Virus record (IMG/VR): IMGVR_UViG_3300036766_001162
Span: 1 to 57,201 of that record
From: a virus
Lineage: Duplodnaviria; Caudoviricetes
DNA: 57,201 bases
Reading direction: 5' to 3' (one strand)
Part shown: positions 1 to 57,201 of the stretch, piece by piece
Numbering within the stretch: position 1 is the first letter of the stretch
Layout of the letters: each line of letters opens with the position of its first letter
Position numbers and translations under genes: made by a program
Notes under the pieces: model-generated
What the model was told of the DNA's origin: nothing
The model's database searches: none
The model's input: the letters and a program-made list of their open reading frames with translations, nothing else

Positions 1-152
1 CCCACGCCGCCGTACATGATATTGTGGGAAAAGGAGGCGTGCTGCATCCCCAGTGCCACCATGGGCGACCCCAGGAATGCGATCATGGGGTCGGGATTGC
101 ACTTCTTGACCCCCGCATTGCAGCTCCCGGTGCAGTCCGCATCACTGAAGCA
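1..152 (+). repeat. Terminal direct repeat copy 1 (probable assembly circularisation overlap)
   Basis: 1-152 equals 57050-57201 except G26 vs T57075. Confidence 0.95.
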
Positions 153-2588
153 GATAGTGCCCCGGGTGGTCGTGCAGGAGGCATCACAGGTCATCCCCCA
201 GTCCGCCCCGAATGGCGCCGAGCCTTTGTTGATGTAGTTACCCACTACCTGGATTCCCGCTCCACCCGCGGCAATGGGGGCGCCCGCCAGCCCCATAAAT
301 CGGTTCCCCGTTATGCTGGTATTCACGAGACCGTCAGTGCGGGTTCCTGTGGAGAATCCTCGCCAGCCGTTGTAGCAGATATTGCCCTCAACCACGTTCC
401 CCGTTGCGAGATTGTCGTCCAGGATACACTCGGGATGGAGCGCGGTGGTGAGCCCGTTCGGATTGGTGATGATGTCGAGCTCGAAGCAGGTATTCAGGGC
501 AATTTTGGATATACCCCCGAAGACGTTATTCTGCCCCAGCCAGATACACGCCTTGCTCGGATGGTAAATGATATTGTCGGCAATCGTGGCCCCGAACGCC
601 GTCTGATCCATCTTGATCCCCGTCTGGAGGGTCTCGACGGCAAGACTCACCACCTGATTGCCCGTAATGACGGCATTGCTATTGCTGGTCAGGATGCCGA
701 CGCCCGTGGCGCCACTGCCCTCAACGTAGTTCGTTTTCAGGTCGGCGTTGGTAGCCTGGGCACTGATCCCAATGCAGCTCCCAGCAATCCCCTTGATGTT
801 GTTCCCCGTCGCATGGTCATTGGCCCCGGACATCAGGATGCCCGTGCAGCCCGTGGCGCCCGTGATGAAGCCAAGCTTGTTCTCGATCGCGGTGGCATCG
901 GTCCCCGTCAGCGCAATGCCCGTGGCGCCCGCGGCGAGATCGAACGCATAGCTCTTCGCCACCATGCCGAAGTTCCCGACGCTATAGCCTTGCGATTCCT
1001 TCCCCGGCCCCGCCGTGGAGCTGGGCCAGATCGTCGATTCGTCGATCCGGGTGTTGGCGCCCCCGATGATGCCCGCCGTGCTTCCGCGGCCCCACACGCG
1101 CAGCAGTTGCGAATCGATCCCCACACTCACGCCATTCGTGACCGCCACCGTGGGTTGCACGTTGGAGGTAGCCGCGTTGAATGCCCCATAGCAGCACTTC
1201 CCGGCATTCGCCGCGAAGCAACTGGAGTTCGCCGGGGTGCCGGGAATTGGCGACGAGCAATCCGTGATCTCGCGGGCAACGTTCGTGTCATAGAGGGTCG
1301 CCTGGTTCTCGGTCTTGATGCCGAAGTCCCCAGTAAAGTGGTCCCAGACATTGACCCCGGCGAAGGTCGCATTGAACGTGCGCGCCAGGTCCACGGCATT
1401 GATGCGTCCAGGGCCGCTGGGTGGCACGATCGTCGCATCGGGGTGGGTGTTCGGCGTCCCACTACACGTCCCCCCGGGCGTCTTGCAGTCCGCGATGCGG
1501 AGACACAGGCTCCCGGTATCCGCCGGCACCGCGGCCCCGAGCGACGCATCCGCCACGTTGTCGGTGAACTGCTGGGTGGTGTTGTCGGATTGCGTGCCCA
1601 CCAGCAACCAGTTACCGGTGTCCCCCGCGATCCGGCGATATACCTTCCGTGATGTCGTGCCCACCGGTCCGAGCGCGATGTTGACCGTGACCTGGCCATG
1701 GGTGCCATCCGTCGTGAGGATACCCGAGGTCGCAGACACCCCTCCCTGCCCGTTGGCATTGTTGAAGGTCACTTTCCACGAATGCGTGCCGTTGGTGATG
1801 TTCCCCGCCGCGGTGATGAGCGCCACGACCGGCGTCGTTGGCACCGCGCCGGCACAATCCGTTTGCGCTTCGCACCGGGCGCCCGGCGTGGCCGCCGCAC
1901 CATCACACTCCTGCCGACAGGGATCGCCCGCGTTCGTGCCGGCGACGCACCGTTGGTAGGGGTCCGACTGATACGTCCAGACGCTGCACCCCTCGAGGAA
2001 GATATCCGAGGACTTTGCGTCCGTGTCCCTCAACATCTCGTACGTCGCGCCGCTGGTGGGTGCGAAGCACGTGGCGGCCGTGCAGGGACTCGTCCCCGCG
2101 ACGCCGAAGGACGACGTACACGTGCCGCCCCCAAGGCATTCCGCCGTCGCCTTACACGCGGCGCCAGGATACGTCCCACCGGAGCAATACTGGCGGAGCG
2201 GGGCAAAGCCCGCAGAGAGGTCTTCGCATTGGATATGCGTGTTGTCCTGCACCGCGAGCGCCGAAAAGATGCAGCAGCTCGGACAGGTCGCGCCGATGCC
2301 GCACCCGTTGGTCTGGTCGGTCGTGTCCAACGTACAGGCGAGCCCGGAGCGGGCGCCGTTGGCGCAGGTGCCGGAGGTCGGGGACGCGAGCGTCGGCACA
2401 CAGCCCGTCGGGAGGAACAGCGTCTTCCCCCCCGCGACGGCGGTACTCAGCGCGGTGTTGGTCTGCGACGTGGCATCGACGGTGCCCGTGCAGTTGGCGT
2501 AGTCGTCCAGCCGGATTTGATGCCGCAGGGGATTCATCCCCGCGGCAATCAAGAGGAGGAGGAGGGCCCCGAGGTTCAGGCGTCGCAT
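1..2588 (-). CDS. N-terminal part of an about 1182-aa Cys-rich, signal-peptide-bearing beta-helix (tailspike/adhesin-like) protein that continues across the junction; absent from the ORF track
   Basis: ATG at 2588 (MRRLNLGALLLLLIAAG...). I read the minus frame codon by codon to base 1 and found no stop. It is in frame with MIAFLGSP at 86, equivalent to 57135. It has CxxGxxxGxxC motifs and ITGN/VEGN beta-helix-type repeats. Confidence 0.85.
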   Translation of the reverse strand, partial: MRRLNLGALLLLLIAAGMNPLRHQIRLDDYANCTGTVDATSQTNTALSTAVAGGKTLFLPTGCVPTLASPTSGTCANGARSGLACTLDTTDQTNGCGIGATCPSCCIFSALAVQDNTHIQCEDLSAGFAPLRQYCSGGTYPGAACKATAECLGGGTCTSSFGVAGTSPCTAATCFAPTSGATYEMLRDTDAKSSDIFLEGCSVWTYQSDPYQRCVAGTNAGDPCRQECDGAAATPGARCEAQTDCAGAVPTTPVVALITAAGNITNGTHSWKVTFNNANGQGGVSATSGILTTDGTHGQVTVNIALGPVGTTSRKVYRRIAGDTGNWLLVGTQSDNTTQQFTDNVADASLGAAVPADTGSLCLRIADCKTPGGTCSGTPNTHPDATIVPPSGPGRINAVDLARTFNATFAGVNVWDHFTGDFGIKTENQATLYDTNVAREITDCSSPIPGTPANSSCFAANAGKCCYGAFNAATSNVQPTVAVTNGVSVGIDSQLLRVWGRGSTAGIIGGANTRIDESTIWPSSTAGPGKESQGYSVGNFGMVAKSYAFDLAAGATGIALTGTDATAIENKLGFITGATGCTGILMSGANDHATGNNIKGIAGSCIGISAQATNADLKTNYVEGSGATGVGILTSNSNAVITGNQVVSLAVETLQTGIKMDQTAFGATIADNIIYHPSKACIWLGQNNVFGGISKIALNTCFELDIITNPNGLTTALHPECILDDNLATGNVVEGNICYNGWRGFSTGTRTDGLVNTSITGNRFMGLAGAPIAAGGAGIQVVGNYINKGSAPFGADWGMTCDASCTTTRGTICFSDADCTGSCNAGVKKCNPDPMIAFLGSPMVALGMQHASFSHNIMYGGV

Positions 2589-2599
2589 GATCCGCTCAG

Positions 2600-2881
2600 T
2601 CATGGAGGGACGGGCATCCCGGGGAGCGCCGGAGTCGGCGTCGCGCCCAGCGCCCCCGCTTCGTCGGCCATGGCCCGCCGACGATCGGCGACCTCGGCAT
2701 CGAAGGCTGTCCCCTCGGCAGCGAGTGCCACGACCGACCGGCCCAGCACCGCGGGCCCAGCACCGAGGTGCGCGCTGATGTTGCAGACCGGCAATATCCA
2801 CGAGCGGGGGAACCAGAGCAGGTAGGCGAGCGCAATCCATCCCGTCCACGCCATGGCGGTAAACGCGCTGCGCCACACCAC
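2600..2881 (-). CDS. Small hypothetical protein with hydrophobic N-terminus
   Basis: GGGAGG RBS before GTG 2881; fits the operon tiling. Confidence 0.5.
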   Translation of the reverse strand: MVWRSAFTAMAWTGWIALAYLLWFPRSWILPVCNISAHLGAGPAVLGRSVVALAAEGTAFDAEVADRRRAMADEAGALGATPTPALPGMPVPP

Positions 2882-2897
2882 CTGGGCCCTCCCGGGG

Positions 2898-3311
2898 TTA
2901 GAGGGCGGATTCGAAGCCGCGAATGTCGGATGTACCATCGCTGATCACCCAAATGTCGATCGGTCCGATCGGCAAGATGCCGGTGTCGCCGAGTTGTGCG
3001 AGTTTGACCCCAGTCGCCGCCGTCACGCCTGACGTAAAGCCGAAATAGGCGACACTTCCGCTCGCGTTTTGGATCAAGACGCCGCGGCGGCCCGTCTGCG
3101 GCGTTGTGACAATCTTCGCGGCCGTCGTGGTCGCCGTGAAGTTGAAGCCCACCACGGTCCCGAATGCCGGCGGGCTGGCGGGGTAGGGATGGGTCGCGTC
3201 GGCATCCACGCCATCCGGCGTACGTAGCAGGACGCGCTGGTGCTTGACGCCCCCAATATCCTTGGAGGCGATGACATCGCCGGTAGCCGGGAGGGTATTG
3301 TTGTCTGCCAT
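2898..3311 (-). CDS. Putative virion structural/decoration protein
   Basis: 137 aa, beta-rich (GVLIQNASGSVAYFGF..TGVKL); lies in the late operon. Confidence 0.7.
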   Translation of the reverse strand: MADNNTLPATGDVIASKDIGGVKHQRVLLRTPDGVDADATHPYPASPPAFGTVVGFNFTATTTAAKIVTTPQTGRRGVLIQNASGSVAYFGFTSGVTAATGVKLAQLGDTGILPIGPIDIWVISDGTSDIRGFESAL

Positions 3312-3340
3312 CTCGTCGCCCCGCTCGAGCGATCCCGAGC

Positions 3341-3814
3341 TCAGTCAGCGGTGAAGGCGAGTTGCCCGATCGCAAAGCTGAACGTGACCCCGCTCAGGAC
3401 GACGACGCCCACGGCCCCGTTGACCGTGCCGGCCATCAGGAGGTTCCCGGCGGACGACGCATCATAGAGCCCGCACCACTTGATGGCCGCGCCGCCGAAC
3501 CAGTCGGCCGATGCTTGCGGGAACGTCACCGCGAGCTTATTGGTGACTCCCCACGCCGTGCCGCTGACCGCCGAGATGTTCCAGCTCACGGCGTTGCCCG
3601 ACGCATCGTCGGCGTCCTTTGCCATGGCGACGCGCGCGTAGGAGCCACCGCTCAGCTCGCCAGCGCTCACGTCGGCCGGATCGGTCGAGTGCAGCGACAC
3701 CCACAGGTTCGTGGGGCCGGTGGCGGCGAGCGCCGTGGCCGCGGCACCGTCCTTATTGGTCTTGAAGAGCCACTGGATTAGGCGCGTCTCGAAATAGGTA
3801 CTGAAGCCTGCCAT
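3341..3814 (-). CDS. Conserved phage structural protein (family often annotated as tail fibre/Gp80-like)
   Basis: Motifs LWVSLHSTDP..GELSGGSYARV, VTFPQASADW, GLYDASSAGNLL; GAGGAGG RBS. Confidence 0.75.
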   Translation of the reverse strand: MAGFSTYFETRLIQWLFKTNKDGAAATALAATGPTNLWVSLHSTDPADVSAGELSGGSYARVAMAKDADDASGNAVSWNISAVSGTAWGVTNKLAVTFPQASADWFGGAAIKWCGLYDASSAGNLLMAGTVNGAVGVVVLSGVTFSFAIGQLAFTAD

Positions 3815-3817
3815 AGG

Positions 3818-6800
3818 TCACCCCTCCTCCGCGTTCTTGTCAGATAGCACCAGCAAAAGATCGCATACGCAGCGCGGATGCGCTGTCGGCGCGTCGTCAC
3901 CACTCGGGAATGCCGCGTCGATCGGCACGACGCCGGCCGCGGCATTCGAGTCGCAGTTGCTCGTTACGACGTTCTCGGCTATAAAGAAGCCAGCATCTGC
4001 CGTCAGGTTGAACACCTCGCAGGAGGCCATCCGATGAGCCGTCATCATCACCCGCTCGAACCCGGCGTCATGCGGCGCGTAACCCGCCTTTATCTGCGCG
4101 AGCAGCGTTCGCTTCTGGACGTTGCCGCCGCGACCGGCCTCACATACACGCGCATCCGGAACGCACTCCTGCGCGCGGGATATCCGCTGCGTGGCCGCAC
4201 GGAGGCGGCGAGCCATGTCGTCGCCGCTGCCAAACGCCGAGAGTCGATGATGGCGCGCTATCAGGCCGGCCAGCCACTCGCGAAGATAGCGCAAGCCCTT
4301 GGCCTCACGAGGAGGAATGTGGTGCATCACCTCAGCCAAGCGGGTATCGACCTGCGCCAGCGCCCGGCCATTGCGACCAGCGAATTGCACCGCCTGTACT
4401 TCGATCGCGGCATGTCCGCGCAAGCAATCGGCATGCGGGTGGGAATCTCTGCTGTTACCGTGGGCCAACGTCTTCGCCGCGCGGGCTATACTCTCCGTTC
4501 CAACAGCGATGCCCTCGCACGCTGGTATCAGGGGGTCACCAAGGCCGAGCGCCTCAATCGCCTGCGCGCCGCGCACGCCGAGACGCCGAAGGCCCGCGAG
4601 CGCCGCGGCAATTTCGGTTCGGATACGGAACGCCGTCTCTACGAGTTGATCGCAGATCACGGACGCTTCGCCGTGCAGAAGGCCGTGGGCCGTTACAGTG
4701 TGGACATGGCTACCGATACCGTCGCCGTGGAAATCGCCGGCGGACGTTGGACGGGTCGCCGTTCGTCCCGTAAACGCACCGACTACCTCCTCCAGTCGGG
4801 CTTCCACGTGATCGAAATCGTATGCAGTGCCCAGAGCCGATTTCAGCCAAGTGCCGCTGAGCAGGTAATCGCCTTCCTTCAGGAGGTGAAGCGGCTTCCA
4901 CCCGGCATCCGTGAGCACCGGATGGTTCGGGGTTCCGGTCAGCCGATGACCACTCGACAGGTCCACATCGACTACCGTCCCGCGGTAGTGTCGGCGGAAG
5001 GTGCGATGTAGCGCGCCCGTCGAGACGCGCATGTCGCCGATCAGGCATTCATCGTCCGTGTCGTGCTCACTCCCGAGGACCCATTCCTTGCCCGCGACCT
5101 CGCCGCTGGCCTTCCAGGTCTCGAGGTTGCCGCGGACGAGCGCGTTGCTGATCTCGGTCCGCGCAATCAGCGCGGCCCGCTCGTCGCTGAAGGCGTACGA
5201 GTCCGCCAGCGCGGTCGCGAGATCGGCCTTGCTCCACTGCTCCGCAAAGGCCTCCGCGATCGTGCCGCGCAGGAGTTCGCGGGTGCCATCTGTGATCGCG
5301 TAGGCCGCGTTCGGGTTCTCGCCCACGCTCCCGTCGGGGAGCGTCCGCATGCCGACGAGTTCGGCGGCGCGCGCGTTTGCTGCCGCGACGATCGCGGCAT
5401 TCGGGAGCGCGAAGTCGGCCGCGGTCGGCACCGCCAGGGTGAGCGTCGCCAATGCCTGCGTGGCCCCGCGCTGCCCGATGTCCCCGAGGAGCTGCGCTGT
5501 GGGATCGATCAGAACCGTGAAGCCCGCCATGTCGACGGCGGCCAGCACCTGGTCGACGATGTCCGCAGGCTCGTCCTTCCGCAGCGCGACGCCCACGCCC
5601 TTCGCCAGGTACGGCGCCGCCGCCGCGAGGACCGCCGCCTGCACCGTGACGAAGGCTCCGCGGACACGCTTCGCCAGGGCGCGCTCGGCCTTCTGCACCG
5701 GCGCGGTCGCGCGGGCCGCACCGGCCAGCAACTTCCGCTTCGCGCGGGGGAGGCTGGCGATCGTGACGCGCACCGGGGCTCGCACCGGGGCTCGCTTCGC
5801 CGCGGGCCGCGCGTTCGCCTTGGGCTCCGGCGTCGGCGGCGCGGCCGCGGCGGGCGGCTTCCCACCCCTCGGCGGAGGCGTCCCGCCGTCGGGCGGTGCC
5901 TCGGGTGGTAGCGGCTTCCCATCTGGCCCGAGAACGACCGGGACCACCGGGACCACCGGCTCGGGCGGATTCAGGATGTCGGCCAGCCGCACGGCGCCGT
6001 TGGCCCCACCGTAGATCAGGGCCTGGTCGCCATCCGGGACCGGGTCGAGGCTCTTCGTCTGCCGGACCTCGTTGATCGTGAGGACGCCGAGCTTCAGGTA
6101 CCGCTCGTCGAGCTCGCTCTGTGTCCTCGCATCCGGCGTCCGGGCATCGTCGAAGAAGAAGCCGAGGTCGGTGAAGCCGAAGTCGTGGTGGATGACGTCG
6201 TACGTCATGAGGTCCTGGAAGAACCCCATCAGCGGCAGCGTGCCCTCCTCGAGGGCGACGTCCTGCATAATCTCGCCTGTCGCGCGATTAGTCTGCTTGA
6301 TGAATGCCGTGGGAGGTATATCGAAAGCAAAGCAGATTTTCCGCAGCAGCCACTCGTCGAACTCGTCTTTCAGCGGCGGCAGGCGCGTCTCGTGGAGCGT
6401 GACGCCGGCGCCCCCTGGCACGAACTTGACCTTGCGGCGCTCCTCGGTGCCGCCCTCGAAGAAGCTCGCCCACTTCTGCGCGAACTGCTCGACCTGCGGG
6501 GCGCTCCACCCTTCGGGGAGCGTGACGATCATGTCGGGGATATTGCCCGCCGAGTAGTACTCAAGCTGGGACGTCACGCGGCGGAGCGCCAGGTTGATCG
6601 TGACGAGGATCTGCTCTGTGGGCCCGAACCCGTAAGCGTGCGTGCTCCGCGGATTCCGGGGCCGATAGATCAGCTCGTCCGCCGTGAAATCCGTCGTCGG
6701 CATGCCCTTGATGATCTGGCGGTAGGCCGTTCCGCTGTCGGGCCGGTTCCCGCGTTCGTCGAGCACGGGACGAATGGTGCCGCCGTCGAAGATCTCGAGC

Positions 6801-7309
6801 GCGTAGAGGCCGCCGGCGCGGGTCGGACGCCGGAAGATCGTGAGCGCGTCGACCACCAGCACTTCCTCGAGCGCCTTCCGCAGCCACGTGTTCCACGGCA
6901 GCACGCGGTCGGGCACGCGGAGCAGCGCTTCCACCTGCTGCACTCGCGCATCTCCGGGCTGCACCTTCGCCCGCGGATCGAGGGGCCGCACCGACCAGCC
7001 GAAGCGCGCCATGCGCGACTTGACCGTCTCGATCACGATGCGGACGGAGTCGGAGCCGTCGGCCAGCGCCCGCAGCATCGGGAAGCCGGTCAGCTCCTCG
7101 CCGCGCGGCGTGGTGCGCAGGTTGAAGCCGCTCGGGTAGTCCCAGGAGCGCGCGGGCACCGTGATCGGCGCCACGACCGGTGGTAGCGACCCGGGGCCGA
7201 ACCAGCCGGTCAGTCGCTCATAGACCCGCTGCGCCACCGAGCGGCGGGTATCCGCCGAGGCGGCGACAAGGGTCGGGTCGATCGGCGTGCCCGACAGGCG
7301 GGACGCCAT
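3818..7309 (-). CDS. Portal protein fused to a MuF-like minor head protein, intein-containing (1163-aa precursor, about 799 aa spliced)
   Basis: Portal motifs (YGFGPTEQI, YYSAGNIP, ICFAFDIPP, GVLTINEVR), a Pro-rich linker, and MuF motifs (RAALIARTE, KEWV, FPSG..PTAHPRCVC). Confidence 0.9.
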   Translation of the reverse strand: MASRLSGTPIDPTLVAASADTRRSVAQRVYERLTGWFGPGSLPPVVAPITVPARSWDYPSGFNLRTTPRGEELTGFPMLRALADGSDSVRIVIETVKSRMARFGWSVRPLDPRAKVQPGDARVQQVEALLRVPDRVLPWNTWLRKALEEVLVVDALTIFRRPTRAGGLYALEIFDGGTIRPVLDERGNRPDSGTAYRQIIKGMPTTDFTADELIYRPRNPRSTHAYGFGPTEQILVTINLALRRVTSQLEYYSAGNIPDMIVTLPEGWSAPQVEQFAQKWASFFEGGTEERRKVKFVPGGAGVTLHETRLPPLKDEFDEWLLRKICFAFDIPPTAFIKQTNRATGEIMQDVALEEGTLPLMGFFQDLMTYDVIHHDFGFTDLGFFFDDARTPDARTQSELDERYLKLGVLTINEVRQTKSLDPVPDGDQALIYGGANGAVRLADILNPPEPVVPVVPVVLGPDGKPLPPEAPPDGGTPPPRGGKPPAAAAPPTPEPKANARPAAKRAPVRAPVRVTIASLPRAKRKLLAGAARATAPVQKAERALAKRVRGAFVTVQAAVLAAAAPYLAKGVGVALRKDEPADIVDQVLAAVDMAGFTVLIDPTAQLLGDIGQRGATQALATLTLAVPTAADFALPNAAIVAAANARAAELVGMRTLPDGSVGENPNAAYAITDGTRELLRGTIAEAFAEQWSKADLATALADSYAFSDERAALIARTEISNALVRGNLETWKASGEVAGKEWVLGSEHDTDDECLIGDMRVSTGALHRTFRRHYRGTVVDVDLSSGHRLTGTPNHPVLTDAGWKPLHLLKEGDYLLSGTWLKSALGTAYDFDHVEARLEEVVGAFTGRTATRPTSAGDFHGDGIGSHVHTVTAHGLLHGEASVICDQLVETAFRIRTEIAAALAGLRRLGVRGAQAIEALGLGDPLIPACEGIAVGTESIARAAKTLAHGNSRDSHPHADCLRGHAAIEVQAVQFAGRNGRALAQVDTRLAEVMHHIPPREAKGLRYLREWLAGLIARHHRLSAFGSGDDMARRLRAATQRISRAQECVPDARVCEAGRGGNVQKRTLLAQIKAGYAPHDAGFERVMMTAHRMASCEVFNLTADAGFFIAENVVTSNCDSNAAAGVVPIDAAFPSGDDAPTAHPRCVCDLLLVLSDKNAEEG
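3957..3985 (+). promoter_or_regulatory. Candidate sigma70-type promoter for the antisense nuclease gene
   Basis: TTGCTC (3957-3962), 17-nt spacer, TATAAA (3980-3985), about 50 nt upstream of ATG 4034. Confidence 0.55.
4034..5011 (+). CDS. Antisense intein-internal protein with 3x HTH and a Vsr/DUF559-like PD-(D/E)XK nuclease domain; putative homing endonuclease (325 aa)
   Basis: AGGAGG at 4021-4026, 7 nt before ATG. Three HTH repeats end in AG(Y/I)xLR. The C-terminal domain reads SDTERRLY..QKAVGRYSVDMATDTVAVEIAGGRW..RTDYLLQSGFHVIEI. Confidence 0.85.
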   Translation: MSRHHHPLEPGVMRRVTRLYLREQRSLLDVAAATGLTYTRIRNALLRAGYPLRGRTEAASHVVAAAKRRESMMARYQAGQPLAKIAQALGLTRRNVVHHLSQAGIDLRQRPAIATSELHRLYFDRGMSAQAIGMRVGISAVTVGQRLRRAGYTLRSNSDALARWYQGVTKAERLNRLRAAHAETPKARERRGNFGSDTERRLYELIADHGRFAVQKAVGRYSVDMATDTVAVEIAGGRWTGRRSSRKRTDYLLQSGFHVIEIVCSAQSRFQPSAAEQVIAFLQEVKRLPPGIREHRMVRGSGQPMTTRQVHIDYRPAVVSAEGAM

Positions 7310-7435
7310 CTAGGCTCGCGTGGGCGAGCGAAGACGCGCTCGCTCCGATCTAAGGCTCCGCACCACCGTGATCGTCTCCGCTCGCCCACCGTCGAACAGG
7401 AGGGAGGCGAATCCGAGCCATCACGCATGGACGCT

Positions 7436-7457
7436 TGCAGCCAGACTGCGGGGGTTG
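7436..7457 (-). promoter_or_regulatory. 22-bp motif copy 1 upstream of the portal gene (candidate late promoter/operator)
   Basis: TGCAGCCAGACTGCGGGGGTTG (+ strand), identical to 52518-52539. Confidence 0.6.
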
Positions 7458-7467
7458 TTCCGGAGGC

Positions 7468-7863
7468 TCAGGAGAGCGCCCCGTCGCCCGCGAAGATCGC
7501 GATGCGGCGGACGACGAGATTCTTCGGGTGGTCGTTCTGGCGGTTGCCGTCCAGGCGGATGACGCGCTCGTTCCCCGCCAGCGGGCGCCCGAGGCGCCCT
7601 TCCATGGTGATGCGCGCCAGGGACTTGTAGCCGAGCTGGTCGGCCCCGGGCACGCCGATGCCAACCAGGACGTAGTGATAGCCGCCCCGCAGGATGGTCG
7701 TTGGGGTGGTGGCGCGCCGGTGCTTGGCGTGCGCGCGCTGGCACGCGCGCGAGCAGGTGGGGGCCGCGGCCTTCACCTGCGCCGCCCGCCGGCCGATGGG
7801 GCCGCCGCAGAAGGCGCACGGACGGCGCTCGAGCGCCGGGAGGAAGCGCGCACGGGTGGACAC
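7468..7863 (-). CDS. Zn-finger plus degenerate HNH-like protein
   Basis: CAFC..CSRAC, then GYKSLARITMEGRLGRPL..ERVIRLDGNRQNDHPKNL: an HNH scaffold lacking the His residues. Confidence 0.7.
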   Translation of the reverse strand: MSTRARFLPALERRPCAFCGGPIGRRAAQVKAAAPTCSRACQRAHAKHRRATTPTTILRGGYHYVLVGIGVPGADQLGYKSLARITMEGRLGRPLAGNERVIRLDGNRQNDHPKNLVVRRIAIFAGDGALS

Positions 7864-8091
7864 GGTCAGGAGGAGCCCCGGGCGGCGTGGAGGTTATCCC
7901 ACCAACGAGAGAACTCGCGTATCTGGCCCTCCGTCCAGGGCTCCCTCGACTCCGGGATTGGGATGCCCCCTGCCGGAACAGTCGTGGCCCGGCGCCATCG
8001 CGTATCCTCCGCTTCGACAAAGCGCTGCGTCATGCCAGCAGCCAGCAGGGCGGCCACTGCCCCCGTCACCGCAGCACCGACAGCGCGGGCA

Positions 8092-8379
8092 CTAGATGCC
8101 CCACAGCGTCGGCCGCACGATCTGCTGCCGCTCCGCCTCCCGCTGGGCCGCGGCGGCGAAGAATCCCCGCAGCATCGTCCGGCCCTGTTCGTCGAGCAGC
8201 ATCGCCACGGCCGCACGCTGCATCGCCCCGATCCCTGGGGACTCCAGCACGTCGAACTGCGCCGAGTTGGGGCTGGCGAATCGGACCAGGAGCCAGGGCT
8301 GGCCTTCCTCGACCGGGGGCAGCTCCTGCACCGCCGGCTTGTCCGTGGGCAGCTTCCCGTTGATCTGTTCGTCGCTCAT
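8092..8379 (-). CDS. Hypothetical protein
   Basis: MSDEQINGKL...; ATGA coupling with the upstream gene. Confidence 0.55.
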   Translation of the reverse strand: MSDEQINGKLPTDKPAVQELPPVEEGQPWLLVRFASPNSAQFDVLESPGIGAMQRAAVAMLLDEQGRTMLRGFFAAAAQREAERQQIVRPTLWGI

Positions 8380-8627
8380 GCGTGCCTCCGTGAGATGAGA
8401 CGCCGCCACCAGGGCCGCGCCTGTTCGTGGTACTCGACGGCCGCGTCGACATGGGCGCGGAGCGCCACCGCCTCGGCGCCCGTGATGGGCACGAGGACGG
8501 TGCGGGTGCGGCTGCTCTTCAGCACGCGGAAGAGCCGGACGCCGGCGGGCGTCTCAACGGGGCAGTAGCTGCCCTCGGGGAGGTAGGGCTTCGGGGCAGT
8601 GCGGTCCGTGGCCATCATCGTGTGCAC
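8376..8627 (-). CDS. Hypothetical protein
   Basis: Tiles between terL and portal; start uncertain. Confidence 0.5.
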   Translation of the reverse strand: MHTMMATDRTAPKPYLPEGSYCPVETPAGVRLFRVLKSSRTRTVLVPITGAEAVALRAHVDAAVEYHEQARPWWRRLISRRHA

Positions 8628-8806
8628 CGCTGCTCGCCCTTGCCTTGCGGGAGTCGCAGGCCCACGCGGCCACCGGAGAGGAGCGCCGCCACCGCAACGG
8701 GCCCGACGTGCTCGAGACAGATCGGGCGACTCGTCGGGTCGTCCTCATCATCGAGCACGAGCTGGGCCCGCTTCGGGCAGGTCCCCATTCGGCGATCGTC
8801 GCTCAT
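8615..8806 (-). CDS. Hypothetical protein
   Basis: ATG at 8806 overlaps the terL stop (ATGA). Confidence 0.5.
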   Translation of the reverse strand: MSDDRRMGTCPKRAQLVLDDEDDPTSRPICLEHVGPVAVAALLSGGRVGLRLPQGKGEQRCTR

Positions 8807-10242
8807 GCTACTGCATCCTCCTTCGGCGCCTGCGCCGCCACCTTCGCGTCGAGCCAGCCCATGAGCCCGTGGTCCGTGGTCGCGAACGCGAGCATCATCG
8901 CCTCGGCGCGGTCTGGGCTTTTCACACCCCGCTTCTGCGCCTCCTCCTTGCTCTCGATCTCCATCTGGCCACGCGCGTTGTGGCGGTACCGGAGCCCGGC
9001 CAGCTGACTGACGGCGCGCTGGCTCCCGACGCCCGAGACGGCGCCGTCCTTGAAGCGCTGGCGGAGGCCGTCGTAGAGCTCGGCCTTCAGGTTCTTGTAG
9101 CGCTCCGAGTTCCGCGGGGCCTCGCCGACGTTGATGAACTCGACCGGGAAGCCCAGGTCCTCCAGGTGGCGGGCCAGGTAGTAGCCGATCCCCGCGCTGT
9201 CGACCTTCACCGAGCGGAGTCGCGGCTTGAACGGCGTCAGCGTCGCCACGATCTCGCCCCGCGGGTCCTGATTCGGCCAGGCCCGCTCGAGCAGCACGCG
9301 CGGCCCCTCGACCAGGTCGAGTACCGTCTCGTCTTCCCCGGGGCCCGCGACATCGATGCCCGCGTCGAGGGGGCCGCCGCCATCGGTGATGTCCCGCGCC
9401 TGCGCCGCCTCGAGCCAGGCGAGGCTGATGAGCGCGTCCTCGCTCTGCGCCGGGAACGATCCCAGGACGCGCGCCTCCCAGAGCGGGTGACCCGGCCCCC
9501 ACTCGGAGTGCTTCTCCTTCACCCACCGGCGCGTCGTCAGGTAGGGACGCACGTTCGTGTCGAGCGCCTCCTCCGGCATCCCGAGGATGTCCTCGAGCGT
9601 CAGCCCGGCCAGGTTCGGCGTGTCGAACGCGCCGATGGTGAACGGCGCCCAGCCGTCGCGGTTGTCGGTGAAGGCGTCATGAAACGGCCCGCTCGCAATC
9701 GTCGGATTCCCGAGGGCCAGGATTCGCACGTCGCCGCCGGCGCGCGCGCCTTCGATGGCCTCCCAGATGTCCGGCTTCACGCCGGGCGCCTCGTCGAGGA
9801 TGACCAGGATGTGGTTGCCGTGGAAGCCCTGGAACCGCACGCCCTCGTTGGTCGACAGGCCGATGGCGTAGTTCCCGGGGCCGAGCTTCAGCTCCGTGGT
9901 GTTGGCCTTCGGGTAGGCGATCCGCGCGCTCGCGATCGCCTTGTGGATCTCGCCCCAGAGCAGAAGCTCCACCTGCGTCCACGTGGGTGCCGTCGTAACG
10001 ACGATGCCGTCGTCGAAGCGCGTCACCCACCAGAGCGCCGCCAGGGCGGCGACCATGGTCTTGCCGCTGGCGTGGCAGGCCTTCACGGCGGTACGCGGGC
10101 GCGTCGCCACGGAGCGGAGGATGGCTTCCTGCGTGGCCCACAGGTCTTGCTGTAGAAACGTCTGAGCAAAGGCCACCGGATCCATCAGGCATTCGACGGC
10201 CTGGCCCTCCAGCCGTTCGCGATCGTCTCCCGCCGCGTTCAT
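8803..10242 (-). CDS. terL: Terminase large subunit
   Basis: Walker A ACHASGKT, Walker B ILVILDEA, LGNP, and an RNase H-like domain (GIDVAGPGEDET...SPDRAEA). Confidence 0.95.
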   Translation of the reverse strand: MNAAGDDRERLEGQAVECLMDPVAFAQTFLQQDLWATQEAILRSVATRPRTAVKACHASGKTMVAALAALWWVTRFDDGIVVTTAPTWTQVELLLWGEIHKAIASARIAYPKANTTELKLGPGNYAIGLSTNEGVRFQGFHGNHILVILDEAPGVKPDIWEAIEGARAGGDVRILALGNPTIASGPFHDAFTDNRDGWAPFTIGAFDTPNLAGLTLEDILGMPEEALDTNVRPYLTTRRWVKEKHSEWGPGHPLWEARVLGSFPAQSEDALISLAWLEAAQARDITDGGGPLDAGIDVAGPGEDETVLDLVEGPRVLLERAWPNQDPRGEIVATLTPFKPRLRSVKVDSAGIGYYLARHLEDLGFPVEFINVGEAPRNSERYKNLKAELYDGLRQRFKDGAVSGVGSQRAVSQLAGLRYRHNARGQMEIESKEEAQKRGVKSPDRAEAMMLAFATTDHGLMGWLDAKVAAQAPKEDAVA

Positions 10243-10706
10243 CGCCCCGCACCGCGCTTCTCGAGGAGCGCCCGGAGGGCCTCCAGCCCGAACACGGGCT
10301 GACCGTCCTTGCCCGTCACCTCATGCCGCTCGACGAACATTCCCAGGTGCTTCCCGATCAGTTCCAGTGCCCGGTTGGCGACCGAGCCCGCATAGACATA
10401 TTCGCCCGTCGGCTCCCCCTTCGAGTCGAGCACCGGCTCGGCTTGCAACGCGCGCTGCAGGTTCTTCCGTAGGTTCCGCAGTACCCAGTCCGCACTCAAC
10501 TCTGCCCGCTTCGTGCGCGCTGCCTTGCCCGCAGCGATGGCAGCGCCCACCCGAACATTCCCCAACAACCGCGGGCCCTGCACGTCCGCCGTCTTCGCGC
10601 TGTACCCGGCCCGGATCGCGGCCTGCGTCGCGTTCAGGTCCTTCAGGTATTCCTCGACGAAGCGGCCCTGGCGCGGCGTGAGCTTCCCGAGCGCGGTCAC
10701 GCGCAC
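10239..10706 (-). CDS. terS: Terminase small subunit
   Basis: LTPRQGRFVEEYLKDLNATQAAIRAGYS...ALELIGKHLGMF. Confidence 0.95.
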   Translation of the reverse strand: MRVTALGKLTPRQGRFVEEYLKDLNATQAAIRAGYSAKTADVQGPRLLGNVRVGAAIAAGKAARTKRAELSADWVLRNLRKNLQRALQAEPVLDSKGEPTGEYVYAGSVANRALELIGKHLGMFVERHEVTGKDGQPVFGLEALRALLEKRGAGR

Positions 10707-11197
10707 ATCTCGAACGCGCGCGGCGGCGCGGGCATTGGGGCGCGCGCCTCCCAGGGCTCGGCCAGCGGCGCGCCGCTGGGCTGGAACTGCCCGTGCCCCT
10801 CGCGCCGCAGCTTCCGCAGCTCGAAGAGGTCGGCGTGCTCCGGATGGTGCAGGAGGAAGAGCCGGCTGTAGAGCGCGTGGAGGTGATCGTTCAGCTTGAA
10901 CTCGGCGTCGTGCGTCATGGCGACGTGCACTTCCCAGCGCACGCGCTCCCAGACCATGCGGACGCCGTAGCGGTGGCTTTTCCGCTCGGACCGGGCCCGC
11001 GCCTGGGCCGCCTCAAGGGCAAACCGCTCGACCGCGCGGTAGACCTCGGGGTGCGCCGCATGGAACGCGAGGAAGCGGGCGAGCTTCTCGGTACGACCGA
11101 CCTGGTCCTGCACCTGGGCGATGAGGAGCGCCATGGCGGCGGCGACGGGGCAGGCGCGGGTCGGCTGCGCGAAGAGGGGGCCGAGCCCGGGCGTCAC
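10697..11197 (-). CDS. Conserved phage hypothetical protein
   Basis: FHAAHPEVY..FALEA..VWERVRWE..FKLND..YSRLF..LFELR; coupled to its neighbours. Confidence 0.65.
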   Translation of the reverse strand: MTPGLGPLFAQPTRACPVAAAMALLIAQVQDQVGRTEKLARFLAFHAAHPEVYRAVERFALEAAQARARSERKSHRYGVRMVWERVRWEVHVAMTHDAEFKLNDHLHALYSRLFLLHHPEHADLFELRKLRREGHGQFQPSGAPLAEPWEARAPMPAPPRAFEMCA

Positions 11198-12186
11198 GCG
11201 CGGGCCTCCGCCTGGTCGGCGATCCGCACGCCCTCGGCCAGCACGTCGTCGAGCGCGTCCATGATGAACCGGATGTCATTGGCGAGGGCAGCGAACGCGC
11301 GGAACTTGGCGACGAACGCTTCGGACAGTTCGATGGCCTTCTCGGCGTGCTCCCGCGATCGGAGGGCGAGTCGGGCGTACTTCGGCAGCGGCGTCTCCCG
11401 CCCGTGCGGTCTCGTCGCACGTCCGGGGATGATCGTCTCGGCCACGGGCGCCGTCGGCGAGGGCGGGGGCGGAGATAGCGGGGAGATCGGCACATCCCCG
11501 GCGAGGTCGAGGATGCGCTGGCCGAGCGTGCCACAGTGCGGCCCGAGCCCCTGCGCCTCGATCCGCGAGACGCGGGTGACCGACAGGCCGAGCAACGCCC
11601 CCATCTCGGTCTGGGAGAGGCCACGCGCCTTCCGGGTGCGCCGGAGGAGCGCCCCGATCTCGGGCCCCATGATGGGGGGTGCTACCGGCGGCGCGGCCGC
11701 GACCGCCGCCGCCAGCGCGGCGATCTTGGCCTGGCACTCGGGAGACGGCTTCCGGCGCCCGTGCTCGAGGTTGCCGACGTAGACCTTGCAGACCCCGAGA
11801 CGCTCGGCGGCTTGTGCCTGCGTGAGGCGGGCCCGTGCGCGAATCCCGCCGAGGACGGCGCCCCAATCGCGCGCGCCGGGCGTGGGGGCATCTGCGGCCG
11901 CCGCCACCCGGGGCGTGCCGTTCCCCCGCGCGGGCGGATCCTCGACCGCAGCCGGGGCCATGGGCGGGGGCGCGGCCGGCACGGCGTCGTGCCGCGGCCA
12001 GGTGCCCGCGTGCTGCGCCTCGCGGCGGATCAGGTCCGAGAACCGCGGCGACGGATCGTCCATCCCGGTCTCGATCAGGTTGACGTCGTTCCGCGACATC
12101 CCGAGCCGGGCGGCCCACGCGCGCTGGTCGAGGTGCAGCGCCTGGCGCGTCGCCTTCGACACGTCGCCGTAGTCGACGAGGTTCAC
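11194..12186 (-). CDS. Transcriptional regulator with three XRE-type HTH domains
   Basis: Three HTH units (LDQRAWAARLGMSRNDVNLIETG; LTQAQAAERLGVCKVYVGNLEHG; LSQTEMGALLGLSVTRVSRIE) separated by Pro/Ala linkers. Confidence 0.85.
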   Translation of the reverse strand: MNLVDYGDVSKATRQALHLDQRAWAARLGMSRNDVNLIETGMDDPSPRFSDLIRREAQHAGTWPRHDAVPAAPPPMAPAAVEDPPARGNGTPRVAAAADAPTPGARDWGAVLGGIRARARLTQAQAAERLGVCKVYVGNLEHGRRKPSPECQAKIAALAAAVAAAPPVAPPIMGPEIGALLRRTRKARGLSQTEMGALLGLSVTRVSRIEAQGLGPHCGTLGQRILDLAGDVPISPLSPPPPSPTAPVAETIIPGRATRPHGRETPLPKYARLALRSREHAEKAIELSEAFVAKFRAFAALANDIRFIMDALDDVLAEGVRIADQAEARA

Positions 12187-12872
12187 GCCCGCCTCGCGGG
12201 ATGCCGGGACCGCGGCCGGCGAGTGATGGGCCGGTCGAGTTGCCGGCGGTAGCGCCAGCGCAGCGTGCGGAGGCGCGCGCCGTACTCGTCCGGAATCGTC
12301 GGGATCGGGAGCGTGGCGAGGAAGGCGACACTCTGCGCGAAGGCCTTGTCAGTGCCGGCCGCCGGGAAGCGCACCTGCGCCCACAGTTTGCGCGCGAGCG
12401 TGCGTTCGTAGTCGGACATCGGACGCCGCGTGACGGTCGGCGGGACCATTCCCACCGCCGCCCCCTCTCCCGCGGCGGCGTCCGACTGCGAGGCCTGTCG
12501 GCCGAAAGGCAGGGTGCGGGAGACATCGGGAAGGCGGACGCCGGGAAGACCCAGCGGGAGCTGTCGTGTGGGGGCGAGCATCGGCATCACCAGGGGCGCT
12601 CCCGGTCGGTCAGCACCCGAAGGGCCAGGTAGAGCGCGAGGCCGATCAGCACGGCATCGAGGAACCCGATGTGGTGCGCCAACCCGGCGGCCAGCAATAA
12701 GGCGGTCGTCTCGATCATGCGGCACTCCCGCCGTGGAGGCGCTGGCGCAGCCGCGGGCGACGACGGCCCCGCGCGATCGGGACGACGGGCGTCGGCGAGG
12801 GCGGCCACCAGGCGCGGAGCGCGCGGCGGAGGGCCTGCCAGAGGCGGATGAGCATCCCGCGGCAGAGGGCGG

Positions 12873-13181
12873 TCAGCACAGGGCCCTCCGTTCGAGGTCG
12901 CGGCGCGTCGCCGCTTCGATGGCGGCGAGGACGGTCGGCGCGATGCGCGCCAACGCCCGCCGCATGACATGGCGCTCCTCCACGACCAGGTGCGCGCGGC
13001 CGAGGGCGCGGGTCGCTTCCTGCAAGAAGCCGTCGAGGTCCATGCTGAGCAGGCGGAGGGCGCACGGGGGGCAGTACAGACTGGCCGCATGCGGAAATCC
13101 GAAGCACGGCTGGCCGCAGCCCGCGCAGGTCCGAAGATCGTCGGCCCGTGGGCTATAGTTGCGGGTCAAGGGGATGCTCAT
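12873..13181 (-). CDS. Small Zn-finger hypothetical protein
   Basis: CAGC...CPPC; ATGA coupling. Confidence 0.5.
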   Translation of the reverse strand: MSIPLTRNYSPRADDLRTCAGCGQPCFGFPHAASLYCPPCALRLLSMDLDGFLQEATRALGRAHLVVEERHVMRRALARIAPTVLAAIEAATRRDLERRALC

Positions 13182-13987
13182 GCGACGTGCCCCCACGCGA
13201 CCCGGCGCAGGATGTCGCGAATCTGGCGAGGACTGATCCCGAAGGCAATCGCCAACGCAGCCATGGTGGCACCGAGCGCCTGCTGCCCACGAAGCTGGCG
13301 CACATCCTCCTCGGTGATCCTCGCCTGGCCGTTCCGCGATCCTCGCGGCGCGCGGTCCGGATGCCGACGCATCCCATGCTCATCGCCGCGCCGCAGTGAT
13401 TCTGGATGAGTGCGAGTGCCGTTACGATTGCCGGCCGCCGTCCGCCCCTTTAGGGCGCAGTCATGCATGTTGTCGGCGTGCGTTCCTAGAAAGAGGTGTT
13501 CTGGGTTGACGCACGGCGGCGTATCGCATCGATGCAGAACGTGAAGTCCATTCGGGATGGGCCCGTGCGCGAGCACCCAGGAGATGCGATGGGCGCCGCG
13601 GCGCCCCCCCTCCACCGACAGTTGGCCATAGCCAGAGGTTGAGAGCTTCCCCTGCCACAGCCAGCAACCCAGCGCCGGGCGGGATGACACCTTCGCCCGG
13701 AATCGGGCCGCCAAGTCCCCCGGGTCTTCGAGAACCAAGTGCCCGGGGTTCACACACGCGCGTACACCGCAACGGTGAAGCACAAACATCCCGTCGGGCA
13801 CGGGACCATGCGTGAGCTTCCATGCCATCCGATGCGCCCGGCCGGTCTCGCCGCGATCTCCGAAAAACGCGCCGTAGCCGTTCTGGAAATAACCGGCCTT
13901 CCACGGCCAGCAGCTATCCGCCCCAGCCTTCTCGACCTTCGACCAGAACCGCTCGGCCAGGGGCGCCCGATGGGAGATGGCAGCCAT
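13178..13987 (-). CDS. Tandem HNH endonuclease with a C-terminal HTH
   Basis: Two CWxW..GYG..AHR..VLHRC..CVNPxHL units. Confidence 0.9.
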   Translation of the reverse strand: MAAISHRAPLAERFWSKVEKAGADSCWPWKAGYFQNGYGAFFGDRGETGRAHRMAWKLTHGPVPDGMFVLHRCGVRACVNPGHLVLEDPGDLAARFRAKVSSRPALGCWLWQGKLSTSGYGQLSVEGGRRGAHRISWVLAHGPIPNGLHVLHRCDTPPCVNPEHLFLGTHADNMHDCALKGRTAAGNRNGTRTHPESLRRGDEHGMRRHPDRAPRGSRNGQARITEEDVRQLRGQQALGATMAALAIAFGISPRQIRDILRRVAWGHVA

Positions 13988-14096
13988 CGTCAGTTCGGGA
14001 AGACCGCCGTCTGGAGGAGGTAGGCCCACAGGGACATGCGGACGCGCCAGGGCGTGCGACCGCGACGTATCCCGACCACGAGGATGCGGCGCTTCG

Positions 14097-14681
14097 TCAT
14101 GCCGCGCGCGCCTTCATCCATTTGCGGCCGATCGTGTAGGTCTCGGGCGCCCACAGGTCGTAATGCGGCAGCGCCACCCGCTGGGCGCGATACGTCGCGC
14201 TGTCGACGGCGTCGAAGTGGTCGATCAGCAGGTAGAACTCGAGCGCCGCCCGCATCCCGGCGGCACCGAGCGCGACGACCGTGTAGTGGCCCTCGGCGTG
14301 CAACGCCGCGAGCCACGCTTCTTGCGACGGGCTGGTGACCCCGGCGAGCGTCTTCAACTCGCCGTAGAAGCCGTGAAAGGGCCCGCGCGCGACCGGGAGC
14401 ACGAGGTCGGGCACCCCGGCGCGCAGCCCTTCGGCCTTCAGGCGGCCGGCCGTGCGCTTCGACCGGTACCCGCCGTTCGGGACCGCGTAGAGCAGCCGCA
14501 GCGCCGGCATTTGCCGGAGCGCCAACAGGTCCGCCCACGCGATGACCGCCTGCTGCTCCGCGCTCTCGCTGGCGTGCGGACCCGCCGAGGCGGTCAGCGC
14601 GCGACGCCCGGTTGCCACGCCGAGGCCCCGGCGCCGCGCGGTACTGCGGAGGGCATACGAGTAGCGGACGGGGCGGCTCAT
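14097..14681 (-). CDS. VRR-NUC domain nuclease (putative resolvase)
   Basis: ESAEQQAV..AVPNGGYR..LKAEGLRAGVPDL..GFYGELK..SQEAW. Confidence 0.85.
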   Translation of the reverse strand: MSRPVRYSYALRSTARRRGLGVATGRRALTASAGPHASESAEQQAVIAWADLLALRQMPALRLLYAVPNGGYRSKRTAGRLKAEGLRAGVPDLVLPVARGPFHGFYGELKTLAGVTSPSQEAWLAALHAEGHYTVVALGAAGMRAALEFYLLIDHFDAVDSATYRAQRVALPHYDLWAPETYTIGRKWMKARAA

Positions 14682-14849
14682 GCGGGCCTCGGTGGCGTAG
14701 CCAGCGACACCTGTTTCGCGCACAATCGCAGTTGCGCGGCATAGAGCAGGCACACATCGGGCTCGAGTTCCTCCGGCGTCTCGAGCAGCCGCGTGAGCCG
14801 ATCCCGGACGCGCGTGAGACTCGCCACAACAGGCGCGGGCGCGGCCATG

Positions 14850-16117
14850 CTACACGCCCTCCCGCGGGTGGAACATTGTCAGCGGCCCGTCCCACGTCAG
14901 GTTGACGACGCCCTGCGGCCCCCCGCGATTCTTCGCCACCAGCAGCGTGGCCTCCGTGGCGGCTCGGTCCTCCCGGTGCAGGAACCAGACGGCGTCGGCA
15001 TCCTGTTCGATCTCGCCCGAATCGCGCAAGTCCGACAACGTCGGCGGCCGCAGCACGCCGTCCCGCTCCGCGCCGCGGTTCAACTGCGACACGAGCAACA
15101 CCGCGCAGTGCAGCTCGCGTCCGAGCGCCTTGAGCGCCTTCGTGAGCCGCCCGATGCGCAACGTCTGCGACTCATGCCGCGCGTGCGCGTCCGCGAGGAA
15201 GCCCAGGTGGTCGATCACGAGCAGGTCGAGCGCCGTCCGCGCGTGGTGCCGCCGGGCCATGGCCGCGATCTCCGCCGTCGTGATGACCGCCGCGTCCGAC
15301 AGCCAGATCGGCGGCAGGGCCACGCCCGCTGCGATCACCGCCTCCTGCTGCCGCGGTGTGAGGAAGGCTTGCCGGAGCCCCTCCGTCGACACCTGCGCCC
15401 GGGACGCCAGCACGCGCTCCATGATTTGCCAGCGCGACATTTCCGGCGAGCACACCCCGACGTGGCCCCCCGCGTCCCCAACCGCCAACGCGAATTGCTG
15501 GGCGATGGCGCTCTTCCCGATGCTGGGCCGCGCCGCCAACACCGTGAGTTCGCCGCGCTGAATCCCGCCCGACAGCCGATCGAGCACGCGGAACCCCGTC
15601 GACAGTCCCGGCAACGACCCCGCCTGCCGCGCGAGCAAGCGCTCGATGTACGCCCCGGCCGCCACCGGGTAGAGCGGCTGATCCTGCTCCGCCAGCGGGG
15701 CATCCACCGCGCGCAATCGCGCCAGCACCTCCTCGACGCTGCCCACCTCGGCGTCCTCGGGGTGCGCCGCCAACGCCGATAGCGCGGTGCCGGCGTCGCG
15801 CAGCAGGCGGCGCCGCGCGAAGGCATGCAACGTCGGCAGCACCGCGCCGACGACCGTGCGCTCCGCGGCGTGCAGGGCATCCGCCACGAGCAAGCCCGGA
15901 TTGCCGATGCCCGCGGTCACGAGCACCTCGACCGCGCTCAGCGCATCGACCGTCACTCCGCGCCGCGCCATCGCGGCCAACTGCCGCCAGGCCGGCGCGT
16001 AGGCGGGATCGGCCACGAGGGTGTCGGCCACGTCGGGGCGGTCGATCAGCGCACGGTCGCCGAGCAGCAGCCCGAGGAGCGCTTGCTCGGCAGGCGGATG
16101 CGTCCAGGCGGCGGCGC

Positions 16118-16121
<4 letters not shown>
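14850..16121 (-). CDS. dnaB: DnaB-like replicative helicase
   Basis: LSTGFRVLD, AARPSIGKS, VIDHL, VSQLNR, LSDLRDSGEIEQDAD, VAKNRGG. Confidence 0.95.
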
Positions 16122-17112
<991 letters not shown>

Positions 17113-17113
<1 letters not shown>

Positions 17114-17427
17114 CAGAACCGCGCCGCCTCCCCGCGAGAATCAAACCGTCCGACCTTCGCGGCGTTACAGCGATCACAGAGGGCCTGCAGGTTCTCGGGA
17201 TGATGGGAGCCGCCATTGCGCCGACTGAGGATGTGATCGGCGACCAGGTTTTCAATGGATCCGCACCGCCTACACCGGTTCCCGTCCCGCGCGAGGACGA
17301 ACGCCCGAAGGTCGCGGTGTAGAGGAATCCGACCCGGCTTGAGTCTCCCCAGAATCGTCGGGACCGCGCGCGGGCGTCCCTGAGGGTCTGTCCAGAAGCG
17401 CGCGCGCACCTTCGCGTACTCGCGCAT
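17113..17427 (-). CDS. HNH (McrA-like) endonuclease
   Basis: VLARDGNRCRRCGS..LVADHI..GGSHHPENLQALCDRCNAAK. Confidence 0.9.
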
Positions 17428-17630
17428 CAGCCCCGCCCTCCCACCAGCACCCCGGGCAATTCGCCCCACGCCTGCTCGAGCGCCCGCGTCGCCCGCTGCA
17501 ACGCGAGCCCAGCCTCAACGAGGTCCGCCGTCGTGCCCCGTCCCGCCGCGAGGTCGCGCAACAGGTGCGCCCCCTGCTCGGCGTCCGACGCCGCGAGGCT
17601 CAAGCTGCGGGCCACGACGGATGCGCTCAT
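17427..17630 (-). CDS. Hypothetical protein
   Basis: Translationally coupled on both sides. Confidence 0.5.
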   Translation of the reverse strand: MSASVVARSLSLAASDAEQGAHLLRDLAAGRGTTADLVEAGLALQRATRALEQAWGELPGVLVGGRG

Positions 17631-18076
17631 GCCGGCCGCGCCTTCTCGGGCCACCGACCCGGGCCGAGTTTCTTCGGGTTGGGCCGCGACGGGCGCACGT
17701 CGCTGCGCCGGCACGCGAACGCATGCGTCCGCATCCGCGGGGCGATCGGGGCCAGCAAGGGCAATCGCGCCCGGACCGCGCTCACGTCCAAGCCGAGGAT
17801 GGCAGCCACGTTGACGAACGCGAACGCGGGCGCCCGATCCTCGGAGGCAAACCACGCGACCGCTTGGCCGCGCAACTCCTGCCCTTTCGGGGTGCCGGGA
17901 TGCTTGCGCACTAGGTCCAGCGCGTCCTCCACCATCGCCGCCAGCAGCTTCCGCTCGGGACTGGCCCCGGAGATGCGCGTGACCTGACTCGCGAGGAGCA
18001 CGTCGACCCCGAACATGCGACCGACCCGATCGAGGTCACCGCCCTTCGTGGACGTCAGGATCGAGACCGACCTCAC
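17627..18076 (-). CDS. Conserved hypothetical protein, paralogue of 18073-18768
   Basis: SPERKLLAAMVEDA..AWFASED..FAFVNVAAILGLD..VRARL; GTGA coupling. Confidence 0.7.
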   Translation of the reverse strand: MRSVSILTSTKGGDLDRVGRMFGVDVLLASQVTRISGASPERKLLAAMVEDALDLVRKHPGTPKGQELRGQAVAWFASEDRAPAFAFVNVAAILGLDVSAVRARLPLLAPIAPRMRTHAFACRRSDVRPSRPNPKKLGPGRWPEKARPA

Positions 18077-18768
18077 GCGGACATCCCGGCAATGTCTGCT
18101 CGGAGGCCCACGAGGAGTTCCCTGCGCCGACGCCAGACGCGCCGCGGGAGCGACGGCGATGATGCGACCGCGATCGGCGCGCGCGCGAGGGGACGCCGCG
18201 GGTCCGCGATCGGCGCCCGCCCACAGACCATGGTCCGCGTGCCGCCCTGCCGATGCTGCCGCGGGAAGACGCGCCGCTCGGCCGCACACCGCCGCAGCCC
18301 GCGACGGAGCGCGCCGACGGACAGCCCGAGCACGTCACAGATGCTCACGAATGCGAACGGCCATTCGGCTTCCGCGCTCTCGATCCACTCCCACGCGAGC
18401 GCAGCCCCGGAGCCCGCGGCCATGGCCCCGCCCCGCAAGGGCCGCGCCCGCAGCGCACAGTCGATCGCGTCCTTGAGCACCGCATGGGCGAGCCGCTGCT
18501 CCGGACTCCACTCGCGATGGGGCGCCTCCCACTGCTCGGGAAGCACCACCTCGTCCGTGAGCAGACCGCCCACCGTGCGCGCCACGGTGCCCGCGTCCCA
18601 GACGCCGATCCCCACACCGGCCGCGACCGCCCCGCCGCCGCTGTGTCCCCGCCCGCTGGCCCCGGCAAATTCCCCCGCGGTCCCCTCCACGTCCGACCCC
18701 GCCGACACGCGCACCCCCGAGGCCGCGTGCCCCCTGACCGTCCTTGCCGCCATGCCGCTGGCGCCCAT
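18073..18768 (-). CDS. Conserved hypothetical protein (possible regulator)
   Basis: VLPEQW..SPEQRLAHAVLKDA..EWIES..WPFAFVSICDVLGL..LRRGL; GGAGG RBS. Confidence 0.7.
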   Translation of the reverse strand: MGASGMAARTVRGHAASGVRVSAGSDVEGTAGEFAGASGRGHSGGGAVAAGVGIGVWDAGTVARTVGGLLTDEVVLPEQWEAPHREWSPEQRLAHAVLKDAIDCALRARPLRGGAMAAGSGAALAWEWIESAEAEWPFAFVSICDVLGLSVGALRRGLRRCAAERRVFPRQHRQGGTRTMVCGRAPIADPRRPLARAPIAVASSPSLPRRVWRRRRELLVGLRADIAGMSA

Positions 18769-18841
18769 CCTCCACCGCCTCCCTTGGTAGCTGCTACGTC
18801 ACATGCGCTACGAGATAGGCAAGGGTTCGCCGCATCTTCCC

Positions 18842-18871
18842 TTGACAGCTTGCTCGTTCTTCGCGTACCGC
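18842..18871 (+). promoter_or_regulatory. Candidate integrase promoter
   Basis: TTGACA-N18-TACCGC, with the same spacing as the immunity-region promoters. Confidence 0.45.
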
Positions 18872-18922
18872 TGACGCCAGACGCGGAGGGGCGGCGCCTC
18901 GGACGGCGAGGAAGGCACGCCG

Positions 18923-19879
18923 ATGCCCGAGCCGATGACCGTCGCCGCCTACGCCGCCCGCTGGTTGCGGCGATTGCCGGCCCTCGTAGAACCGCCCACC
19001 GTCGCCAGCTATGAACGCCAGATGCGGCTGCACGTCCTGCCCTTGCTCGGAGAGCGGACGCTGGCGGCCCTGACGCAGCCCGATGTCCGACACGCGCTGT
19101 TCGCCCTCCGCGCCAAGGGCCTCAGCAAAACCACGCTCCGGAATCCGCTCTGCGCGCTGCAGTCCATGCTGAACGAAGCCGCCGCCGACGGCCTGGTGAT
19201 CGGCAACGCCGCTCTCGGCGCGGGCAAGCGCATCGTGCAGACCGGCCTCCGCCCAGTCCGGCATCCCATGAGCGAGGCCGAGTTGCTGCGCTTCATCCCC
19301 GCCGTCGACCACCACTACCGGGAGATCATGCTGTTCCTGGTGCTGACGGGCCTCCGCATCGGCGAGGCCGTCGGGTTGCCGTGGGGCGCCGTCGACTTCG
19401 CCACGCGCCGGGTCCGGGTCGCCCAGACGTGGACATACGGGAAGCCCACGCCCACGAAGAACCGCGAGGTCCGCTTCGTCGACCTCTCGCGCGGCGCCAC
19501 GGACCTGCTCGCCGTGCGCCGCGATCAGCACCCCACGGATGCGTGGGTGTTCCAGTCGGCGGTCCGGGCGCTCCCCTGCGACTCCAGCATGGTCCGGCGT
19601 GCCATGCGGGCTGGGCTCGCCGCGGCCGACCTGCCCATCGCCTGGACCCCCCATGCGCTGCGGCACACCTTCGCCACCCGCCTGCTCGGGCTCGAGGACC
19701 CGCAGACCGTGCAACGCATGCTCGGGCACGCCAGCATCCAGACGACCGTGGACCTCTATGGCGCCTTCCGGAAGCGCCGGCCACTGGCCTCGCTCGACCA
19801 GCTCGACCTGCCCGTGACCGCCCACCACCGCCCCCCGCTCCCGTTACGCCCGCTGCGATCCGTGAAGCTGCGCGCGTGA
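18923..19879 (+). CDS. int: Tyrosine integrase
   Basis: SAM-like N-domain; catalytic R (TGLRIGE), K (TKN), HALRH, LGH and Y (VDLYG). Confidence 0.95.
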   Translation: MPEPMTVAAYAARWLRRLPALVEPPTVASYERQMRLHVLPLLGERTLAALTQPDVRHALFALRAKGLSKTTLRNPLCALQSMLNEAAADGLVIGNAALGAGKRIVQTGLRPVRHPMSEAELLRFIPAVDHHYREIMLFLVLTGLRIGEAVGLPWGAVDFATRRVRVAQTWTYGKPTPTKNREVRFVDLSRGATDLLAVRRDQHPTDAWVFQSAVRALPCDSSMVRRAMRAGLAAADLPIAWTPHALRHTFATRLLGLEDPQTVQRMLGHASIQTTVDLYGAFRKRRPLASLDQLDLPVTAHHRPPLPLRPLRSVKLRA

Positions 19880-20212
19880 GGAGGCCCCCCCGACCGCCGT
19901 AGGCGGATGCAGGGGCTCGGGGCTGGGGGCCGATGCCCGAATGCACCCACCATTCGAGCGCGGGCGGCGCTTGCCCGGCTGCGGGGCTGGCGCTGGCGCT
20001 TCTGGTGCCGGCGCGAGCCCGGCCAACTCCTCGATGGTGACCTCGTGACCCCGTTCGCGCGTCGCCTTAGCGACGGCGATGGCGTGCCGGGCGTCGAAGA
20101 TGCGGCCCGCCTTGAGCCAGCCGTACACGGCGGGTCCGCTGACTCGACAGATCACGGCAACGTCCTCGACACGCCCTCCGAGAATCTGCATCGCGCGTTC
20201 GATCCCTGTCAT
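19844..20212 (-). CDS. Cro-like HTH regulator
   Basis: GGRVEDVAVICRVSGPAVYGWLKAGRI; first gene of the leftward unit. Confidence 0.75.
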   Translation of the reverse strand: MTGIERAMQILGGRVEDVAVICRVSGPAVYGWLKAGRIFDARHAIAVAKATRERGHEVTIEELAGLAPAPEAPAPAPQPGKRRPRSNGGCIRASAPSPEPLHPPTAVGGASSRAQLHGSQRA

Positions 20213-20327
20213 GCCCGAGCGTCTAGCATGGCGCGCGCGCCGCCGTCAAGCTGAGCTTCCAGCGTTCTGCAGCACCACTTTCAAGCCTACTTGACACGTA
20301 CCCTTTCGCCCGGCTATATGCTGCGGC
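20213..20327. promoter_or_regulatory. Divergent promoter/operator region
   Basis: Minus strand: TTGACG(20249-44)-N18-TAGACG-N7-ATG. Plus strand: TTGACA(20291-96)-N18-TATATG-N7-ATG. Palindromes AAGCTgAGCTT (20248-58) and TCAAG-N4-CTTGA (20281-94) each overlap a -35 box. Confidence 0.7.
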
Positions 20328-20531
20328 ATGCCTGACGGAATGCCGCCCGCCGCTTGGACGCCCGAGGCGATTCGGGCGCTCCGCAAACGGCTCGGATTGG
20401 TGCAAGACGATTTCGCGGCGCTCGTCTGTACGCGCCAGACAGTGGTCTCTCGCTGGGAAGCCGGGGCGGCACACCCCCTGCGCGCGTTCTGTCGGAAGCT
20501 CGACCTGCTCGCCGCCGAGGGCGCCCGATGA
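20328..20531 (+). CDS. Small XRE-family HTH regulator
   Basis: IRALRKRLGLVQDDFAALVCTRQTVVSRWEAG..P. Confidence 0.85.
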   Translation: MPDGMPPAAWTPEAIRALRKRLGLVQDDFAALVCTRQTVVSRWEAGAAHPLRAFCRKLDLLAAEGAR

Positions 20532-20533
20532 CC

Positions 20534-20932
20534 TCAGTGGGGGGGATCGACGAAGTCGTTGAACTCCGCGAGCAACACTTCCCGCGGGGGCGTGCAGCCG
20601 TACATGCGGTCCACCGGGTTGTCGGCGCACCAGGCGTCGACCTGGATCCGATAGCGCCCCTCGCCTTGCGCGATCTTCTGCACGATCCAGGCGGGATACG
20701 GCGTGGCAAGCGGCCCTTCGGTGGTGACCAGGAAGTCCGTCGCGTTGCGGATCTTCCAGTGGCTGCGGGCGCTGATCCACTGCACGACCCGCCCCCACTT
20801 GACCTCGCAGTCGTCGCCGCGCGTGCAGAACATCGGCCGCTCGGCGAGCGCGACAACGTGGGGATCGGGGACGTAGGGCCGGAAGCAGCCGGCGAGCAGG
20901 ACCAGGGTGAGCGGGAACCAGCGGGTACGCAT
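20534..20932 (-). CDS. Lipoprotein (moron; possible superinfection exclusion)
   Basis: Signal peptide with lipobox LLAG-C; own promoter TTGACG(20969-64)-N18-TAGGGG-N7-ATG. Confidence 0.75.
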   Translation of the reverse strand: MRTRWFPLTLVLLAGCFRPYVPDPHVVALAERPMFCTRGDDCEVKWGRVVQWISARSHWKIRNATDFLVTTEGPLATPYPAWIVQKIAQGEGRYRIQVDAWCADNPVDRMYGCTPPREVLLAEFNDFVDPPH

Positions 20933-21132
20933 GCCGGGTCCCCTACGCTCGTCGCGTTCGCGGCGTCAACCCCGCGCGGTCCTGAGTGGCCCACGCTCGA
21001 GTGCGCCGCGGCGGACTGCCACCTCCACCTCTGCCCCACCTGCCCGACCATCTACGAGCACATCGACGTCGCCTGCGAGGCCGGGCTCATCCGCGTCTGC
21101 TGGCGCTGTCGCGCCACGAAGGAGGTTCCCCG

Positions 21133-21369
21133 ATGATGCCCGCTCCACACGTCTCACCCCGCAACACCGACGGCTGGCGCCCCGACTACTGCGATCACCG
21201 CGATCAGGAGTATCCGCGCGGCCAGGTCGTGAGCGTGCCAGACCCGACGCTGCCGCGCAGCTACCGGCTCGTCAGCATCGCAATCCTCGGGCTGACCCTG
21301 TGGGCGCTCGGGGAGCTGGGCATCTATGCCGCGGCGCACCAGCTCTTCGCGTGGGGCGTTGGCCGATGA
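21133..21369 (+). CDS. Small membrane protein
   Basis: GGAGG RBS; hydrophobic LVSIAILGLTLWALG segment. Confidence 0.55.
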   Translation: MMPAPHVSPRNTDGWRPDYCDHRDQEYPRGQVVSVPDPTLPRSYRLVSIAILGLTLWALGELGIYAAAHQLFAWGVGR

Positions 21370-21659
21370 GCCTCCGCGACACCTGGCGCCCGGACCCGGG
21401 CACGGGCCTCCTCGGCACCAGCCGGATGGCGAGCGAGCGCGGGGCACGCGACGCCCGCGACGACCGGCCGCTCTGCGAGGTCTTCGAATGCACGGGCTGC
21501 CGGCACCTCCAGGTGCAGCGCGTGCCGGACCGGCCGGGGCAGTTCCGCGTGATCGACCGTTGTAACCGCTGCCACCAGCCGGTGCGCAGCCTCGGGCGTG
21601 CGCGCGAGGGCGAGCAGCTCCCCGGCGCCACCCCCATCACGAAAGGAGTCCTTCCATGA
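21366..21659 (+). CDS. Zn-ribbon hypothetical protein
   Basis: CTGC...CNRC; ATGA coupling. Confidence 0.55.
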   Translation: MSLRDTWRPDPGTGLLGTSRMASERGARDARDDRPLCEVFECTGCRHLQVQRVPDRPGQFRVIDRCNRCHQPVRSLGRAREGEQLPGATPITKGVLP

Positions 21660-22882
21660 GCACCCCCCACGCCGTCACGTTCAGCAAGGCCACCAAGAAG
21701 CAGGCTCGCGCGCGCGTCGCCTTCTGCGGCCCCTCGGGCACCGGCAAGACGTTCACCGCGCTCTCCGTCGCGCGCGGCCTCGTCGGCCCCGAGGGGCGCA
21801 TCGCCCTCATCGACAGCGAGCACGGCTCGGCCGCCAAGTACGCCGACCTCTTCGACTTCGACCACTGCATCCTGACGTCGTTCAGCCCGGACCGGTACGT
21901 CGAGGCCATCCACGTCGCCGAAGAAGGCGGCTACGACGCGATCGTCCTCGACTCGCTCTCGCACGCCTGGATGGGGAAGGACGGCGCGCTTGAGCAGGTC
22001 GACGCCGCCGCCGACCGGTCGCGGTCGGGCAACAAGTTCGTCGCCTGGCGCGAGGTGACGCCGAAGCACCAGGCGCTCGTCGAGGCGATCCTGCAGTCCG
22101 CCTGCCACGTGTTCGCCACGATGCGGTCCAAGACCGAGTACATCCTCGAGAAGGACGAGAAGGGGAACAGCGTGCCGCGGAAGATCGGCATGGCTCCCGT
22201 CCAGCGGGACGGCATCGAGTTCGAGTTCGACGTCGTCGGCGACCTCGATCTCCGGCACAAGCTGCTGGTGACGAAGTCGCGGTGCCCGGAGCTGGCCGAC
22301 CAGGTGATCGAGAAGCCGGGCGCCCGCTTCGGCGAGCGACTCCGCGCCTGGCTGACCGACGGCGCCCCGGCGACGCCGCCCTCCCCCGAGGTGGTGATCG
22401 GCGGGCGCACCTACCGGACCGCCGGCATCACCGCCGCCGACGTCCAGGTGGTGCGCGATCTCTCGGCCGCGCTGGATGCGCTGCGCGGCGAAGGCGCGGG
22501 CCGCGCCCTGATGCTCGCCACAGTGCAGAAGGATCGGCTGGTCATGCTCACCGCCCCCGAGGGCACCAGCGTGATTGGGGCCCTCCGGGCCGCCATCACC
22601 GGGGTCACGGGGACGCCGCCGGTGGCGGGTAGCACCCCGACGCCGGCGCCCGACGAGACCCCCACCGGCTCGGGCATGATCACCCTCGGGCAGCGCGGCA
22701 CCCTCCTCGAAGCGTGCTGCGAGTCTGGGCTCGGGTACGAGACGCTCAAGGAGTACCTCGGGCGCGAGCACGGGATCGCTGCGGTGTCGGACATCCCGGT
22801 TGCCCTCTACCCGACAGTCGAGGCCTGGATCCGGGCCGCGGCCGCGACCCGCCCGGAAGCCGCGGGGTCGTCGGCCGCATGA
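21656..22882 (+). CDS. AAA ATPase, Sak4-like recombination protein
   Basis: GPSGTGKT, IALIDSE, IVLDSLSH, FEFD; adjacent to the exonuclease and SSB genes. Confidence 0.85.
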   Translation: MSTPHAVTFSKATKKQARARVAFCGPSGTGKTFTALSVARGLVGPEGRIALIDSEHGSAAKYADLFDFDHCILTSFSPDRYVEAIHVAEEGGYDAIVLDSLSHAWMGKDGALEQVDAAADRSRSGNKFVAWREVTPKHQALVEAILQSACHVFATMRSKTEYILEKDEKGNSVPRKIGMAPVQRDGIEFEFDVVGDLDLRHKLLVTKSRCPELADQVIEKPGARFGERLRAWLTDGAPATPPSPEVVIGGRTYRTAGITAADVQVVRDLSAALDALRGEGAGRALMLATVQKDRLVMLTAPEGTSVIGALRAAITGVTGTPPVAGSTPTPAPDETPTGSGMITLGQRGTLLEACCESGLGYETLKEYLGREHGIAAVSDIPVALYPTVEAWIRAAAATRPEAAGSSAA

Positions 22883-23478
22883 GCGAGACCCTCCACTTCG
22901 ACCCGATCGCCCACGAATACCGGTGGGGCGATCGGGTGCTCCACGGCGTGACCGACATCCTCACGGCCACCGGGATCGTGTCGTACGCGCACGTGCCACC
23001 CGACGTGCTCGAGCACGCGAAGATGCGGGGCCTGGCCGTGCATGCGGCGATCCATGCCCGCGCGATCGGGGAGGCGCCGGTCCTCGACGACGAGACCATC
23101 CCGTACGTGATGGCCTGGGACCGGTTCGTACGGGAGACCGGCTACGTCTCGACGCATGTCGAGCGGCCGCTGGCGGACCCGACGCTCGGCTTCGCCGGCA
23201 CCCCCGACGACGTCGGCCTCCTGGGTGGGCTGGCCACCGTCGTCGACCGGAAGGCCGTCGCGCAGGTGCAGGGCTCCACCGCCGTGCAGCTCGCCGCCTA
23301 TCGGTGGCTCTGCAAGGTGAACTGCATCGCCGCCGTGCGGCGGATCGCCGTGCAGCTGCGGCCCGACGGCACGTTTCGCCAGATCGAGTATCGCGATCCC
23401 GTCGATGAACAGGAATTCCGCGCGGCCCTGCTGCTCGTCCAGCGGCGGACCGCGCGCAACGGAAGGAGTCTCCGATGA
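22879..23478 (+). CDS. PD-(D/E)XK (Cas4/RecB-like) exonuclease
   Basis: HEY..GVTDIL..RGLAVH..FAGTPD..VVDRK..QLAAY. Confidence 0.8.
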   Translation: MSETLHFDPIAHEYRWGDRVLHGVTDILTATGIVSYAHVPPDVLEHAKMRGLAVHAAIHARAIGEAPVLDDETIPYVMAWDRFVRETGYVSTHVERPLADPTLGFAGTPDDVGLLGGLATVVDRKAVAQVQGSTAVQLAAYRWLCKVNCIAAVRRIAVQLRPDGTFRQIEYRDPVDEQEFRAALLLVQRRTARNGRSLR

Positions 23479-24170
23479 GCGTAGCCGCGACGGCGCTGGC
23501 GAGCGCCCAGACGACCGAGTTGGAAACCCGCACCCGCACATGGCCCGAACGGGCGCGCGCCGCGGCAGTCACCGACGCCGACAGCTTCCGCCAGGCTGGC
23601 GAGTTGCTGACCGGCATCAAGGCGCTGCGGAGTGAGATCGCGTCCACATGTGATCCGGTGATCGCGGCGGCGCACAAGGCGCACAAGGCGGCCACCGGCC
23701 AGAAGCAGACGCTCGAGGGGCCCCTCGTCGAGGCGGAGACGATCATCAAGCAGAACATGGCGACCTGGTCGCGCGCCGAGGATCAGCGGCGTCGCGACGA
23801 GGAGGCGCGGCTGACCGCGCTCGCGCGGCAGCAAGAGGAGGAGAGCCGCCTGGCGGAAGCCGTCGGGCTCGAGGCGGCGGGGGAGCCGGAGCTGGCGGCC
23901 GCGGTGCTGGACGCGCCGAGCACCACGGCCGCCGTGACCTTGCCGAAGGCCGCCGCCGACGGCGTGAGCATGCGCCAGCTCTGGCGGGGCGAGTGCCTCG
24001 ACCTCCGGAAGCTCTGCGCCGCGATTGCCGACGGCACCGTGCCGCCGAACGCGGTGGTCGCGGACCAGAAGGTGCTAAACAACATGGCCCGGGCCCTCAA
24101 GGAGAACTTCAACTGGCCCGGGTGCAAGGCGGTGGTCGAGACCTCGGTGGCCGCGCAGGCGCGGTACTAG
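23475..24170 (+). CDS. Coiled-coil phage protein of the recombination module
   Basis: 231 aa, helical; coupled to the exonuclease gene. Confidence 0.7.
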   Translation: MSVAATALASAQTTELETRTRTWPERARAAAVTDADSFRQAGELLTGIKALRSEIASTCDPVIAAAHKAHKAATGQKQTLEGPLVEAETIIKQNMATWSRAEDQRRRDEEARLTALARQQEEESRLAEAVGLEAAGEPELAAAVLDAPSTTAAVTLPKAAADGVSMRQLWRGECLDLRKLCAAIADGTVPPNAVVADQKVLNNMARALKENFNWPGCKAVVETSVAAQARY

Positions 24171-24173
24171 GCC

Positions 24174-24632
24174 ATGGGCTCGCTGAATCGCGTGCAGCTC
24201 ATTGGGCACCTCGGGAAAGATCCCGAAGTCCGGTTCACGGCCAACGGGGTCGCCGCCTGCCACTTCTCGATCGCGACCACCGAGCAGTGGACCGATGCGC
24301 AGGGCCAGAAGCAGGAGCGCACCGAGTGGCACCGCATCACGGCCTGGGCGAAGCTCGGCGAGGCGTGCGGCAAGTTCCTCGCGAAGGGGCGCCAGGTCTA
24401 CGTCGAGGGGAAGATTCAGACCCGGTCCTACGACAAGGACGGCCAGACGCACTACGCGACGGAGATCATCGCGCACAGCGTCGTGTTCCTCGGCGGCGGG
24501 GCTCGCGCGGGCGATGGGACGCGCCCCGACGGCGCAGCCCCGGCGGCTGCAGCGGAGGACGACATCCCGTTCGCCTGGGCGATCGTGCCCTTCGCCGGGC
24601 TGCTGCTCGGCCTGCATACGTGGGTTGCGTAG
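24174..24632 (+). CDS. ssb: Single-stranded DNA-binding protein with an atypical C-terminal extension
   Basis: [30 protein letters not shown]; DDIPF is followed by 19 extra residues. Confidence 0.95.
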
Positions 24633-25002
24633 TAGCATTGGTATCATGGTCGCACGTACGCAGACCCCGATGAGCCCGTTGGAGGCATGATGAAGCCAAG
24701 CGGACTCACATTCGAATAACAAGCACGCCTCCCGTCGCATGCTCATAGTGAGGGGGCACTGCAGGCATGGCGGACGGCGACAGACTTGGGGTTGCAGGAC
24801 TGCGACCGGCTCTTGAGCCGCTGCACCGACCTAGAGGCGCGGGTCAAGGCGCTGGAGCCACGGCCCTAACGGCGACAACGGTATCTTTGCACTGAGGAGG
24901 GGAAATGGGTTCGCCAGTCATAGACAAGGAGCGGCTGCATAACGTGTGCAAGATCGGCCAGGGACCCGAGACATGTCGCTACGTCACGGGGAGCGCGGAA
25001 GG

Positions 25003-27960
25003 ATGACGCTCAAGGAACAGAACCAGAAGCTCCGCAAGGCTCTCACCGAGCTGATCGCGGTGGCGGAGCGGATGGCGACCGACAAGCCGCGCGGGCAGCG
25101 GCACGATCCCGACTGCCCGATGTGCTCGGCGGTAGCGCGGGCGGGGGCGGTGCTCGGTGACAACCAGGGCTAGGCAGGTGCGCGGCGCACTCGCAGGGAT
25201 CGGATGGATACTCGGATTGGCGATGAACCGTGTCTCGGACCCGCAGGCGAGCTGGGCCGCGGCAGTGGTGTTCGCCTATAGCGCACTCTTCATGCTCGGG
25301 GCGCTGTACCTCACCATGGTCCTGGCCCTCGAAGCCGTGTTCGAGGATCGCGACCAGGCGAAGGCCGAGGCCGCCAACAAAGAGACGGGAGCGGGGAAGT
25401 GACGAAGCTCGGGGACACGGCCGTGGTGTTGTGGCTGTTAGTCCCGGCGTTCTGCATGTTCGGGATGATGTCCACGATGGCGGGGGTGGTTCCGCGCACG
25501 ATCGGGGATCGCTGCGTCCTCGGATTGATCCTCTGGTTCGCTACCAGCGCGGTCGGCGCCGCAGCAGTGGCGTTGCACTGTATCTGGTTCGGCGACAAGG
25601 CGAACACGGGAGAACGCGAATGACAAAGCTCGGACAGATGCTGACCACGGGGAGCCCGAGCTTCGCGACGCCCGCCGATCTCCTCCATGTCATCGGCCCT
25701 CTGCTCGCTGTGCTGGAGGCAGCGCGGAGAGAGTACGAGGCGCACGCTGCCCACGGTCGCCGGCATTTCGGAGGACGGGCGTGCGAGTGCCTCTACTGCG
25801 AGGCGTTCCAGGTACTGCTCCCGCCCTGTGACGCCGACCCGCTGCTCGCTCCCGTCGCGCCCACGGGGGAGGGGAAGTAGGATGTCGTATCCGGGCCCCT
25901 GGGTCGTGAAGCACCGCATCTCCGAACTCCGAGGGGACGCCGATCCGTGGGAGCGTCCCGACGAACACTGGGAGGTCATCGACACGGATGGGCGCCTGCT
26001 GGTCTACGTCAGTGATCCCGACCTGGCCGAGCTGCTGCGGGCGGCGCCCGAGGTACTGGAGGAGCGGGAGCGGCTGCGGGCGCTCGTCGCGCAGCAGGAG
26101 GCATCGCTGGTGATCCTGCGCCACGCGGCGTCGCCTGTGAGTGACGACCCGAACGACGTGGACCCGGTGCTTCCGTGCGGCTGCCCCATGACGGCCACGG
26201 GTGGGCATCGCCCCTCGTGCTGGCTATTCGGCGCGCAGGAGGGGCCGTGAAGCCCACCGGCGCCGCCCTCGTGGACCTGCGCAATCTCGTCGTCGAGGAG
26301 CACGAGACGAGCCACGGCCTCGACGTGGACCGGCGCTCCGATCGGCTCTCGACGTGCCACAAGGCCATCTGCCGGTGGGCAGCGCGCGAGCTGGGGGACC
26401 AGGAGTTCCCACCGCTGCCGATGCAGGGGGACCCAGCGTGATGGACACGGGCTACACGCACGCCGAACTCCGCGCGATCTTCAACGAGTACGAGCGGCGG
26501 ATTGCGAAGCTCGAGGAGCGGGTGGATGTAAGGACTGGACGGGAGTCATGACGACCTCACGACGGCAACGCCTGCTTCTCGCAGCCGAGACGGGTCGGTT
26601 ACGCGACGCGCTGGAACACAATCGGATCGACTCAGACGTCGCGGACCTCGTGGTGGACATCTGTATGCGGTACGCCGAGCCGCGCCGAGGGCCGCGCCGC
26701 ACGGTGCCAGCGTTACCGTTCAGTCTCGTCACGAAGGGATGCTAGAGGCAGTAGGACGATGGCCTTCAAGAACGACGCCGCCAGCTACCGCGTCCAACTC
26801 ACCGATCGCGAGGGCACGATCCGCCAGCTGGTGGAGCTGGCCACGCGGATCATGGGGGGCGAGCCGGCGACGTTCGCCCTCAAGTTCCTCGGTCTCAAGG
26901 GGTCGTTTGTCCACCCGGCATGTCTACGGAAGGCACGTAGTGCCAAGGCGAACAAAGAGACGGGAGCGGGGACGTGACGACACGTTTTGAGCAGAACCTC
27001 GACGTGGGATTTCCGGCGGTCGAATGGCGGATGGCTGAACAGTCGATCCGTCGGCTCCTGGCAGTGCTGGAGGCGGCGCTGCTGGTGCGTCACAATATGG
27101 AGCACGGGTCGCCCTGTCTGCAGTTGGTATGCACTTGTGGCGCAGTGGAGTTCTGGCAAGCCTGCGACGCGGCAATAGCCGATCCACTCCTCGCTCCACA
27201 GGCGAACACGGGAGAACGCTGATGTCGACGGCTGACCTGCTGGTGATGTTCGTATCCGTCGCGGTTCTGATGGGAGCAATGTGGCTGTTCGGGTATGCGT
27301 GCGGTAAGGCTCCCGGCGCGCCCAAGGGCAAGGCGAACACAGGAGCCGAGTGATGGATGGATTCGCAACACTTCCTGACTTCACGCATTGGCCGATCCCC
27401 AGCCTGGCACTGAACGATCTAGAGGACGCGCTGCGCCATGGGCAACCTACCCTGAGTCAGCGGCTCCAAGCGGCGGCGATCATCGGGGCATATCGGCAAC
27501 TCGTGAATGTATCAGGAGATCGTCGGGCTGATCTGGTGCGGTGGATTCGCGCGGCCCAGGCGCGCGCCTACGCGCCCACGGGAGAATCGAAGTGAGACCA
27601 TGCCTGTACTGCCCAGACCGCGTGGACAAGCATCCGGCGTTGCCGGGTCGCGTTCTCTGCGCGTGGTGTCTCCTCTGGTGGAACACGCCGCCGCGGGGTT
27701 GGTGACAACGGACTGAAGGGAGCGGGGGGATTGGGATGAAGCCACAAGAACGCGAGGTGCTCCGCGCGGCCGTCCTCTGGGCTATCGCCAGAGACCAGCA
27801 GGGCGGGTTGGAGGACGAAATCAACGACGTCCCGAACCACCCTTCCCTGCCCGAACTGCGGAAGCTCGTGCGCACCTATGAGCGCGCGGAGACGCGGCTG
27901 CTGAAGGCAGCGCGGGTGCTGGGCGCGACGTGCGACAGCATGAACGACGTCGGGCGGTAG
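25003..27960 (+). other. Array of about 13 small, tightly coupled hypothetical genes (e.g. 25003-25173, 25157-25402, 25399-25623, 25620-25880, 25882-26250, 26247-26441, 26548-26745, 26759-26977, 26974-27222, 27222-27353, 27350-27595, 27736-27960)
   Basis: Overlapping stop/start codons and GGAG-type RBSs; several products are hydrophobic. Confidence 0.65.
25376..27582 (+). repeat. Family of gene-junction repeats
   Basis: AACAAAGAGACGGGAGCGGGGA(A/C)GTGACGA at 25376 and 26951 (29/30). AGGCGAACACGGGAGAACGC at 25598 and 27200 (20/20), with a variant at 27331. CGCGCCCACGGG at 25856 and 27571. Confidence 0.85.
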
Positions 27961-27987
27961 CTCGGCGCATAGGGACTGGTTTCTCGA

Positions 27988-28422
27988 ATGAAGCCTAAGC
28001 CAAAACCCAAGACACCCTGCTTCCTCTGGCCCGGCATGCGCGGGAGCAACGGGTACGGCCTTCAGTGGTCGAACGCTCGGAAGCAGCCGGTTGGCGTCCA
28101 CGTCATCTTCTGGGAGCACTCGCACGGCCCCGTGCCGAAGGGGAAGATGGTGTGCCACCGCTGCGACGTGAAGCACTGCTATCGGCTGAGCCACCTGTTC
28201 CTCGGGACGCACCAGGACAACATGACGGACGGCGTGCTCAAGGGGCGGTTCCGGCGCGGCGAGAACCATTCCGCTGCCAAGCTGAACGACGTCGCGGTCC
28301 GCGTGATCCGGTACTTCCTTGCGCGTGGCATGCCGCAAGGAAGACTCGCGCAGGCGTACAAAGTCCACGTCCGGGTCATTTCGGCAATCAACGTGCGCCA
28401 CACGTGGAAGCACGTGGCCTAG
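27988..28422 (+). CDS. HNH endonuclease with a C-terminal HTH
   Basis: CFLW..GYG..HGPVPKG..VCHRCD..HLFLGTHQDNM; related to 13178-13987. Confidence 0.85.
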   Translation: MKPKPKPKTPCFLWPGMRGSNGYGLQWSNARKQPVGVHVIFWEHSHGPVPKGKMVCHRCDVKHCYRLSHLFLGTHQDNMTDGVLKGRFRRGENHSAAKLNDVAVRVIRYFLARGMPQGRLAQAYKVHVRVISAINVRHTWKHVA

Positions 28423-28911
28423 CGAACAAGAGGCAGATGCAACCGCCACGAGTGACCGCCCGCGACTGGCAGCGTCTCCGCGCGCTCGCACGAGTTGTGG
28501 AGTCGATCAAGCGACGACACCGGGCGCTCCGGACGCGGCTCGGGCTCAGTAGCAAGTCGAAGTAGGGGGAGGACGATGGGCAGCTTACGAGACGAGTACG
28601 GCGTTACGGTGGTGACGATCTATCGCGTCGAGTGCGTGGCCTGCGGAGCCGCGATCGCAGAGGGCCCCCGCGAGGACGACGCCACATCGCTGGCGATTCG
28701 TCACGCGGGGGAGCACGAGATGCGTGCTACCAAGCGGGACATTGCACCGGGGGGGTGAAATGGAACTGTGCTCGCACCCCAAGGGACACTTCTTCTCGAT
28801 CTGGCGTACGCTGTCGTCCCTCGGCACTCAGCTTCGCCAGCGTCGAGTGTGCCTGTGGTGTCCAGAGCAGCAGCACCGCACCGTGCAGCGCGGAATGGAC
28901 GAGGAATGCGC

Positions 28912-29169
28912 ATGAAACTGGTCCTGATCGAATGGGTAGACTCGCACGCGGGGCGCGGGTGGCAGGACCTTGACAAGATCGAGGCGGCATCCGAACCACT
29001 CCGGTGTCGCTCGGTAGGCTGGCTCGTATCAGAAGCCGGGAACTGCAAGGTCATTGTGCCGCACCTGGCCGGCGAAAAGAACGGCGGGATCGTCCTACAG
29101 GGTTGCGGCGATCTGACGATCCCGCGTCGAGCCATCACCAAGCTGCGCGTATTGAGGACGGATGGGTGA
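28912..29169 (+). CDS. Conserved small phage protein
   Basis: VLIEWVDS..RSVGWL..TIPRRAI pattern; GAGGA RBS. Confidence 0.7.
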   Translation: MKLVLIEWVDSHAGRGWQDLDKIEAASEPLRCRSVGWLVSEAGNCKVIVPHLAGEKNGGIVLQGCGDLTIPRRAITKLRVLRTDG

Positions 29170-29240
29170 GCGGCCGAAACCACCGGGCTTGAACCCCGGC
29201 AGTCCGCAAGGGCTCGTAGGTTCAAATCCTACTCCGTCCG
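29156..29240 (+). tRNA. tRNA-Ser(UGA)
   Basis: Acceptor stem GGACGGA/TCCGTCC with G73; anticodon arm CCGGG-CTTGAAC-CCCGG; long variable arm; T arm GTAGG-TTCAAAT-CCTAC; CCA not encoded (CTA). Confidence 0.9.
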
Positions 29241-29357
29241 CTATCGAGGCCAGGACACTTCGTCGCTGTCTCAAAGAGAGGGCTCTCGGGGGTGACGACC
29301 CCCTCATGGCTGCGGGGCTAGCCTCCTCAGGCCCCAACGACCACTCTGGAGTCCCGG

Positions 29358-29735
29358 CTACTCCTCCAGCCAGCCGCGAAGAGTAGCTCGCAGCACGCCG
29401 GCTCTGAGGCCGACGTCGATCGCTCCATCCACACCCTGGTCGAGCACCCGGTCGATCGCCGCGCGGATCGCCGGGTCCTGCGCACGCTCGGCCAGCGCCG
29501 CGACCGCCACCGCCGCGCGACTCACGCCGGCGAGCCACGTCAGCCCCGTCCGAATCGCCGCCTCGGCCTCCGTCGCCGCCTGGTCGTCGAGCGGGGTGTC
29601 CGTGTGTGACGCGAAGGCGCGAAAGGCGCGAATGGGGTTGCCGCTGGTCGCGAACTCCGCTCGCGCGGCATCGACGCCCGCGTGCCCCTGCTGGACGGCG
29701 TCATACAGGACGCCGGCCGTGCGGAAGAGGCTCAT
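29358..29735 (-). CDS. Hypothetical protein, last gene of the late operon
   Basis: ATGA coupling to the upstream gene. Confidence 0.55.
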   Translation of the reverse strand: MSLFRTAGVLYDAVQQGHAGVDAARAEFATSGNPIRAFRAFASHTDTPLDDQAATEAEAAIRTGLTWLAGVSRAAVAVAALAERAQDPAIRAAIDRVLDQGVDGAIDVGLRAGVLRATLRGWLEE

Positions 29736-30034
29736 GTGATGACGGGCGGGGGTGCTGGCGACGTGGGCCGCGCGAAGAGCCCGCGCTTGAGCGCCGGTAT
29801 CCCCGGGCTGAGCACGGTCAAGCTCAACCCGATCTGGCCGAGCAGCCGGAAGAGGTAGGTGGGACACCAGCCCGACCAGGCCGCCACCTCGCTCGAGGTA
29901 CAGCTCTGCATCAACAGGTCCCCGGCCTGGCGGTGCGCGAGGAGCAGCTCGACGGACCCCACGAGCGACGTGAACGCCCCGAACATGATGCTGACCGAGC
30001 CCCCAACCCGGGCCGCCTCGCCCACCGTCGCCAT
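29732..30034 (-). CDS. Small membrane protein (lysis module)
   Basis: Two hydrophobic segments. Confidence 0.55.
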   Translation of the reverse strand: MATVGEAARVGGSVSIMFGAFTSLVGSVELLLAHRQAGDLLMQSCTSSEVAAWSGWCPTYLFRLLGQIGLSLTVLSPGIPALKRGLFARPTSPAPPPVIT

Positions 30035-30043
30035 GGGACCGCG

Positions 30044-30205
30044 TTAGGCCTTCGGGATGGCGCTGCGCAGCGCGGCCAGTCCACCCGCCCCGAGGAACCC
30101 GGCCGCGATGTTGTACTGCTCATCGGTCACGTAGCCGAGCGCATGGGCCCCAGTGAGCACGGCCAGCAGGACCGCCACGATGTACGTCTTGTAGTTCTTC
30201 AACAT
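30044..30205 (-). CDS. 53-aa two-TM holin-like protein (not in the ORF track)
   Basis: MLKNYKTYIVAVLLAVLTGAHALGYVTDEQYNIAAGFLGAGGLAALRSAIPKA; GAGGAGG RBS. Confidence 0.7.
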   Translation of the reverse strand: MLKNYKTYIVAVLLAVLTGAHALGYVTDEQYNIAAGFLGAGGLAALRSAIPKA

Positions 30206-30297
30206 GCGTCCTCCTCACTCGTGGCGGGCCCGGAAGCCCTACCGCCGCCCATAACCACCGCAGACCCCGTGGCCCCCGAGCACCGCCGCGACTGCGC

Positions 30298-30612
30298 TCA
30301 GGCCGCCTGATCGAGCGGCGTCCCGAGCTTCGCCTTGGCCGCGTTCACCGCGAGTTCGATCGCGAGGTTGACCGCGGAGGCGGCCGCGACCTTCCCCTCG
30401 GCCTGTAGGTCCGCGAGGATCAGCGCCTCGACGGCGGACCGCTTCTCGGCACCACTCTTGGTGTCGTCCCCTGCCACCTTCTCGACGTACAGCTCGGCCA
30501 GTTGGAGCAGCTTGTCGAGCGTGCCCCGGTCCTGGAATCCCTGAAACACCTGCGCCATCAGGCGCCCGGCGGCGCCCATCAGGTGCGCCAACATCTCTTG
30601 CAGCCAGTTCAT
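30298..30612 (-). CDS. LL-H-type holin-like protein
   Basis: LAELYVEKV..SGAEKRSAV..VNLAIELAV. Confidence 0.6.
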   Translation of the reverse strand: MNWLQEMLAHLMGAAGRLMAQVFQGFQDRGTLDKLLQLAELYVEKVAGDDTKSGAEKRSAVEALILADLQAEGKVAAASAVNLAIELAVNAAKAKLGTPLDQAA

Positions 30613-30836
30613 ACGATCCCCGCTTTCTTGCGGCCCTCGTCGAGGGCACGCGCTACGGCGGCCTCGGTCTCGGCGGCCGCCTGGTCTCGAACCTCCTGGT
30701 CACTGTGTGGCGCCCGCCAGCCGCCCCGCACCATCGCCCACGCCTTGGCCCACAAGCCGAGGGCCTGCTTGGGGCTGAGCGCCGGGGTCGACTCTTCGAG
30801 GATGCGGCGCACTTCCCCGTCGCTACCGGTGCTCAT
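30609..30836 (-). CDS. Hypothetical protein (lysis module)
   Basis: Coupled on both sides. Confidence 0.55.
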   Translation of the reverse strand: MSTGSDGEVRRILEESTPALSPKQALGLWAKAWAMVRGGWRAPHSDQEVRDQAAAETEAAVARALDEGRKKAGIV

Positions 30837-31339
30837 GCGCCTGCGACCTCATGGAGCAGGGCCACCCACCCGAGCACATGCGCCGGATAGTTTAAATTGC
30901 CACCGCCATTATAGCGGAGCAGGCTCGCCTTCACGGGGTCGACCGCCGCTGCCGCTTGCGCGAGGCAGCGCGCGAGTTGCCGGCACCCCGCCTCAATCCC
31001 GGTCTCGGGATCACACAGATCGGTCGGGTACTCGAGGACCATGCCGCGCTCGAGCGCGACCGGGAACATCATCTGCGTCAGCCCGTAGGAGGCCGACACG
31101 AGGTCCGGGTACTTCGCCCACTTCGACAGTCCCGCCTTCGCCAGGTCCGCCAGGATGCCCGCCTGATACCGCGCCCAGAACTCCCGCTCGACGCGCACAG
31201 CCCCCGACTTGCCCGCACTCTCCTGGGCGATGAGCCCGAGGAGTAGCCAACGGTCGAGGCCGTATCCGCCGACCCGCCGATCGACGGTCGGCGCGTACCG
31301 GAGCACCCGCTGGCAGACGGTGGCTTCCGCCGGCGTCAT
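30833..31339 (-). CDS. Endolysin, lytic transglycosylase (SLT)
   Basis: LIAQESAG, SYGLTQM, LLRYNGG. Confidence 0.9.
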   Translation of the reverse strand: MTPAEATVCQRVLRYAPTVDRRVGGYGLDRWLLLGLIAQESAGKSGAVRVEREFWARYQAGILADLAKAGLSKWAKYPDLVSASYGLTQMMFPVALERGMVLEYPTDLCDPETGIEAGCRQLARCLAQAAAAVDPVKASLLRYNGGGNLNYPAHVLGWVALLHEVAGA

Positions 31340-31764
31340 GGCTTCCCCTCGCCGAGCACCCACGGCCGGGGCGCCTCCTGCTGGGACAGGTCGGCGCCGC
31401 CAGGCACGGCCTCGAGATGCAGCCGCAACGGGCGCCGGGGGCGCACCTCAAGGTCGCGCTGCGCCTGCGTCAGCAGATCCAGGCGCTTGATAATTAGGTC
31501 CAGTTGGATGCTGATGCTGCGGAGCTCCGCGAGAAACTCGGTCTTCCGCACCAGCTCGCTGGCCGGCGCAAAGTCCTTGGTCAGCTCGCGAAGCCGGCCC
31601 ACGTCCTCCGTATTCCGCTGGACCCGTTGCACCAGGGCTTCGTCGGTGCGCGCCAGTTGGACGTAGACGCCCACCACCGCCCCGAGTCCGCCCGCGAGCA
31701 GCCCCGCGATGGCAATCCCGACAGTCGCCCATCCGACGCGCCCCCGGCCTTCGCGTGCGGTCAT
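31336..31764 (-). CDS. Membrane-anchored coiled-coil protein (holin/lysis accessory)
   Basis: N-terminal TM segment followed by a coiled coil; upstream of the endolysin. Confidence 0.6.
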   Translation of the reverse strand: MTAREGRGRVGWATVGIAIAGLLAGGLGAVVGVYVQLARTDEALVQRVQRNTEDVGRLRELTKDFAPASELVRKTEFLAELRSISIQLDLIIKRLDLLTQAQRDLEVRPRRPLRLHLEAVPGGADLSQQEAPRPWVLGEGKP

Positions 31765-31825
31765 CGGTCCCTCGGTGGTGTGGCGGTCATAGTGCTCCCC
31801 CTCCGCCTGCCCCGCGTCGCCACGA

Positions 31826-32788
31826 CTAGAGCGCCGGGTCCGTCCAGCCGAGCACGGCGAGCGTCAGGCCGCCCGTGCCGGTGGTGTTCGTCACCTTGTA
31901 CTGGATCACCTGGCTCGCATCGGTCACGACCGTAGCCTCCTGGGCGGAGAGACAGCCACCCGTACTGAAGGCGCGCCCGAGCCGCCGGCCCGTGCTGACC
32001 GTCGACCCCTTCGCGATCACGCGCACGATGCTGTCGACACTGCTGGTCGATCCGAACTCGGCATACAGCCGCGCGTTCTGCACCCACGGCGGCACATAGG
32101 CCGCGAGGGTGACGTCCGTGAAGGTGGTCGCGGTGCCGCCGTTCAGCGGCGTGAAGTCCTCGTCCATGTCGTAGGTGACCCGGCCGCCCACCTGCGTGAC
32201 GCAGCGGAGTGCGGTCGCCGTGCCCGTACTGCGCAGGGAGCCGATCCGCCGGAATCGGGAGTATCCGGTGGGGAGTGTCGGGGCGGTGGCACTCGTGGAC
32301 GCCAGCACGCCGACCAGCGAGCCGTCCTCGTTGCAGATGGCGTGCAGCGCGTACCAGGTGTTGGTGGCCCAGGAGCCGGCATCGAGCGCGTTGACGTTCC
32401 CCGCCGCCGTCGCGGTGTTGAGGACCGGGGCCGTGCCCGGCTTCGCCAGGTACGGGCCCTGCACCGACAGCGCGTCCCACGTGACCGTGCAGGTCGTCAT
32501 CGTGCCCGTCGTGGAGCTGTGCGTGATGCTGACGTTCGTGCCCTCGCCCGAGTCGAGCAACCCGCCGAGCGGCCCCAGCGTGATCCACGCCGTGTTCGCG
32601 GCGTTCCGCAGCTTCAGCACCACCGCCGTCGTGTCGGCCCACAACTGGTAGGCATAGGGCTGCCCGCCGGTGCTCGGCGCCGACGGGCCGGAGGAGAGCC
32701 GCGCGAGCGAGTCGAGGGCGTTGTTGACCGCCGCGCGCACGTTGGCCCCGCTCTGCCCCCCGGCCACCACCATCGAGTTCTGCGACAT
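31826..32788 (-). CDS. Tail fibre/receptor-binding protein
   Basis: VRAAVNNAL..YQLWADT..LKLRNAANTAW; PTLPTGY..FRRIG. Confidence 0.75.
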   Translation of the reverse strand: MSQNSMVVAGGQSGANVRAAVNNALDSLARLSSGPSAPSTGGQPYAYQLWADTTAVVLKLRNAANTAWITLGPLGGLLDSGEGTNVSITHSSTTGTMTTCTVTWDALSVQGPYLAKPGTAPVLNTATAAGNVNALDAGSWATNTWYALHAICNEDGSLVGVLASTSATAPTLPTGYSRFRRIGSLRSTGTATALRCVTQVGGRVTYDMDEDFTPLNGGTATTFTDVTLAAYVPPWVQNARLYAEFGSTSSVDSIVRVIAKGSTVSTGRRLGRAFSTGGCLSAQEATVVTDASQVIQYKVTNTTGTGGLTLAVLGWTDPAL

Positions 32789-32804
32789 GGGTCTCGGTCT
32801 CCCT

Positions 32805-35800
32805 TCAGTAGCCCTGGGCGATCCAGTCGACGACGCGCGGCACGGCCACGCCGCTATTCTGGACCGAGAGGGTGGCGCCGAAGCGCGTGACGTTGCTGAC
32901 CAGGACGCGGTCGCCCGCCTGGGCGTCCCGAGCCGTGGCCTGCAGGTTCGGAATCGCGTTGAACACGCGCGCAAACTGGATGGCGGTCGGAATCGGTGCC
33001 GGGGGCAGCGCCACGACGATGCCGGACCAGGGGCGCGGGTAGGCGTAGGGACTCGCCAGGGTCGCCATCGCGGTCACGGCGGCCGTGGTTGGGGCGACCG
33101 ACACGGCGGGGATCACCGTCGCTTGGAACAGCGGCGCCGCAGGGTTGAACGCCCCCGGGGCGGGCTCGAGCTGCCCGGCCGTTGGCGTAACTGTCTCGCC
33201 CTTGATGAGCCCGAGCCCCCACACCGCCACCACCAGGTCGCCGGCCTGCGCCAGGGGGGCGGTCGGGCCGATGCTCGCGGTGCCTCCGGCATCGATCGTG
33301 CCGCTCACGCCCTTGGCCTGATCGAGCGGCAGCGTCACCCCGGTCAGGACGAAGGCGCTGGCCGCGATCGGGCGCGCCACGCCATCGGCGCAGGTGACCG
33401 TGAGGCGGTCCCCGCCGACCAACGCGGTGCTGACGGTGGCGAGCGCCACGTAGACCCCGGCCACGGCGGGATTCTGGGTCGGCTGATAGACGGCGTAGGT
33501 GTTTCCGCGGGAGTCGGTGACGCCCATGTACTGCGCGGTCGGCGTGGCGAAGGCCACGGCCATCACCGTTCCCACGTCGGCGCCGCCGACCGAGACCTGT
33601 ATGTCGACGGACGCCGCGTCCGGCTTCTTGACGGGCGTGAACGCGCGCGCCACGCCGACGCCGACGGGGGTGGCGGTGCCGGTCTCGACCCGATCAGGCA
33701 CGTCGACCGTCACCGAGGCTCCGGTCAGCAGGATCGGGGCCGTGGCCGCGCGCGAGGTCAGGACGATCCGGAACTTGACGCCGGCCGTGTTGTACACGCC
33801 GGCCTTGAGCGGCGACCAGGGCCCGAAGACGAAGAAGCCCGCATCATCGACCTCCGGCATCGGCGACCCGAGCTGGGCCACCTCGAGCGCCCAGTCCGTC
33901 CACGGGGCCGTACTCCCATCCACGACGGCTTCGGCATCCAGGTCCGGGATGTCGTCGAAGCTCGGATACTGCGGCACCGTCTCGACCGTGGTGGACGCCG
34001 TGATCCGGACCGGAGCGATGGACGATAGCAGCACCGACTCCGTCGCATCGAGATAGAAGACGCCGCGCGTCAGCACGCCGCCCAGCGTGTCGATGGTCGG
34101 CGCCGCGTCAAAGTCGGCGAGGCTGTCGAGGGAGGTCGCCGCCGCGAGCCCGATGGCTCCCTCGACCTGATCGACCCAGACCGACAGGGCCCCCGCGGCC
34201 GCGGCCGCGGTGAAGAGGGCACCGTCACTGGCCGGCAACAGGGGGAGCACGGCCCACTCATCGATCGAGCCATCGAACCAGGCGGCGCCGACCGCGGCCG
34301 TGCCGATGGCCCAAATCCCCTGCGGCGTCCCGAAGCCCTGCGCCGCCGTCACGTGCGCTGGGCCGATCACGGTCACGCCGTCGACCAGCACCTCCACCGT
34401 GCCGTCCTTGGCCAGCGCCGTGACCCCTGCGACATCCGGCACCCAGCGCAGCAGGAGCACATGGACGGCCCCGTCGGTCAGGGCCGTGGGCGCCAGCGCG
34501 GTGAAACTGCCGCTCCCACTCGCAAGCTTCAACTTGTTCGTGGCACCATCGAACAGGAGTTGTGGGCCGATCCCCGCGATCCCGGAGGCGTCCAGGAGCA
34601 TCTGGTTGGTGCCCGTCGTCTCGCGCTGGAAGGCGAACACGACCGAGAAGCCCTGGTCGTAGAACCGCAGCACGGAGATGCCGAAGTCGATCGCGCCGAG
34701 CCAGCCGGCGGTGGCCGGATGATTGCGGAGTGCGGCATCGCCGTCGCCGGCCACCAACGAGGCGCCGAGGGCGACCCCCGAGGAGCCCATGATGTAGCCG
34801 TGTCCGGAGAGGTCCGCGCGCTGCACCGCGGTCGTGTTCATGCGAAAGTAGGCGAACGGGGCCCGCGAGAGCACCGCATCGACGAAGCCGCCGCTGGCGC
34901 CGGGCCAGCCGTCCGCCGCGAAGTCCCGCGTGACCACGACGTTCTCGACCAAGGTGGCATCACTCACCGCGACCCCGAGAGGCACCGGCGAGTACCCCAC
35001 CAAGGTGGTCAGCCCCGCCTGGACCGTCAGGCGCGCCGCGATCCAGTAGGTACCCGCCGTCAGCACGCGGAAGGCCCGATCGATGGTGCGCGCCTCGGTC
35101 TGCGCCGTGTCCCAGGTTGCGCCGCGGCGGACCTCGTACTCGACCGCTCCCCGAGGGTCCGTGACGGCATCCCACTCGAGACTCGCGCGCCCATCGTCGA
35201 ACGCTTCGCGCGCGTTCACCACGTTCGGCACAGCGCCGAGCAGTGGCGCCCCGGTGATCGTCCAGGGGATCGCGTCGATTGTGGAGAGGTCCGGGCTGCC
35301 CGCGCCGAACGTGTTGAAGGGCAGCAGCTTGAGGAAGACCGTGCTGCCGATCAGCCGAGATTCCAGGGGGATCGCGACCGCGGCGTCGTTCAGCAACGCC
35401 ACCGCGTCGTTGACCGTGTGGGCCGTGATCGGGGTCTGGTGCGCGCCGCGCACTTTCGTGCCGGGGAGCGTGTAGAAACTCATCCCGGAGGCCAGCGCAA
35501 GGAAGGTCGCCGTCGTCGGCGCCACGAGCTCGTAAGCGTCCCCGCGCCCGATGTAGAGGATCCCCTGCAGCGCGGACGCCTGGTCCGACGTCTGACTCGG
35601 GAGCACGGCGGCGTTCCAGAGCGCCAGCGACGGCGCGGTCACCGTGTCGGGATTCGGCTGCGCCGCGAGCGACGAGACGAGGAACCCGTGCGTCCCCGCC
35701 CGGTCGACGACCGCCACATGGCGGTAGGCGGCCCCGTCCTCGGAGAGCCAGACGGTGCAGCCGCCCCAGTTCGTGCCCCCGCTGACGACCAGCAACAACG

Positions 35801-37478
35801 CCAGCGCGCCGCCGGTCAGCGTCATCGGCGCCTCGAAGAGCACCGGCGGATGCATCGAGCCGGGCGGCGCGTTGTAGTCCACGCTGGTGCCCGTGCCCAC
35901 CTGACTCGCGTATGGGGCGATGCTGTGGACGCCGACCGGGAGATCCTCCGCCTCGATCGCGAGCGTCCCCTGCTCGTTCTCGACGATCGCCGTGATCCGC
36001 ACCGGCGTCTGCGTGAGGCCGCAGGTGGCGTCCGTCAGGGTCACCACGTCCATCGGCTCGAGCAGCACGAACTCCCAGCCGAGATGAAACTTGTACTGGT
36101 TCCGGACCGCGATCGCGCGTTGCAGGTAGCGTTGCGCCGTATCGCGCGCGACCTGCTGGTCGCAGATGGCGTGCGCCTGCTCCGCGGGCGCCACGCGGAC
36201 CGGGCCGGTCGCGATGCCGGCGGAGTCCTTCGCTTCGGCGATGCTCGGCGCGTACCCGTTTTGCCGATCGAGCCACTCCACTTGCAGCGTGTTGTAGGTG
36301 TCGGCGAGTGGCGTGCGCGTGATGATGACCGGGTCGACGTCGGCCGAGTCCCGCAGGAAGTCGTCGTCGGCCAGATCGTAGCGCGCGTTGATCTGGGCCC
36401 CGACCACACTGTAGGTCGGATCGCTCACCGCCAGATCGGGCGTGTAGGACACCCCGGTCCGGGTTGATACCAGCTCCGTGTCGCCGTAGGGGATGACCTT
36501 GAGCAGCCCTTCCGACCACACGACGGCGCTGTTGGATTGCCGCGTCAGCTCCTCGAGCGCCTGCGAGGCCGGCCGTTGCGAGTCGTAGAGCGGCGACAGG
36601 AAGATCTCGGCCGCCCGACAGTAGGTGCTGAAGCTGTTCGCGCCCGTGAACCAGTCCGCGAGGCTCGCGACCGGGAAGCCCGCGCCATGGGCCGCATTCG
36701 TCAACAGATCGACGGCGATCTGGGCGGGGTCCGCGTCGAAGATCGATTCGTGCGTGGGAGCCAAGCCGTAGGTCTGGAAGTACGGCAGCAGCCCGATCAC
36801 CGGGAAGTTGAAGTTTGGGAGCGAGGCGTTCGAGTCGAGCGGGACATTCTTCCCGGCGACGTAGGCGATCCCGGGATAGGCCAGGTGCTCGTCGCCGTTT
36901 CCGGGGCCGAAGTGGTAGTACAGATGCGACCAGTAGATCGTGCTCCCGTCGCCGGCGTTGAGATCGGCCGCGACAGGCGAGCCCGGACTCGCCGACACCA
37001 GGATGCCCTGCGCCAGCGGCCACAGCTCGAGCAACTGGTACGAGGTCGGCCATGCCCCGGGATTGCTGCCGACCCCACGCCCGGAGAACGGCCAGAACCC
37101 GGCGTGCGGCGTGCCCAGCCCCGGGAGCGGGAACATGGCCTTCTTGATCTTCCAGATGCCCGGCTCGTAGGCGACGGACCCGTTGGCCCGTGACGCCGAG
37201 GCGAACCCGAGGGAGTAGGCCGGGCCCTCACAGAGCCCGAGGATGACAGACGCCGTGTACGTGAAGCTGACCTCGGTGACGCGCCCCCCCTTGGCGCTGC
37301 CGCTGTGCGCGTGGGACTCATGCGCCTTGAAGCCGTCGACCCAGAGGAGATTCGCCGCGAGCCGCTGCGTGCCGTAGAGGAGCGGGATCACGATCCCGTA
37401 CGCACTCGACTGCACGCGAAGCTGCCGGATCGCCTGGGGCTGATCCCCGCCGCCACTCTTGGGGGCCTTCATCCCCAT
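32805..37478 (-). CDS. Baseplate hub/host-specificity tail protein with an internal LamG-like domain
   Basis: SAYGIVIPLLYGTQRL, LGLCEGP, LLEPMDVV; LamG-like segment (AYFRMN...FDGSIDEWAV). Confidence 0.85.
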   Translation of the reverse strand: MGMKAPKSGGGDQPQAIRQLRVQSSAYGIVIPLLYGTQRLAANLLWVDGFKAHESHAHSGSAKGGRVTEVSFTYTASVILGLCEGPAYSLGFASASRANGSVAYEPGIWKIKKAMFPLPGLGTPHAGFWPFSGRGVGSNPGAWPTSYQLLELWPLAQGILVSASPGSPVAADLNAGDGSTIYWSHLYYHFGPGNGDEHLAYPGIAYVAGKNVPLDSNASLPNFNFPVIGLLPYFQTYGLAPTHESIFDADPAQIAVDLLTNAAHGAGFPVASLADWFTGANSFSTYCRAAEIFLSPLYDSQRPASQALEELTRQSNSAVVWSEGLLKVIPYGDTELVSTRTGVSYTPDLAVSDPTYSVVGAQINARYDLADDDFLRDSADVDPVIITRTPLADTYNTLQVEWLDRQNGYAPSIAEAKDSAGIATGPVRVAPAEQAHAICDQQVARDTAQRYLQRAIAVRNQYKFHLGWEFVLLEPMDVVTLTDATCGLTQTPVRITAIVENEQGTLAIEAEDLPVGVHSIAPYASQVGTGTSVDYNAPPGSMHPPVLFEAPMTLTGGALALLLVVSGGTNWGGCTVWLSEDGAAYRHVAVVDRAGTHGFLVSSLAAQPNPDTVTAPSLALWNAAVLPSQTSDQASALQGILYIGRGDAYELVAPTTATFLALASGMSFYTLPGTKVRGAHQTPITAHTVNDAVALLNDAAVAIPLESRLIGSTVFLKLLPFNTFGAGSPDLSTIDAIPWTITGAPLLGAVPNVVNAREAFDDGRASLEWDAVTDPRGAVEYEVRRGATWDTAQTEARTIDRAFRVLTAGTYWIAARLTVQAGLTTLVGYSPVPLGVAVSDATLVENVVVTRDFAADGWPGASGGFVDAVLSRAPFAYFRMNTTAVQRADLSGHGYIMGSSGVALGASLVAGDGDAALRNHPATAGWLGAIDFGISVLRFYDQGFSVVFAFQRETTGTNQMLLDASGIAGIGPQLLFDGATNKLKLASGSGSFTALAPTALTDGAVHVLLLRWVPDVAGVTALAKDGTVEVLVDGVTVIGPAHVTAAQGFGTPQGIWAIGTAAVGAAWFDGSIDEWAVLPLLPASDGALFTAAAAAGALSVWVDQVEGAIGLAAATSLDSLADFDAAPTIDTLGGVLTRGVFYLDATESVLLSSIAPVRITASTTVETVPQYPSFDDIPDLDAEAVVDGSTAPWTDWALEVAQLGSPMPEVDDAGFFVFGPWSPLKAGVYNTAGVKFRIVLTSRAATAPILLTGASVTVDVPDRVETGTATPVGVGVARAFTPVKKPDAASVDIQVSVGGADVGTVMAVAFATPTAQYMGVTDSRGNTYAVYQPTQNPAVAGVYVALATVSTALVGGDRLTVTCADGVARPIAASAFVLTGVTLPLDQAKGVSGTIDAGGTASIGPTAPLAQAGDLVVAVWGLGLIKGETVTPTAGQLEPAPGAFNPAAPLFQATVIPAVSVAPTTAAVTAMATLASPYAYPRPWSGIVVALPPAPIPTAIQFARVFNAIPNLQATARDAQAGDRVLVSNVTRFGATLSVQNSGVAVPRVVDWIAQGY

Positions 37479-37481
37479 AGG

Positions 37482-37904
37482 CTAGCCTCGCACCCGCCAG
37501 GCGCCCGCGTAGCGGTGCGCGAGCTCGCCCGAGGTGGCACTCCCCACCGTCACGCCGCTATCGGGGTCCGCATGCAGGATCGCGGGCCAGACCGTGACGA
37601 TGCCCAGATGGGCGCGCGCCGCCCGGCCCACTTGGAAGCAGGCCAAGTCTCCGGGCTGGGGGGTCATCGGCACCGGGTCGCAGTAGCGGGCGAGCCACGC
37701 CTCGAAGCGCCCCTCGTTCCGGTGGAGGAACCACGTGGGCGCATAGGCCGCCGGGTCGCCATCCGGGACCAGGCCGATCGCCTGGAGCACGCGGAGCACG
37801 AACATGCCGCAATCGGCGCCCTGCCCTCGGACGCCAGCGCCATGGCGGAAGGGCGTCCCCAGCCAGGTCTCCGCCTCGGCGACGATGCGCTCGCCCGTCG
37901 TCAC
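37482..37904 (-). CDS. NlpC/P60 tail-associated peptidase
   Basis: AETWLGTPF..GADCG..QPGD..HLGIV..ILHA. Confidence 0.9.
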   Translation of the reverse strand: MTTGERIVAEAETWLGTPFRHGAGVRGQGADCGMFVLRVLQAIGLVPDGDPAAYAPTWFLHRNEGRFEAWLARYCDPVPMTPQPGDLACFQVGRAARAHLGIVTVWPAILHADPDSGVTVGSATSGELAHRYAGAWRVRG

Positions 37905-38875
37905 AGCGCGTTGTCCGGCTGCGGGATGTACGGCTGACCGCGGAAGTTGCCCCGGTTGTCGAACTTCGCGACGCACGTGGCGACTTGCTTGTCGCAGCCG
38001 GCCTGGAGCACGACGGCCTGGGTATTCGGAAGCGCGAACGGCAACGGCTGAATGAGCGAGACCACGGCCCCCACGTGGCGCTTGATCGTGCGGCGGAGCC
38101 CCCGGAAGGCGCCCGCGGAGACCTCGAGATAGCCCAAGTCGAAGTACCCGTCGGGCTGCGTCGGAGCCGATGCCAGTGTGATGCTGAGCACCGTGCTGCT
38201 CGCCGCCACCACGGTCCCGCTGGCCTGGAAGCTCTGGCCGCCCGCGCTCCCCGTCTTCGACAAGTTGCAGATGCCGTCGTAAAGGCTATTCGCGCAGCCC
38301 GGCTGGTAGGTGTTCCGCGGGATCGGCGCGCGGAGTTGCTCCAGTCCCGACGCCATCGTCAGCACGGCCTTCGTTCGCTGCACCTCGATGTCGCGGACTT
38401 GGCCCGCGAAGAGCGTCACCGCGCCCAGGCTCGGATCGATCGGCGTGCCCCAGACGGGCGGCGTGGCGAGATACAGGCGCCGGAGCGTGAAGGCCGCACC
38501 ATCGAAGAGGCCGCGCTGGATCGCTTGGAGGATCGCCACGGAGGTGCCAGGGATGACGTCGGCCGCGCCCGTGGTCGTCTGTGGCGCGATCGTGACGTCG
38601 AGCGTGTCGACTTCGACCCCGACCACGGTCTTGCAGTTACCGCGGCTGAGTTGGCTCGCGCGCGCCGGGTACGCAACACCCTCGAAAACGAGGTCGACTT
38701 CCGACCCAGCGAACGACAACACGGTCGCCGGGGGCGTGCCGCTCGCGCCGAAGGGCAGCGTGAACTGGTAGAGGTCCACCATGCTGAAGCTGGACGCGCG
38801 CCGTCCCGGCCCTGGGAAGAGATAGGTGCTCAGCGCGGCCGTGGTCTCGGTCGCTCCGTTCCACGCGCGCTTCAC
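37901..38875 (-). CDS. DUF2163/BR0599-family tail-tip protein
   Basis: GLFDGA, YQPGCANSLYD..C, AGCDK..TC..KFDN..NFRG.PYIP; GTGA coupling. Confidence 0.9.
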   Translation of the reverse strand: MKRAWNGATETTAALSTYLFPGPGRRASSFSMVDLYQFTLPFGASGTPPATVLSFAGSEVDLVFEGVAYPARASQLSRGNCKTVVGVEVDTLDVTIAPQTTTGAADVIPGTSVAILQAIQRGLFDGAAFTLRRLYLATPPVWGTPIDPSLGAVTLFAGQVRDIEVQRTKAVLTMASGLEQLRAPIPRNTYQPGCANSLYDGICNLSKTGSAGGQSFQASGTVVAASSTVLSITLASAPTQPDGYFDLGYLEVSAGAFRGLRRTIKRHVGAVVSLIQPLPFALPNTQAVVLQAGCDKQVATCVAKFDNRGNFRGQPYIPQPDNAL

Positions 38876-41511
38876 GGGAGGACGCCCACCGCGCCGCTCT
38901 TGAGCGTGCCATGCCGCAGGAGCGGCGGCATGGTCGTCGGCGGGACGGTGCTGGTCGTGGACGTCGTAGAAGTCGAGGTCGAGGTCGTCGCTCCGGGCAC
39001 GGTGCTCGAGGTCGTCGAGCTGGTGGAACTTACGCTCGTTGAGGTCGTGGTCGTGACCGTCGTTGACGTCGAGGTCGTCGAGCTGGTGGAGCTCACACTC
39101 GTTGAGGTCGTGGTGGTAACCGTCGTTGATGTCGTCCCCGAGGCGACCCCCTGGTAAGCGCCCATGCTCCACTGACCCGCAGGCCGAGCGATACCAAGGA
39201 CGTCCGTGGAGAACCCTAAGGCGCTGAGATCGAGCCCGGTCTGGTACGCTGGACTCGCGAGCTGAATGCTGAGATTGCTATACGGCGTGACGAACAGTGG
39301 ATCGACGTTCAACGAATGCGTTTCATTGGCCGCGTTGGAGTTGAACGTCCGAAGGCCAGTCTGGAAGGCGGAATACGTCGTATAGGTGGTGTTCCCTACC
39401 TTCCAGACGCCATTGATCCCACCCCAGTCATTGTAGTCGATGTCCGTCTGCCCGGCGAAGACGGGGTCAATCTGGAGTAGCGGGAATTGCCCAGCCGAGG
39501 TCGTATCGCGGACCATGATGTTGTTCTTGAACAGAAACTTTGAGCCGTCCGCGCCGTCCATCGTCCAGTTTGGATAGGCCGTGGCCCAAAACTGGATGAT
39601 CGCCCCGACTCCCGGTGAACGAGCATCGCCCTTCACATGGAACGTGTTGTTGACGATCATGCCAGCAGTCGCGGGTTTGCCCAGGGTCCCCACACCGCCT
39701 GGGGCGATGAACGTGCCAGTTTGCAACGAATTATTGTAGACGTTCTCGAACACGTTGTTCCGAATAATCGCGCCCTTGTCCGAGGCATTCGGGAATCGCG
39801 TCGGAATGGCCAGCGAGAGTTGCTGTCCTAACGCGCCACACCCTCCGATGGACTGGCAGTGGGACACCAGCATGGGTGGATAGAGACTGCCATCGCCCGC
39901 GTAGAACATGCGCCCCATGTCCACGCGGTTATTCTCAAACAGCAGATCGCCGCTGCCTTCCTCAAAGAAGGACAGCAACCCGCCGTCGTGGAGGTAACAG
40001 TTGCGAATCGTCTGGCCGTTGGAGGTCGTGATGAATTGGCCATCTGTGTCGCCCCCTCCTCCCAGTGGACCCCAATGTGAAGGGAAATGCGTGCCCCACG
40101 CGGCATAGCCTGGTGGTGGCCAGGACGGCTGGACCTGATTCGTGTAGGCATTCGGCGTCAGCGTGGTGCCCCCCGAAAGCCCGTTCGGCATGGCATACGG
40201 CGCATCGCCCATTTCCTCATTCTCAAAGAGGATATTGGTAAACCGATCCTTCGGGCCGTTGCCGATGAAATGGACCGCTTCATTCCCATCTGTCCCGTGG
40301 ATTGCCCCTCGGCGGAACGCGATATTCCGGACGACATTCGACCCGTTGATGCCCCATCCGAGCACTAAGTACGAATCGCCTCTATTGATAGGCGGAAAGT
40401 TGGAACCGTTCGCAACGCCCTTCGCCACGTAGGCGCCGCCCGCATACGCCCGGGACGTATACCCCAGGTCGGAATCTTCAAACGTCAGGTGATCGGCGTT
40501 CTTCAGGATCAGGATGTCGCTGAGTGCCCACCGAAAGAAGAATTTCCGTCCGTTGTTGTTGTTCGTAAACGTCACGTATTGCAGTGTCGTGGAGGTTCCC
40601 GCATCGTTCGTGACGTCATTGTAGAAGAGGTTCGGCATGATCGGGAACTCGACGGGTCCGAAGGTGGAATCCCCGACACTCGATGGCGACGCCCCAGTCT
40701 CCGTCTGCACGTAGATGCGAGAGTTGGTACAGGCGCCCGTCCCCAGCCCCGTGCAACACCAGAATGGCGTGCGGGACGCAGTGCACATGTTCTGGAGTCC
40801 ATGGCCGGTCCCAAAGTCCTGCGTCGCCGGGAGCGTCGGATACGGGAGCACCTGCGCATGTCCAGCCGTGAACGTTGGCATTTTGATCTGGTCGCTGCCG
40901 GCTTGCGCATAGAGACGTTCGTAAATCTTCGGGGCACCCCCTGGCGTGGTCGAGGGCTGATAGGCCACCCCGGCCGCGTATCCGTATATATAGATGCCGT
41001 TGTTATCCGCCGCCGCCCTGGTCCACCAGACCCCGGGCATATCGGTACACGTTCCCCCGTCACACTCAGTCGCCGTGTCGCAGGCGGCGTCGATGTGGGA
41101 ACCAGTTGTACACTTGCGCGCCTGCGTCCAGGCCGGAACACCACAGAGTCCCGACCGTGCTCCACCATGGAACTCGACATCGCCCGGTTGCGAGGTATCC
41201 ACGCTCACCGTGATGGGTTGCCCAGATAGACCACCGGGACCCCAAATGCGCGTGATCAAGTACCCCATGCCATCACAGACGGCGTACCGGCCAGGTCGAA
41301 AGAACACCGTGTCACCGGGATGGATCGTCGCGGTGTTCAGCGCCGTGATAAACTTGAACCAGGTTCGCCACGGCGCGAGTGCTGTTCCCGCGCTGGCATC
41401 GTTCCCAGTCGCGGCATCCACGTAATACGTGGTCGCGCGCGCTACGCTCGCCCAGAGGAGGAGGACAGCCGTACACACGCCGCCTCGCCGCCACGTCGTG
41501 TCCCTGCTCAT
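38872..41511 (-). CDS. Signal-peptide-bearing right-handed beta-helix protein with a Thr/Ser-rich tail (879 aa)
   Basis: AVLLLWASVARA|TTYYVD..GND..GT..PW, IRNNVF/IVNNTF/FKNNI repeats, VDPLF, SMGAYQ, TS-rich linker. Confidence 0.85.
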   Translation of the reverse strand: MSRDTTWRRGGVCTAVLLLWASVARATTYYVDAATGNDASAGTALAPWRTWFKFITALNTATIHPGDTVFFRPGRYAVCDGMGYLITRIWGPGGLSGQPITVSVDTSQPGDVEFHGGARSGLCGVPAWTQARKCTTGSHIDAACDTATECDGGTCTDMPGVWWTRAAADNNGIYIYGYAAGVAYQPSTTPGGAPKIYERLYAQAGSDQIKMPTFTAGHAQVLPYPTLPATQDFGTGHGLQNMCTASRTPFWCCTGLGTGACTNSRIYVQTETGASPSSVGDSTFGPVEFPIMPNLFYNDVTNDAGTSTTLQYVTFTNNNNGRKFFFRWALSDILILKNADHLTFEDSDLGYTSRAYAGGAYVAKGVANGSNFPPINRGDSYLVLGWGINGSNVVRNIAFRRGAIHGTDGNEAVHFIGNGPKDRFTNILFENEEMGDAPYAMPNGLSGGTTLTPNAYTNQVQPSWPPPGYAAWGTHFPSHWGPLGGGGDTDGQFITTSNGQTIRNCYLHDGGLLSFFEEGSGDLLFENNRVDMGRMFYAGDGSLYPPMLVSHCQSIGGCGALGQQLSLAIPTRFPNASDKGAIIRNNVFENVYNNSLQTGTFIAPGGVGTLGKPATAGMIVNNTFHVKGDARSPGVGAIIQFWATAYPNWTMDGADGSKFLFKNNIMVRDTTSAGQFPLLQIDPVFAGQTDIDYNDWGGINGVWKVGNTTYTTYSAFQTGLRTFNSNAANETHSLNVDPLFVTPYSNLSIQLASPAYQTGLDLSALGFSTDVLGIARPAGQWSMGAYQGVASGTTSTTVTTTTSTSVSSTSSTTSTSTTVTTTTSTSVSSTSSTTSSTVPGATTSTSTSTTSTTSTVPPTTMPPLLRHGTLKSGAVGVLP
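39008..39133 (+). repeat. Two imperfect 63-bp tandem units encoding the Thr/Ser linker
   Basis: 39008-39070 resembles 39071-39133. Confidence 0.85.
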
Positions 41512-42890
41512 GGCGCGGTGAAATTGCAGGCCGGCAGCGTGCAATCATGACACTGCGTGTGGTTGCGGCCCATACACTTGCCGTGGAAGGTGTCGCACGA
41601 GCCGGTCGTGCCGCCGCAGTCGGCGTCCGCCGCACATGTCTTGTAGTTGGCCGGCGCCGCTGGGTCGCATTTCGACAGCGCGTGGTCGGGATCGACCGAG
41701 CAGCCGTAGCAGCCGAGCGCGGCCGTCGGCGCGGCCTTGTAGACGAGAAGCCCGTCGAGATAGCCGACGATCGTCTGCCCCGTGGGTCCGAGGCGGAGGG
41801 TCGGAGACGGGTTCGGCGCATAGTTGCCGGGTGGCCCCGTCAGGAGCGTGCCCCCGTCCACACTGATGAACGGACTCGTGCCGTTGTAGCCGCCAAGGAC
41901 GAAATGATAGGAGTCAAGCGGAACGCTGGCCGTGGGCGACGCGCTGAATGTGCTGCCGAAGCGGACAGCAAACTGTGCGACTTGCGATGCCTGCCCATAA
42001 CTGAACTCAAAGCCCGAGGTGTAGTTGTCGTTGAACATCCAACTCGGAAATCCGGACGTGTCGTTGTCCTCGACCCAGCCCATCAGGAAGAATGGGGCCG
42101 TCGGCGCGAGAAGCGCCGAGGCCGAACCGGGACCCGATCCGCTCGTGATGTGGCAGGCGCTCGAACCCTGCATCTTGGTCGAACTGTCGTAGGTCGGCGT
42201 CCATGTTCCGCCAGTGAGATCGCAGTTTGCCGGTGTCCCGCCGCAGGACGAAGCGCCACCGTGGTTCTGCGTGTCGCCGTCGCACGTATACCACCCGATC
42301 GTGTTCGCCTTATTGGTGAGGTCAGTCTCCTGCGACAGGATCGTCGTCGAGGTCGTCGAGGTGCTCGTGGTCGTCGTGACCGTAGTGCTTGAGGTGGAGG
42401 TGCTGGTTGAGGTCGTGGCCCCCGGCACGGTGCTTGAGGTTGTGGACGTGCTACTGGTCGACGTGGTGCTGCTGCTGGTCGACGTCGTGGTCGTCGGCAC
42501 CGCCGGGCTCGCACAGGTGAGGAGCCCATTTGCGTCGAACAAGACCGCCTGCCCCGTGCAGAGGGAATTCCCGACATCGCCCGCCGGGAGCGACCCGTTC
42601 TCGGGATTGAGGACGATACGCCGCGTGCCCGGCGTGATCCCAGTATCGGGCATGCAGATTTGCACCCAGCCGCCGCCCGCCCCGATCGATTCCTTCAGGG
42701 TGACGCAGCCGCCGTGCGTGGCGTCGGGGTCACAGTCCACGAACTTGTCGCCCAGCTGGCAGAGCGTGATACCCGTCCCGGCATCTTTCCCGACGCCTTT
42801 GATGCCTGGGGCAGGGATGAACTGCGCACTGACGACGGTCGCCACCAGGAGCCCCACGAGCACCGCGATCCGCATGGTTCGCATCGTCAT
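41508..42890 (-). CDS. Signal-peptide-bearing Cys-rich protein with a Thr/Ser linker and LamG-like domain (460 aa)
   Basis: MRIAVLVGLLVATVVSA|QF; TS linker; FFLMGWV..YHFVLG..ISVDG..GYLDGLLVY. Confidence 0.8.
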   Translation of the reverse strand: MTMRTMRIAVLVGLLVATVVSAQFIPAPGIKGVGKDAGTGITLCQLGDKFVDCDPDATHGGCVTLKESIGAGGGWVQICMPDTGITPGTRRIVLNPENGSLPAGDVGNSLCTGQAVLFDANGLLTCASPAVPTTTTSTSSSTTSTSSTSTTSSTVPGATTSTSTSTSSTTVTTTTSTSTTSTTILSQETDLTNKANTIGWYTCDGDTQNHGGASSCGGTPANCDLTGGTWTPTYDSSTKMQGSSACHITSGSGPGSASALLAPTAPFFLMGWVEDNDTSGFPSWMFNDNYTSGFEFSYGQASQVAQFAVRFGSTFSASPTASVPLDSYHFVLGGYNGTSPFISVDGGTLLTGPPGNYAPNPSPTLRLGPTGQTIVGYLDGLLVYKAAPTAALGCYGCSVDPDHALSKCDPAAPANYKTCAADADCGGTTGSCDTFHGKCMGRNHTQCHDCTLPACNFTAP

Positions 42891-42895
42891 TCCCC

Positions 42896-43531
42896 TCACC
42901 CCTTCACGCTCCGCAGCGTCAGTTTCTGGAGCGCCCACAGGTCGAGCATGAAGTTCTCGAAGTCCGCCTCATCCGCTTCGAAGCGCACGCGGAAGTAGAA
43001 GCTGCCGGTCACCACGATCGGCGCGAACGCGGCGGGCGGACTCGCGAAGTGCAGCCACCCATCCTGCGGGCTGTTGAGCGTCGGCGACGCGCCGCTGCCG
43101 CCCACCGTCACGGTGAATCCCGTCGCGTTGATCGCGCCCACCGGCTCGGCGAAGCTGGAGGCGGACCCCGCCAGCGTGCGGATCATCGGGAAGTCCGTCG
43201 TCACTGCATCGCCGGTCGCGATCGTCTGGGTCGTCACACGATAGTCGGTCGGGTCCGTGAACCAGAACGGCTCGAAGCTCCCGCGCCGTGCGAGGAAGAA
43301 CGCGCAGAGGTTCCGGAGTTCGTCCGCGGGGGCCGTCGGGGCCACATTGCTCCGGACCGACCGATCGTCCCGGAGCACGTTCCACGTGAGATCGAAGCGG
43401 TAGATCGGGTACGTCCAGAAGGCCGCGCGCCGTTCCTGCCCCGAGGCACTCGTCTGCACGCGCGTCGCGAAGAACGGACGCTTGTGCACCGACCAGCCGA
43501 GCCCCGGCAACGTCGGGAAGACCGCCGCCAT
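42896..43531 (-). CDS. DUF2460 distal tail protein
   Basis: PFFATRVQTSASGQERR, FFLARRG..FWFTDP, FRVRFE.D. Confidence 0.9.
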   Translation of the reverse strand: MAAVFPTLPGLGWSVHKRPFFATRVQTSASGQERRAAFWTYPIYRFDLTWNVLRDDRSVRSNVAPTAPADELRNLCAFFLARRGSFEPFWFTDPTDYRVTTQTIATGDAVTTDFPMIRTLAGSASSFAEPVGAINATGFTVTVGGSGASPTLNSPQDGWLHFASPPAAFAPIVVTGSFYFRVRFEADEADFENFMLDLWALQKLTLRSVKG

Positions 43532-46230
43532 CAGGGGCGGGCCCCATTGCGCTCCCGTTCGACCCGCCGCATCGCCTGCCAGAGCTCGCGGCGGTTCTCC
43601 ATCAGCACGCGCTTCACCGACGCGCCGTCCATCGCGTAGATCGTCGCGTGGAACTGCGTGCCGCCGCCCGGCTCCGTCATGGTCCGCACGCGGTCGGCCA
43701 GCTCCGGCGAGAGCACCATCTCGCGGAAGTGCAGCCGGGAAATCTGGTCGCGGTCGACCTCGCCGCCGTGCGCGAAGCCGCCGCCGCCTCCCCCGGAACT
43801 CCCCGTCCCGCCCCCACCCCCCGTGCCGTAGCCCTGCCCCATGTCCGACACTTCGGCGATGAGGCCGCCCGCCATCTGCACCTCGTGGGTGAACAGCGGT
43901 GTGCCGGCGTGGTTGAAGACCTCCATCTTCTGGTTGCCCACGTTCTGCACCGGCATCGCCGTGCCGTTGGCCGGGGCGACCGCGACCTGGCCGTGCACCT
44001 TGTGCACGCTGGTCGTGATCGGCGTGCCACTATCGGTGACGGCCACCGGGTGCCGCGTGCTCGCGATCTCGACGGGCGTGGCCTTGCCGCCCCCACCGGC
44101 GACCACGCCGCCACTCTGGTAGCTACCACTCGCCGCCAGTGTCCGGATGACGTTCGCCTGCTCCGCCGGCAGCACCATCTCGCGGGGATGAAGCTGGGCG
44201 ACGGGCGACTCGTTCCCGAGGTCCGCGCCCCCTTCCGCGCTGATCGCGGCATAGGCGGTGATGCCCGCGAAGACGACGGCCGCGGCGGCGATCCCGAGGA
44301 TGGCCCCGATGTAGCCGAAGCTCTTCGTGAGCGCCGCCCAGACGGCCGCGGCGGCACGGGCGGCCGCCATGTAGATCGACTTGATGGTCGCGGCCAGCTC
44401 GACCGCGAGACGCTCGGCCCAGCCGACCACGGAGGCGGCCGTGATCTCGGTCTGCGCCGCCCATTCGACGGCGACCATGATGGCGTGGTCCTTGATCCAG
44501 GTCGCCACCATCTTGATGCCCATGTTGACGAACTCGCCGAGGATCGACTGGCCGACGTTCCGGACCGCGTCTTTCAGCTTGGTCGTGCCCTGGATCATGC
44601 CGTTGATGCTGCGATCGACGGCCTGCTGTGTCGCCTCGAAGACGCCGGTCAACGTCGTCCGCATGATGTTCGCGAGCGACAACTCCTCCTCGAGCTTCTG
44701 CTGCGTCAGGGCGCTCAGGTTGACCGCGTTCTCCTGCTGCGCCCCCTGCGCACGACCGGCGAGTCCGGATTCGGCCACGGGATTCCGCACGCCCTGCTGC
44801 TCCTGCAACACGCGCTCTTGGTCGATCGACGCCTTGATGATCGCGTAGCGTTGGTTCTCCAGATCGATGAGGGCATCGATCTCGGCCTGCTTCGTGATGA
44901 GGCCGCGCTCGAACTGCCCCTGTACTGCGAGCTTCTGCAGTGCGATGGCGTCCGTCTGCGCCTTCGTCTCCTGCTGGAGCCCGTCGATCGCGAGCTTCAA
45001 CCGCTGGTCATTCGCCTCGCGGAAGGCCGTCGTCTCAGTGAGGAGCTGCTTCTGGTACTCCTCCGACTGGGCGCCGAAGAGCCGCCGCACTTCCTCCGAG
45101 TACGCGCGCGCGATCGCGAGCTTCAGGTCCGCGTTGTGCGCGGCATCCGCGAGGGCCGTCGCTTCCTCCGTGCGGAGATGGTCGTAGACCTGCTTCTGCG
45201 CCGCGATGACATCGGTCGCCTTCGGCGGCGGCGTCGGGGCCCCCTTCGTGCCGCTCCCGCCGGACGCGCCCAGCGACATGCCGCCGGCCTCCGCGAGCGG
45301 CGCAGTGGTCTCCCCGAACGGAGCCGCGAAGCCATAGTATTCGGCGGCCTTGTTGACCGCCTGCGACATCCAGCCAACGAGTTGGCGCCATTCGTCCGCC
45401 AGCCAGTGCACGCCGTCCTTCAGGAACCCCACGATGTCGCCGAGCCACCCGAGCTGATTCCCGATGAAGCGGATCGTGTCCCCGCCGCCGAACAACTCCG
45501 CCATGAGCTTCTTCCACTCGTTCCCGAGCGAGCCCCAGGCGTCCTCCATCTCCTTCGCGGTCTTGGCCTCCTGATCCGAGACCACGCGCGCCTGCCCGAG
45601 CCACTGGCGCATCGCCTCGGGGCCTTCGGCGATGAGCAGGTTGAGCGTCTGATAGCCGCGGCCCAGCAACTCGTTCGCGATCACGTTCCGCTGTGCGCCG
45701 GCGTCGTACTGCGCGAACGCATCCACGACGGCGAGGAGTTGTGCCGTGGCGCCCTGCTTCATGAGGTCGCCGGCGTGCTGCGACGAGATGCCGACCGCCT
45801 CGAAGTTGGCGCGGGCGTCGCCGCTCTTGGTGGCCGCTTCCTCGAGCCGCTGTTGCAGGATGCGGACGGTGCGGCCGAGCTCGTCGGCATCCACGCCTGC
45901 CTGCTGGGACGCGAACGCGAAGCGCGACATCTCCTCCGTCGTGTCCCCGTAGCGGACCGCCAGGTTCCGCATGGCGAGGTCGTGCGAGATGACCGCGCCG
46001 ATGGTGCCCTCGAAGAGGCGCTTCACCCCTTCGAAGACCTTCCCCATCAACTCGAGCGCCTCGTTGACGAGGAGCACTTGGCCGCCGACCCCTTCGAACG
46101 CACTCCCGAGGCGCCCGAGGCTCGAGCGCATGTCGTCGGTCGTCGACGCGGTGTGGCTCGCCGCATCCGACATCCCCGACTTGAAGTCGGACGTGGTCGC
46201 GGTGACCTTGACGTCGATCTGGTCAGCCAT
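43531..46230 (-). CDS. Tape measure protein
   Basis: 899 aa, helical and Ala-rich; lies between the chaperones and the distal tail gene. Confidence 0.9.
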   Translation of the reverse strand: MADQIDVKVTATTSDFKSGMSDAASHTASTTDDMRSSLGRLGSAFEGVGGQVLLVNEALELMGKVFEGVKRLFEGTIGAVISHDLAMRNLAVRYGDTTEEMSRFAFASQQAGVDADELGRTVRILQQRLEEAATKSGDARANFEAVGISSQHAGDLMKQGATAQLLAVVDAFAQYDAGAQRNVIANELLGRGYQTLNLLIAEGPEAMRQWLGQARVVSDQEAKTAKEMEDAWGSLGNEWKKLMAELFGGGDTIRFIGNQLGWLGDIVGFLKDGVHWLADEWRQLVGWMSQAVNKAAEYYGFAAPFGETTAPLAEAGGMSLGASGGSGTKGAPTPPPKATDVIAAQKQVYDHLRTEEATALADAAHNADLKLAIARAYSEEVRRLFGAQSEEYQKQLLTETTAFREANDQRLKLAIDGLQQETKAQTDAIALQKLAVQGQFERGLITKQAEIDALIDLENQRYAIIKASIDQERVLQEQQGVRNPVAESGLAGRAQGAQQENAVNLSALTQQKLEEELSLANIMRTTLTGVFEATQQAVDRSINGMIQGTTKLKDAVRNVGQSILGEFVNMGIKMVATWIKDHAIMVAVEWAAQTEITAASVVGWAERLAVELAATIKSIYMAAARAAAAVWAALTKSFGYIGAILGIAAAAVVFAGITAYAAISAEGGADLGNESPVAQLHPREMVLPAEQANVIRTLAASGSYQSGGVVAGGGGKATPVEIASTRHPVAVTDSGTPITTSVHKVHGQVAVAPANGTAMPVQNVGNQKMEVFNHAGTPLFTHEVQMAGGLIAEVSDMGQGYGTGGGGGTGSSGGGGGGFAHGGEVDRDQISRLHFREMVLSPELADRVRTMTEPGGGTQFHATIYAMDGASVKRVLMENRRELWQAMRRVERERNGARP

Positions 46231-46233
46231 GGA

Positions 46234-46527
46234 TCACCGTGCGCCGTTCGTGCCTGCGGCCATGCCGCTCGCGTGTTCCAACTCGTCGAAGAACGGCCCG
46301 AAGTCCGCGGGCGCATCGGGCGCCCCAGCGGGCGTCACATGCCGCAGCTTCGGCTTGATGCCGAGGTAGCGCGCGACGAGCAGCGCGATCGGGGGCACGT
46401 CCTCCCAGAAGGCTTGGAGGGCCCGGAGCCGCGGCAGCGTCAGGTGGTGCTCGACGTACTCGGGCGTCCAGCCAGTAAACGCGGCCACGCGCATGTACAG
46501 CTCGTCGAAGTCTAGGGGCTCGCCCCC
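46234..46527 (-). CDS. Tail assembly chaperone frameshift extension (GT-like)
   Basis: The -1 frame reads GGEPLDFDELYMRVAAFTGWTPEYVEHHLTLPRL...; G5 run just before the upstream stop. Confidence 0.65.
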   Translation of the reverse strand, partial: GGEPLDFDELYMRVAAFTGWTPEYVEHHLTLPRLRALQAFWEDVPPIALLVARYLGIKPKLRHVTPAGAPDAPADFGPFFDELEHASGMAAGTNGAR

Positions 46528-46838
46528 GCCGCCTTGAGACGTTCCACGAGGCCACTCGCCCCCATGACGGCTGCGAGCGCGATCTGAATGTTGGCCGCGT
46601 CGAGCAACTCGTCCCGCACGTGCTCGGGCGTCAGGTCTGGGTAGTTCCGCTGGAGCGCCGCATGGATGACGTCCACCGCCGTGTCGCGGTCCTCCTTGTT
46701 GAAGAGGACGTTCCCGCTCTGGAGCTTCCCGAGGGCGTCTTGCCGTCGGTCGATCTGCCCGAGCGTGAGCGGCGGCACGGTGTAGATCGTGCCATCCGCG
46801 AACTCGACCGCGATGCCCTTGTGCCGCATGTCGGCCAC
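46512..46838 (-). CDS. Tail assembly chaperone (G-like)
   Basis: YTVPPLTLGQ..IHAALQRNYPD; lies between the tail tube and TMP genes. Confidence 0.8.
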   Translation of the reverse strand: MADMRHKGIAVEFADGTIYTVPPLTLGQIDRRQDALGKLQSGNVLFNKEDRDTAVDVIHAALQRNYPDLTPEHVRDELLDAANIQIALAAVMGASGLVERLKAAGASP

Positions 46839-46847
46839 GACCCCTCC

Positions 46848-47591
46848 CTACTCCGCCGAGGACCAGTCGAAGACGATGCCGCCTGCGTCCGCGAACGCCT
46901 GGAAGTCGAACTCGGGGATCATGAAGTCCTCGAGCTTCGACTGGAGCGTCAGCTTGGACGCGATGCACTGGCGCAGCCGCACGAACAGCGGCTTCCCGGC
47001 CCGCTGCCCCTGGAACGTCACCGAGAAGAACGGCGAGGTGCCGAGCAGCTGGTTGTCGTAGACGAAGCTGCCCTTGGTCGCGACGGTGGTCGTGTAGCGG
47101 TACGAGATGTAGACGGGCCCCTGCGTGTTCGCGAACGTGTAGACGCCCGTCGAGTTGTTGACCATGTAGGAGACGCCCGCGACCGGCGCTGAGGCGACCA
47201 GGCTCATCTGGAGGCCCGTCGTCGCGTCGAGACACCCCTCGTCGACGAAGCCCGTGGTGTTGGACGCCGTCGCCGTCGGCGGCGGGCCGCCGGCGGGGGT
47301 CTTCGGCTCGTTCGTGATGCCGATGGTCTCGGTCGTCCCGGGCGCCGTCGTCGGCTGGAAGAAGATGTCGGCCAGGAGCGCGCCGTTGATGTTGGCGGCC
47401 TTGGCCTTGCCCGTGAGCTTCGCCGTGCCACGGCCCACGTCGACCGGGAACTGGTACTGGCCGTACAGCTCCTTCACCGTCCATGTGAAGTCGAGCGAGC
47501 ACTCTTGCAGCGTGCCGAACTGCCGCGGCGTCTGCGTCCCCGCGGCCGTGTTGACCGCGAACAGGTTGCCGGACCCGAAGAACGTCTGCAT
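46848..47591 (-). CDS. Major tail (tube) protein
   Basis: FGSGNLF..FGTLQE..KELYGQYQFP..DFMIPEFDF; position. Confidence 0.8.
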   Translation of the reverse strand: MQTFFGSGNLFAVNTAAGTQTPRQFGTLQECSLDFTWTVKELYGQYQFPVDVGRGTAKLTGKAKAANINGALLADIFFQPTTAPGTTETIGITNEPKTPAGGPPPTATASNTTGFVDEGCLDATTGLQMSLVASAPVAGVSYMVNNSTGVYTFANTQGPVYISYRYTTTVATKGSFVYDNQLLGTSPFFSVTFQGQRAGKPLFVRLRQCIASKLTLQSKLEDFMIPEFDFQAFADAGGIVFDWSSAE

Positions 47592-47594
47592 GAC

Positions 47595-47771
47595 CTACTC
47601 CTCCACCTTCCCCGCGGGCGCCCCGAGGGCGGCGCTGAAACGGGCCTTCAGGTCGTCGAGCGCGGCCTCCCAGACCCGGTTCACTTCGTTGCCGGCGCGC
47701 GTCACCGCCGAGTCGCGAATCTTCTCCGCTACCCAGGCATCGATCACCGCGGCCGCTGCTGCTGGCGTCAT
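47595..47771 (-). CDS. Small hypothetical protein
   Basis: GGAGG RBS; fills the gap between neighbours. Confidence 0.6.
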   Translation of the reverse strand: MTPAAAAAVIDAWVAEKIRDSAVTRAGNEVNRVWEAALDDLKARFSAALGAPAGKVEE

Positions 47772-47781
47772 GCCGCCTCCT

Positions 47782-48213
47782 TCATGGGCCGACCACGATC
47801 TCGAACGGGACCAGCGCCACGGCCTGATCGCCGAGCGAGCCGTCGTCCCGGATGATCGGTCCCGGGCCGAGCCGCACCACGTCGACCAGGCCGCCGAGCG
47901 TCTGCGGCTGCCCGAGGACATCCGCCGCCAGCACCGTCTCGATCGGATCGAGGAGCGCGGAGAGCACCGTCGAGGGCGCCACGGTCCGATCCGCCGTGTT
48001 CGCGTACACGTAGAGCTCCCCGTGGACCGTCCACTTCACCGCCGCGGCGGACTTGAGGTACTCCGGCACCTCGTGCAGCACCGCCAGGAAGAGCGCCGGC
48101 TGCTGATTCGGCGGCACGTCCGCCCAGTGCTGCACCCGTCGGCTCTTGGTCACCCAGCGCGCATCCGCCGCGAGGAGCGCCCAGAGCGCCGCCAGGATGG
48201 GTTCCCGGGTCAC
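47782..48213 (-). CDS. Tail terminator/completion protein
   Basis: REPILAAL..QPALF..QTLGGLV; position. Confidence 0.7.
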   Translation of the reverse strand: MTREPILAALWALLAADARWVTKSRRVQHWADVPPNQQPALFLAVLHEVPEYLKSAAAVKWTVHGELYVYANTADRTVAPSTVLSALLDPIETVLAADVLGQPQTLGGLVDVVRLGPGPIIRDDGSLGDQAVALVPFEIVVGP

Positions 48214-48704
48214 GCATGCACCGCCTCGGCAATCCCGGCCCGGAGTCCGTCGAGAATCGCCGGCCGCTGCTCGGTAAGCGCGCTCCGCAAGAACGATCGC
48301 TCGGGGAGGTGCAGGCGGCGCGTATGCGCGCGCACGCTGACGCTGACGGGTGCGATCGCGTGTCCGAAGGCGTTCGACACCGTGCGGGTGTGTGCCGGGA
48401 CGCTAACGGTTCCCGTGAAGCCGTACTCATGCGCGCGGCCGTAGACGACCGTCGGGCCGCTGAAGATGCCGACGCGGCCGGTCACCGTGTCCCCGCTCGC
48501 GGTCACCGTCTCCGCGATCGAGGCGCGGAGGTGCCCGGTGCGGTTCTTCAGCACCTGCCCCGAGAGTTTCGCCTCCTTGACGGTCCGTTGGAGCCCCAGC
48601 ATGAGGCGGGTCATCACAGGCTGCAGGCGCTGCACGAGCACGCCCGGGAGCGCCCGGAACCGCTCGATCAGCTCGCGGTCGCCCACCACCGTGACGGTGA
48701 TCAT
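48210..48704 (-). CDS. HK97 gp10-like neck protein
   Basis: RTGHLRASI, YGRAHEYG, PERSFLRSAL. Confidence 0.8.
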   Translation of the reverse strand: MITVTVVGDRELIERFRALPGVLVQRLQPVMTRLMLGLQRTVKEAKLSGQVLKNRTGHLRASIAETVTASGDTVTGRVGIFSGPTVVYGRAHEYGFTGTVSVPAHTRTVSNAFGHAIAPVSVSVRAHTRRLHLPERSFLRSALTEQRPAILDGLRAGIAEAVHA

Positions 48705-49267
48705 GCGGGCACGATCCGGCGGAGCCCCTGGAGCGTCCGTATGGCGCGATCGGGCATCGCGCGCTGCATGTAGGTGATCACCTCACCCGCCAGCGTCTTC
48801 GACTGCACGTCGATCCGATCCTTCGACTTGTAGACCAGCGCGCAGAGATCGATGCAGGTCTGCGCGATCATGGGTGGCAGCGTGTCGGCGTCGAACCCGG
48901 CGGTTCGGACGACGCGCACGTTCTGGACGCCCTTCGTGAAGCGGTAGCCCCGGAGATAGACCGCGACGTCATCGTGGACCCATCCGGCCGCGATGTCCGT
49001 CGGCGCCCGCGGGAGCGTGGCGCCGTCCACGGTGACCAGTTGCACGAGGGTCACTGGGACCTGCGGCAGGACGAGCGTCCAGCCGCCCGTACCGTTGAAC
49101 CGCGAGTCGTAGTCGTCCGCCAGCAACGGAGCGCCGATCTCCTGGACGATCCAGTCGGAGACGGCCGTGATGAGATCGCCGAGCAGTGCGTCGTCCGCGG
49201 TGCTCCCACTCGGGATTCCGAGGAACGTCTTGAGCTTCGGCAGCGTGCACAGGTCCCCCGCGGCCAT
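48701..49267 (-). CDS. Head-tail adaptor
   Basis: LCTLPKLKTFLGI..DDALL..LI, LPQVPV, AGF..P. Confidence 0.8.
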   Translation of the reverse strand: MAAGDLCTLPKLKTFLGIPSGSTADDALLGDLITAVSDWIVQEIGAPLLADDYDSRFNGTGGWTLVLPQVPVTLVQLVTVDGATLPRAPTDIAAGWVHDDVAVYLRGYRFTKGVQNVRVVRTAGFDADTLPPMIAQTCIDLCALVYKSKDRIDVQSKTLAGEVITYMQRAMPDRAIRTLQGLRRIVPA

Positions 49268-49270
49268 GGG

Positions 49271-49537
49271 TCACTCGGCCGCGTCCCCCTTGGTACGGCG
49301 CCGCTTGCCCGATTCGGGAGCCTCGGCGGAGTCCGGGGCGTCGGTCGCGTCCCCTTCCCCCGGCGCCACGGAGGCAACCGGCGCGGTGGGATCGGCCATC
49401 GGCGCGTGGCCGTGCCGCAGGAGTTCGCCCAAGGCTTCGTCGGGCAGGCCCGAGACGATCCCGTCCGGGTCGGGGGCATACTCCCGCCCCCAGAACCCGA
49501 ACGAGCACGCCTCAGGCTTGAGCTTCGCGCGGAACAT
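49271..49537 (-). CDS. Small protein downstream of the capsid gene
   Basis: 88 aa; position after the MCP. Confidence 0.6.
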   Translation of the reverse strand: MFRAKLKPEACSFGFWGREYAPDPDGIVSGLPDEALGELLRHGHAPMADPTAPVASVAPGEGDATDAPDSAEAPESGKRRRTKGDAAE

Positions 49538-49541
49538 CGGC

Positions 49542-51062
49542 CTACGCGATGCCCGGCTTGATGTTGTAGATCATGCCGAAGGCCGGCGGGAAGTAGCACT
49601 GGAGCACTTCGTTGCAGTACACGCCGTACTGGTACTTCGGCGTGGTCATCGGCCACTCGGTCTGGAACCACTCCCGGACCGCCTTCAACTGCAGGATGTT
49701 GCTGAAGTTGGCGGTCGCGTACGGGATCGTCTCCGTGAAGAACAGGATCATGCCGGGCGGCGCGTCGGGGTGCAGGATGATCTTGATCACTTTCCCGCCG
49801 CCGAGCGCCGTCTTGTTGATGTAGCCCGCAACCGAGCTGCCGCCGACCAGACCGGCCAAGCCGCCAGCGCCGATGTCCATGACGTTCCGGAACAGCGGCG
49901 CGCCACCGTTCTTCACGATCAGGTTGTTCAGATCGACGCACTGCTGGGACTGCATGATCATGTAGTCGGGGCTGAGCCGCGACGTGTCCCAGAAGGCCTG
50001 CAGCGCCGTGTTGATCTGGGCGCAGCCGCCCGCGTCGTCCGTGACGAGCTGGACGTTGTCGAGGGAGGCGACGTAGGAGCCAGAGCCAGACTTCGTGATG
50101 AACGAGATCAGGCCGTTGAAGACGTAGGGGTTGGCCGAGTGATCGGTCGCGAAGTTGGCGCCGACCGCGCCCGCGAACCCCGTGCCGACCGAGGGGGCCG
50201 TGACCGTGGCCGTAATGGTGTAGGCGTTGACCGTGACGATGGCGCCGAGGTTGCAGTTGGTGGTGGCATCGGCGCCCCAGAAGAGCGCGTAGGCGACGGC
50301 TCCGGGGACGGCGACCCAGGAGCAATCGATGCGGCCCGTGCTGCCCGAGGCGACCGTGGCCGTCCCGTCCGCGGACACGATCGAGGAGCCGGCATTCATG
50401 GTCGTAGTCGTGCCGCCATCGCCCGAGACGACGGCCTGCGTGACCGGAATCCCGAGCGTCAGGCTGGCCCGCTTGTAGCCCGCGAGCGTGAGCGCGACCG
50501 CGCGGACGTGGTAGGTGGCCGCCGCGAGGGTGCCTCCCGTGATGGCGCCCGTCTGCGTCACCGTCGTGCTGGTGCCGAGGGCGTTGGTGCCGTTGCCGCC
50601 GACGACGAGCTGCTCCTCGCCGATGCGCGCGGCCTTCAGCAGGTTGAGCGCCATGAGCGCCCGGATGTTGTCGAAGCCCTGCGCGGCCCACTCGGCCTGC
50701 CAGTCAGCGCTGGCCTCCAGGCCGACCGTGACGTAGGTGGCCGTGTTGCGGGTCGTGTTGACGTCCATCACGCCCGCGCGCGTCCCACTCGGCACGCCCA
50801 TCGGCAGGTTCGCCGTGTTGATGGCCGTGACGGAATCCCAGTTGGTCGCTGTGCCGCCGACGCCGGGCACGCGCGGGATCATGCGGATCAGCGGCGTGAT
50901 CTCGGGCACGGTGATCTTCGCCTGTGCCTCGAGGTCGTAGTAGTTGATCGGGCTGGTGCTCGTGCTCGGCAGCCCGAAGGTGGCCTTGGCCAGCATGTCG
51001 GGCGGCAGACTCCGCAGCACCGCATTCAGGTTCGCCAGGGCCTCGTTTCCCGTCTGGTTCAT
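49542..51062 (-). CDS. Major capsid protein (with a probable insertion domain)
   Basis: YDLE..ITPL..IPRV; C-terminal YGVY..EVL.CY.P; strong GAGGAGGAGG RBS; follows the protease gene. Confidence 0.85.
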   Translation of the reverse strand: MNQTGNEALANLNAVLRSLPPDMLAKATFGLPSTSTSPINYYDLEAQAKITVPEITPLIRMIPRVPGVGGTATNWDSVTAINTANLPMGVPSGTRAGVMDVNTTRNTATYVTVGLEASADWQAEWAAQGFDNIRALMALNLLKAARIGEEQLVVGGNGTNALGTSTTVTQTGAITGGTLAAATYHVRAVALTLAGYKRASLTLGIPVTQAVVSGDGGTTTTMNAGSSIVSADGTATVASGSTGRIDCSWVAVPGAVAYALFWGADATTNCNLGAIVTVNAYTITATVTAPSVGTGFAGAVGANFATDHSANPYVFNGLISFITKSGSGSYVASLDNVQLVTDDAGGCAQINTALQAFWDTSRLSPDYMIMQSQQCVDLNNLIVKNGGAPLFRNVMDIGAGGLAGLVGGSSVAGYINKTALGGGKVIKIILHPDAPPGMILFFTETIPYATANFSNILQLKAVREWFQTEWPMTTPKYQYGVYCNEVLQCYFPPAFGMIYNIKPGIA

Positions 51063-51098
51063 TGCGTCCTCCTCCTCATCCCATCCGTGGCGAACCGG

Positions 51099-52487
51099 TC
51101 AGGCCGTCGCCGCAGCGCCGATGGGGTACATCGGTCGCGGCGTGCGATGGGCGCGCTTCGTGAGTGCCAGGGCGCGCTCCATCGGGTCGGCGATCTTCGC
51201 GATGTTCGCGTCGCTCAGCGGATCGTCCACGGGATCGAGGCCGAGCGCCTTCTCGGCGGCGACACTGGCCACGCCCTTGCCGGGGCCCGGGCTGGTCTCG
51301 AGCGCCGCCAGCCGGGCGCCCTGCGCCTCGAGCGCCTTGGTGAGCGCGTCGCGCTGCGCCTTCGGCTCCGTCAGCGCGGTGGCGATGGCCTTCTCGACGG
51401 TCTCGCCGATCGCCTTCGTCACCGACTCGGTGAGGCCCTTCGTGAGGACCGTGTCGCGCTCGTCGAGCGCCGCCTTGAGTTGCGTGGCATCCATCTCCGC
51501 TCCCTCCACCGCGCCTACCGGCGCTGCCTTCGTCGCTGCGCAGTCGGCGCCCAAAGCGACCGACGTGTCGTGCATGCTGTTCAGCCGCTTCTGATCGGCG
51601 CTCGAGTTCCGCCGGCCACTCTTCTCGAGGCCGTCGGTGCGGGCCGCGAGGAGCGCCAGGCCCCCGGCGTCACCGGGCAGCGCGGCGGTCGCTTCCGCGA
51701 CCTCTTCTTCGGCCATCGCGACCAAGGCGTCGCCGAGCGCGCGGACGCTGGCGGCCAGGCGCGCCGGGACCGTGCTACCGTCGCCCTCGTAGTCCGCCTC
51801 GTCGGTGGCGTCCGACGTGAGCCAGCGCAAATCGTCGAGCAGAGAGGCCAGGCGCCCGACCGACCAGAGACCCTTCCCGAGCGGCGCGTCGGCCGCGAGC
51901 CCCGTGGCCATGAGCGCCGCGAGAGCTGCGGCCCCCCGATCCCGAAGCGCGACCAGCGCCGCGCGGGTCGGCGCGACCGCGGCGGGCGCCTGGAACTTCC
52001 GCAACTCCGTCGACCCGTCGGCCTTGAGCGCCTCGAACGTGGCGCCCACCATGCACGGGTTGTCGACCAGCGAGCCTTCGCTCGGCTTGGCGACGTACCG
52101 CGTGACGTTCTTCCGCGTCGCGTCGGGCTCGCGGCTGACATAGGCGCCGCCGAGCGAGAACCCGGTGTAGACGCCCTCCGCGCACTTCTGCCAGGCGGCC
52201 TCGTCGACGACCTTGGCGCCGACCCGGACCTTCTTCGCGGCGTCGTCGAAGTCCATCGCGATGAACTTCCCGGCCGCCGTCTGGCCGTGCATCTCGCGAA
52301 GATTGCCGAGGCTGACGCCGCCGGTGCGCTTTGCGAAATCATCGCTCCACGCCTGAAAATGCGGCTTTGAACCCGCGTAGTCGAAGATCTCGCGGACCTT
52401 GTCGACGGCCTCTTCAGCGAGAACGCCCCAGACCTCGCGGCGCTCCAGATCGACTTTGGTGATCGGAACGAAGAGCCGGCACTTCAT
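51099..52487 (-). CDS. Prohead protease/scaffold (XkdF/HK97-like)
   Basis: FVPITKVD..REVWG, LREMH, GVYTGFSLGG, EGSLVDNP; helical C-terminal half. Confidence 0.85.
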   Translation of the reverse strand: MKCRLFVPITKVDLERREVWGVLAEEAVDKVREIFDYAGSKPHFQAWSDDFAKRTGGVSLGNLREMHGQTAAGKFIAMDFDDAAKKVRVGAKVVDEAAWQKCAEGVYTGFSLGGAYVSREPDATRKNVTRYVAKPSEGSLVDNPCMVGATFEALKADGSTELRKFQAPAAVAPTRAALVALRDRGAAALAALMATGLAADAPLGKGLWSVGRLASLLDDLRWLTSDATDEADYEGDGSTVPARLAASVRALGDALVAMAEEEVAEATAALPGDAGGLALLAARTDGLEKSGRRNSSADQKRLNSMHDTSVALGADCAATKAAPVGAVEGAEMDATQLKAALDERDTVLTKGLTESVTKAIGETVEKAIATALTEPKAQRDALTKALEAQGARLAALETSPGPGKGVASVAAEKALGLDPVDDPLSDANIAKIADPMERALALTKRAHRTPRPMYPIGAAATA

Positions 52488-52517
52488 GTCCAGCCCTCGG
52501 CACCACGCCTATGCGCC

Positions 52518-52539
52518 TGCAGCCAGACTGCGGGGGTTG
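52518..52539 (-). promoter_or_regulatory. 22-bp motif copy 2 upstream of the prohead protease gene
   Basis: Identical to 7436-7457. Confidence 0.6.
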
Positions 52540-52636
52540 ATGCGCAAGTGGCGGGCGTGCCCTTCTGCCGCCTTTCTCGTGGGCACGGCCATCGGGCGAC
52601 GGATTCGTGCGACACCGTCCTGCGCCCGCGAGCGTG

Positions 52637-52981
52637 TCAGCCGAGGTCGTCTTGCACCACGATCGACACGTAGCCGCCGTCGGGGACGCTCTCGACGATG
52701 CCGCCGCTGTAGGTGATCTCCCACTGCGCTTGGAACACCCCGACGGCCGCGGTGCCCCCCGCTCCCCAGCCGTACTCGACGATGCCGTTCGGCGCATCGA
52801 TCACCGTGGCTGGAGCGCCGACGATCTGGGCCCCGCTGCCGGGGTCGCGCATGAGGAAGCGGACGGTGCCGCCCGTCAGGTCGACGGCGATGAACGTGCC
52901 CGAGCCTACCGGACTCTCCTTCTGCAGGGTCATCCGGATCGGCTTCGTATCGCGACGGTTCGTCTTGAAGGGTCGTGCCAT
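52637..52981 (-). CDS. BppU N-terminal-like small structural protein
   Basis: VDLTGGTVRFLMR..NGIVEYGW..GVFQAQWEITY..VP..GY. Confidence 0.75.
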   Translation of the reverse strand: MARPFKTNRRDTKPIRMTLQKESPVGSGTFIAVDLTGGTVRFLMRDPGSGAQIVGAPATVIDAPNGIVEYGWGAGGTAAVGVFQAQWEITYSGGIVESVPDGGYVSIVVQDDLG

Positions 52982-52983
52982 AG

Positions 52984-54540
52984 CTATGCAGCCTCCTCGA
53001 GCGTGATGGTGCGCGGTGTGCTGGGGGTCGCGCGAGTTCGGGACGGCACAAGGGTAGCGCGCGCCGCCGGCGTGGCGAGGAGTCCCTGCGTCTCGGGCGT
53101 GACCAGGACGGCCCGGCTGCGCGCGCGATGCTTCGCAACCAGCGTCGGGATGCCGGCGCCGGACCCCGTGCCACGGGCCGCGCCCGAAGTAGCGAGTGAC
53201 GCGGCGCCCGCGCCCGCGCCGGTGCCCGTGGCGACGCCGGTGTTGCCGGTCGTGCCGGTCGCCGTCCCGCCGCCCGCTCCCACACCGGCGGCCGCGCCGG
53301 CAGCCGCGAGCGAGGGGACGCCGCTGCTGACCCCACTGCCGGCTGATATCGCCAGGGCCCCGAGGCTCGGTTGTCCCGCGCCGGTGCCCACGCCCGCACA
53401 CAGGCCCGACGCCGAGACCGTCGGCGGCCCGGCCCCACTGCCCGTGCCCGTGCCCGTCGCCGCGCCGGTCGCCCCCGCCGCACCGGTGCCTGCCCCGACG
53501 CCCGCGGCCACGCCGCCGGCACGGACGGTGGGAGCCCCGGTCCCACCCCCAGTACCCGCGGCCGCGCCCGACCCGACGACCGTGGGGACGCCGTTCCCGC
53601 CCCCGACACCCGCGACGGTGCCCGGAGAGGCTACGGATGCGGCCCCGGCCCCGGCGCCCGTGCCGCTCCCCGCGCCCGAGCTGCCCGCGACGCCAGCCCC
53701 CGCGCCAAGCCCGATCGCCGCGCCACCCGCGGCCACCGATGGCGCGCCGCTGCCCGCCCCGCCTCCAGCCGCCGACCCCGCGCTCGAGACATTGATCCCG
53801 ATGCCGGTGCCCGTGCCCGTTCCACTCGAGCTCCCCGCGCTGGTCTCGGTGGCGCCACCGGTGCCCGTCCCGAGGCCGGCACTACTCGCCGTCGTGTCAA
53901 CAGTCGGTGGTCCGGTCCCGGCACCGATCCCCGTCCCGGCTCCGCCTGCCACGATCGATGGCGCGCCGGCGCCGGCACCGATGCCCGGCGCGCTCGCTGC
54001 CACCGAGAGGTTTCCCAGGCTGGCGGAGGCGGTGCCCGTGCCGGCACTGAGGCCCACCACGGAGATCGCGGCGCCGCCGGCGCCCGCGCCCCCCTGCGCG
54101 GCGCTAGCCCCAAGCGCGCCGACAAGCGCGCCGCTCGTCGCGGCGCCGAGACCGGCGCCACTGGCCGGGGTAGCCACCGTGGGTGGCCCGGTCCCCGCGC
54201 CGATCCCGGTCCCGGCGCCCCCGGCGACGATCGCAGGGAGGCCCCCCGTCGTCGCTCCAACGCCAGCGGCACTCGCCGTCGTCCCGAGGAGGAGGCCCGC
54301 GCCCGTCGCCACGCCAGTCCCCGTGCTGATCCCAACGGCCGCGAGTGACGCGCCCCCGCCGCCACTCCCGGTCGCGCCACTGAGACCGGCTGCGACAATG
54401 CGGGGAGTCCCCGTCCCCGCTCCGACAGCCACGGCGGCCGCGGGCGCCGAGAGCGTGGGCATCCCGCTCCCCATCCCGCCGCCCGCGCAGAGCCCGACAT
54501 CCTGCGCCTGGTTCACGGCGGCAAAGATGAGCAGCAGCAT
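52984..54540 (-). CDS. Gly/Ala/Thr-rich repetitive fibre-like protein
   Basis: Recurrent G-x-G-x-G-x-G-x-P units over about 470 aa. Confidence 0.75.
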   Translation of the reverse strand: MLLLIFAAVNQAQDVGLCAGGGMGSGMPTLSAPAAAVAVGAGTGTPRIVAAGLSGATGSGGGGASLAAVGISTGTGVATGAGLLLGTTASAAGVGATTGGLPAIVAGGAGTGIGAGTGPPTVATPASGAGLGAATSGALVGALGASAAQGGAGAGGAAISVVGLSAGTGTASASLGNLSVAASAPGIGAGAGAPSIVAGGAGTGIGAGTGPPTVDTTASSAGLGTGTGGATETSAGSSSGTGTGTGIGINVSSAGSAAGGGAGSGAPSVAAGGAAIGLGAGAGVAGSSGAGSGTGAGAGAASVASPGTVAGVGGGNGVPTVVGSGAAAGTGGGTGAPTVRAGGVAAGVGAGTGAAGATGAATGTGTGSGAGPPTVSASGLCAGVGTGAGQPSLGALAISAGSGVSSGVPSLAAAGAAAGVGAGGGTATGTTGNTGVATGTGAGAGAASLATSGAARGTGSGAGIPTLVAKHRARSRAVLVTPETQGLLATPAARATLVPSRTRATPSTPRTITLEEAA

Positions 54541-54580
54541 AGTGACTCGTCAGTTCAACGGAGGACGGAGGGACATGAGG

Positions 54581-55126
54581 TTACGGTCCCTGCACGAGGC
54601 GGAGGGAATCCGGCCGCTTCCCGATCCGGGACATTCGATTCACCCGGGGGAGGGTAGTCACTTCATCCACCGCCCAGTAGACGGACGCGCCATCAACATT
54701 GGTGCCCGTCGGGTTGCTCGCGTTGGTCGTCCCGGTGAAAATCCGGTACTCGCCGCACGCATCCATATCAGTGTCGGCGGTACTGCCTGTCGTCCCGTTG
54801 CACGCGATCGTGGTAAAACTGGCCGTGACCGTCCAGGTCCCCGCAGTCGGACGCTCCAACCCGGCGCATCGGACACAAAGGTGCTCTGCGCTCACCAGGT
54901 TGGTGACATTGATGGACCCGGGGTCCTGCAGGTCGCTGGCTACCTGCGACCGGGTGCCAACCAGCGCGATGCCGTTACCCGCGGTGATGGTGCCGTTCTC
55001 CTCAATGGCGAGGATGGCCCCCTTGACGATCTCGATAGCGGTGGAGCCGCGCCCGTAGGGCCGCACCTCGGCCGGGAGGCTGGGGCCAGCCGGGAGCGGC
55101 CCATTGAAGACCAGGAGCAAGCTCAT
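54581..55126 (-). CDS. Hypothetical structural protein
   Basis: 181 aa, beta-rich; ATGA coupling. Confidence 0.65.
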   Translation of the reverse strand: MSLLLVFNGPLPAGPSLPAEVRPYGRGSTAIEIVKGAILAIEENGTITAGNGIALVGTRSQVASDLQDPGSINVTNLVSAEHLCVRCAGLERPTAGTWTVTASFTTIACNGTTGSTADTDMDACGEYRIFTGTTNASNPTGTNVDGASVYWAVDEVTTLPRVNRMSRIGKRPDSLRLVQGP

Positions 55127-55599
55127 CCGCTCGTCATTTCCACATCACAGGTTGCGTTCGACAATAGTGGGACAGAGGCCCCAACAACGCGAATGACCAT
55201 GCGACTCCCCGCAGGCACCACAGCCCCAGTCGTCAGTTCCGCACTGCACGTACAGTTAGGCACCGTACAGCTCGATGTGGTGGTGCAGGTCAACGACGGA
55301 CTCAAATCCGCCGGAGTACACGCGGAGGTACTGCAGGCGCGCACCGTAAAAGACCGCGTATGCGTCCCCGGGCTGACATCCATCGCACACGCTAATCGCC
55401 AGATAACGAACTGCTGGGCCGTCACATAGTTAGTATTCGCGGCAGTTGTCGTTGTCGCCGCGATACCATCCAGTGACATGAACTGGGCCGCGGAGGAGGC
55501 AGGCAGGGCAATCACCGTGCTATGCATAATGAAGTTCTCCGCCCAGGAAGCCCCGCAGAAGAACAGCACCCCTACAATCCCCACAATGACGCGGTGCAT
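55123..55599 (-). CDS. Signal-peptide-bearing Cys-rich protein, paralogue B
   Basis: MHRVIVGIVGVLFFCGASWA|EN; shares PADLSPSLTCT with paralogue A. Confidence 0.8.
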   Translation of the reverse strand: MHRVIVGIVGVLFFCGASWAENFIMHSTVIALPASSAAQFMSLDGIAATTTTAANTNYVTAQQFVIWRLACAMDVSPGTHTRSFTVRACSTSACTPADLSPSLTCTTTSSCTVPNCTCSAELTTGAVVPAGSRMVIRVVGASVPLLSNATCDVEMTSG

Positions 55600-55600
55600 T

Positions 55601-56089
55601 TTAGTCGCTCGTGGCTTCCACGTCGCAGGTCCCGGTCGCCACCGCGATGCCGCTTTGGGCTACGGACTTTACAAATACGCTGGTCCCAGCCGCCACGGGA
55701 GACCCTGTACTCTCCCCCGTACACGTACAGGCGGGAACGGTACAGCTCGCCGAAATCGTACAGGTCAACGACGGACTCAAATCCGCCGGAGGAGTCGCCT
55801 GAGTACACGCAGACACACTACAACTAGACAGCGTAAATATCCGCGTAAATGCCCCTGGATTCACATCCACTGAGCACGCGAGGCGATACAATACCAGGTT
55901 GCGTGGAGTCACATACCCCGCATTTCCCGCCGCGCGCCCAATCGTGGTCGTTTGCCCGTAGACCCCCTGCAGGGGAAGATAATTTGCCGTCGTGGAATTT
56001 GGGAGCCCAATCGCCGTCGCATGGTACACGTAATTATCCGCACGGGCCGCCCCCGCGAGAACCCAGAGCAGGAGGAGCAGGCGTCGCAT
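55601..56089 (-). CDS. Signal-peptide-bearing Cys-rich protein, paralogue A
   Basis: MRRLLLLLWVLAGAARA|DN; 31-bp identity between 55761-55791 and 55286-55316. Confidence 0.8.
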   Translation of the reverse strand: MRRLLLLLWVLAGAARADNYVYHATAIGLPNSTTANYLPLQGVYGQTTTIGRAAGNAGYVTPRNLVLYRLACSVDVNPGAFTRIFTLSSCSVSACTQATPPADLSPSLTCTISASCTVPACTCTGESTGSPVAAGTSVFVKSVAQSGIAVATGTCDVEATSD

Positions 56090-57201
56090 CACATCACCGT
56101 GTCGTAGCTGACGTAGAGGGCGCACGTCCCTTGCGCGGCGGCGAGCGCCGTCCCCACGACCGATACCTGCTTCATATCCATCTGATCCCCCGCGGTGAAC
56201 GCAATCGGCGCACTGGCCGACCCCGCCGCGGGCGTGCAGGTCTTGATCGCATTCGTGATGGTGCAGAGCATCGTGGTGTCCGCCAAGTTCTTCCGCAGCG
56301 TGAACGCCCGCGTGCTGGTATTCGTGGGGGTGGCATTGATCTGACAGGTCATCTTCCAGACCGTGCCGCTCCCGACCATCACCTGCACTTCATTCGTCTC
56401 CGTCGCGCTCGTACCGTTCGAGGGGCCATCGAGCGGCGCATAGATCGTCTGCGCGCCCGTGGTCAGAATCGGGAATTGGCTGTTTTGGATGCCGCCATTC
56501 TGCAGCAGCAACGAGCCGAAGCTCCCCTGATAGTTGGCGATGTTCCCGGTCGAGGCTGGCGTGGTGAAATTGTGGATGTTGTTGTCCCCGATCGCGATGT
56601 TGGTGATGGTATTGAACGAGGTCGGGAACTTGATCGCCGTGGTCGCCGTAGCCGTCGCCGCATTGAGCGTGTTCCCCGCGATCTGCCACTGACTAATCCG
56701 CGTATTGCCCAGGCTGGCCGAGGACTGGAAGTCCAGCCATATGGTATTCTGTGCATTACTGAATATCTGATTCCCCAAAATGATGACATCTGCCTCAGCA
56801 CTGCCGAGGAGGGCATCATAGTCCAGATGGCGCAAATACGTCGTATCGGTGCGATACCCGCAGGTGCCGGGCGTCCCATTGTTGCCACAACAGAATGCGC
56901 CTCCTGTCGCGCACACCCCGATGGCATTGGCGCTATGGACCGTGTTGGCATTGCAGGCGTTGGCACCACCCGCACACTGCGAGACGGTACACGCCTGCCC
57001 AATCGCAGCCCCACTGCCAGCCCCCACCGTCGAACACTGCTGTACCGGGCCCACGCCGCCGTACATGATATTGTTGGAAAAGGAGGCGTGCTGCATCCCC
57101 AGTGCCACCATGGGCGACCCCAGGAATGCGATCATGGGGTCGGGATTGCACTTCTTGACCCCCGCATTGCAGCTCCCGGTGCAGTCCGCATCACTGAAGC
57201 A
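56089..57201 (-). CDS. C-terminal part of the junction-spanning about 1182-aa protein
   Basis: ORF 56089-57135 continues the frame from 2588. It has IILGNQI/IAGNTL/IGDNNI repeats, and its stop overlaps the next ATG (TGATG). Confidence 0.85.
   Translation of the reverse strand, partial: CFSDADCTGSCNAGVKKCNPDPMIAFLGSPMVALGMQHASFSNNIMYGGVGPVQQCSTVGAGSGAAIGQACTVSQCAGGANACNANTVHSANAIGVCATGGAFCCGNNGTPGTCGYRTDTTYLRHLDYDALLGSAEADVIILGNQIFSNAQNTIWLDFQSSASLGNTRISQWQIAGNTLNAATATATTAIKFPTSFNTITNIAIGDNNIHNFTTPASTGNIANYQGSFGSLLLQNGGIQNSQFPILTTGAQTIYAPLDGPSNGTSATETNEVQVMVGSGTVWKMTCQINATPTNTSTRAFTLRKNLADTTMLCTITNAIKTCTPAAGSASAPIAFTAGDQMDMKQVSVVGTALAAAQGTCALYVSYDTVM
57050..57201 (+). repeat. Terminal direct repeat copy 2
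   Basis: Matches 1-152 at 151/152 positions. It lies in the middle of a CDS. Confidence 0.95.

What the first reader, a model, noticed from the sequence alone, without database searches (positions are those of the whole stretch)
3956..5047. Intein whose putative homing endonuclease is encoded on the opposite strand, as a separate gene nested inside it
Seen: the intein has splicing blocks (C1 at 5047, TPNH, terminal SN/C at 3956), but its roughly 250-aa middle shows no LAGLIDADG, HNH or GIY-YIG motif. The complementary strand, in codon register, is open from 4034 to 5011 and lies wholly within the intein. It encodes three HTH repeats (RLYLREQRSLLDVAAATG..RAGYPLR; ARYQAGQPLAKIAQALG..QAGIDLR; RLYFDRGMSAQAIGMRVG..RAGYTLR) and a nuclease-like domain (VDMATDTVAVEIAGGRW..RTDYLLQSGFHVIEI). 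The intein-strand word DFHG is the reverse complement of the nuclease word AVEI (4724-4735). Known: intein homing endonucleases are normally in frame between the splicing blocks, and Vsr-like (EDxHD) nucleases serve as homing enzymes. Inference: this is a two-strand mobile element in which the sense frame only has to stay open and splice, while the antisense gene supplies homing activity independently of late-gene expression. Caveat: the usual ExDGxxWH motif reads EIAGGRWT here, so activity is not assured. I cannot confirm novelty without a literature search.
Basis: partly seen in the sequence, partly recalled or inferred. Interest (0 to 1): 0.95.

Follow-up and report, generated by a model that had tools for sequence, protein, structure and literature searches.

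The report
Intein with opposite-strand homing endonuclease gene
A phage head-assembly gene carries a self-splicing intein whose homing-endonuclease-like gene sits inside it on the opposite DNA strand; the arrangement is real and evolutionarily conserved, but a 2025 preprint has already described this kind of element.

Summary
The minus-strand portal-MuF gene (3818-7309) carries an intein (3956-5047). The plus strand holds a 325-codon ORF (4034-5011) in codon register, with AGGAGG 7 nt before its ATG.

ORF length alone means nothing in this 68% GC window. The other evidence is strong:
- **Domains:** the plus ORF has HTH domains above Pfam cut-offs and a DUF559/Vsr-like nuclease domain.
- **Structure:** AlphaFold2 gives mean pLDDT 88.8. 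In the intein frame only the HINT halves fold; the middle scores 30-60.
- **Conservation:** in 80 of 80 related viral contigs (GC 0.40-0.74) the homolog lies inside an intein-bearing ORF on the other strand, in the same register.
- **Selection:** in 7 of 7 independent pairs, substitutions in the intein middle fall at the endonuclease wobble position. dN/dS is 0.14-0.56 in the endonuclease frame and 0.76-1.13 in the intein frame.
- **Mobility:** intein DNA is far less diverged than its exteins in four pairs, and intein-free alleles exist.

A bioRxiv preprint (10.1101/2025.01.02.630785) already reports anti-sense VSR-like endonucleases inside full inteins of actinobacteriophages. This is therefore a new member of a known kind.

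This copy has Thr where 57 of 63 relatives have the presumed general-base His, so its activity is uncertain.

The parts
3818..7309 (-). Host gene: portal-MuF (head morphogenesis) fusion precursor, 1163 aa including the intein
   Evidence: ORF. Pfam Phage_portal 5.5e-14; PHROG 2662 portal 7e-79 over residues 52-755; PHROG 2468 head morphogenesis 5e-11; Phage_Mu_F only 16.6 bits, below cut-off.
3956..5047 (-). Intein, 364 aa: Cys1, TPNH block B, terminal Ser-Asn, followed by +1 Cys at 3953-3955
   Evidence: The AlphaFold2 model matches intein splicing domains in PDB (2imz 8.4e-4; many inteins at probability 0.97-1.00).
4844..5047 (-). N-terminal HINT sub-domain (intein residues about 1-68, blocks A, B and N4)
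   Evidence: pLDDT 92-98. Against L085, intein-frame identity is 0.56 and antisense-frame identity 0.32; nt differences at host codon positions 1,2,3 are 23,14,43.
3956..4069 (-). C-terminal HINT sub-domain (last 38 residues, blocks F and G: ..CEVFNLTADAGFFIAENVVTSN)
   Evidence: pLDDT 94-98. Intein-frame identity 0.47 against antisense-frame 0.29 versus L085.
4070..4843 (-). Intein middle in the sense frame: kept open but apparently not selected as protein (a 'shadow' of the plus-strand gene)
   Evidence: pLDDT mostly 30-70. The sense-frame alignment shows no conservation there except mirror images of nuclease motifs. dN/dS in relatives is 0.76-1.13.
4021..4026 (+). Shine-Dalgarno-like AGGAGG, 7 nt before the ATG of the plus ORF
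   Evidence: Read directly. In relatives, 41 of 55 conserved starts have an SD-like word, against 23 of 395 control antisense start codons.
4034..5011 (+). Homing-endonuclease-like gene, 325 aa plus stop, nested antisense in codon register
   Evidence: Conserved in 80 of 80 loci.
4061..4480 (+). Three helix-turn-helix modules (residues about 10-47, 66-102, 115-149)
   Evidence: Pfam Sigma70_r4 and Sigma70_r4_2 (two stretches each) and HTH_10; helices in the model; 2lvs tandem HTH 1.3e-6. The closest relative L085 and P0004/P0005 have only one module.
4622..4888 (+). Vsr/DUF559-like nuclease domain (residues about 197-285). Asp224 = 4703-4705, Glu233 = 4730-4732, Thr240 (His in 57 of 63 relatives) = 4751-4753
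   Evidence: DUF559 19.8 bits; 3hrl 1.4e-6, 3r3p 0.016; Foldseek 3hrl probability 0.96, TM 0.58; column counts. HEN-frame identity 0.77 against intein-frame 0.52 versus L085.
4889..5008 (+). C-terminal tail of the plus ORF, read antisense to the N-terminal HINT sub-domain; function unresolved
   Evidence: A beta hairpin at residues 294-309 is predicted (pLDDT 84-92), then disorder. The tail evolves as a mirror of the intein frame.

Best explanation
This is a composite mobile element in a phage portal-MuF gene.

On the gene's own (minus) strand, a class-1-type intein is translated with the host protein. Its two HINT halves (about 68 N-terminal and 38 C-terminal residues) are presumed to splice it out. 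The roughly 260 residues between them act only as an open, tolerated linker.

On the plus strand, in the same codon register, sits a separate gene with its own Shine-Dalgarno sequence and ATG. It encodes three HTH DNA-binding modules followed by a Vsr/DUF559-like (EDxHD-type) nuclease.

By analogy with I-Bth0305I and with the anti-sense VSR-like intein endonucleases of actinophages, this protein is expected to recognise and cut intein-less alleles at or near the ...DDE|CD... junction. Repair would then copy intein plus endonuclease gene into the cut allele (homing).

Shown here:
- both reading frames and their domains;
- cross-phylum conservation of the nested arrangement;
- a switch of purifying selection from the intein frame (HINT halves) to the endonuclease frame (middle);
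- intein/extein divergence discordance, and intein-free alleles.

Inferred: splicing, expression of the plus gene, cleavage, and the exact target.

The window's lineage has replaced the presumed general-base His (Thr240). I rate an active nuclease in this particular copy at only about 0.5-0.6.
For: Domains and folds:
- Pfam HTH families above cut-off, and DUF559 at 19.8 against a 20.6-bit cut-off.
- PHROG matches to the DNA-binding parts of phage 'HNH endonuclease' families, 1.3e-11 and 4.6e-10.
- A profile of 63 family members hits 3hrl at 1.4e-6, 2lvs at 1.3e-6, 3r3p at 0.016 and Vsr 1cw0 at 0.48.
- AlphaFold2 gives mean pLDDT 88.8 for the plus product against 66.9 for the intein frame, where the middle scores 30-60.
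- The intein model matches intein splicing domains only.
- BFVD gives 42 viral look-alikes at E<=1e-3, several named endonuclease, DNA mismatch endonuclease or DUF559.

Conservation:
- tblastn of the plus product finds 73 phage records. The 30 rows listed are annotated head morphogenesis, minor capsid or MuF-like, mis-named ADP-ribosyltransferase, or hypothetical protein.
- In the records listed by both searches (for example PST-H1 and vB_StyS-sam) the intein match lies at the same place on the other strand.
- 272-, 272- and 371-codon antisense frames are open in Salmonella phage vB_StyS-sam (locus GC 0.49), E. coli phage Snoke (0.51) and Gordonia phage Malisha.
- In IMG/VR, 301 of 385 candidate stretches encode a relative. 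In 80 of 80 kept loci the match lies inside a longer opposite-strand ORF in register 0.

Selection:
- In 7 independent pairs, middle-zone differences at intein codon positions 1,2,3 are 439,197,268, against 378,302,575 in exteins (chi-square p 7e-19). Position 1 exceeds position 3 in 7 of 7 pairs.
- NG86 dN/dS in the middle is 0.14-0.56 in the endonuclease frame and 0.76-1.13 in the intein frame.
- Window versus its closest relative L085: the nuclease zone is 0.77 identical in the endonuclease frame and 0.52 in the intein frame. The reverse holds in the HINT halves.

Initiation:
- AGGAGG lies 7 nt before the ATG.
- In 55 of 65 non-duplicate relatives the ATG or GTG is exactly antisense to the block-F His codon. 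41 of those 55 have an SD-like word, against 23 of 395 controls.

Mobility:
- Intein-middle against extein divergence is 0.052 vs 0.314 (L001/L002r), 0.006 vs 0.15 (L026/L028), 0.092 vs 0.204 (L052/L070) and 0 vs 0.037 (L024/L025).
- Among 9 host-protein homologs, 3 carry the intein at the window's site, 1 at a second site about 30 residues downstream, and 5 have none.
Against: - No direct evidence of transcription, translation, cleavage or splicing. No RNA run is available and no sigma-70-like promoter was found in 3300-5600.
- The window lacks two family-conserved nuclease positions: Thr240 (His in 57 of 63) and Gln254 (Asp or Asn in 61 of 63). The His corresponds to the general base of Vsr and I-Bth0305I.
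- DUF559 is just under its Pfam cut-off. 3r3p is only 0.016. Foldseek of the whole plus-ORF model against PDB gave no hit at E<=0.001.
- The related loci were found by similarity to the plus product, and one of the two search patterns lies in the tail that mirrors intein block B. Loci with decayed endonuclease genes or free-standing relatives are therefore under-sampled.
- The 80 loci share ancestry, so '80 of 80 in register' is not 80 independent events.
- NG86 is not designed for overlapping frames.
- Two of the 7 extein comparisons (L018/L025, L034/L056) are too diverged to show a codon-position signal.
Confidence: 0.85

Rival explanations
1. The endonuclease gene is real by descent, but this copy (and its small clade) is catalytically dead or decaying. 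The intein would then be vertically inherited and immobile, with the plus ORF open only because of 68% GC.
For: Thr240 replaces the near-invariant His, and Gln254 the Asp/Asn. L085 has Asp240 and Lys254, P0004 has Asn240, P0005 has Asp240. The open frame is not significant at this GC.
Against: Between the window and L085, the nuclease zone is 0.77 identical in the endonuclease frame against 0.52 in the intein frame, with differences at the endonuclease wobble position (29,10,14). So the domain is still under purifying selection in this clade. L085 keeps the frame open at GC 0.57. A strong SD is retained. Salmonella and E. coli phage copies also lack the His (Ala) yet show 5% intein against 31% extein divergence.
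Confidence: 0.2
2. The plus-strand protein is expressed but has a job other than homing, for example a DNA-binding regulator or a nuclease acting on host or competitor DNA. It would merely be lodged in the intein.
For: Its best Pfam hits are sigma-70 region 4-type HTH domains. PHROG also lists 'transcriptional regulator, D5-like' at 1.8e-8. The general-base His is missing.
Against: It is always found inside inteins among the loci recovered (80 of 80; the 30 phage rows listed are MuF-type or hypothetical genes). The HTH-plus-Vsr-like architecture matches I-Bth0305I-type homing enzymes. Intein/extein discordance fits homing.
Confidence: 0.07
3. The plus ORF is a chance 'shadow' ORF of a GC-rich gene, and the intein simply has a degenerate in-frame endonuclease domain.
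For: In-register antisense frames are commonly open at 68% GC. Other 282-518 aa antisense ORFs occur nearby.
Against: Control shadow ORFs give no domains. The frame stays open in relatives at GC 0.40-0.51. Selection acts on the plus frame. The plus product folds confidently and the sense-frame middle does not.
Confidence: 0.02
4. Both strands encode functional protein over the whole overlap (full dual coding); the intein middle would be a novel domain.
For: The sense frame must stay open. Some sense-frame motifs (EDFHGDG, IEDV) are conserved.
Against: Those motifs are exact mirrors of the nuclease motifs VAVEV and RTxYILD. Sense-frame dN/dS is about 1 and pLDDT is 30-60. The intein-frame model matched intein splicing domains and nothing else of note.
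Confidence: 0.03

Closest known systems
Anti-sense VSR-like homing endonucleases inside full inteins of actinobacteriophages (Gosselin, Arsenault and Gogarten, bioRxiv 10.1101/2025.01.02.630785, version of 2025-10-20). I read the abstract, sections 8 and 15, and search passages; supplements are closed.
   Same: A full, unsplit intein in a phage gene. The in-frame middle has no recognisable structure. A VSR-like (possibly EDxHD; they report HHpred 3R3P at 4.6e-5) endonuclease ORF lies on the anti-sense strand, with a helical extension not present in Vsr. The proposed origin is invasion of an intein by a free-standing endonuclease gene. The window's plus product matches Gordonia phages Malisha and Vivi2, which are actinophages.
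   Different: The preprint surveys PhagesDB only; 'Salmonella' and 'metagenom' occur 0 times in its text. [quoted passage not shown] Here the family is found in Salmonella, Escherichia, Cronobacter, Pantoea and Idiomarinaceae phages and in 301 IMG/VR stretches. The ORF overlaps both splicing halves. The window sits at a different MuF site and has three HTH modules. I could not see which host proteins carry their VSR-like cases, because figure 3E and the supplements are not held.
I-Bth0305I and the EDxHD / Vsr-like homing endonuclease family (PMC3239194 and PMC2677866; passages read)
   Same: A bipartite enzyme: N-terminal repeated small DNA-binding modules with a putative HTH, then a C-terminal Vsr-fold nuclease. 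The window and its family keep equivalents of Glu (E199), the Mg-binding Asp (D224) and the extra acidic residue at the Vsr Phe62 position (E233).
   Different: Those enzymes are encoded in group I introns, between split-intein halves, or free-standing. They lie on the same strand as the host gene in the 'fractured gene' loci. Profile similarity to 3r3p is weak (0.016). The window lacks the general-base His.
Anti-sense LAGLIDADG ORFs in inteins (Synechocystis DnaX; Gorbalenya 1998, Gogarten 2002). Known to me only as cited in the preprint; the 1998 paper is not in the library.
   Same: The endonuclease gene lies on the strand opposite to the intein, nested within it.
   Different: A different nuclease family (LAGLIDADG) and different host genes.
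DUF559 / 'endonuclease-like protein' NGO0050 (PDB 3hrl)
   Same: The best solved-structure relative of the nuclease domain: profile 1.4e-6 over about 100 residues; Foldseek probability 0.96, TM 0.58.
   Different: 3hrl is a stand-alone 104-residue bacterial protein with no HTH modules and no link to an intein. The window scores just under the Pfam DUF559 cut-off.

Membership tests
Intein (HINT splicing domain, class 1) | N-terminal Cys/Ser nucleophile | tested here: met
   Cys1 at 5045-5047.
Intein (HINT splicing domain, class 1) | Block B TxxH | tested here: met
   TPNH at intein residues 39-42. T39, N41 and H42 are invariant or nearly so in 56 sequences.
Intein (HINT splicing domain, class 1) | C-terminal Asn followed by Cys/Ser/Thr | tested here: met
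   ...VVTSN|C. The penultimate residue is Ser rather than His, as in many relatives (..VSNC).
Intein (HINT splicing domain, class 1) | HINT fold / family profile | tested here: met
   The Pfam Intein_splicing hit is below cut-off (28.9 against 35.8 bits). But the model has pLDDT 92-98 in both halves and matches intein splicing domains (2imz 8.4e-4; dozens of inteins at probability 0.95-1.00).
Intein (HINT splicing domain, class 1) | Protein splicing demonstrated | not testable with these tools
   Needs an expression and splicing assay.
EDxHD / Vsr-like homing endonucleases (I-Bth0305I type) | Mg-binding Asp (Vsr D51 / I-Bth0305I D196) and N-terminal Glu (E25 / E170) | tested here: met
   D224 in 63 of 63 and E199 in 61 of 63 family members; both present in the window. 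Residue roles are taken from PMC3239194. The correspondence is by motif alignment and is my inference.
EDxHD / Vsr-like homing endonucleases (I-Bth0305I type) | General-base His (Vsr H69 / H213) | tested here: not met
   The window has Thr240; 57 of 63 relatives have His.
EDxHD / Vsr-like homing endonucleases (I-Bth0305I type) | Second Asp (Vsr D97 / D222) | tested here: inconclusive
   The candidate column 254 is Asp or Asn in 61 of 63 and Gln in the window. Its equivalence to D97 was not established.
EDxHD / Vsr-like homing endonucleases (I-Bth0305I type) | Vsr-type fold / sequence relationship to 3r3p and 1cw0 | tested here: inconclusive
   Profile against 3r3p 0.016 and 1cw0 0.48. The clear hit is to DUF559-like 3hrl at 1.4e-6.
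EDxHD / Vsr-like homing endonucleases (I-Bth0305I type) | Site-specific cleavage at the insertion site | not testable with these tools
   Needs an in vitro cleavage assay.
Pfam DUF559 (PF04480) | Score at or above the gathering cut-off | tested here: not met
   19.8 bits against a 20.6 cut-off, E 7.2e-4, residues 187-261. It is a near miss, and the family profile supports the relationship through 3hrl.
Intein with anti-sense VSR-like endonuclease (Gosselin et al. 2025) | Unsplit intein with both splicing halves in one host ORF | tested here: met
Intein with anti-sense VSR-like endonuclease (Gosselin et al. 2025) | Endonuclease ORF on the opposite strand, within the intein | tested here: met
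   4034-5011 (+) lies inside 3956-5047 (-). The same holds in 80 of 80 relatives.
Intein with anti-sense VSR-like endonuclease (Gosselin et al. 2025) | Homology to their actinophage examples | tested here: inconclusive
   tblastn hits Gordonia phages Malisha (2e-17) and Vivi2 (3e-7) inside MuF-like genes. Their list of phages is in supplements I could not open, and 'Malisha' and 'Vivi2' occur 0 times in the main text.

The most novel reading that the evidence does not exclude
The element may be one ancient, very widespread lineage of truly two-stranded coding rather than a rare actinophage curiosity.

- Overprinted start: the endonuclease's translation start is written onto the intein's splicing blocks. 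The ATG or GTG is the antisense of the block-F His codon in 55 of 65 relatives, and the SD is the antisense of the following 'NL' codons.
- Overprinted tail: its last roughly 55 codons are written onto intein blocks A-B and stay open even at 40% GC.
- Spread: the lineage occurs in phages of Actinobacteria and Proteobacteria and in many uncultured viruses (1,884 protein clusters at E<=1e-30), at two or more sites of MuF.
- This clade: the window's clade has exchanged the general-base His yet stays under purifying selection. That implies an altered catalytic mechanism or a non-cleaving role.
Probability: 0.35. Interest if true: 0.6.

Novelty: new member of a known kind. Interest (0 to 1): 0.4.

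Why it matters
Inteins with an endonuclease gene on the other strand support the 'splicing first, endonuclease invades later' view of intein origins. They are also natural cases where one DNA stretch must satisfy two reading frames.

This window adds an instance from outside the cultured actinophages. It lies at a second insertion site of the MuF domain, has an expanded three-HTH DNA-binding arm, and has a variant active site.

The follow-up shows three further things:
- The family is common in metagenomic viruses and in well-studied enterobacterial phages (Jerseyvirus, Kagunavirus), where it can be tested at the bench.
- Annotation pipelines miss it. In the three phage records inspected, the nested gene is unannotated in two (Snoke, Malisha) and only partly called as a 134-aa hypothetical protein in the third (vB_StyS-sam).
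- The boundary between intein-frame and endonuclease-frame selection can be mapped to within a few codons.

None of this changes the basic concept, which is already in a preprint.

Tried and rejected
**Searches that gave nothing**
- Single-protein locus scans with P0002 found no relatives in genome contigs (300 pattern stretches, 0 confirmed) or viral contigs (21 stretches, 0 confirmed). Only the alignment-based scan worked.
- The search for homologous proteins with P0002 gave just 3 proteins.
- The promoter scan of 3300-5600 found 0 sigma-70-like sites, so I make no promoter claim.
- No RNA holder was listed for window 3900-5100. The one DNA run is probably the source sample.

**Weak or inconclusive results**
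- Foldseek of the whole plus-ORF model against PDB gave no match at E<=0.001. I rely on the profile search and treat 3hrl and 2lvs at probability 0.96 as supportive only.
- The 45-aa C-extein alone gave no Pfam family, and the N-extein gave MuF at 16 bits, below cut-off. The host is called portal-MuF mainly from PHROGs and from homologs carrying PF04233.
- The listing of cluster members on 8 clusters showed only unnamed Logan proteins. Nine of the 10 listed members have a longest contig of 993-7,525 b; the tenth is 116,449 b.

**Tools and papers not available**
- Gorbalenya 1998 is not in the paper library. I cite it only through the preprint.
- Supplements of the preprint were not requested because they are closed. 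They may list the phages and host proteins of the VSR-like cases.

**Steps considered and left out**
- I considered building the spliced extein to test the MuF profile across the junction. I left it out because it would be a joined sequence.
- Complex prediction was not used; no binding claim is made.

**Readings considered and rejected:** chance shadow ORF, and full dual coding (see the rival explanations).


Full report
**What is in the window**

The minus strand carries a 1163-aa ORF (3818..7309). It is a portal protein fused to a MuF-like head-morphogenesis region:
- Pfam Phage_portal 5.5e-14;
- PHROG 2662 portal 7e-79 over residues 52-755;
- PHROG 2468 head morphogenesis 5e-11;
- Pfam Phage_Mu_F only 16.6 bits, below its cut-off.

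A 364-aa intein (3956..5047) interrupts it. The intein has Cys1, TPNH, a terminal Ser-Asn and a +1 Cys.

The plus strand is open from ATG 4034 to TAG 5009-5011 (325 aa). It shares the intein's codon register and lies entirely within it. AGGAGG (4021-4026) sits 7 nt before the ATG. The window is a virus record, estimated 72% complete.

**Is it more than chance?**

Not on length alone. At 68% GC the codons that would create an in-register antisense stop (TTA, CTA, TCA) are 2 of 774 in the exteins of this gene. Long antisense ORFs abound nearby.

Three such control ORFs gave no Pfam family at E<=0.1, apart from one 13-bit sub-threshold hit. The 4034 ORF, in contrast, gives:
- Sigma70_r4 (32.3 bits, cut-off 24.1), Sigma70_r4_2 (29.8, cut-off 25.7) and HTH_10 (24.8, cut-off 23.1);
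- DUF559 just under its cut-off (19.8 against 20.6) at residues 187-261;
- PHROG matches to the DNA-binding parts of phage endonuclease families.

**Relatives**

tblastn of the plus product against 50,697 phage records hit 73 records. They are Salmonella Jerseyvirus-type phages, Escherichia, Shigella, Cronobacter, Pantoea, Idiomarinaceae and Gordonia phages. The 30 rows listed are annotated as head morphogenesis, minor capsid or MuF-like protein, mis-named ADP-ribosyltransferase, or hypothetical protein. In the records listed by both searches, such as PST-H1 and vB_StyS-sam, the intein-frame match lies at the same place on the other strand.

Three phages were inspected directly:
- In Salmonella phage vB_StyS-sam (locus GC 0.49) and E. 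coli phage Snoke (0.51), the frame opposite the intein is open for 272 codons. It reads as an HTH module plus a nuclease (..VAVEVFGGGW..). Snoke's intein is annotated in the record.
- In Gordonia phage Malisha the frame is open for 371 codons (..VAVEVLGGNWH..).

An alignment-based scan of IMG/VR found 385 candidate stretches, of which 301 encode a relative; 80 loci were kept. In 80 of 80 the match lies wholly inside a longer ORF on the opposite strand, in codon register 0. In 79 of 80 there is no stop in the match (L032 has one). Locus GC ranges from 0.40 to 0.74.

In the AT-richest loci the extein rate of antisense-stop codons is high, yet the frame stays open. L081 has 17 of 350 such codons with 318 codons open. 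L077 has 32 of 566 with 316 open.

A profile of 63 members, searched against 1.84 billion representative proteins, gave 39,629 hits at E<=0.001, 10,407 at 1e-10 and 1,884 at 1e-30. The weakest tier surely includes generic HTH and DUF559 proteins. The eight clusters I looked up hold unnamed proteins, mostly from 1-7.5 kb Logan contigs. They do not show whether copies are nested or free-standing.

**Which strand is under selection?**

I aligned DNA without reference to frame and counted differences by codon position. In register, intein position 1 is the endonuclease wobble position. Seven independent pairs were analysed.

| Zone | Differences at intein positions 1,2,3 |
|---|---|
| Intein middle | 439, 197, 268 |
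| Exteins | 378, 302, 575 |
| Overlap of endonuclease tail with N-terminal HINT half | 77, 18, 95 |

The middle against extein contrast gives chi-square p 7e-19. Position 1 exceeds position 3 in the middle in 7 of 7 pairs. Position 3 exceeds position 1 in the exteins in 5 of 7; the other two pairs are too diverged to align well.

NG86 dN/dS:

| Zone | Endonuclease frame | Intein frame |
|---|---|---|
| Middle | 0.14-0.56 | 0.76-1.13 |
| Overlap with the N-terminal HINT half | 0.34-0.80 | 0.09-0.42 |

NG86 is not built for overlapping genes, so I take the contrast rather than the values.

The window's own clade shows the same switch. Its closest DNA relative is L085, a 1082-aa portal-MuF ORF at GC 0.57 with the intein at the same site. 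Amino-acid identity by zone:

| Zone | Intein frame | Endonuclease frame |
|---|---|---|
| N-terminal HINT | 0.56 | 0.32 |
| Nuclease zone | 0.52 | 0.77 |
| Rest of the middle | 0.30 | 0.47 |
| C-terminal HINT | 0.47 | 0.29 |

**Structure**

With a 63-sequence alignment, AlphaFold2 models the plus product at mean pLDDT 88.8 and pTM 0.64. The model has three three-helix modules, an alpha/beta nuclease domain (residues 197-285), a beta hairpin (294-309) and a disordered end.

The intein frame, with 56 sequences, gives mean pLDDT 66.9. Residues 1-70 score 92-98 and residues 330-364 score 94-98. Most of 170-320 scores 30-60. That model matches intein splicing domains (Mtu RecA mini-intein 2imz 8.4e-4, many others at probability 0.95-1.00) and no endonuclease domain of its own. 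The only endonuclease-bearing entries are whole inteins such as PI-PfuI, at probability 0.63.

The endonuclease family profile hits 3hrl 'endonuclease-like protein' at 1.4e-6, the tandem-HTH protein 2lvs at 1.3e-6, 3r3p (I-Bth0305I) at 0.016 and Vsr 1cw0 at 0.48. Foldseek of the whole model gave nothing at E<=0.001 in PDB, though 3hrl and 2lvs reach probability 0.96. In BFVD it gave 42 viral look-alikes at E<=1e-3, several named endonuclease, DNA mismatch endonuclease or DUF559.

**Anatomy of the overlap**

The conserved sense-frame words in the intein 'middle' (EDFHGDG, IEDV) are mirror images of the nuclease motifs VAVEV and RTxYILD. They are not intein blocks.

The endonuclease ORF overlaps both splicing halves:
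- **Start.** In 55 of 65 non-duplicate relatives with a recognisable C-terminal boundary, its start is exactly the antisense of the block-F His codon in GHVYNL, 20 codons before the terminal Asn (ATG in 44, GTG in 11). 41 of those 55 have an SD-like word 4-16 nt upstream, against 23 of 395 control antisense start codons.
- **The window's start.** The window is one of the 10 exceptions. Block F reads CEVFNL, and the start has moved 18 nt to the antisense of the His in TAHRMAS.
- **Stop.** The stop always falls within about 13 codons of Cys1. The last roughly 55 codons are therefore read against blocks A-B. There the intein frame dominates selection. Whether the predicted hairpin is functional is open; its confidence may come from covariation imposed by the intein.

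**Mobility**

Intein middles are far less diverged than the adjoining exteins in four pairs: 0.052 against 0.314, 0.006 against 0.15, 0.092 against 0.204, and 0 against 0.037. This is the classic sign of recent transfer.

Most relatives sit at the MuF motif HP(N/Q/R)|C(R/K)C. The window, L085, P0159 and P0160 sit about 30 residues upstream at ..DDE|CD...

Nine host homologs were aligned:
- three carry the intein at the window's site;
- one (P0161) carries it at the HPQ|C site;
- five have no insert. P0162 reads ..DDQADEC-DGFAEQG.., which gives the empty target.

**Active site**

According to the I-Bth0305I paper, the EDxHD residues are Glu170, the Mg-binding Asp196 (Vsr D51), an extra acidic residue at the Vsr Phe62 position, the general-base His213 (Vsr H69) and Asp222 (Vsr D97) (passages read).

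In the family alignment E199 (61 of 63), D224 (63 of 63), E233 (63 of 63) and R248 (63 of 63) are kept. H240 is kept in 57 of 63 and D/N254 in 61 of 63. The window has Thr240 and Gln254. Its clade also lacks the His: L085 has Asp, P0004 has Asn, P0005 has Asp. The Salmonella and E. coli copies have Ala.

This clade's nuclease zone is still under purifying selection. The His-less enterobacterial copies also show the homing signature. I therefore think an altered rather than dead enzyme is somewhat more likely, but this needs a bench test.

**What is known**

A bioRxiv preprint by Gosselin, Arsenault and Gogarten (10.1101/2025.01.02.630785, version of 2025-10-20) surveyed PhagesDB. I read the abstract, sections 8 and 15, and search passages. 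It reports:
- an in-frame middle that makes no recognisable structure;
- an HHpred match of the antisense product to 3R3P (4.6e-5);
- a helical extension not seen in Vsr;
- a proposed origin by invasion of an intein by a free-standing endonuclease gene.

It also cites anti-sense LAGLIDADG ORFs in inteins from 1998 and 2002. It states that minor-capsid inteins were exclusively non-canonical.

Its text does not mention Salmonella or metagenomes, and it contains no per-strand selection test that I could find. My other searches were: intein + homing endonuclease + opposite strand; intein + antisense + free-standing + phage + endonuclease; intein + anti-sense + VSR; and intein + head morphogenesis + Salmonella phage. 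They found no further description.

**Verdict**

The architecture is not new. The window is a new member of a known kind, with some local peculiarities: a second MuF site, three HTH modules and a variant active site.

The broader picture found here may go beyond the preprint. It comprises spread beyond actinophages, overprinting of the endonuclease start and tail on the splicing blocks, and frame-specific selection mapped along the element. It is incremental rather than categorical.

Noticed in passing
L058, L077, L079/L080, L081 (intein N-termini; IMG/VR loci): These relatives begin the intein with Ala instead of Cys (..NGR|AEVEGN....RGK|AELPGN..). In L058, L079 and L081 the printed C-terminal part still ends ..SHN|C; the C-terminus of L077 was not resolved. 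Sister loci L053, L068, L072 and L083 have ..NGR|CLAPG... This suggests Ala1-type (non-class-1) splicing variants within the same family.
   Followed up: partly
P0161 versus P0003, P0159, P0160 (host homologs): Within one portal-MuF protein family the homologous intein occupies two sites about 30 residues apart..DDE|CD.. and ..HPQ|CRC... Each lies just before a conserved Cys. Five homologs have no intein. This looks like a case of insertion-site switching within one domain.
   Followed up: partly
window 6185-7186 (+), 5063-5911 (+), 7435-8568 (+), 8599-10155 (+): Long plus-strand ORFs lie antisense to minus-strand genes. The three tested have no Pfam family at E<=0.1, apart from one 13-bit sub-threshold hit. 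They are ordinary GC-rich shadow ORFs and served as a negative control for the finding.
   Followed up: yes
window 3-2876 (-): A 958-aa ORF runs off the window end. It is rich in Gly, Thr, Ala and Cys, with repeated 'G..I.G.N' type stretches, and may be a tail fibre or beta-helix protein. It was not analysed.
   Followed up: no
L002 (E. coli phage Snoke, MK931441) 1693-2322: The record's 'intein' mat_peptide spans 630 nt (210 aa), while its own note speaks of a 273-residue intein from Cys244 to Cys516. The 272-codon opposite-strand frame (1504-2322) is not annotated.
   Followed up: no
L043 (IMG/VR locus), intein N-terminal region: About 45 extra residues are inserted between block A and the first long beta strand of the HINT domain, relative to all other aligned inteins.
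   Followed up: no
L001 versus L002; L026 versus L028: The intein plus endonuclease DNA is 95% and 99.4% identical, while the adjoining MuF extein is only about 69% and 85% identical. This suggests recent transfer between distinct phages (Salmonella Jerseyvirus and E. coli Kagunavirus in the first pair).
   Followed up: partly

Follow-up and report, generated by a model that had tools for sequence, protein, structure and literature searches.

The window, by which we mean the whole stretch of viral DNA analysed (positions 1 to 57,201; 68.7% GC), carries a composite mobile element that combines a mini-intein with an antisense gene for a Vsr-like endonuclease. The element lies in a portal-MuF-like head-morphogenesis fusion gene on the minus strand (positions 3818 to 7309), recognized from its open reading frame (ORF) and translation of 1,163 amino acids including the intein. 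Residues 90 to 417 of this host gene match Phage_portal (Pfam; E = 5.5e-14), and residues 693 to 755 give a weak match to Phage_Mu_F (Pfam; E = 0.013, under the curated cutoff). Homologous elements sit under “minor capsid” or “head morphogenesis” genes adjoining portal genes. The best phage matches of the portal are Brevundimonas phages, at 40% identity over half of the protein, and an alphaproteobacterial host is a guess from that identity.

The intein (364 amino acids; minus strand, 3956 to 5047) occupies residues 755 to 1118 of the ORF and ends in FFIAENVVTSN, followed by Cys. It begins with Cys1 (5045 to 5047; CLIGDMRV), carries a block B Thr-x-x-His motif (T39-P-N-H42), and closes with Ser-Asn (3956 to 3961) before the +1 Cys (3953 to 3955). 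Cys1, H42, and the C-terminal N364 are invariant in an alignment of 44 inteins, and T39 is nearly so. The Pfam Intein_splicing match (residues 758 to 1115 of the ORF; E = 1.2e-5) scores 25.7 bits, below the cutoff of 35.8. The AF2 model of the intein is confident for residues 1 to 120 and 320 to 364 and poor for residues 123 to 306; the top 12 Foldseek matches to it are all intein splicing domains (probability, 1.00; best E = 2.2e-3), headed by chains of the Mtu RecA mini-intein. Judged by motifs and modeled fold, this is a HINT-fold intein of the class 1 type, and its splicing is predicted. The penultimate residue is Ser363 rather than His, as the first-pass annotation of this DNA had reported. 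A penultimate His is usual in inteins but not obligatory. Among the relatives, this residue is Ser in all 19 group B inteins, His in 10 of 12 group A inteins, and in the other 15 it is His (seven), Ser (seven), or Lys (one).

The gene on the opposite strand (plus strand, 4034 to 5011) is nested in the intein, is read in the same triplets, and encodes a 325-amino-acid protein in which three helix-turn-helix repeats accompany a Vsr/DUF559-like nuclease core. Its product has Pfam matches to Sigma70_r4 (1.2e-7) and DUF559 (4.4e-4), and its AF2 model has a mean pLDDT of 87.5. Foldseek pairs the model with 3r3p (probability, 0.99; E = 0.026), 3hrl (probability, 0.98), and Vsr itself (1cw0; probability, 0.93), and a profile search against PDB sequences returned 3hrl (E = 1.6e-4) and 3r3p (E = 6.4e-3), the modest E values being due to the several domains of the query. 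Of the conserved acidic residues, D224 and E233 occur in every one of the 49 sequences and E199 in 45 of them. A His at the WH position, the column aligned with the His of the 3hrl GGQH motif, occurs in 41 of 49 relatives and is replaced by Thr240 in the window; in the clade of this copy, the residue is Thr in the window, Asp in L044, Asn in P0003, and Asp in P0004. Since this His is absent, the protein encoded in the window may not cut DNA.

In a window of 68.7% GC, a codon-aligned antisense frame of 325 codons would be open by chance with a probability (P) of 0.28 when this copy is taken alone. The plus-strand ORF might on that basis be no gene at all, only an open antisense frame in GC-rich DNA with motifs arising by chance. 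We consider this next to negligible in view of the helix-turn-helix and DUF559 matches, the confident model, and top structural matches that belong to the Vsr family. It is refuted by the model together with two comparisons of the reading frames. First, endonuclease homologues are found with E values down to 1e-69, and the conserved frame is theirs, not that of the intein: the best tblastn E value is 3e-27 for the endonuclease frame versus 7e-7 for the middle part of the intein. Second, between the window and its nearest relative (L044), 33 codon changes in the linker region are synonymous for the endonuclease alone, against 4 for the intein alone. The intein frame dominates over intein residues 14 to 65 (nine changes silent only there versus three only in the other frame), and the endonuclease frame dominates outside them. 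From these comparisons, the endonuclease gene is judged to be real and under purifying selection, and the bias in the linker therefore implies that the protein is made.

The two coding strands are closely interlocked. The codons TTA, CTA, and TCA are absent from the plus-strand ORF of the window and from all 48 endonuclease ORFs examined; measured against codon usage in their own exteins, the absence has a P of <0.05 in 28 of 43 loci and a P of <0.001 in 14 of 43. Avoidance of these codons by the endonuclease gene keeps the intein frame open, so that production and splicing of the head protein can continue. Models and conservation by frame indicate that two folded domains lie on opposite strands at 4688 to 5008, where the N-terminal HINT part (intein residues 14 to 120) is set against the catalytic strands and C-terminal hairpin of the endonuclease (residues 219 to 325).

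An intein split in two would be another way to house such a gene. Dassa et al. (PMC2677866; 2009) described fractured genes whose intein N- and C-terminal parts are joined in trans, with a gene of the same Vsr-like family between the splicing parts. Here, the minus-strand frame runs without a stop from 7309 to 3821 as a single ORF, so that the intein is unsplit, and the opposite-strand position of the nuclease gene departs from what that study described. In addition, the endonuclease homologue runs antisense, in phase 0, to a long open frame carrying the intein N domain in 41 of 42 related loci of a first set and in 46 of 50 of a second, nineteen rows of which duplicate the first. A split intein is accordingly very unlikely at this locus, and we take the intein to be continuous.

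The upstream signals of the antisense ORF are held in the codons of intein blocks F and G (residues 339 to 364, RMASCEVFNLTADAGFFIAENVVTSN; minus strand, 3956 to 4033), the sole portion of the 3′ half of the intein free of overlap with that ORF. On the plus strand, TTGCTC (3957 to 3962) is followed, after a 17-nt spacer, by TATAAA (3980 to 3985), which forms the end of a −10-like GCTATAAA (3978 to 3985). The Shine-Dalgarno sequence AGGAGG (4021 to 4026) lies 7 nt before the ATG (4034 to 4036). All of these motifs stand exactly where the first-pass annotation had placed them, and its reading of their coding content is borne out. The putative −35 hexamer is the complement of the terminal Ser-Asn codons (GTT-GCT at 3956 to 3961 complements AGC-AAC), and the putative −10 hexamer complements a Phe and an Ile codon (TAT-AAA complements TTT-ATA), with an Ala codon beside them in the extended element. 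The Shine-Dalgarno sequence complements Ala-Ser-Cys codons of block F, and the ATG complements the His codon that opens this block. The core signals thus occupy 78 bp up to the ATG, just inside the intein boundary, as had been claimed. Any intein ending in ...NNC-AAC would supply the −35 TTG nearly free, and the Ser in place of His is therefore not required for it.

As a promoter, the pair of hexamers is weak. TTGCTC agrees with TTGACA at 3/6 positions (TTG only) and TATAAA with TATAAT at 5/6, the final T being missing; because of these mismatches, a sigma-70 scan of positions 1 to 12000 did not call the site, and it called no other there. Synonymous codons of the last 26 intein codons were resampled 2,000 times: two hexamers matching at 8/12 or better arose with a p of 0.14, a TATAA-type −10 element with a p of 0.037, and a 6/6 Shine-Dalgarno sequence with a p of 0.063. 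TATAAA is found once in the window. TTG-N20-TATAA also occurs once on both strands of the 57 kb, at this site (0.02 expected; matched in 2 of 100 shuffles), as does TTG-N18-GCTANAW (0.05 expected), both patterns having been picked post hoc. The −10-like element matches 7/8 positions of the Caulobacter RpoD consensus, quoted as GCtANAWC (PMC8144410). It also resembles the −10 element of the other strong promoter-like site of the window, TTGACA-N16-GCTATAT (20291 to 20319), directly before an HTH_3 (cro-like) gene. A third GCTATAA site, at 30909 on the minus strand, is internal to an ORF and lacks a TTG at −35.

The AT-rich Phe and Ile codons had been called unexpected in so GC-rich a genome. 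Across 43 frames of the window with high GC3, TTT makes up 6.8% of Phe codons and ATA 3.7% of Ile codons. Within the intein, ATA accounts for 6 of 15 Ile codons and TTT for 3 of 11 Phe codons, so that the two codons stand out less in this insert of lower GC. The argument is weakened by the base composition of the intein, which throughout its length has less GC than the host gene (GC3 of ~0.7 versus 0.9).

Other signals were considered at the same place. An in-frame ATG at 3878 was rejected as the start codon because it lacks a Shine-Dalgarno sequence and because, in most relatives, a stop codon interrupts the plus frame on the way from the intein end to the start. This ATG complements a His that is conserved in the extein, and it recurs at −78 in L044. 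A T4-type late promoter (TATAAATA) was likewise rejected; the window reads TATAAAGA, and the phage is not T4-like. No hairpin masking the ribosome site, of the kind in Dassa et al., emerged from folding 3990 to 4050, which folds no better than shuffled sequences (z = −0.22).

Comparison with relatives separates the ribosome site from the hexamers. No relative closer than L044 (56%) was found in genome_contigs, viral_contigs, or metagenome_contigs; the others are P0003 (52%) and P0004 (43%), both known as proteins only, and L089 (44%), a frameshifted member of group B. The window and L044 share GGAG at the same codons and the ATG at +78. At +6 to +14, L044 reads TGTTACAAT where the window has CGTTACGAC, this TGTTACAAT being its best promoter candidate, and it has AATAAA in place of TATAAA. 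In alignment with L044, the Shine-Dalgarno sequence and ATG of this copy are therefore conserved, and its hexamers are not.

The family as a whole shows a more regular pattern. All 50 distinct loci have their start codon at +60 to +78 relative to the Asn codon; in 38 of the 50 it immediately precedes the V-[YF]-[DN]-L codons, and 35 of the 50 have a Shine-Dalgarno core. TTGACA-N16-18-TATAAT is matched at 10/12 or better in 16 of 34 distinct loci and at 12/12 in seven of these, at +4/+5. Three further loci carry TGNTATAAT at 8/8 matches at +6, making four in all with L004, which also reaches 10/12. Jerseyvirus jersey and Pantoea phage AH01 have TGCTATAAT, and Escherichia coli phage fEg-Eco06 has TTGACT-N16-TATAAT. 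Resampling gave a p of ≤0.05 for one or other promoter type in 22 of 34 loci. In the 19 group B loci, whose endonucleases are mutually 36 to 65% identical (median, 48%), the Leu codon in the −10 element is TTA in 14 of 19 (background, 8.7%) and the Ser codon in the −35 element is TCA in 16 of 19 (background, 11%). These counts strongly suggest that the candidate promoters of the family, of the TTGACA-N17-TATAAT type in nineteen elements and TGnTATAAT in others, are kept in a fixed register by rare synonymous codons. The hexamers of the window are 4 nt out of register relative to the group B promoter.

The promoter codons point to two ways in which the family fits a promoter into the terminal 35 bp of the intein. 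In the first, a full TTGACA-N17-TATAAT is written in V/L-S-S-N and S-L-Y codons and goes with a penultimate Ser (19/19). In the second, an extended −10 element, TGnTATAAT, is written in I-I-x-H-N codons, and the penultimate residue is His in 10 of 12. A penultimate His would cost only 1 of 12 promoter matches, and the link between promoter type and loss of His is thus a correlation and not a necessity.

The first-pass proposal of a self-contained cassette under dual coding constraint, to be checked by conservation in homologues, therefore fares better for the family than for this copy. The start codon, the Shine-Dalgarno sequence, and the register of the promoters support it across the loci, where rare synonymous codons hold the promoters; TTGCTC and TATAAA are weak and are not kept in L044. 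The cassette could be right for the family and TTGCTC/TATAAA still not be a working promoter. Antisense transcription might then start elsewhere, for instance within the C-extein or one of the genes that lie downstream of portal; it might instead be only weak, or the gene might be decaying. The 8/12 match (p = 0.14), which the sigma-70 scan passes over, agrees with such a reading, as do the absence of the hexamers from L044, the loss of the His at the catalytic position throughout the clade, and the lower GC of the insert, which accounts for the AT-rich codons. Against it, the endonuclease frame is under purifying selection relative to L044 (the 33 versus 4 changes in the linker), and positions 1 to 12000 hold no upstream plus-strand gene and no further promoter-like site. 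Moreover, the sole TATAAA and the sole TTG-N18-GCTANAW of the 57 kb stand exactly where relatives have their promoter, and the −10 element is like that of the cro-like promoter of the window. On balance we regard a nonworking promoter as unlikely, though a serious contender.

Our favored reading, which we consider probable, is a composite element with an antisense Vsr-like gene whose core signals, including a putative promoter, lie in the C-terminal 78 bp of the intein. The mini-intein interrupts the MuF-like part of the portal-MuF gene, and the opposite strand encodes, in the same triplets, a Vsr-like homing endonuclease of the free-standing type with helix-turn-helix DNA-binding repeats. The promoter would lie at about 3957 to 3985, in the final 35 bp of the intein, which span block G and the adjoining end of block F, with transcription starting near 3992. 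The weaker hexamers of this copy would be active and would be read by the principal sigma factor of the host, probably before late transcription of the head genes. If the putative promoter fires, its plus-strand transcript is, by geometry, antisense to the portal mRNA. Among sequencing runs listed for 3800 to 5100, the only one is a DNA run, possibly of the source sample, and none is an RNA run. The endonuclease is presumed still to cut DNA. As all core signals lie between the C-terminal intein boundary and the ATG, they would be copied with the intein on homing into an intein-free allele. Three loci (L059, L060, and L061) have identical intein sequence from the Asn codon on and diverged extein flanks.

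A further possibility, toward which we lean slightly less than evenly, is that the expression signals of the antisense gene have shaped the catalytic blocks of the intein itself. The two promoter solutions with their penultimate residues point in this direction, and it may be the start codon of the other strand that keeps the block F His before V-Y-N-L in place (CAT complements ATG). If this is true, a DNA-level regulatory signal of a selfish nuclease dictates residues of a protein-splicing active site. With a promoter of the host sigma type embedded in a late head gene, early synthesis of the nuclease would also be possible, ahead of any collision with transcription of the head gene.

These elements matter beyond the present copy, which by itself is a modest gain: a further and rather divergent member of the family whose putative promoter is weaker. 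Most records do not call antisense nuclease genes borne by inteins: in the phage records examined, the head gene is the only annotation over the stretch, apart from additional “hypothetical protein” features in two rows. Gene callers and intein surveys should check the opposite strand. A promoter, ribosome site, and start codon between the C-terminal boundary and block F would make the element autonomous, its signals traveling to new alleles. The family also offers a test case for two-strand constraint, with regulatory DNA over splicing-block codons and ~105 codons that encode two folded domains. Culturable carriers (fEg-Eco06, Pantoea phage AH01, Jersey-like phages, and Gordonia phages) make the prediction directly testable.

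The layout itself is already known: a 2025 preprint describes actinobacteriophage inteins with an antisense VSR-like homing endonuclease (Gosselin, Arsenault, and Gogarten; bioRxiv 10.1101/2025.01.02.630785). The embedded promoter goes unmentioned there, in that the words “promoter” and “ribosom” are absent from the main text of the preprint, the part to which our word search applied. A literature search for intein-internal promoters or antisense transcripts in such genes found nothing on point; the only mention in PMC8425127 is an “intein-containing capsid morphogenesis protein,” and in PMC10914365 “intein” is confined to the reference list. The present element resembles those described in the preprint in having an intein that is complete and unsplit and resides in a minor capsid gene of the MuF-like kind, an antisense nuclease with a Vsr/EDxHD-like catalytic core and an extra helical DNA-binding part, and an in-frame intein middle without a recognizable fold, and the protein of the window matches Gordonia phages such as Vivi2 and Malisha. 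It differs from the systems described there in its host gene, a portal-MuF fusion carried by a sediment phage of 68.7% GC, and in its nuclease, which has three helix-turn-helix repeats, lacks the WH histidine, and overlaps the folded N-terminal HINT part over ~105 codons.

Three other systems invite comparison. The fractured genes of Dassa et al. (PMC2677866) share the phage setting, the nuclease family between intein parts, and an endonuclease that brings its own control elements. Their intein is split by stops into two proteins, whereas here the intein frame is continuous and the nuclease gene antisense; the control elements reported for them comprise 5′ hairpins together with late promoter boxes of the T4 type (TATAAATA), whereas the putative signals here are sigma-70-like and lie inside splicing-block codons. 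I-Bth0305I, the prototype EDxHD homing endonuclease (PDB 3r3p; Taylor et al. 2011, PMC3239194), shares the Vsr-like fold (Foldseek top match, probability of 0.99), the acidic residues (E199, D224, and E233 here, mapped onto I-Bth0305I by profile alignment only), and a bipartite build of N-terminal DNA-binding modules and a C-terminal nuclease. It is, however, encoded on the sense strand of a group I intron and carries NUMOD motifs, whereas the window has helix-turn-helix repeats like sigma-70 region 4 and a Thr where 41 of 49 relatives have His. Antisense LAGLIDADG ORFs in inteins (Synechocystis DnaX and others, as cited in bioRxiv 10.1101/2025.01.02.630785) likewise place a homing endonuclease ORF opposite a complete intein but belong to a different nuclease family.

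The intein lies in a single long minus-strand ORF (3818-7309) of 1163 amino acids, in which Pfam recognizes a portal domain (residues 90-417), a weak MuF-like match (residues 693-755), and an intein splicing match. It extends from Cys755 to Asn1118 (5047-3956, minus strand) and ends in ...FFIAENVVTSN, followed by Cys. GC3 is ~0.7 on either strand in the intein region (3818-5017) versus ~0.9 in the host gene (5018-7309), which marks the intein region as a compositionally foreign insert. The fusion of portal and MuF-like head morphogenesis proteins in this ORF has a Pro/Ala-rich joint at approximately residues 445 to 560. The two genes are separate and adjacent in most relatives, ORFs of >1000 amino acids are also found in several related loci (L015, L022, L035, and L042), and the record of one Arthrobacter phage bears the annotation “portal and MuF-like fusion protein.”

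The opposite strand carries an ORF for a 325-amino-acid protein (4034-5011, plus strand) that uses the same codon triplets as the intein and spans intein residues 13 to 338. This protein has helix-turn-helix (HTH) matches (Sigma70_r4, E = 1.2e-7) and a DUF559 match (E = 4.4e-4) in Pfam, and a profile of 49 homologues matches the DUF559 structure 3hrl (E = 1.6e-4) and I-Bth0305I (3r3p; E = 6.4e-3). In its AlphaFold model (mean pLDDT 87.5), an alpha-beta nuclease core follows three HTH modules and leads into a C-terminal hairpin; Foldseek ranked 3r3p first for this model (probability 0.99), then 3hrl, with Vsr (1cw0) at 0.93. Domains, profile, predicted fold, and structure search together identify the ORF as a real gene. 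The intein model is confident only for residues 1 to 120 and 320 to 364, which resemble mini-intein structures in a structure search, and is poor for residues 123 to 306. The element is thus a mini-intein, and its long linker is no more than the nuclease gene read antisense.

The His of the DUF559 motif GGQH is conserved in the aligned column of 41 of 49 relatives, and residue 240 of the 325-amino-acid protein (4751-4753, plus strand) is Thr in place of the His of the GGxWH motif. In the three closest relatives, this column holds Asp, Asn, and Asp, and the remaining conserved nuclease residues (E199, D224, E233, and R248) are retained. Because of this substitution, the protein may cleave DNA by a variant mechanism or may only bind DNA, and in this clade the nuclease may be altered or inactive, though still under selection. 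The three tandem HTH repeats are encoded at 4034-4390 (plus strand); the closest relatives (L044, the nearest related locus, and P0003 and P0004, known as proteins only) start ~90 to 100 residues later and have fewer repeats, and the additional repeats are predicted to fold confidently.

A large protein collection contained only three near-length relatives of the protein, and translated searches of DNA yielded many more: 103 matches in phage records, 3 loci in genome contigs, 36 in viral contigs, and 50 in metagenome contigs, 19 rows of the last set being duplicates of earlier loci. The phage records comprised Salmonella (62), Pseudomonas (14), Gordonia (9), Escherichia (6), Burkholderia (4), and other phages. 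Some of the 103 are not the antisense-intein element; matches in the Burkholderia jumbo phages are limited to residues 26 to 155 and lie under separately annotated endonuclease genes. In the seven phage records opened, a gene annotated “minor capsid” or “head morphogenesis” occupies the other strand at the match, with a portal gene annotated beside or near it in six. Of the 42 loci in the first sets, 41 have a long open frame with the intein N-domain running antisense to the nuclease match in phase 0 (the exception, L039, has no intein match), as do 46 of the 50 metagenome loci. The other four metagenome loci lack an intein match; in three, the nuclease match extends to the contig end, and in the fourth (L087), 166 nt follow it. 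The antisense arrangement is therefore nearly constant across relatives. Two loci are possibly decaying copies: L089, whose nuclease frame is broken by a frameshift, and L038, which has the intein N-domain and nuclease match without recognizable blocks F and G, the C-terminal splicing blocks. Three loci (L059, L060, and L061) are identical over 95 nt of the intein beginning at the Asn codon, and the 30 nt of extein before that codon differ at many positions. The same intein in diverged flanks is a footprint of recent homing into diverged alleles.

None of the 48 nuclease ORFs examined contains a TTA, CTA, or TCA codon; the antisense frame stays open only in their absence. Judged against how often each locus uses these codons in its own extein, their absence was significant at P < 0.05 for 28 of 43 loci, and at P < 0.001 for 14 of the 43; in the GC-rich window taken alone, it was unremarkable (P = 0.28). 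Similarity across loci reached E values of 3e-27 for the nuclease frame versus 7e-7 at best for the middle part of the intein. Comparison with L044, in which the nuclease is 56% identical (tblastn) in the same extein context, counted codon changes silent in just one of the two frames. Changes silent only in the nuclease frame versus only in the intein frame numbered 33 versus 4 across the linker, 15 versus 2 in nuclease residues 219 to 273, and 3 versus 9 in intein residues 14 to 65. The plus-strand protein is thus under selection in the window's own lineage and so must be expressed. At 4688-5008, ~105 codons are predicted to specify folded parts of both proteins, one on each strand. In the intein frame, the motif FHGD (H107, G108, and D109) is nearly invariant; because its codons complement those of the invariant VAVEI catalytic strand in the nuclease, it is probably a shadow of VAVEI rather than an intein block.

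Expression signals for the nuclease were compared by anchoring all loci on the intein's terminal Asn codon and reading the plus strand into the intein. The start codon lies 60 to 78 nt inside the intein in all 50 distinct loci, and in 38 (33 ATG and 5 GTG) it complements the codon, usually His CAT, that immediately precedes V-[YF]-[DN]-L in block F. A Shine-Dalgarno core, typically GGAGG (the complement of Asn-Leu-Gln codons), is located 4 to 16 nt upstream in 35 of the 50. Scoring of 34 distinct loci against TTGACA-N16-18-TATAAT gave 16 with a match at ≥10 of 12 positions, seven of them at 12/12, with the -35 box at +4/+5; TGNTATAAT occurs at 8/8 at +6 in three more loci (four overall, as L004 also scores 10/12). 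Named carriers of TGCTATAAT are Jerseyvirus jersey and Pantoea AH01, and E. coli phage fEg-Eco06 has TTGACT-N16-TATAAT. When synonymous codons of the 34 loci were redrawn with the intein protein fixed, P was ≤0.05 in 17 for the two-hexamer promoter and in 22 for either form. Among 46 distinct loci, 19 have the full two-hexamer promoter (group B), 12 have the extended -10 (group A), and 15 fit neither definition, some of these having similar boxes in other registers. The penultimate intein residue is Ser in 19/19 group B loci and His in 10/12 group A loci. Rare codons fall within the boxes: Leu TTA in 14/19 (background, 8.7%) and Ser TCA in 16/19 (background, 11%) of group B and Ile ATA in 8/12 (background, 17%) of group A. 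Group B nucleases are mutually only 36 to 65% identical, so these loci are not near-copies. That expression signals lie within the intein end across the family is, in our view, very probable.

The first-pass annotation had placed a promoter and Shine-Dalgarno sequence for the antisense gene in the C-terminal splicing codons of the window's intein, and its motif positions are exact: TTGCTC (3957-3962), 17 nt, TATAAA (3980-3985), and AGGAGG (4021-4026) 7 nt ahead of the ATG at 4034. Since the intein ends in ...TSN at 3956, before Cys, GTT-GCT (3956-3961), which overlaps the -35 box, complements the Ser-Asn codons, and TAT-AAA complements TTT-ATA (Phe-Ile). The substance of the proposal, signals within intein codons, proved right, and the exact hexamers are only partly secure. 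The ribosome site and start codon are well supported, because GGAG and the ATG at +78 are shared with L044 at the same codons. The promoter is the weak point of this copy. Its boxes match the sigma-70 consensus modestly (3/6 and 5/6, with A at the last -10 position), a sigma-70 promoter scan of 1-12000 called no site, and the boxes (+1 and +24) are offset by 4 nt from the group B register. At +6 to +14, L044 reads TGTTACAAT and the window CGTTACGAC, and TATAAA is replaced by AATAAA in L044. In favor of the boxes, TATAAA occurs once in the 57 kb. TTG-N20-TATAA and TTG-N18-GCTANAW, patterns picked after the fact, each occur once, at the intein site (expected, 0.02 and 0.05, respectively).

The only other site of this kind in the window, TTGACA-N16-GCTATAT (20291-20319), immediately precedes a 67-amino-acid HTH_3 (cro-like) gene opposite a YdaS-like gene, and this phage's own likely early promoter would thus have the same GCTATA(A/T) -10 as the intein site. 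The Caulobacter RpoD consensus is reported as TTGaCgS and GCtANAWC, without a required final T in the -10 (PMC8144410), and the window's GCTATAAA fits 7/8 positions of GCtANAWC. The best phage matches of the portal are Brevundimonas phages, at 40% identity over half of the protein, a weak host assignment. On balance, we lean slightly toward the exact TTGCTC/TATAAA boxes being the promoter of the nuclease gene.

The region of 20291-20531 (plus strand) and 19847-20212 (minus strand), where the YdaS-like gene diverges from the HTH_3 gene, is likely an immunity or early switch. The promoter-like site ends 8 nt before the HTH_3 ATG (20328), so the mRNA may be leaderless. A perfect GCTATAAT is also found at 30909-30916 (minus strand), in the 3' end of an ORF (30833-31363, minus strand) and ~70 nt ahead of the next minus-strand ORF (ATG 30836), and lacks a TTG at -35; this sequence may represent an internal promoter or a chance occurrence.

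Anti-sense VSR-like nuclease ORFs within full inteins of actinophage minor capsid genes were described in a preprint by Gosselin, Arsenault, and Gogarten (2025; 10.1101/2025.01.02.630785), which proposes that a free-standing nuclease gene invaded an intein and whose main text makes no mention of promoters or ribosome sites. In the loci reported by Dassa et al. (2009; PMC2677866), a nuclease of this family lies between the halves of a split intein and is accompanied by hairpins and T4-type late promoter boxes. The window's element is of the same kind as those of Gosselin et al. and represents a diverged new member. As far as literature searches show, the encoding of a consensus promoter, a ribosome site, and a start codon within blocks F and G is a new detail, as is the link of these signals to the penultimate intein residue. 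The architecture itself adds little that is new, and the regulatory overlay adds a moderate amount.
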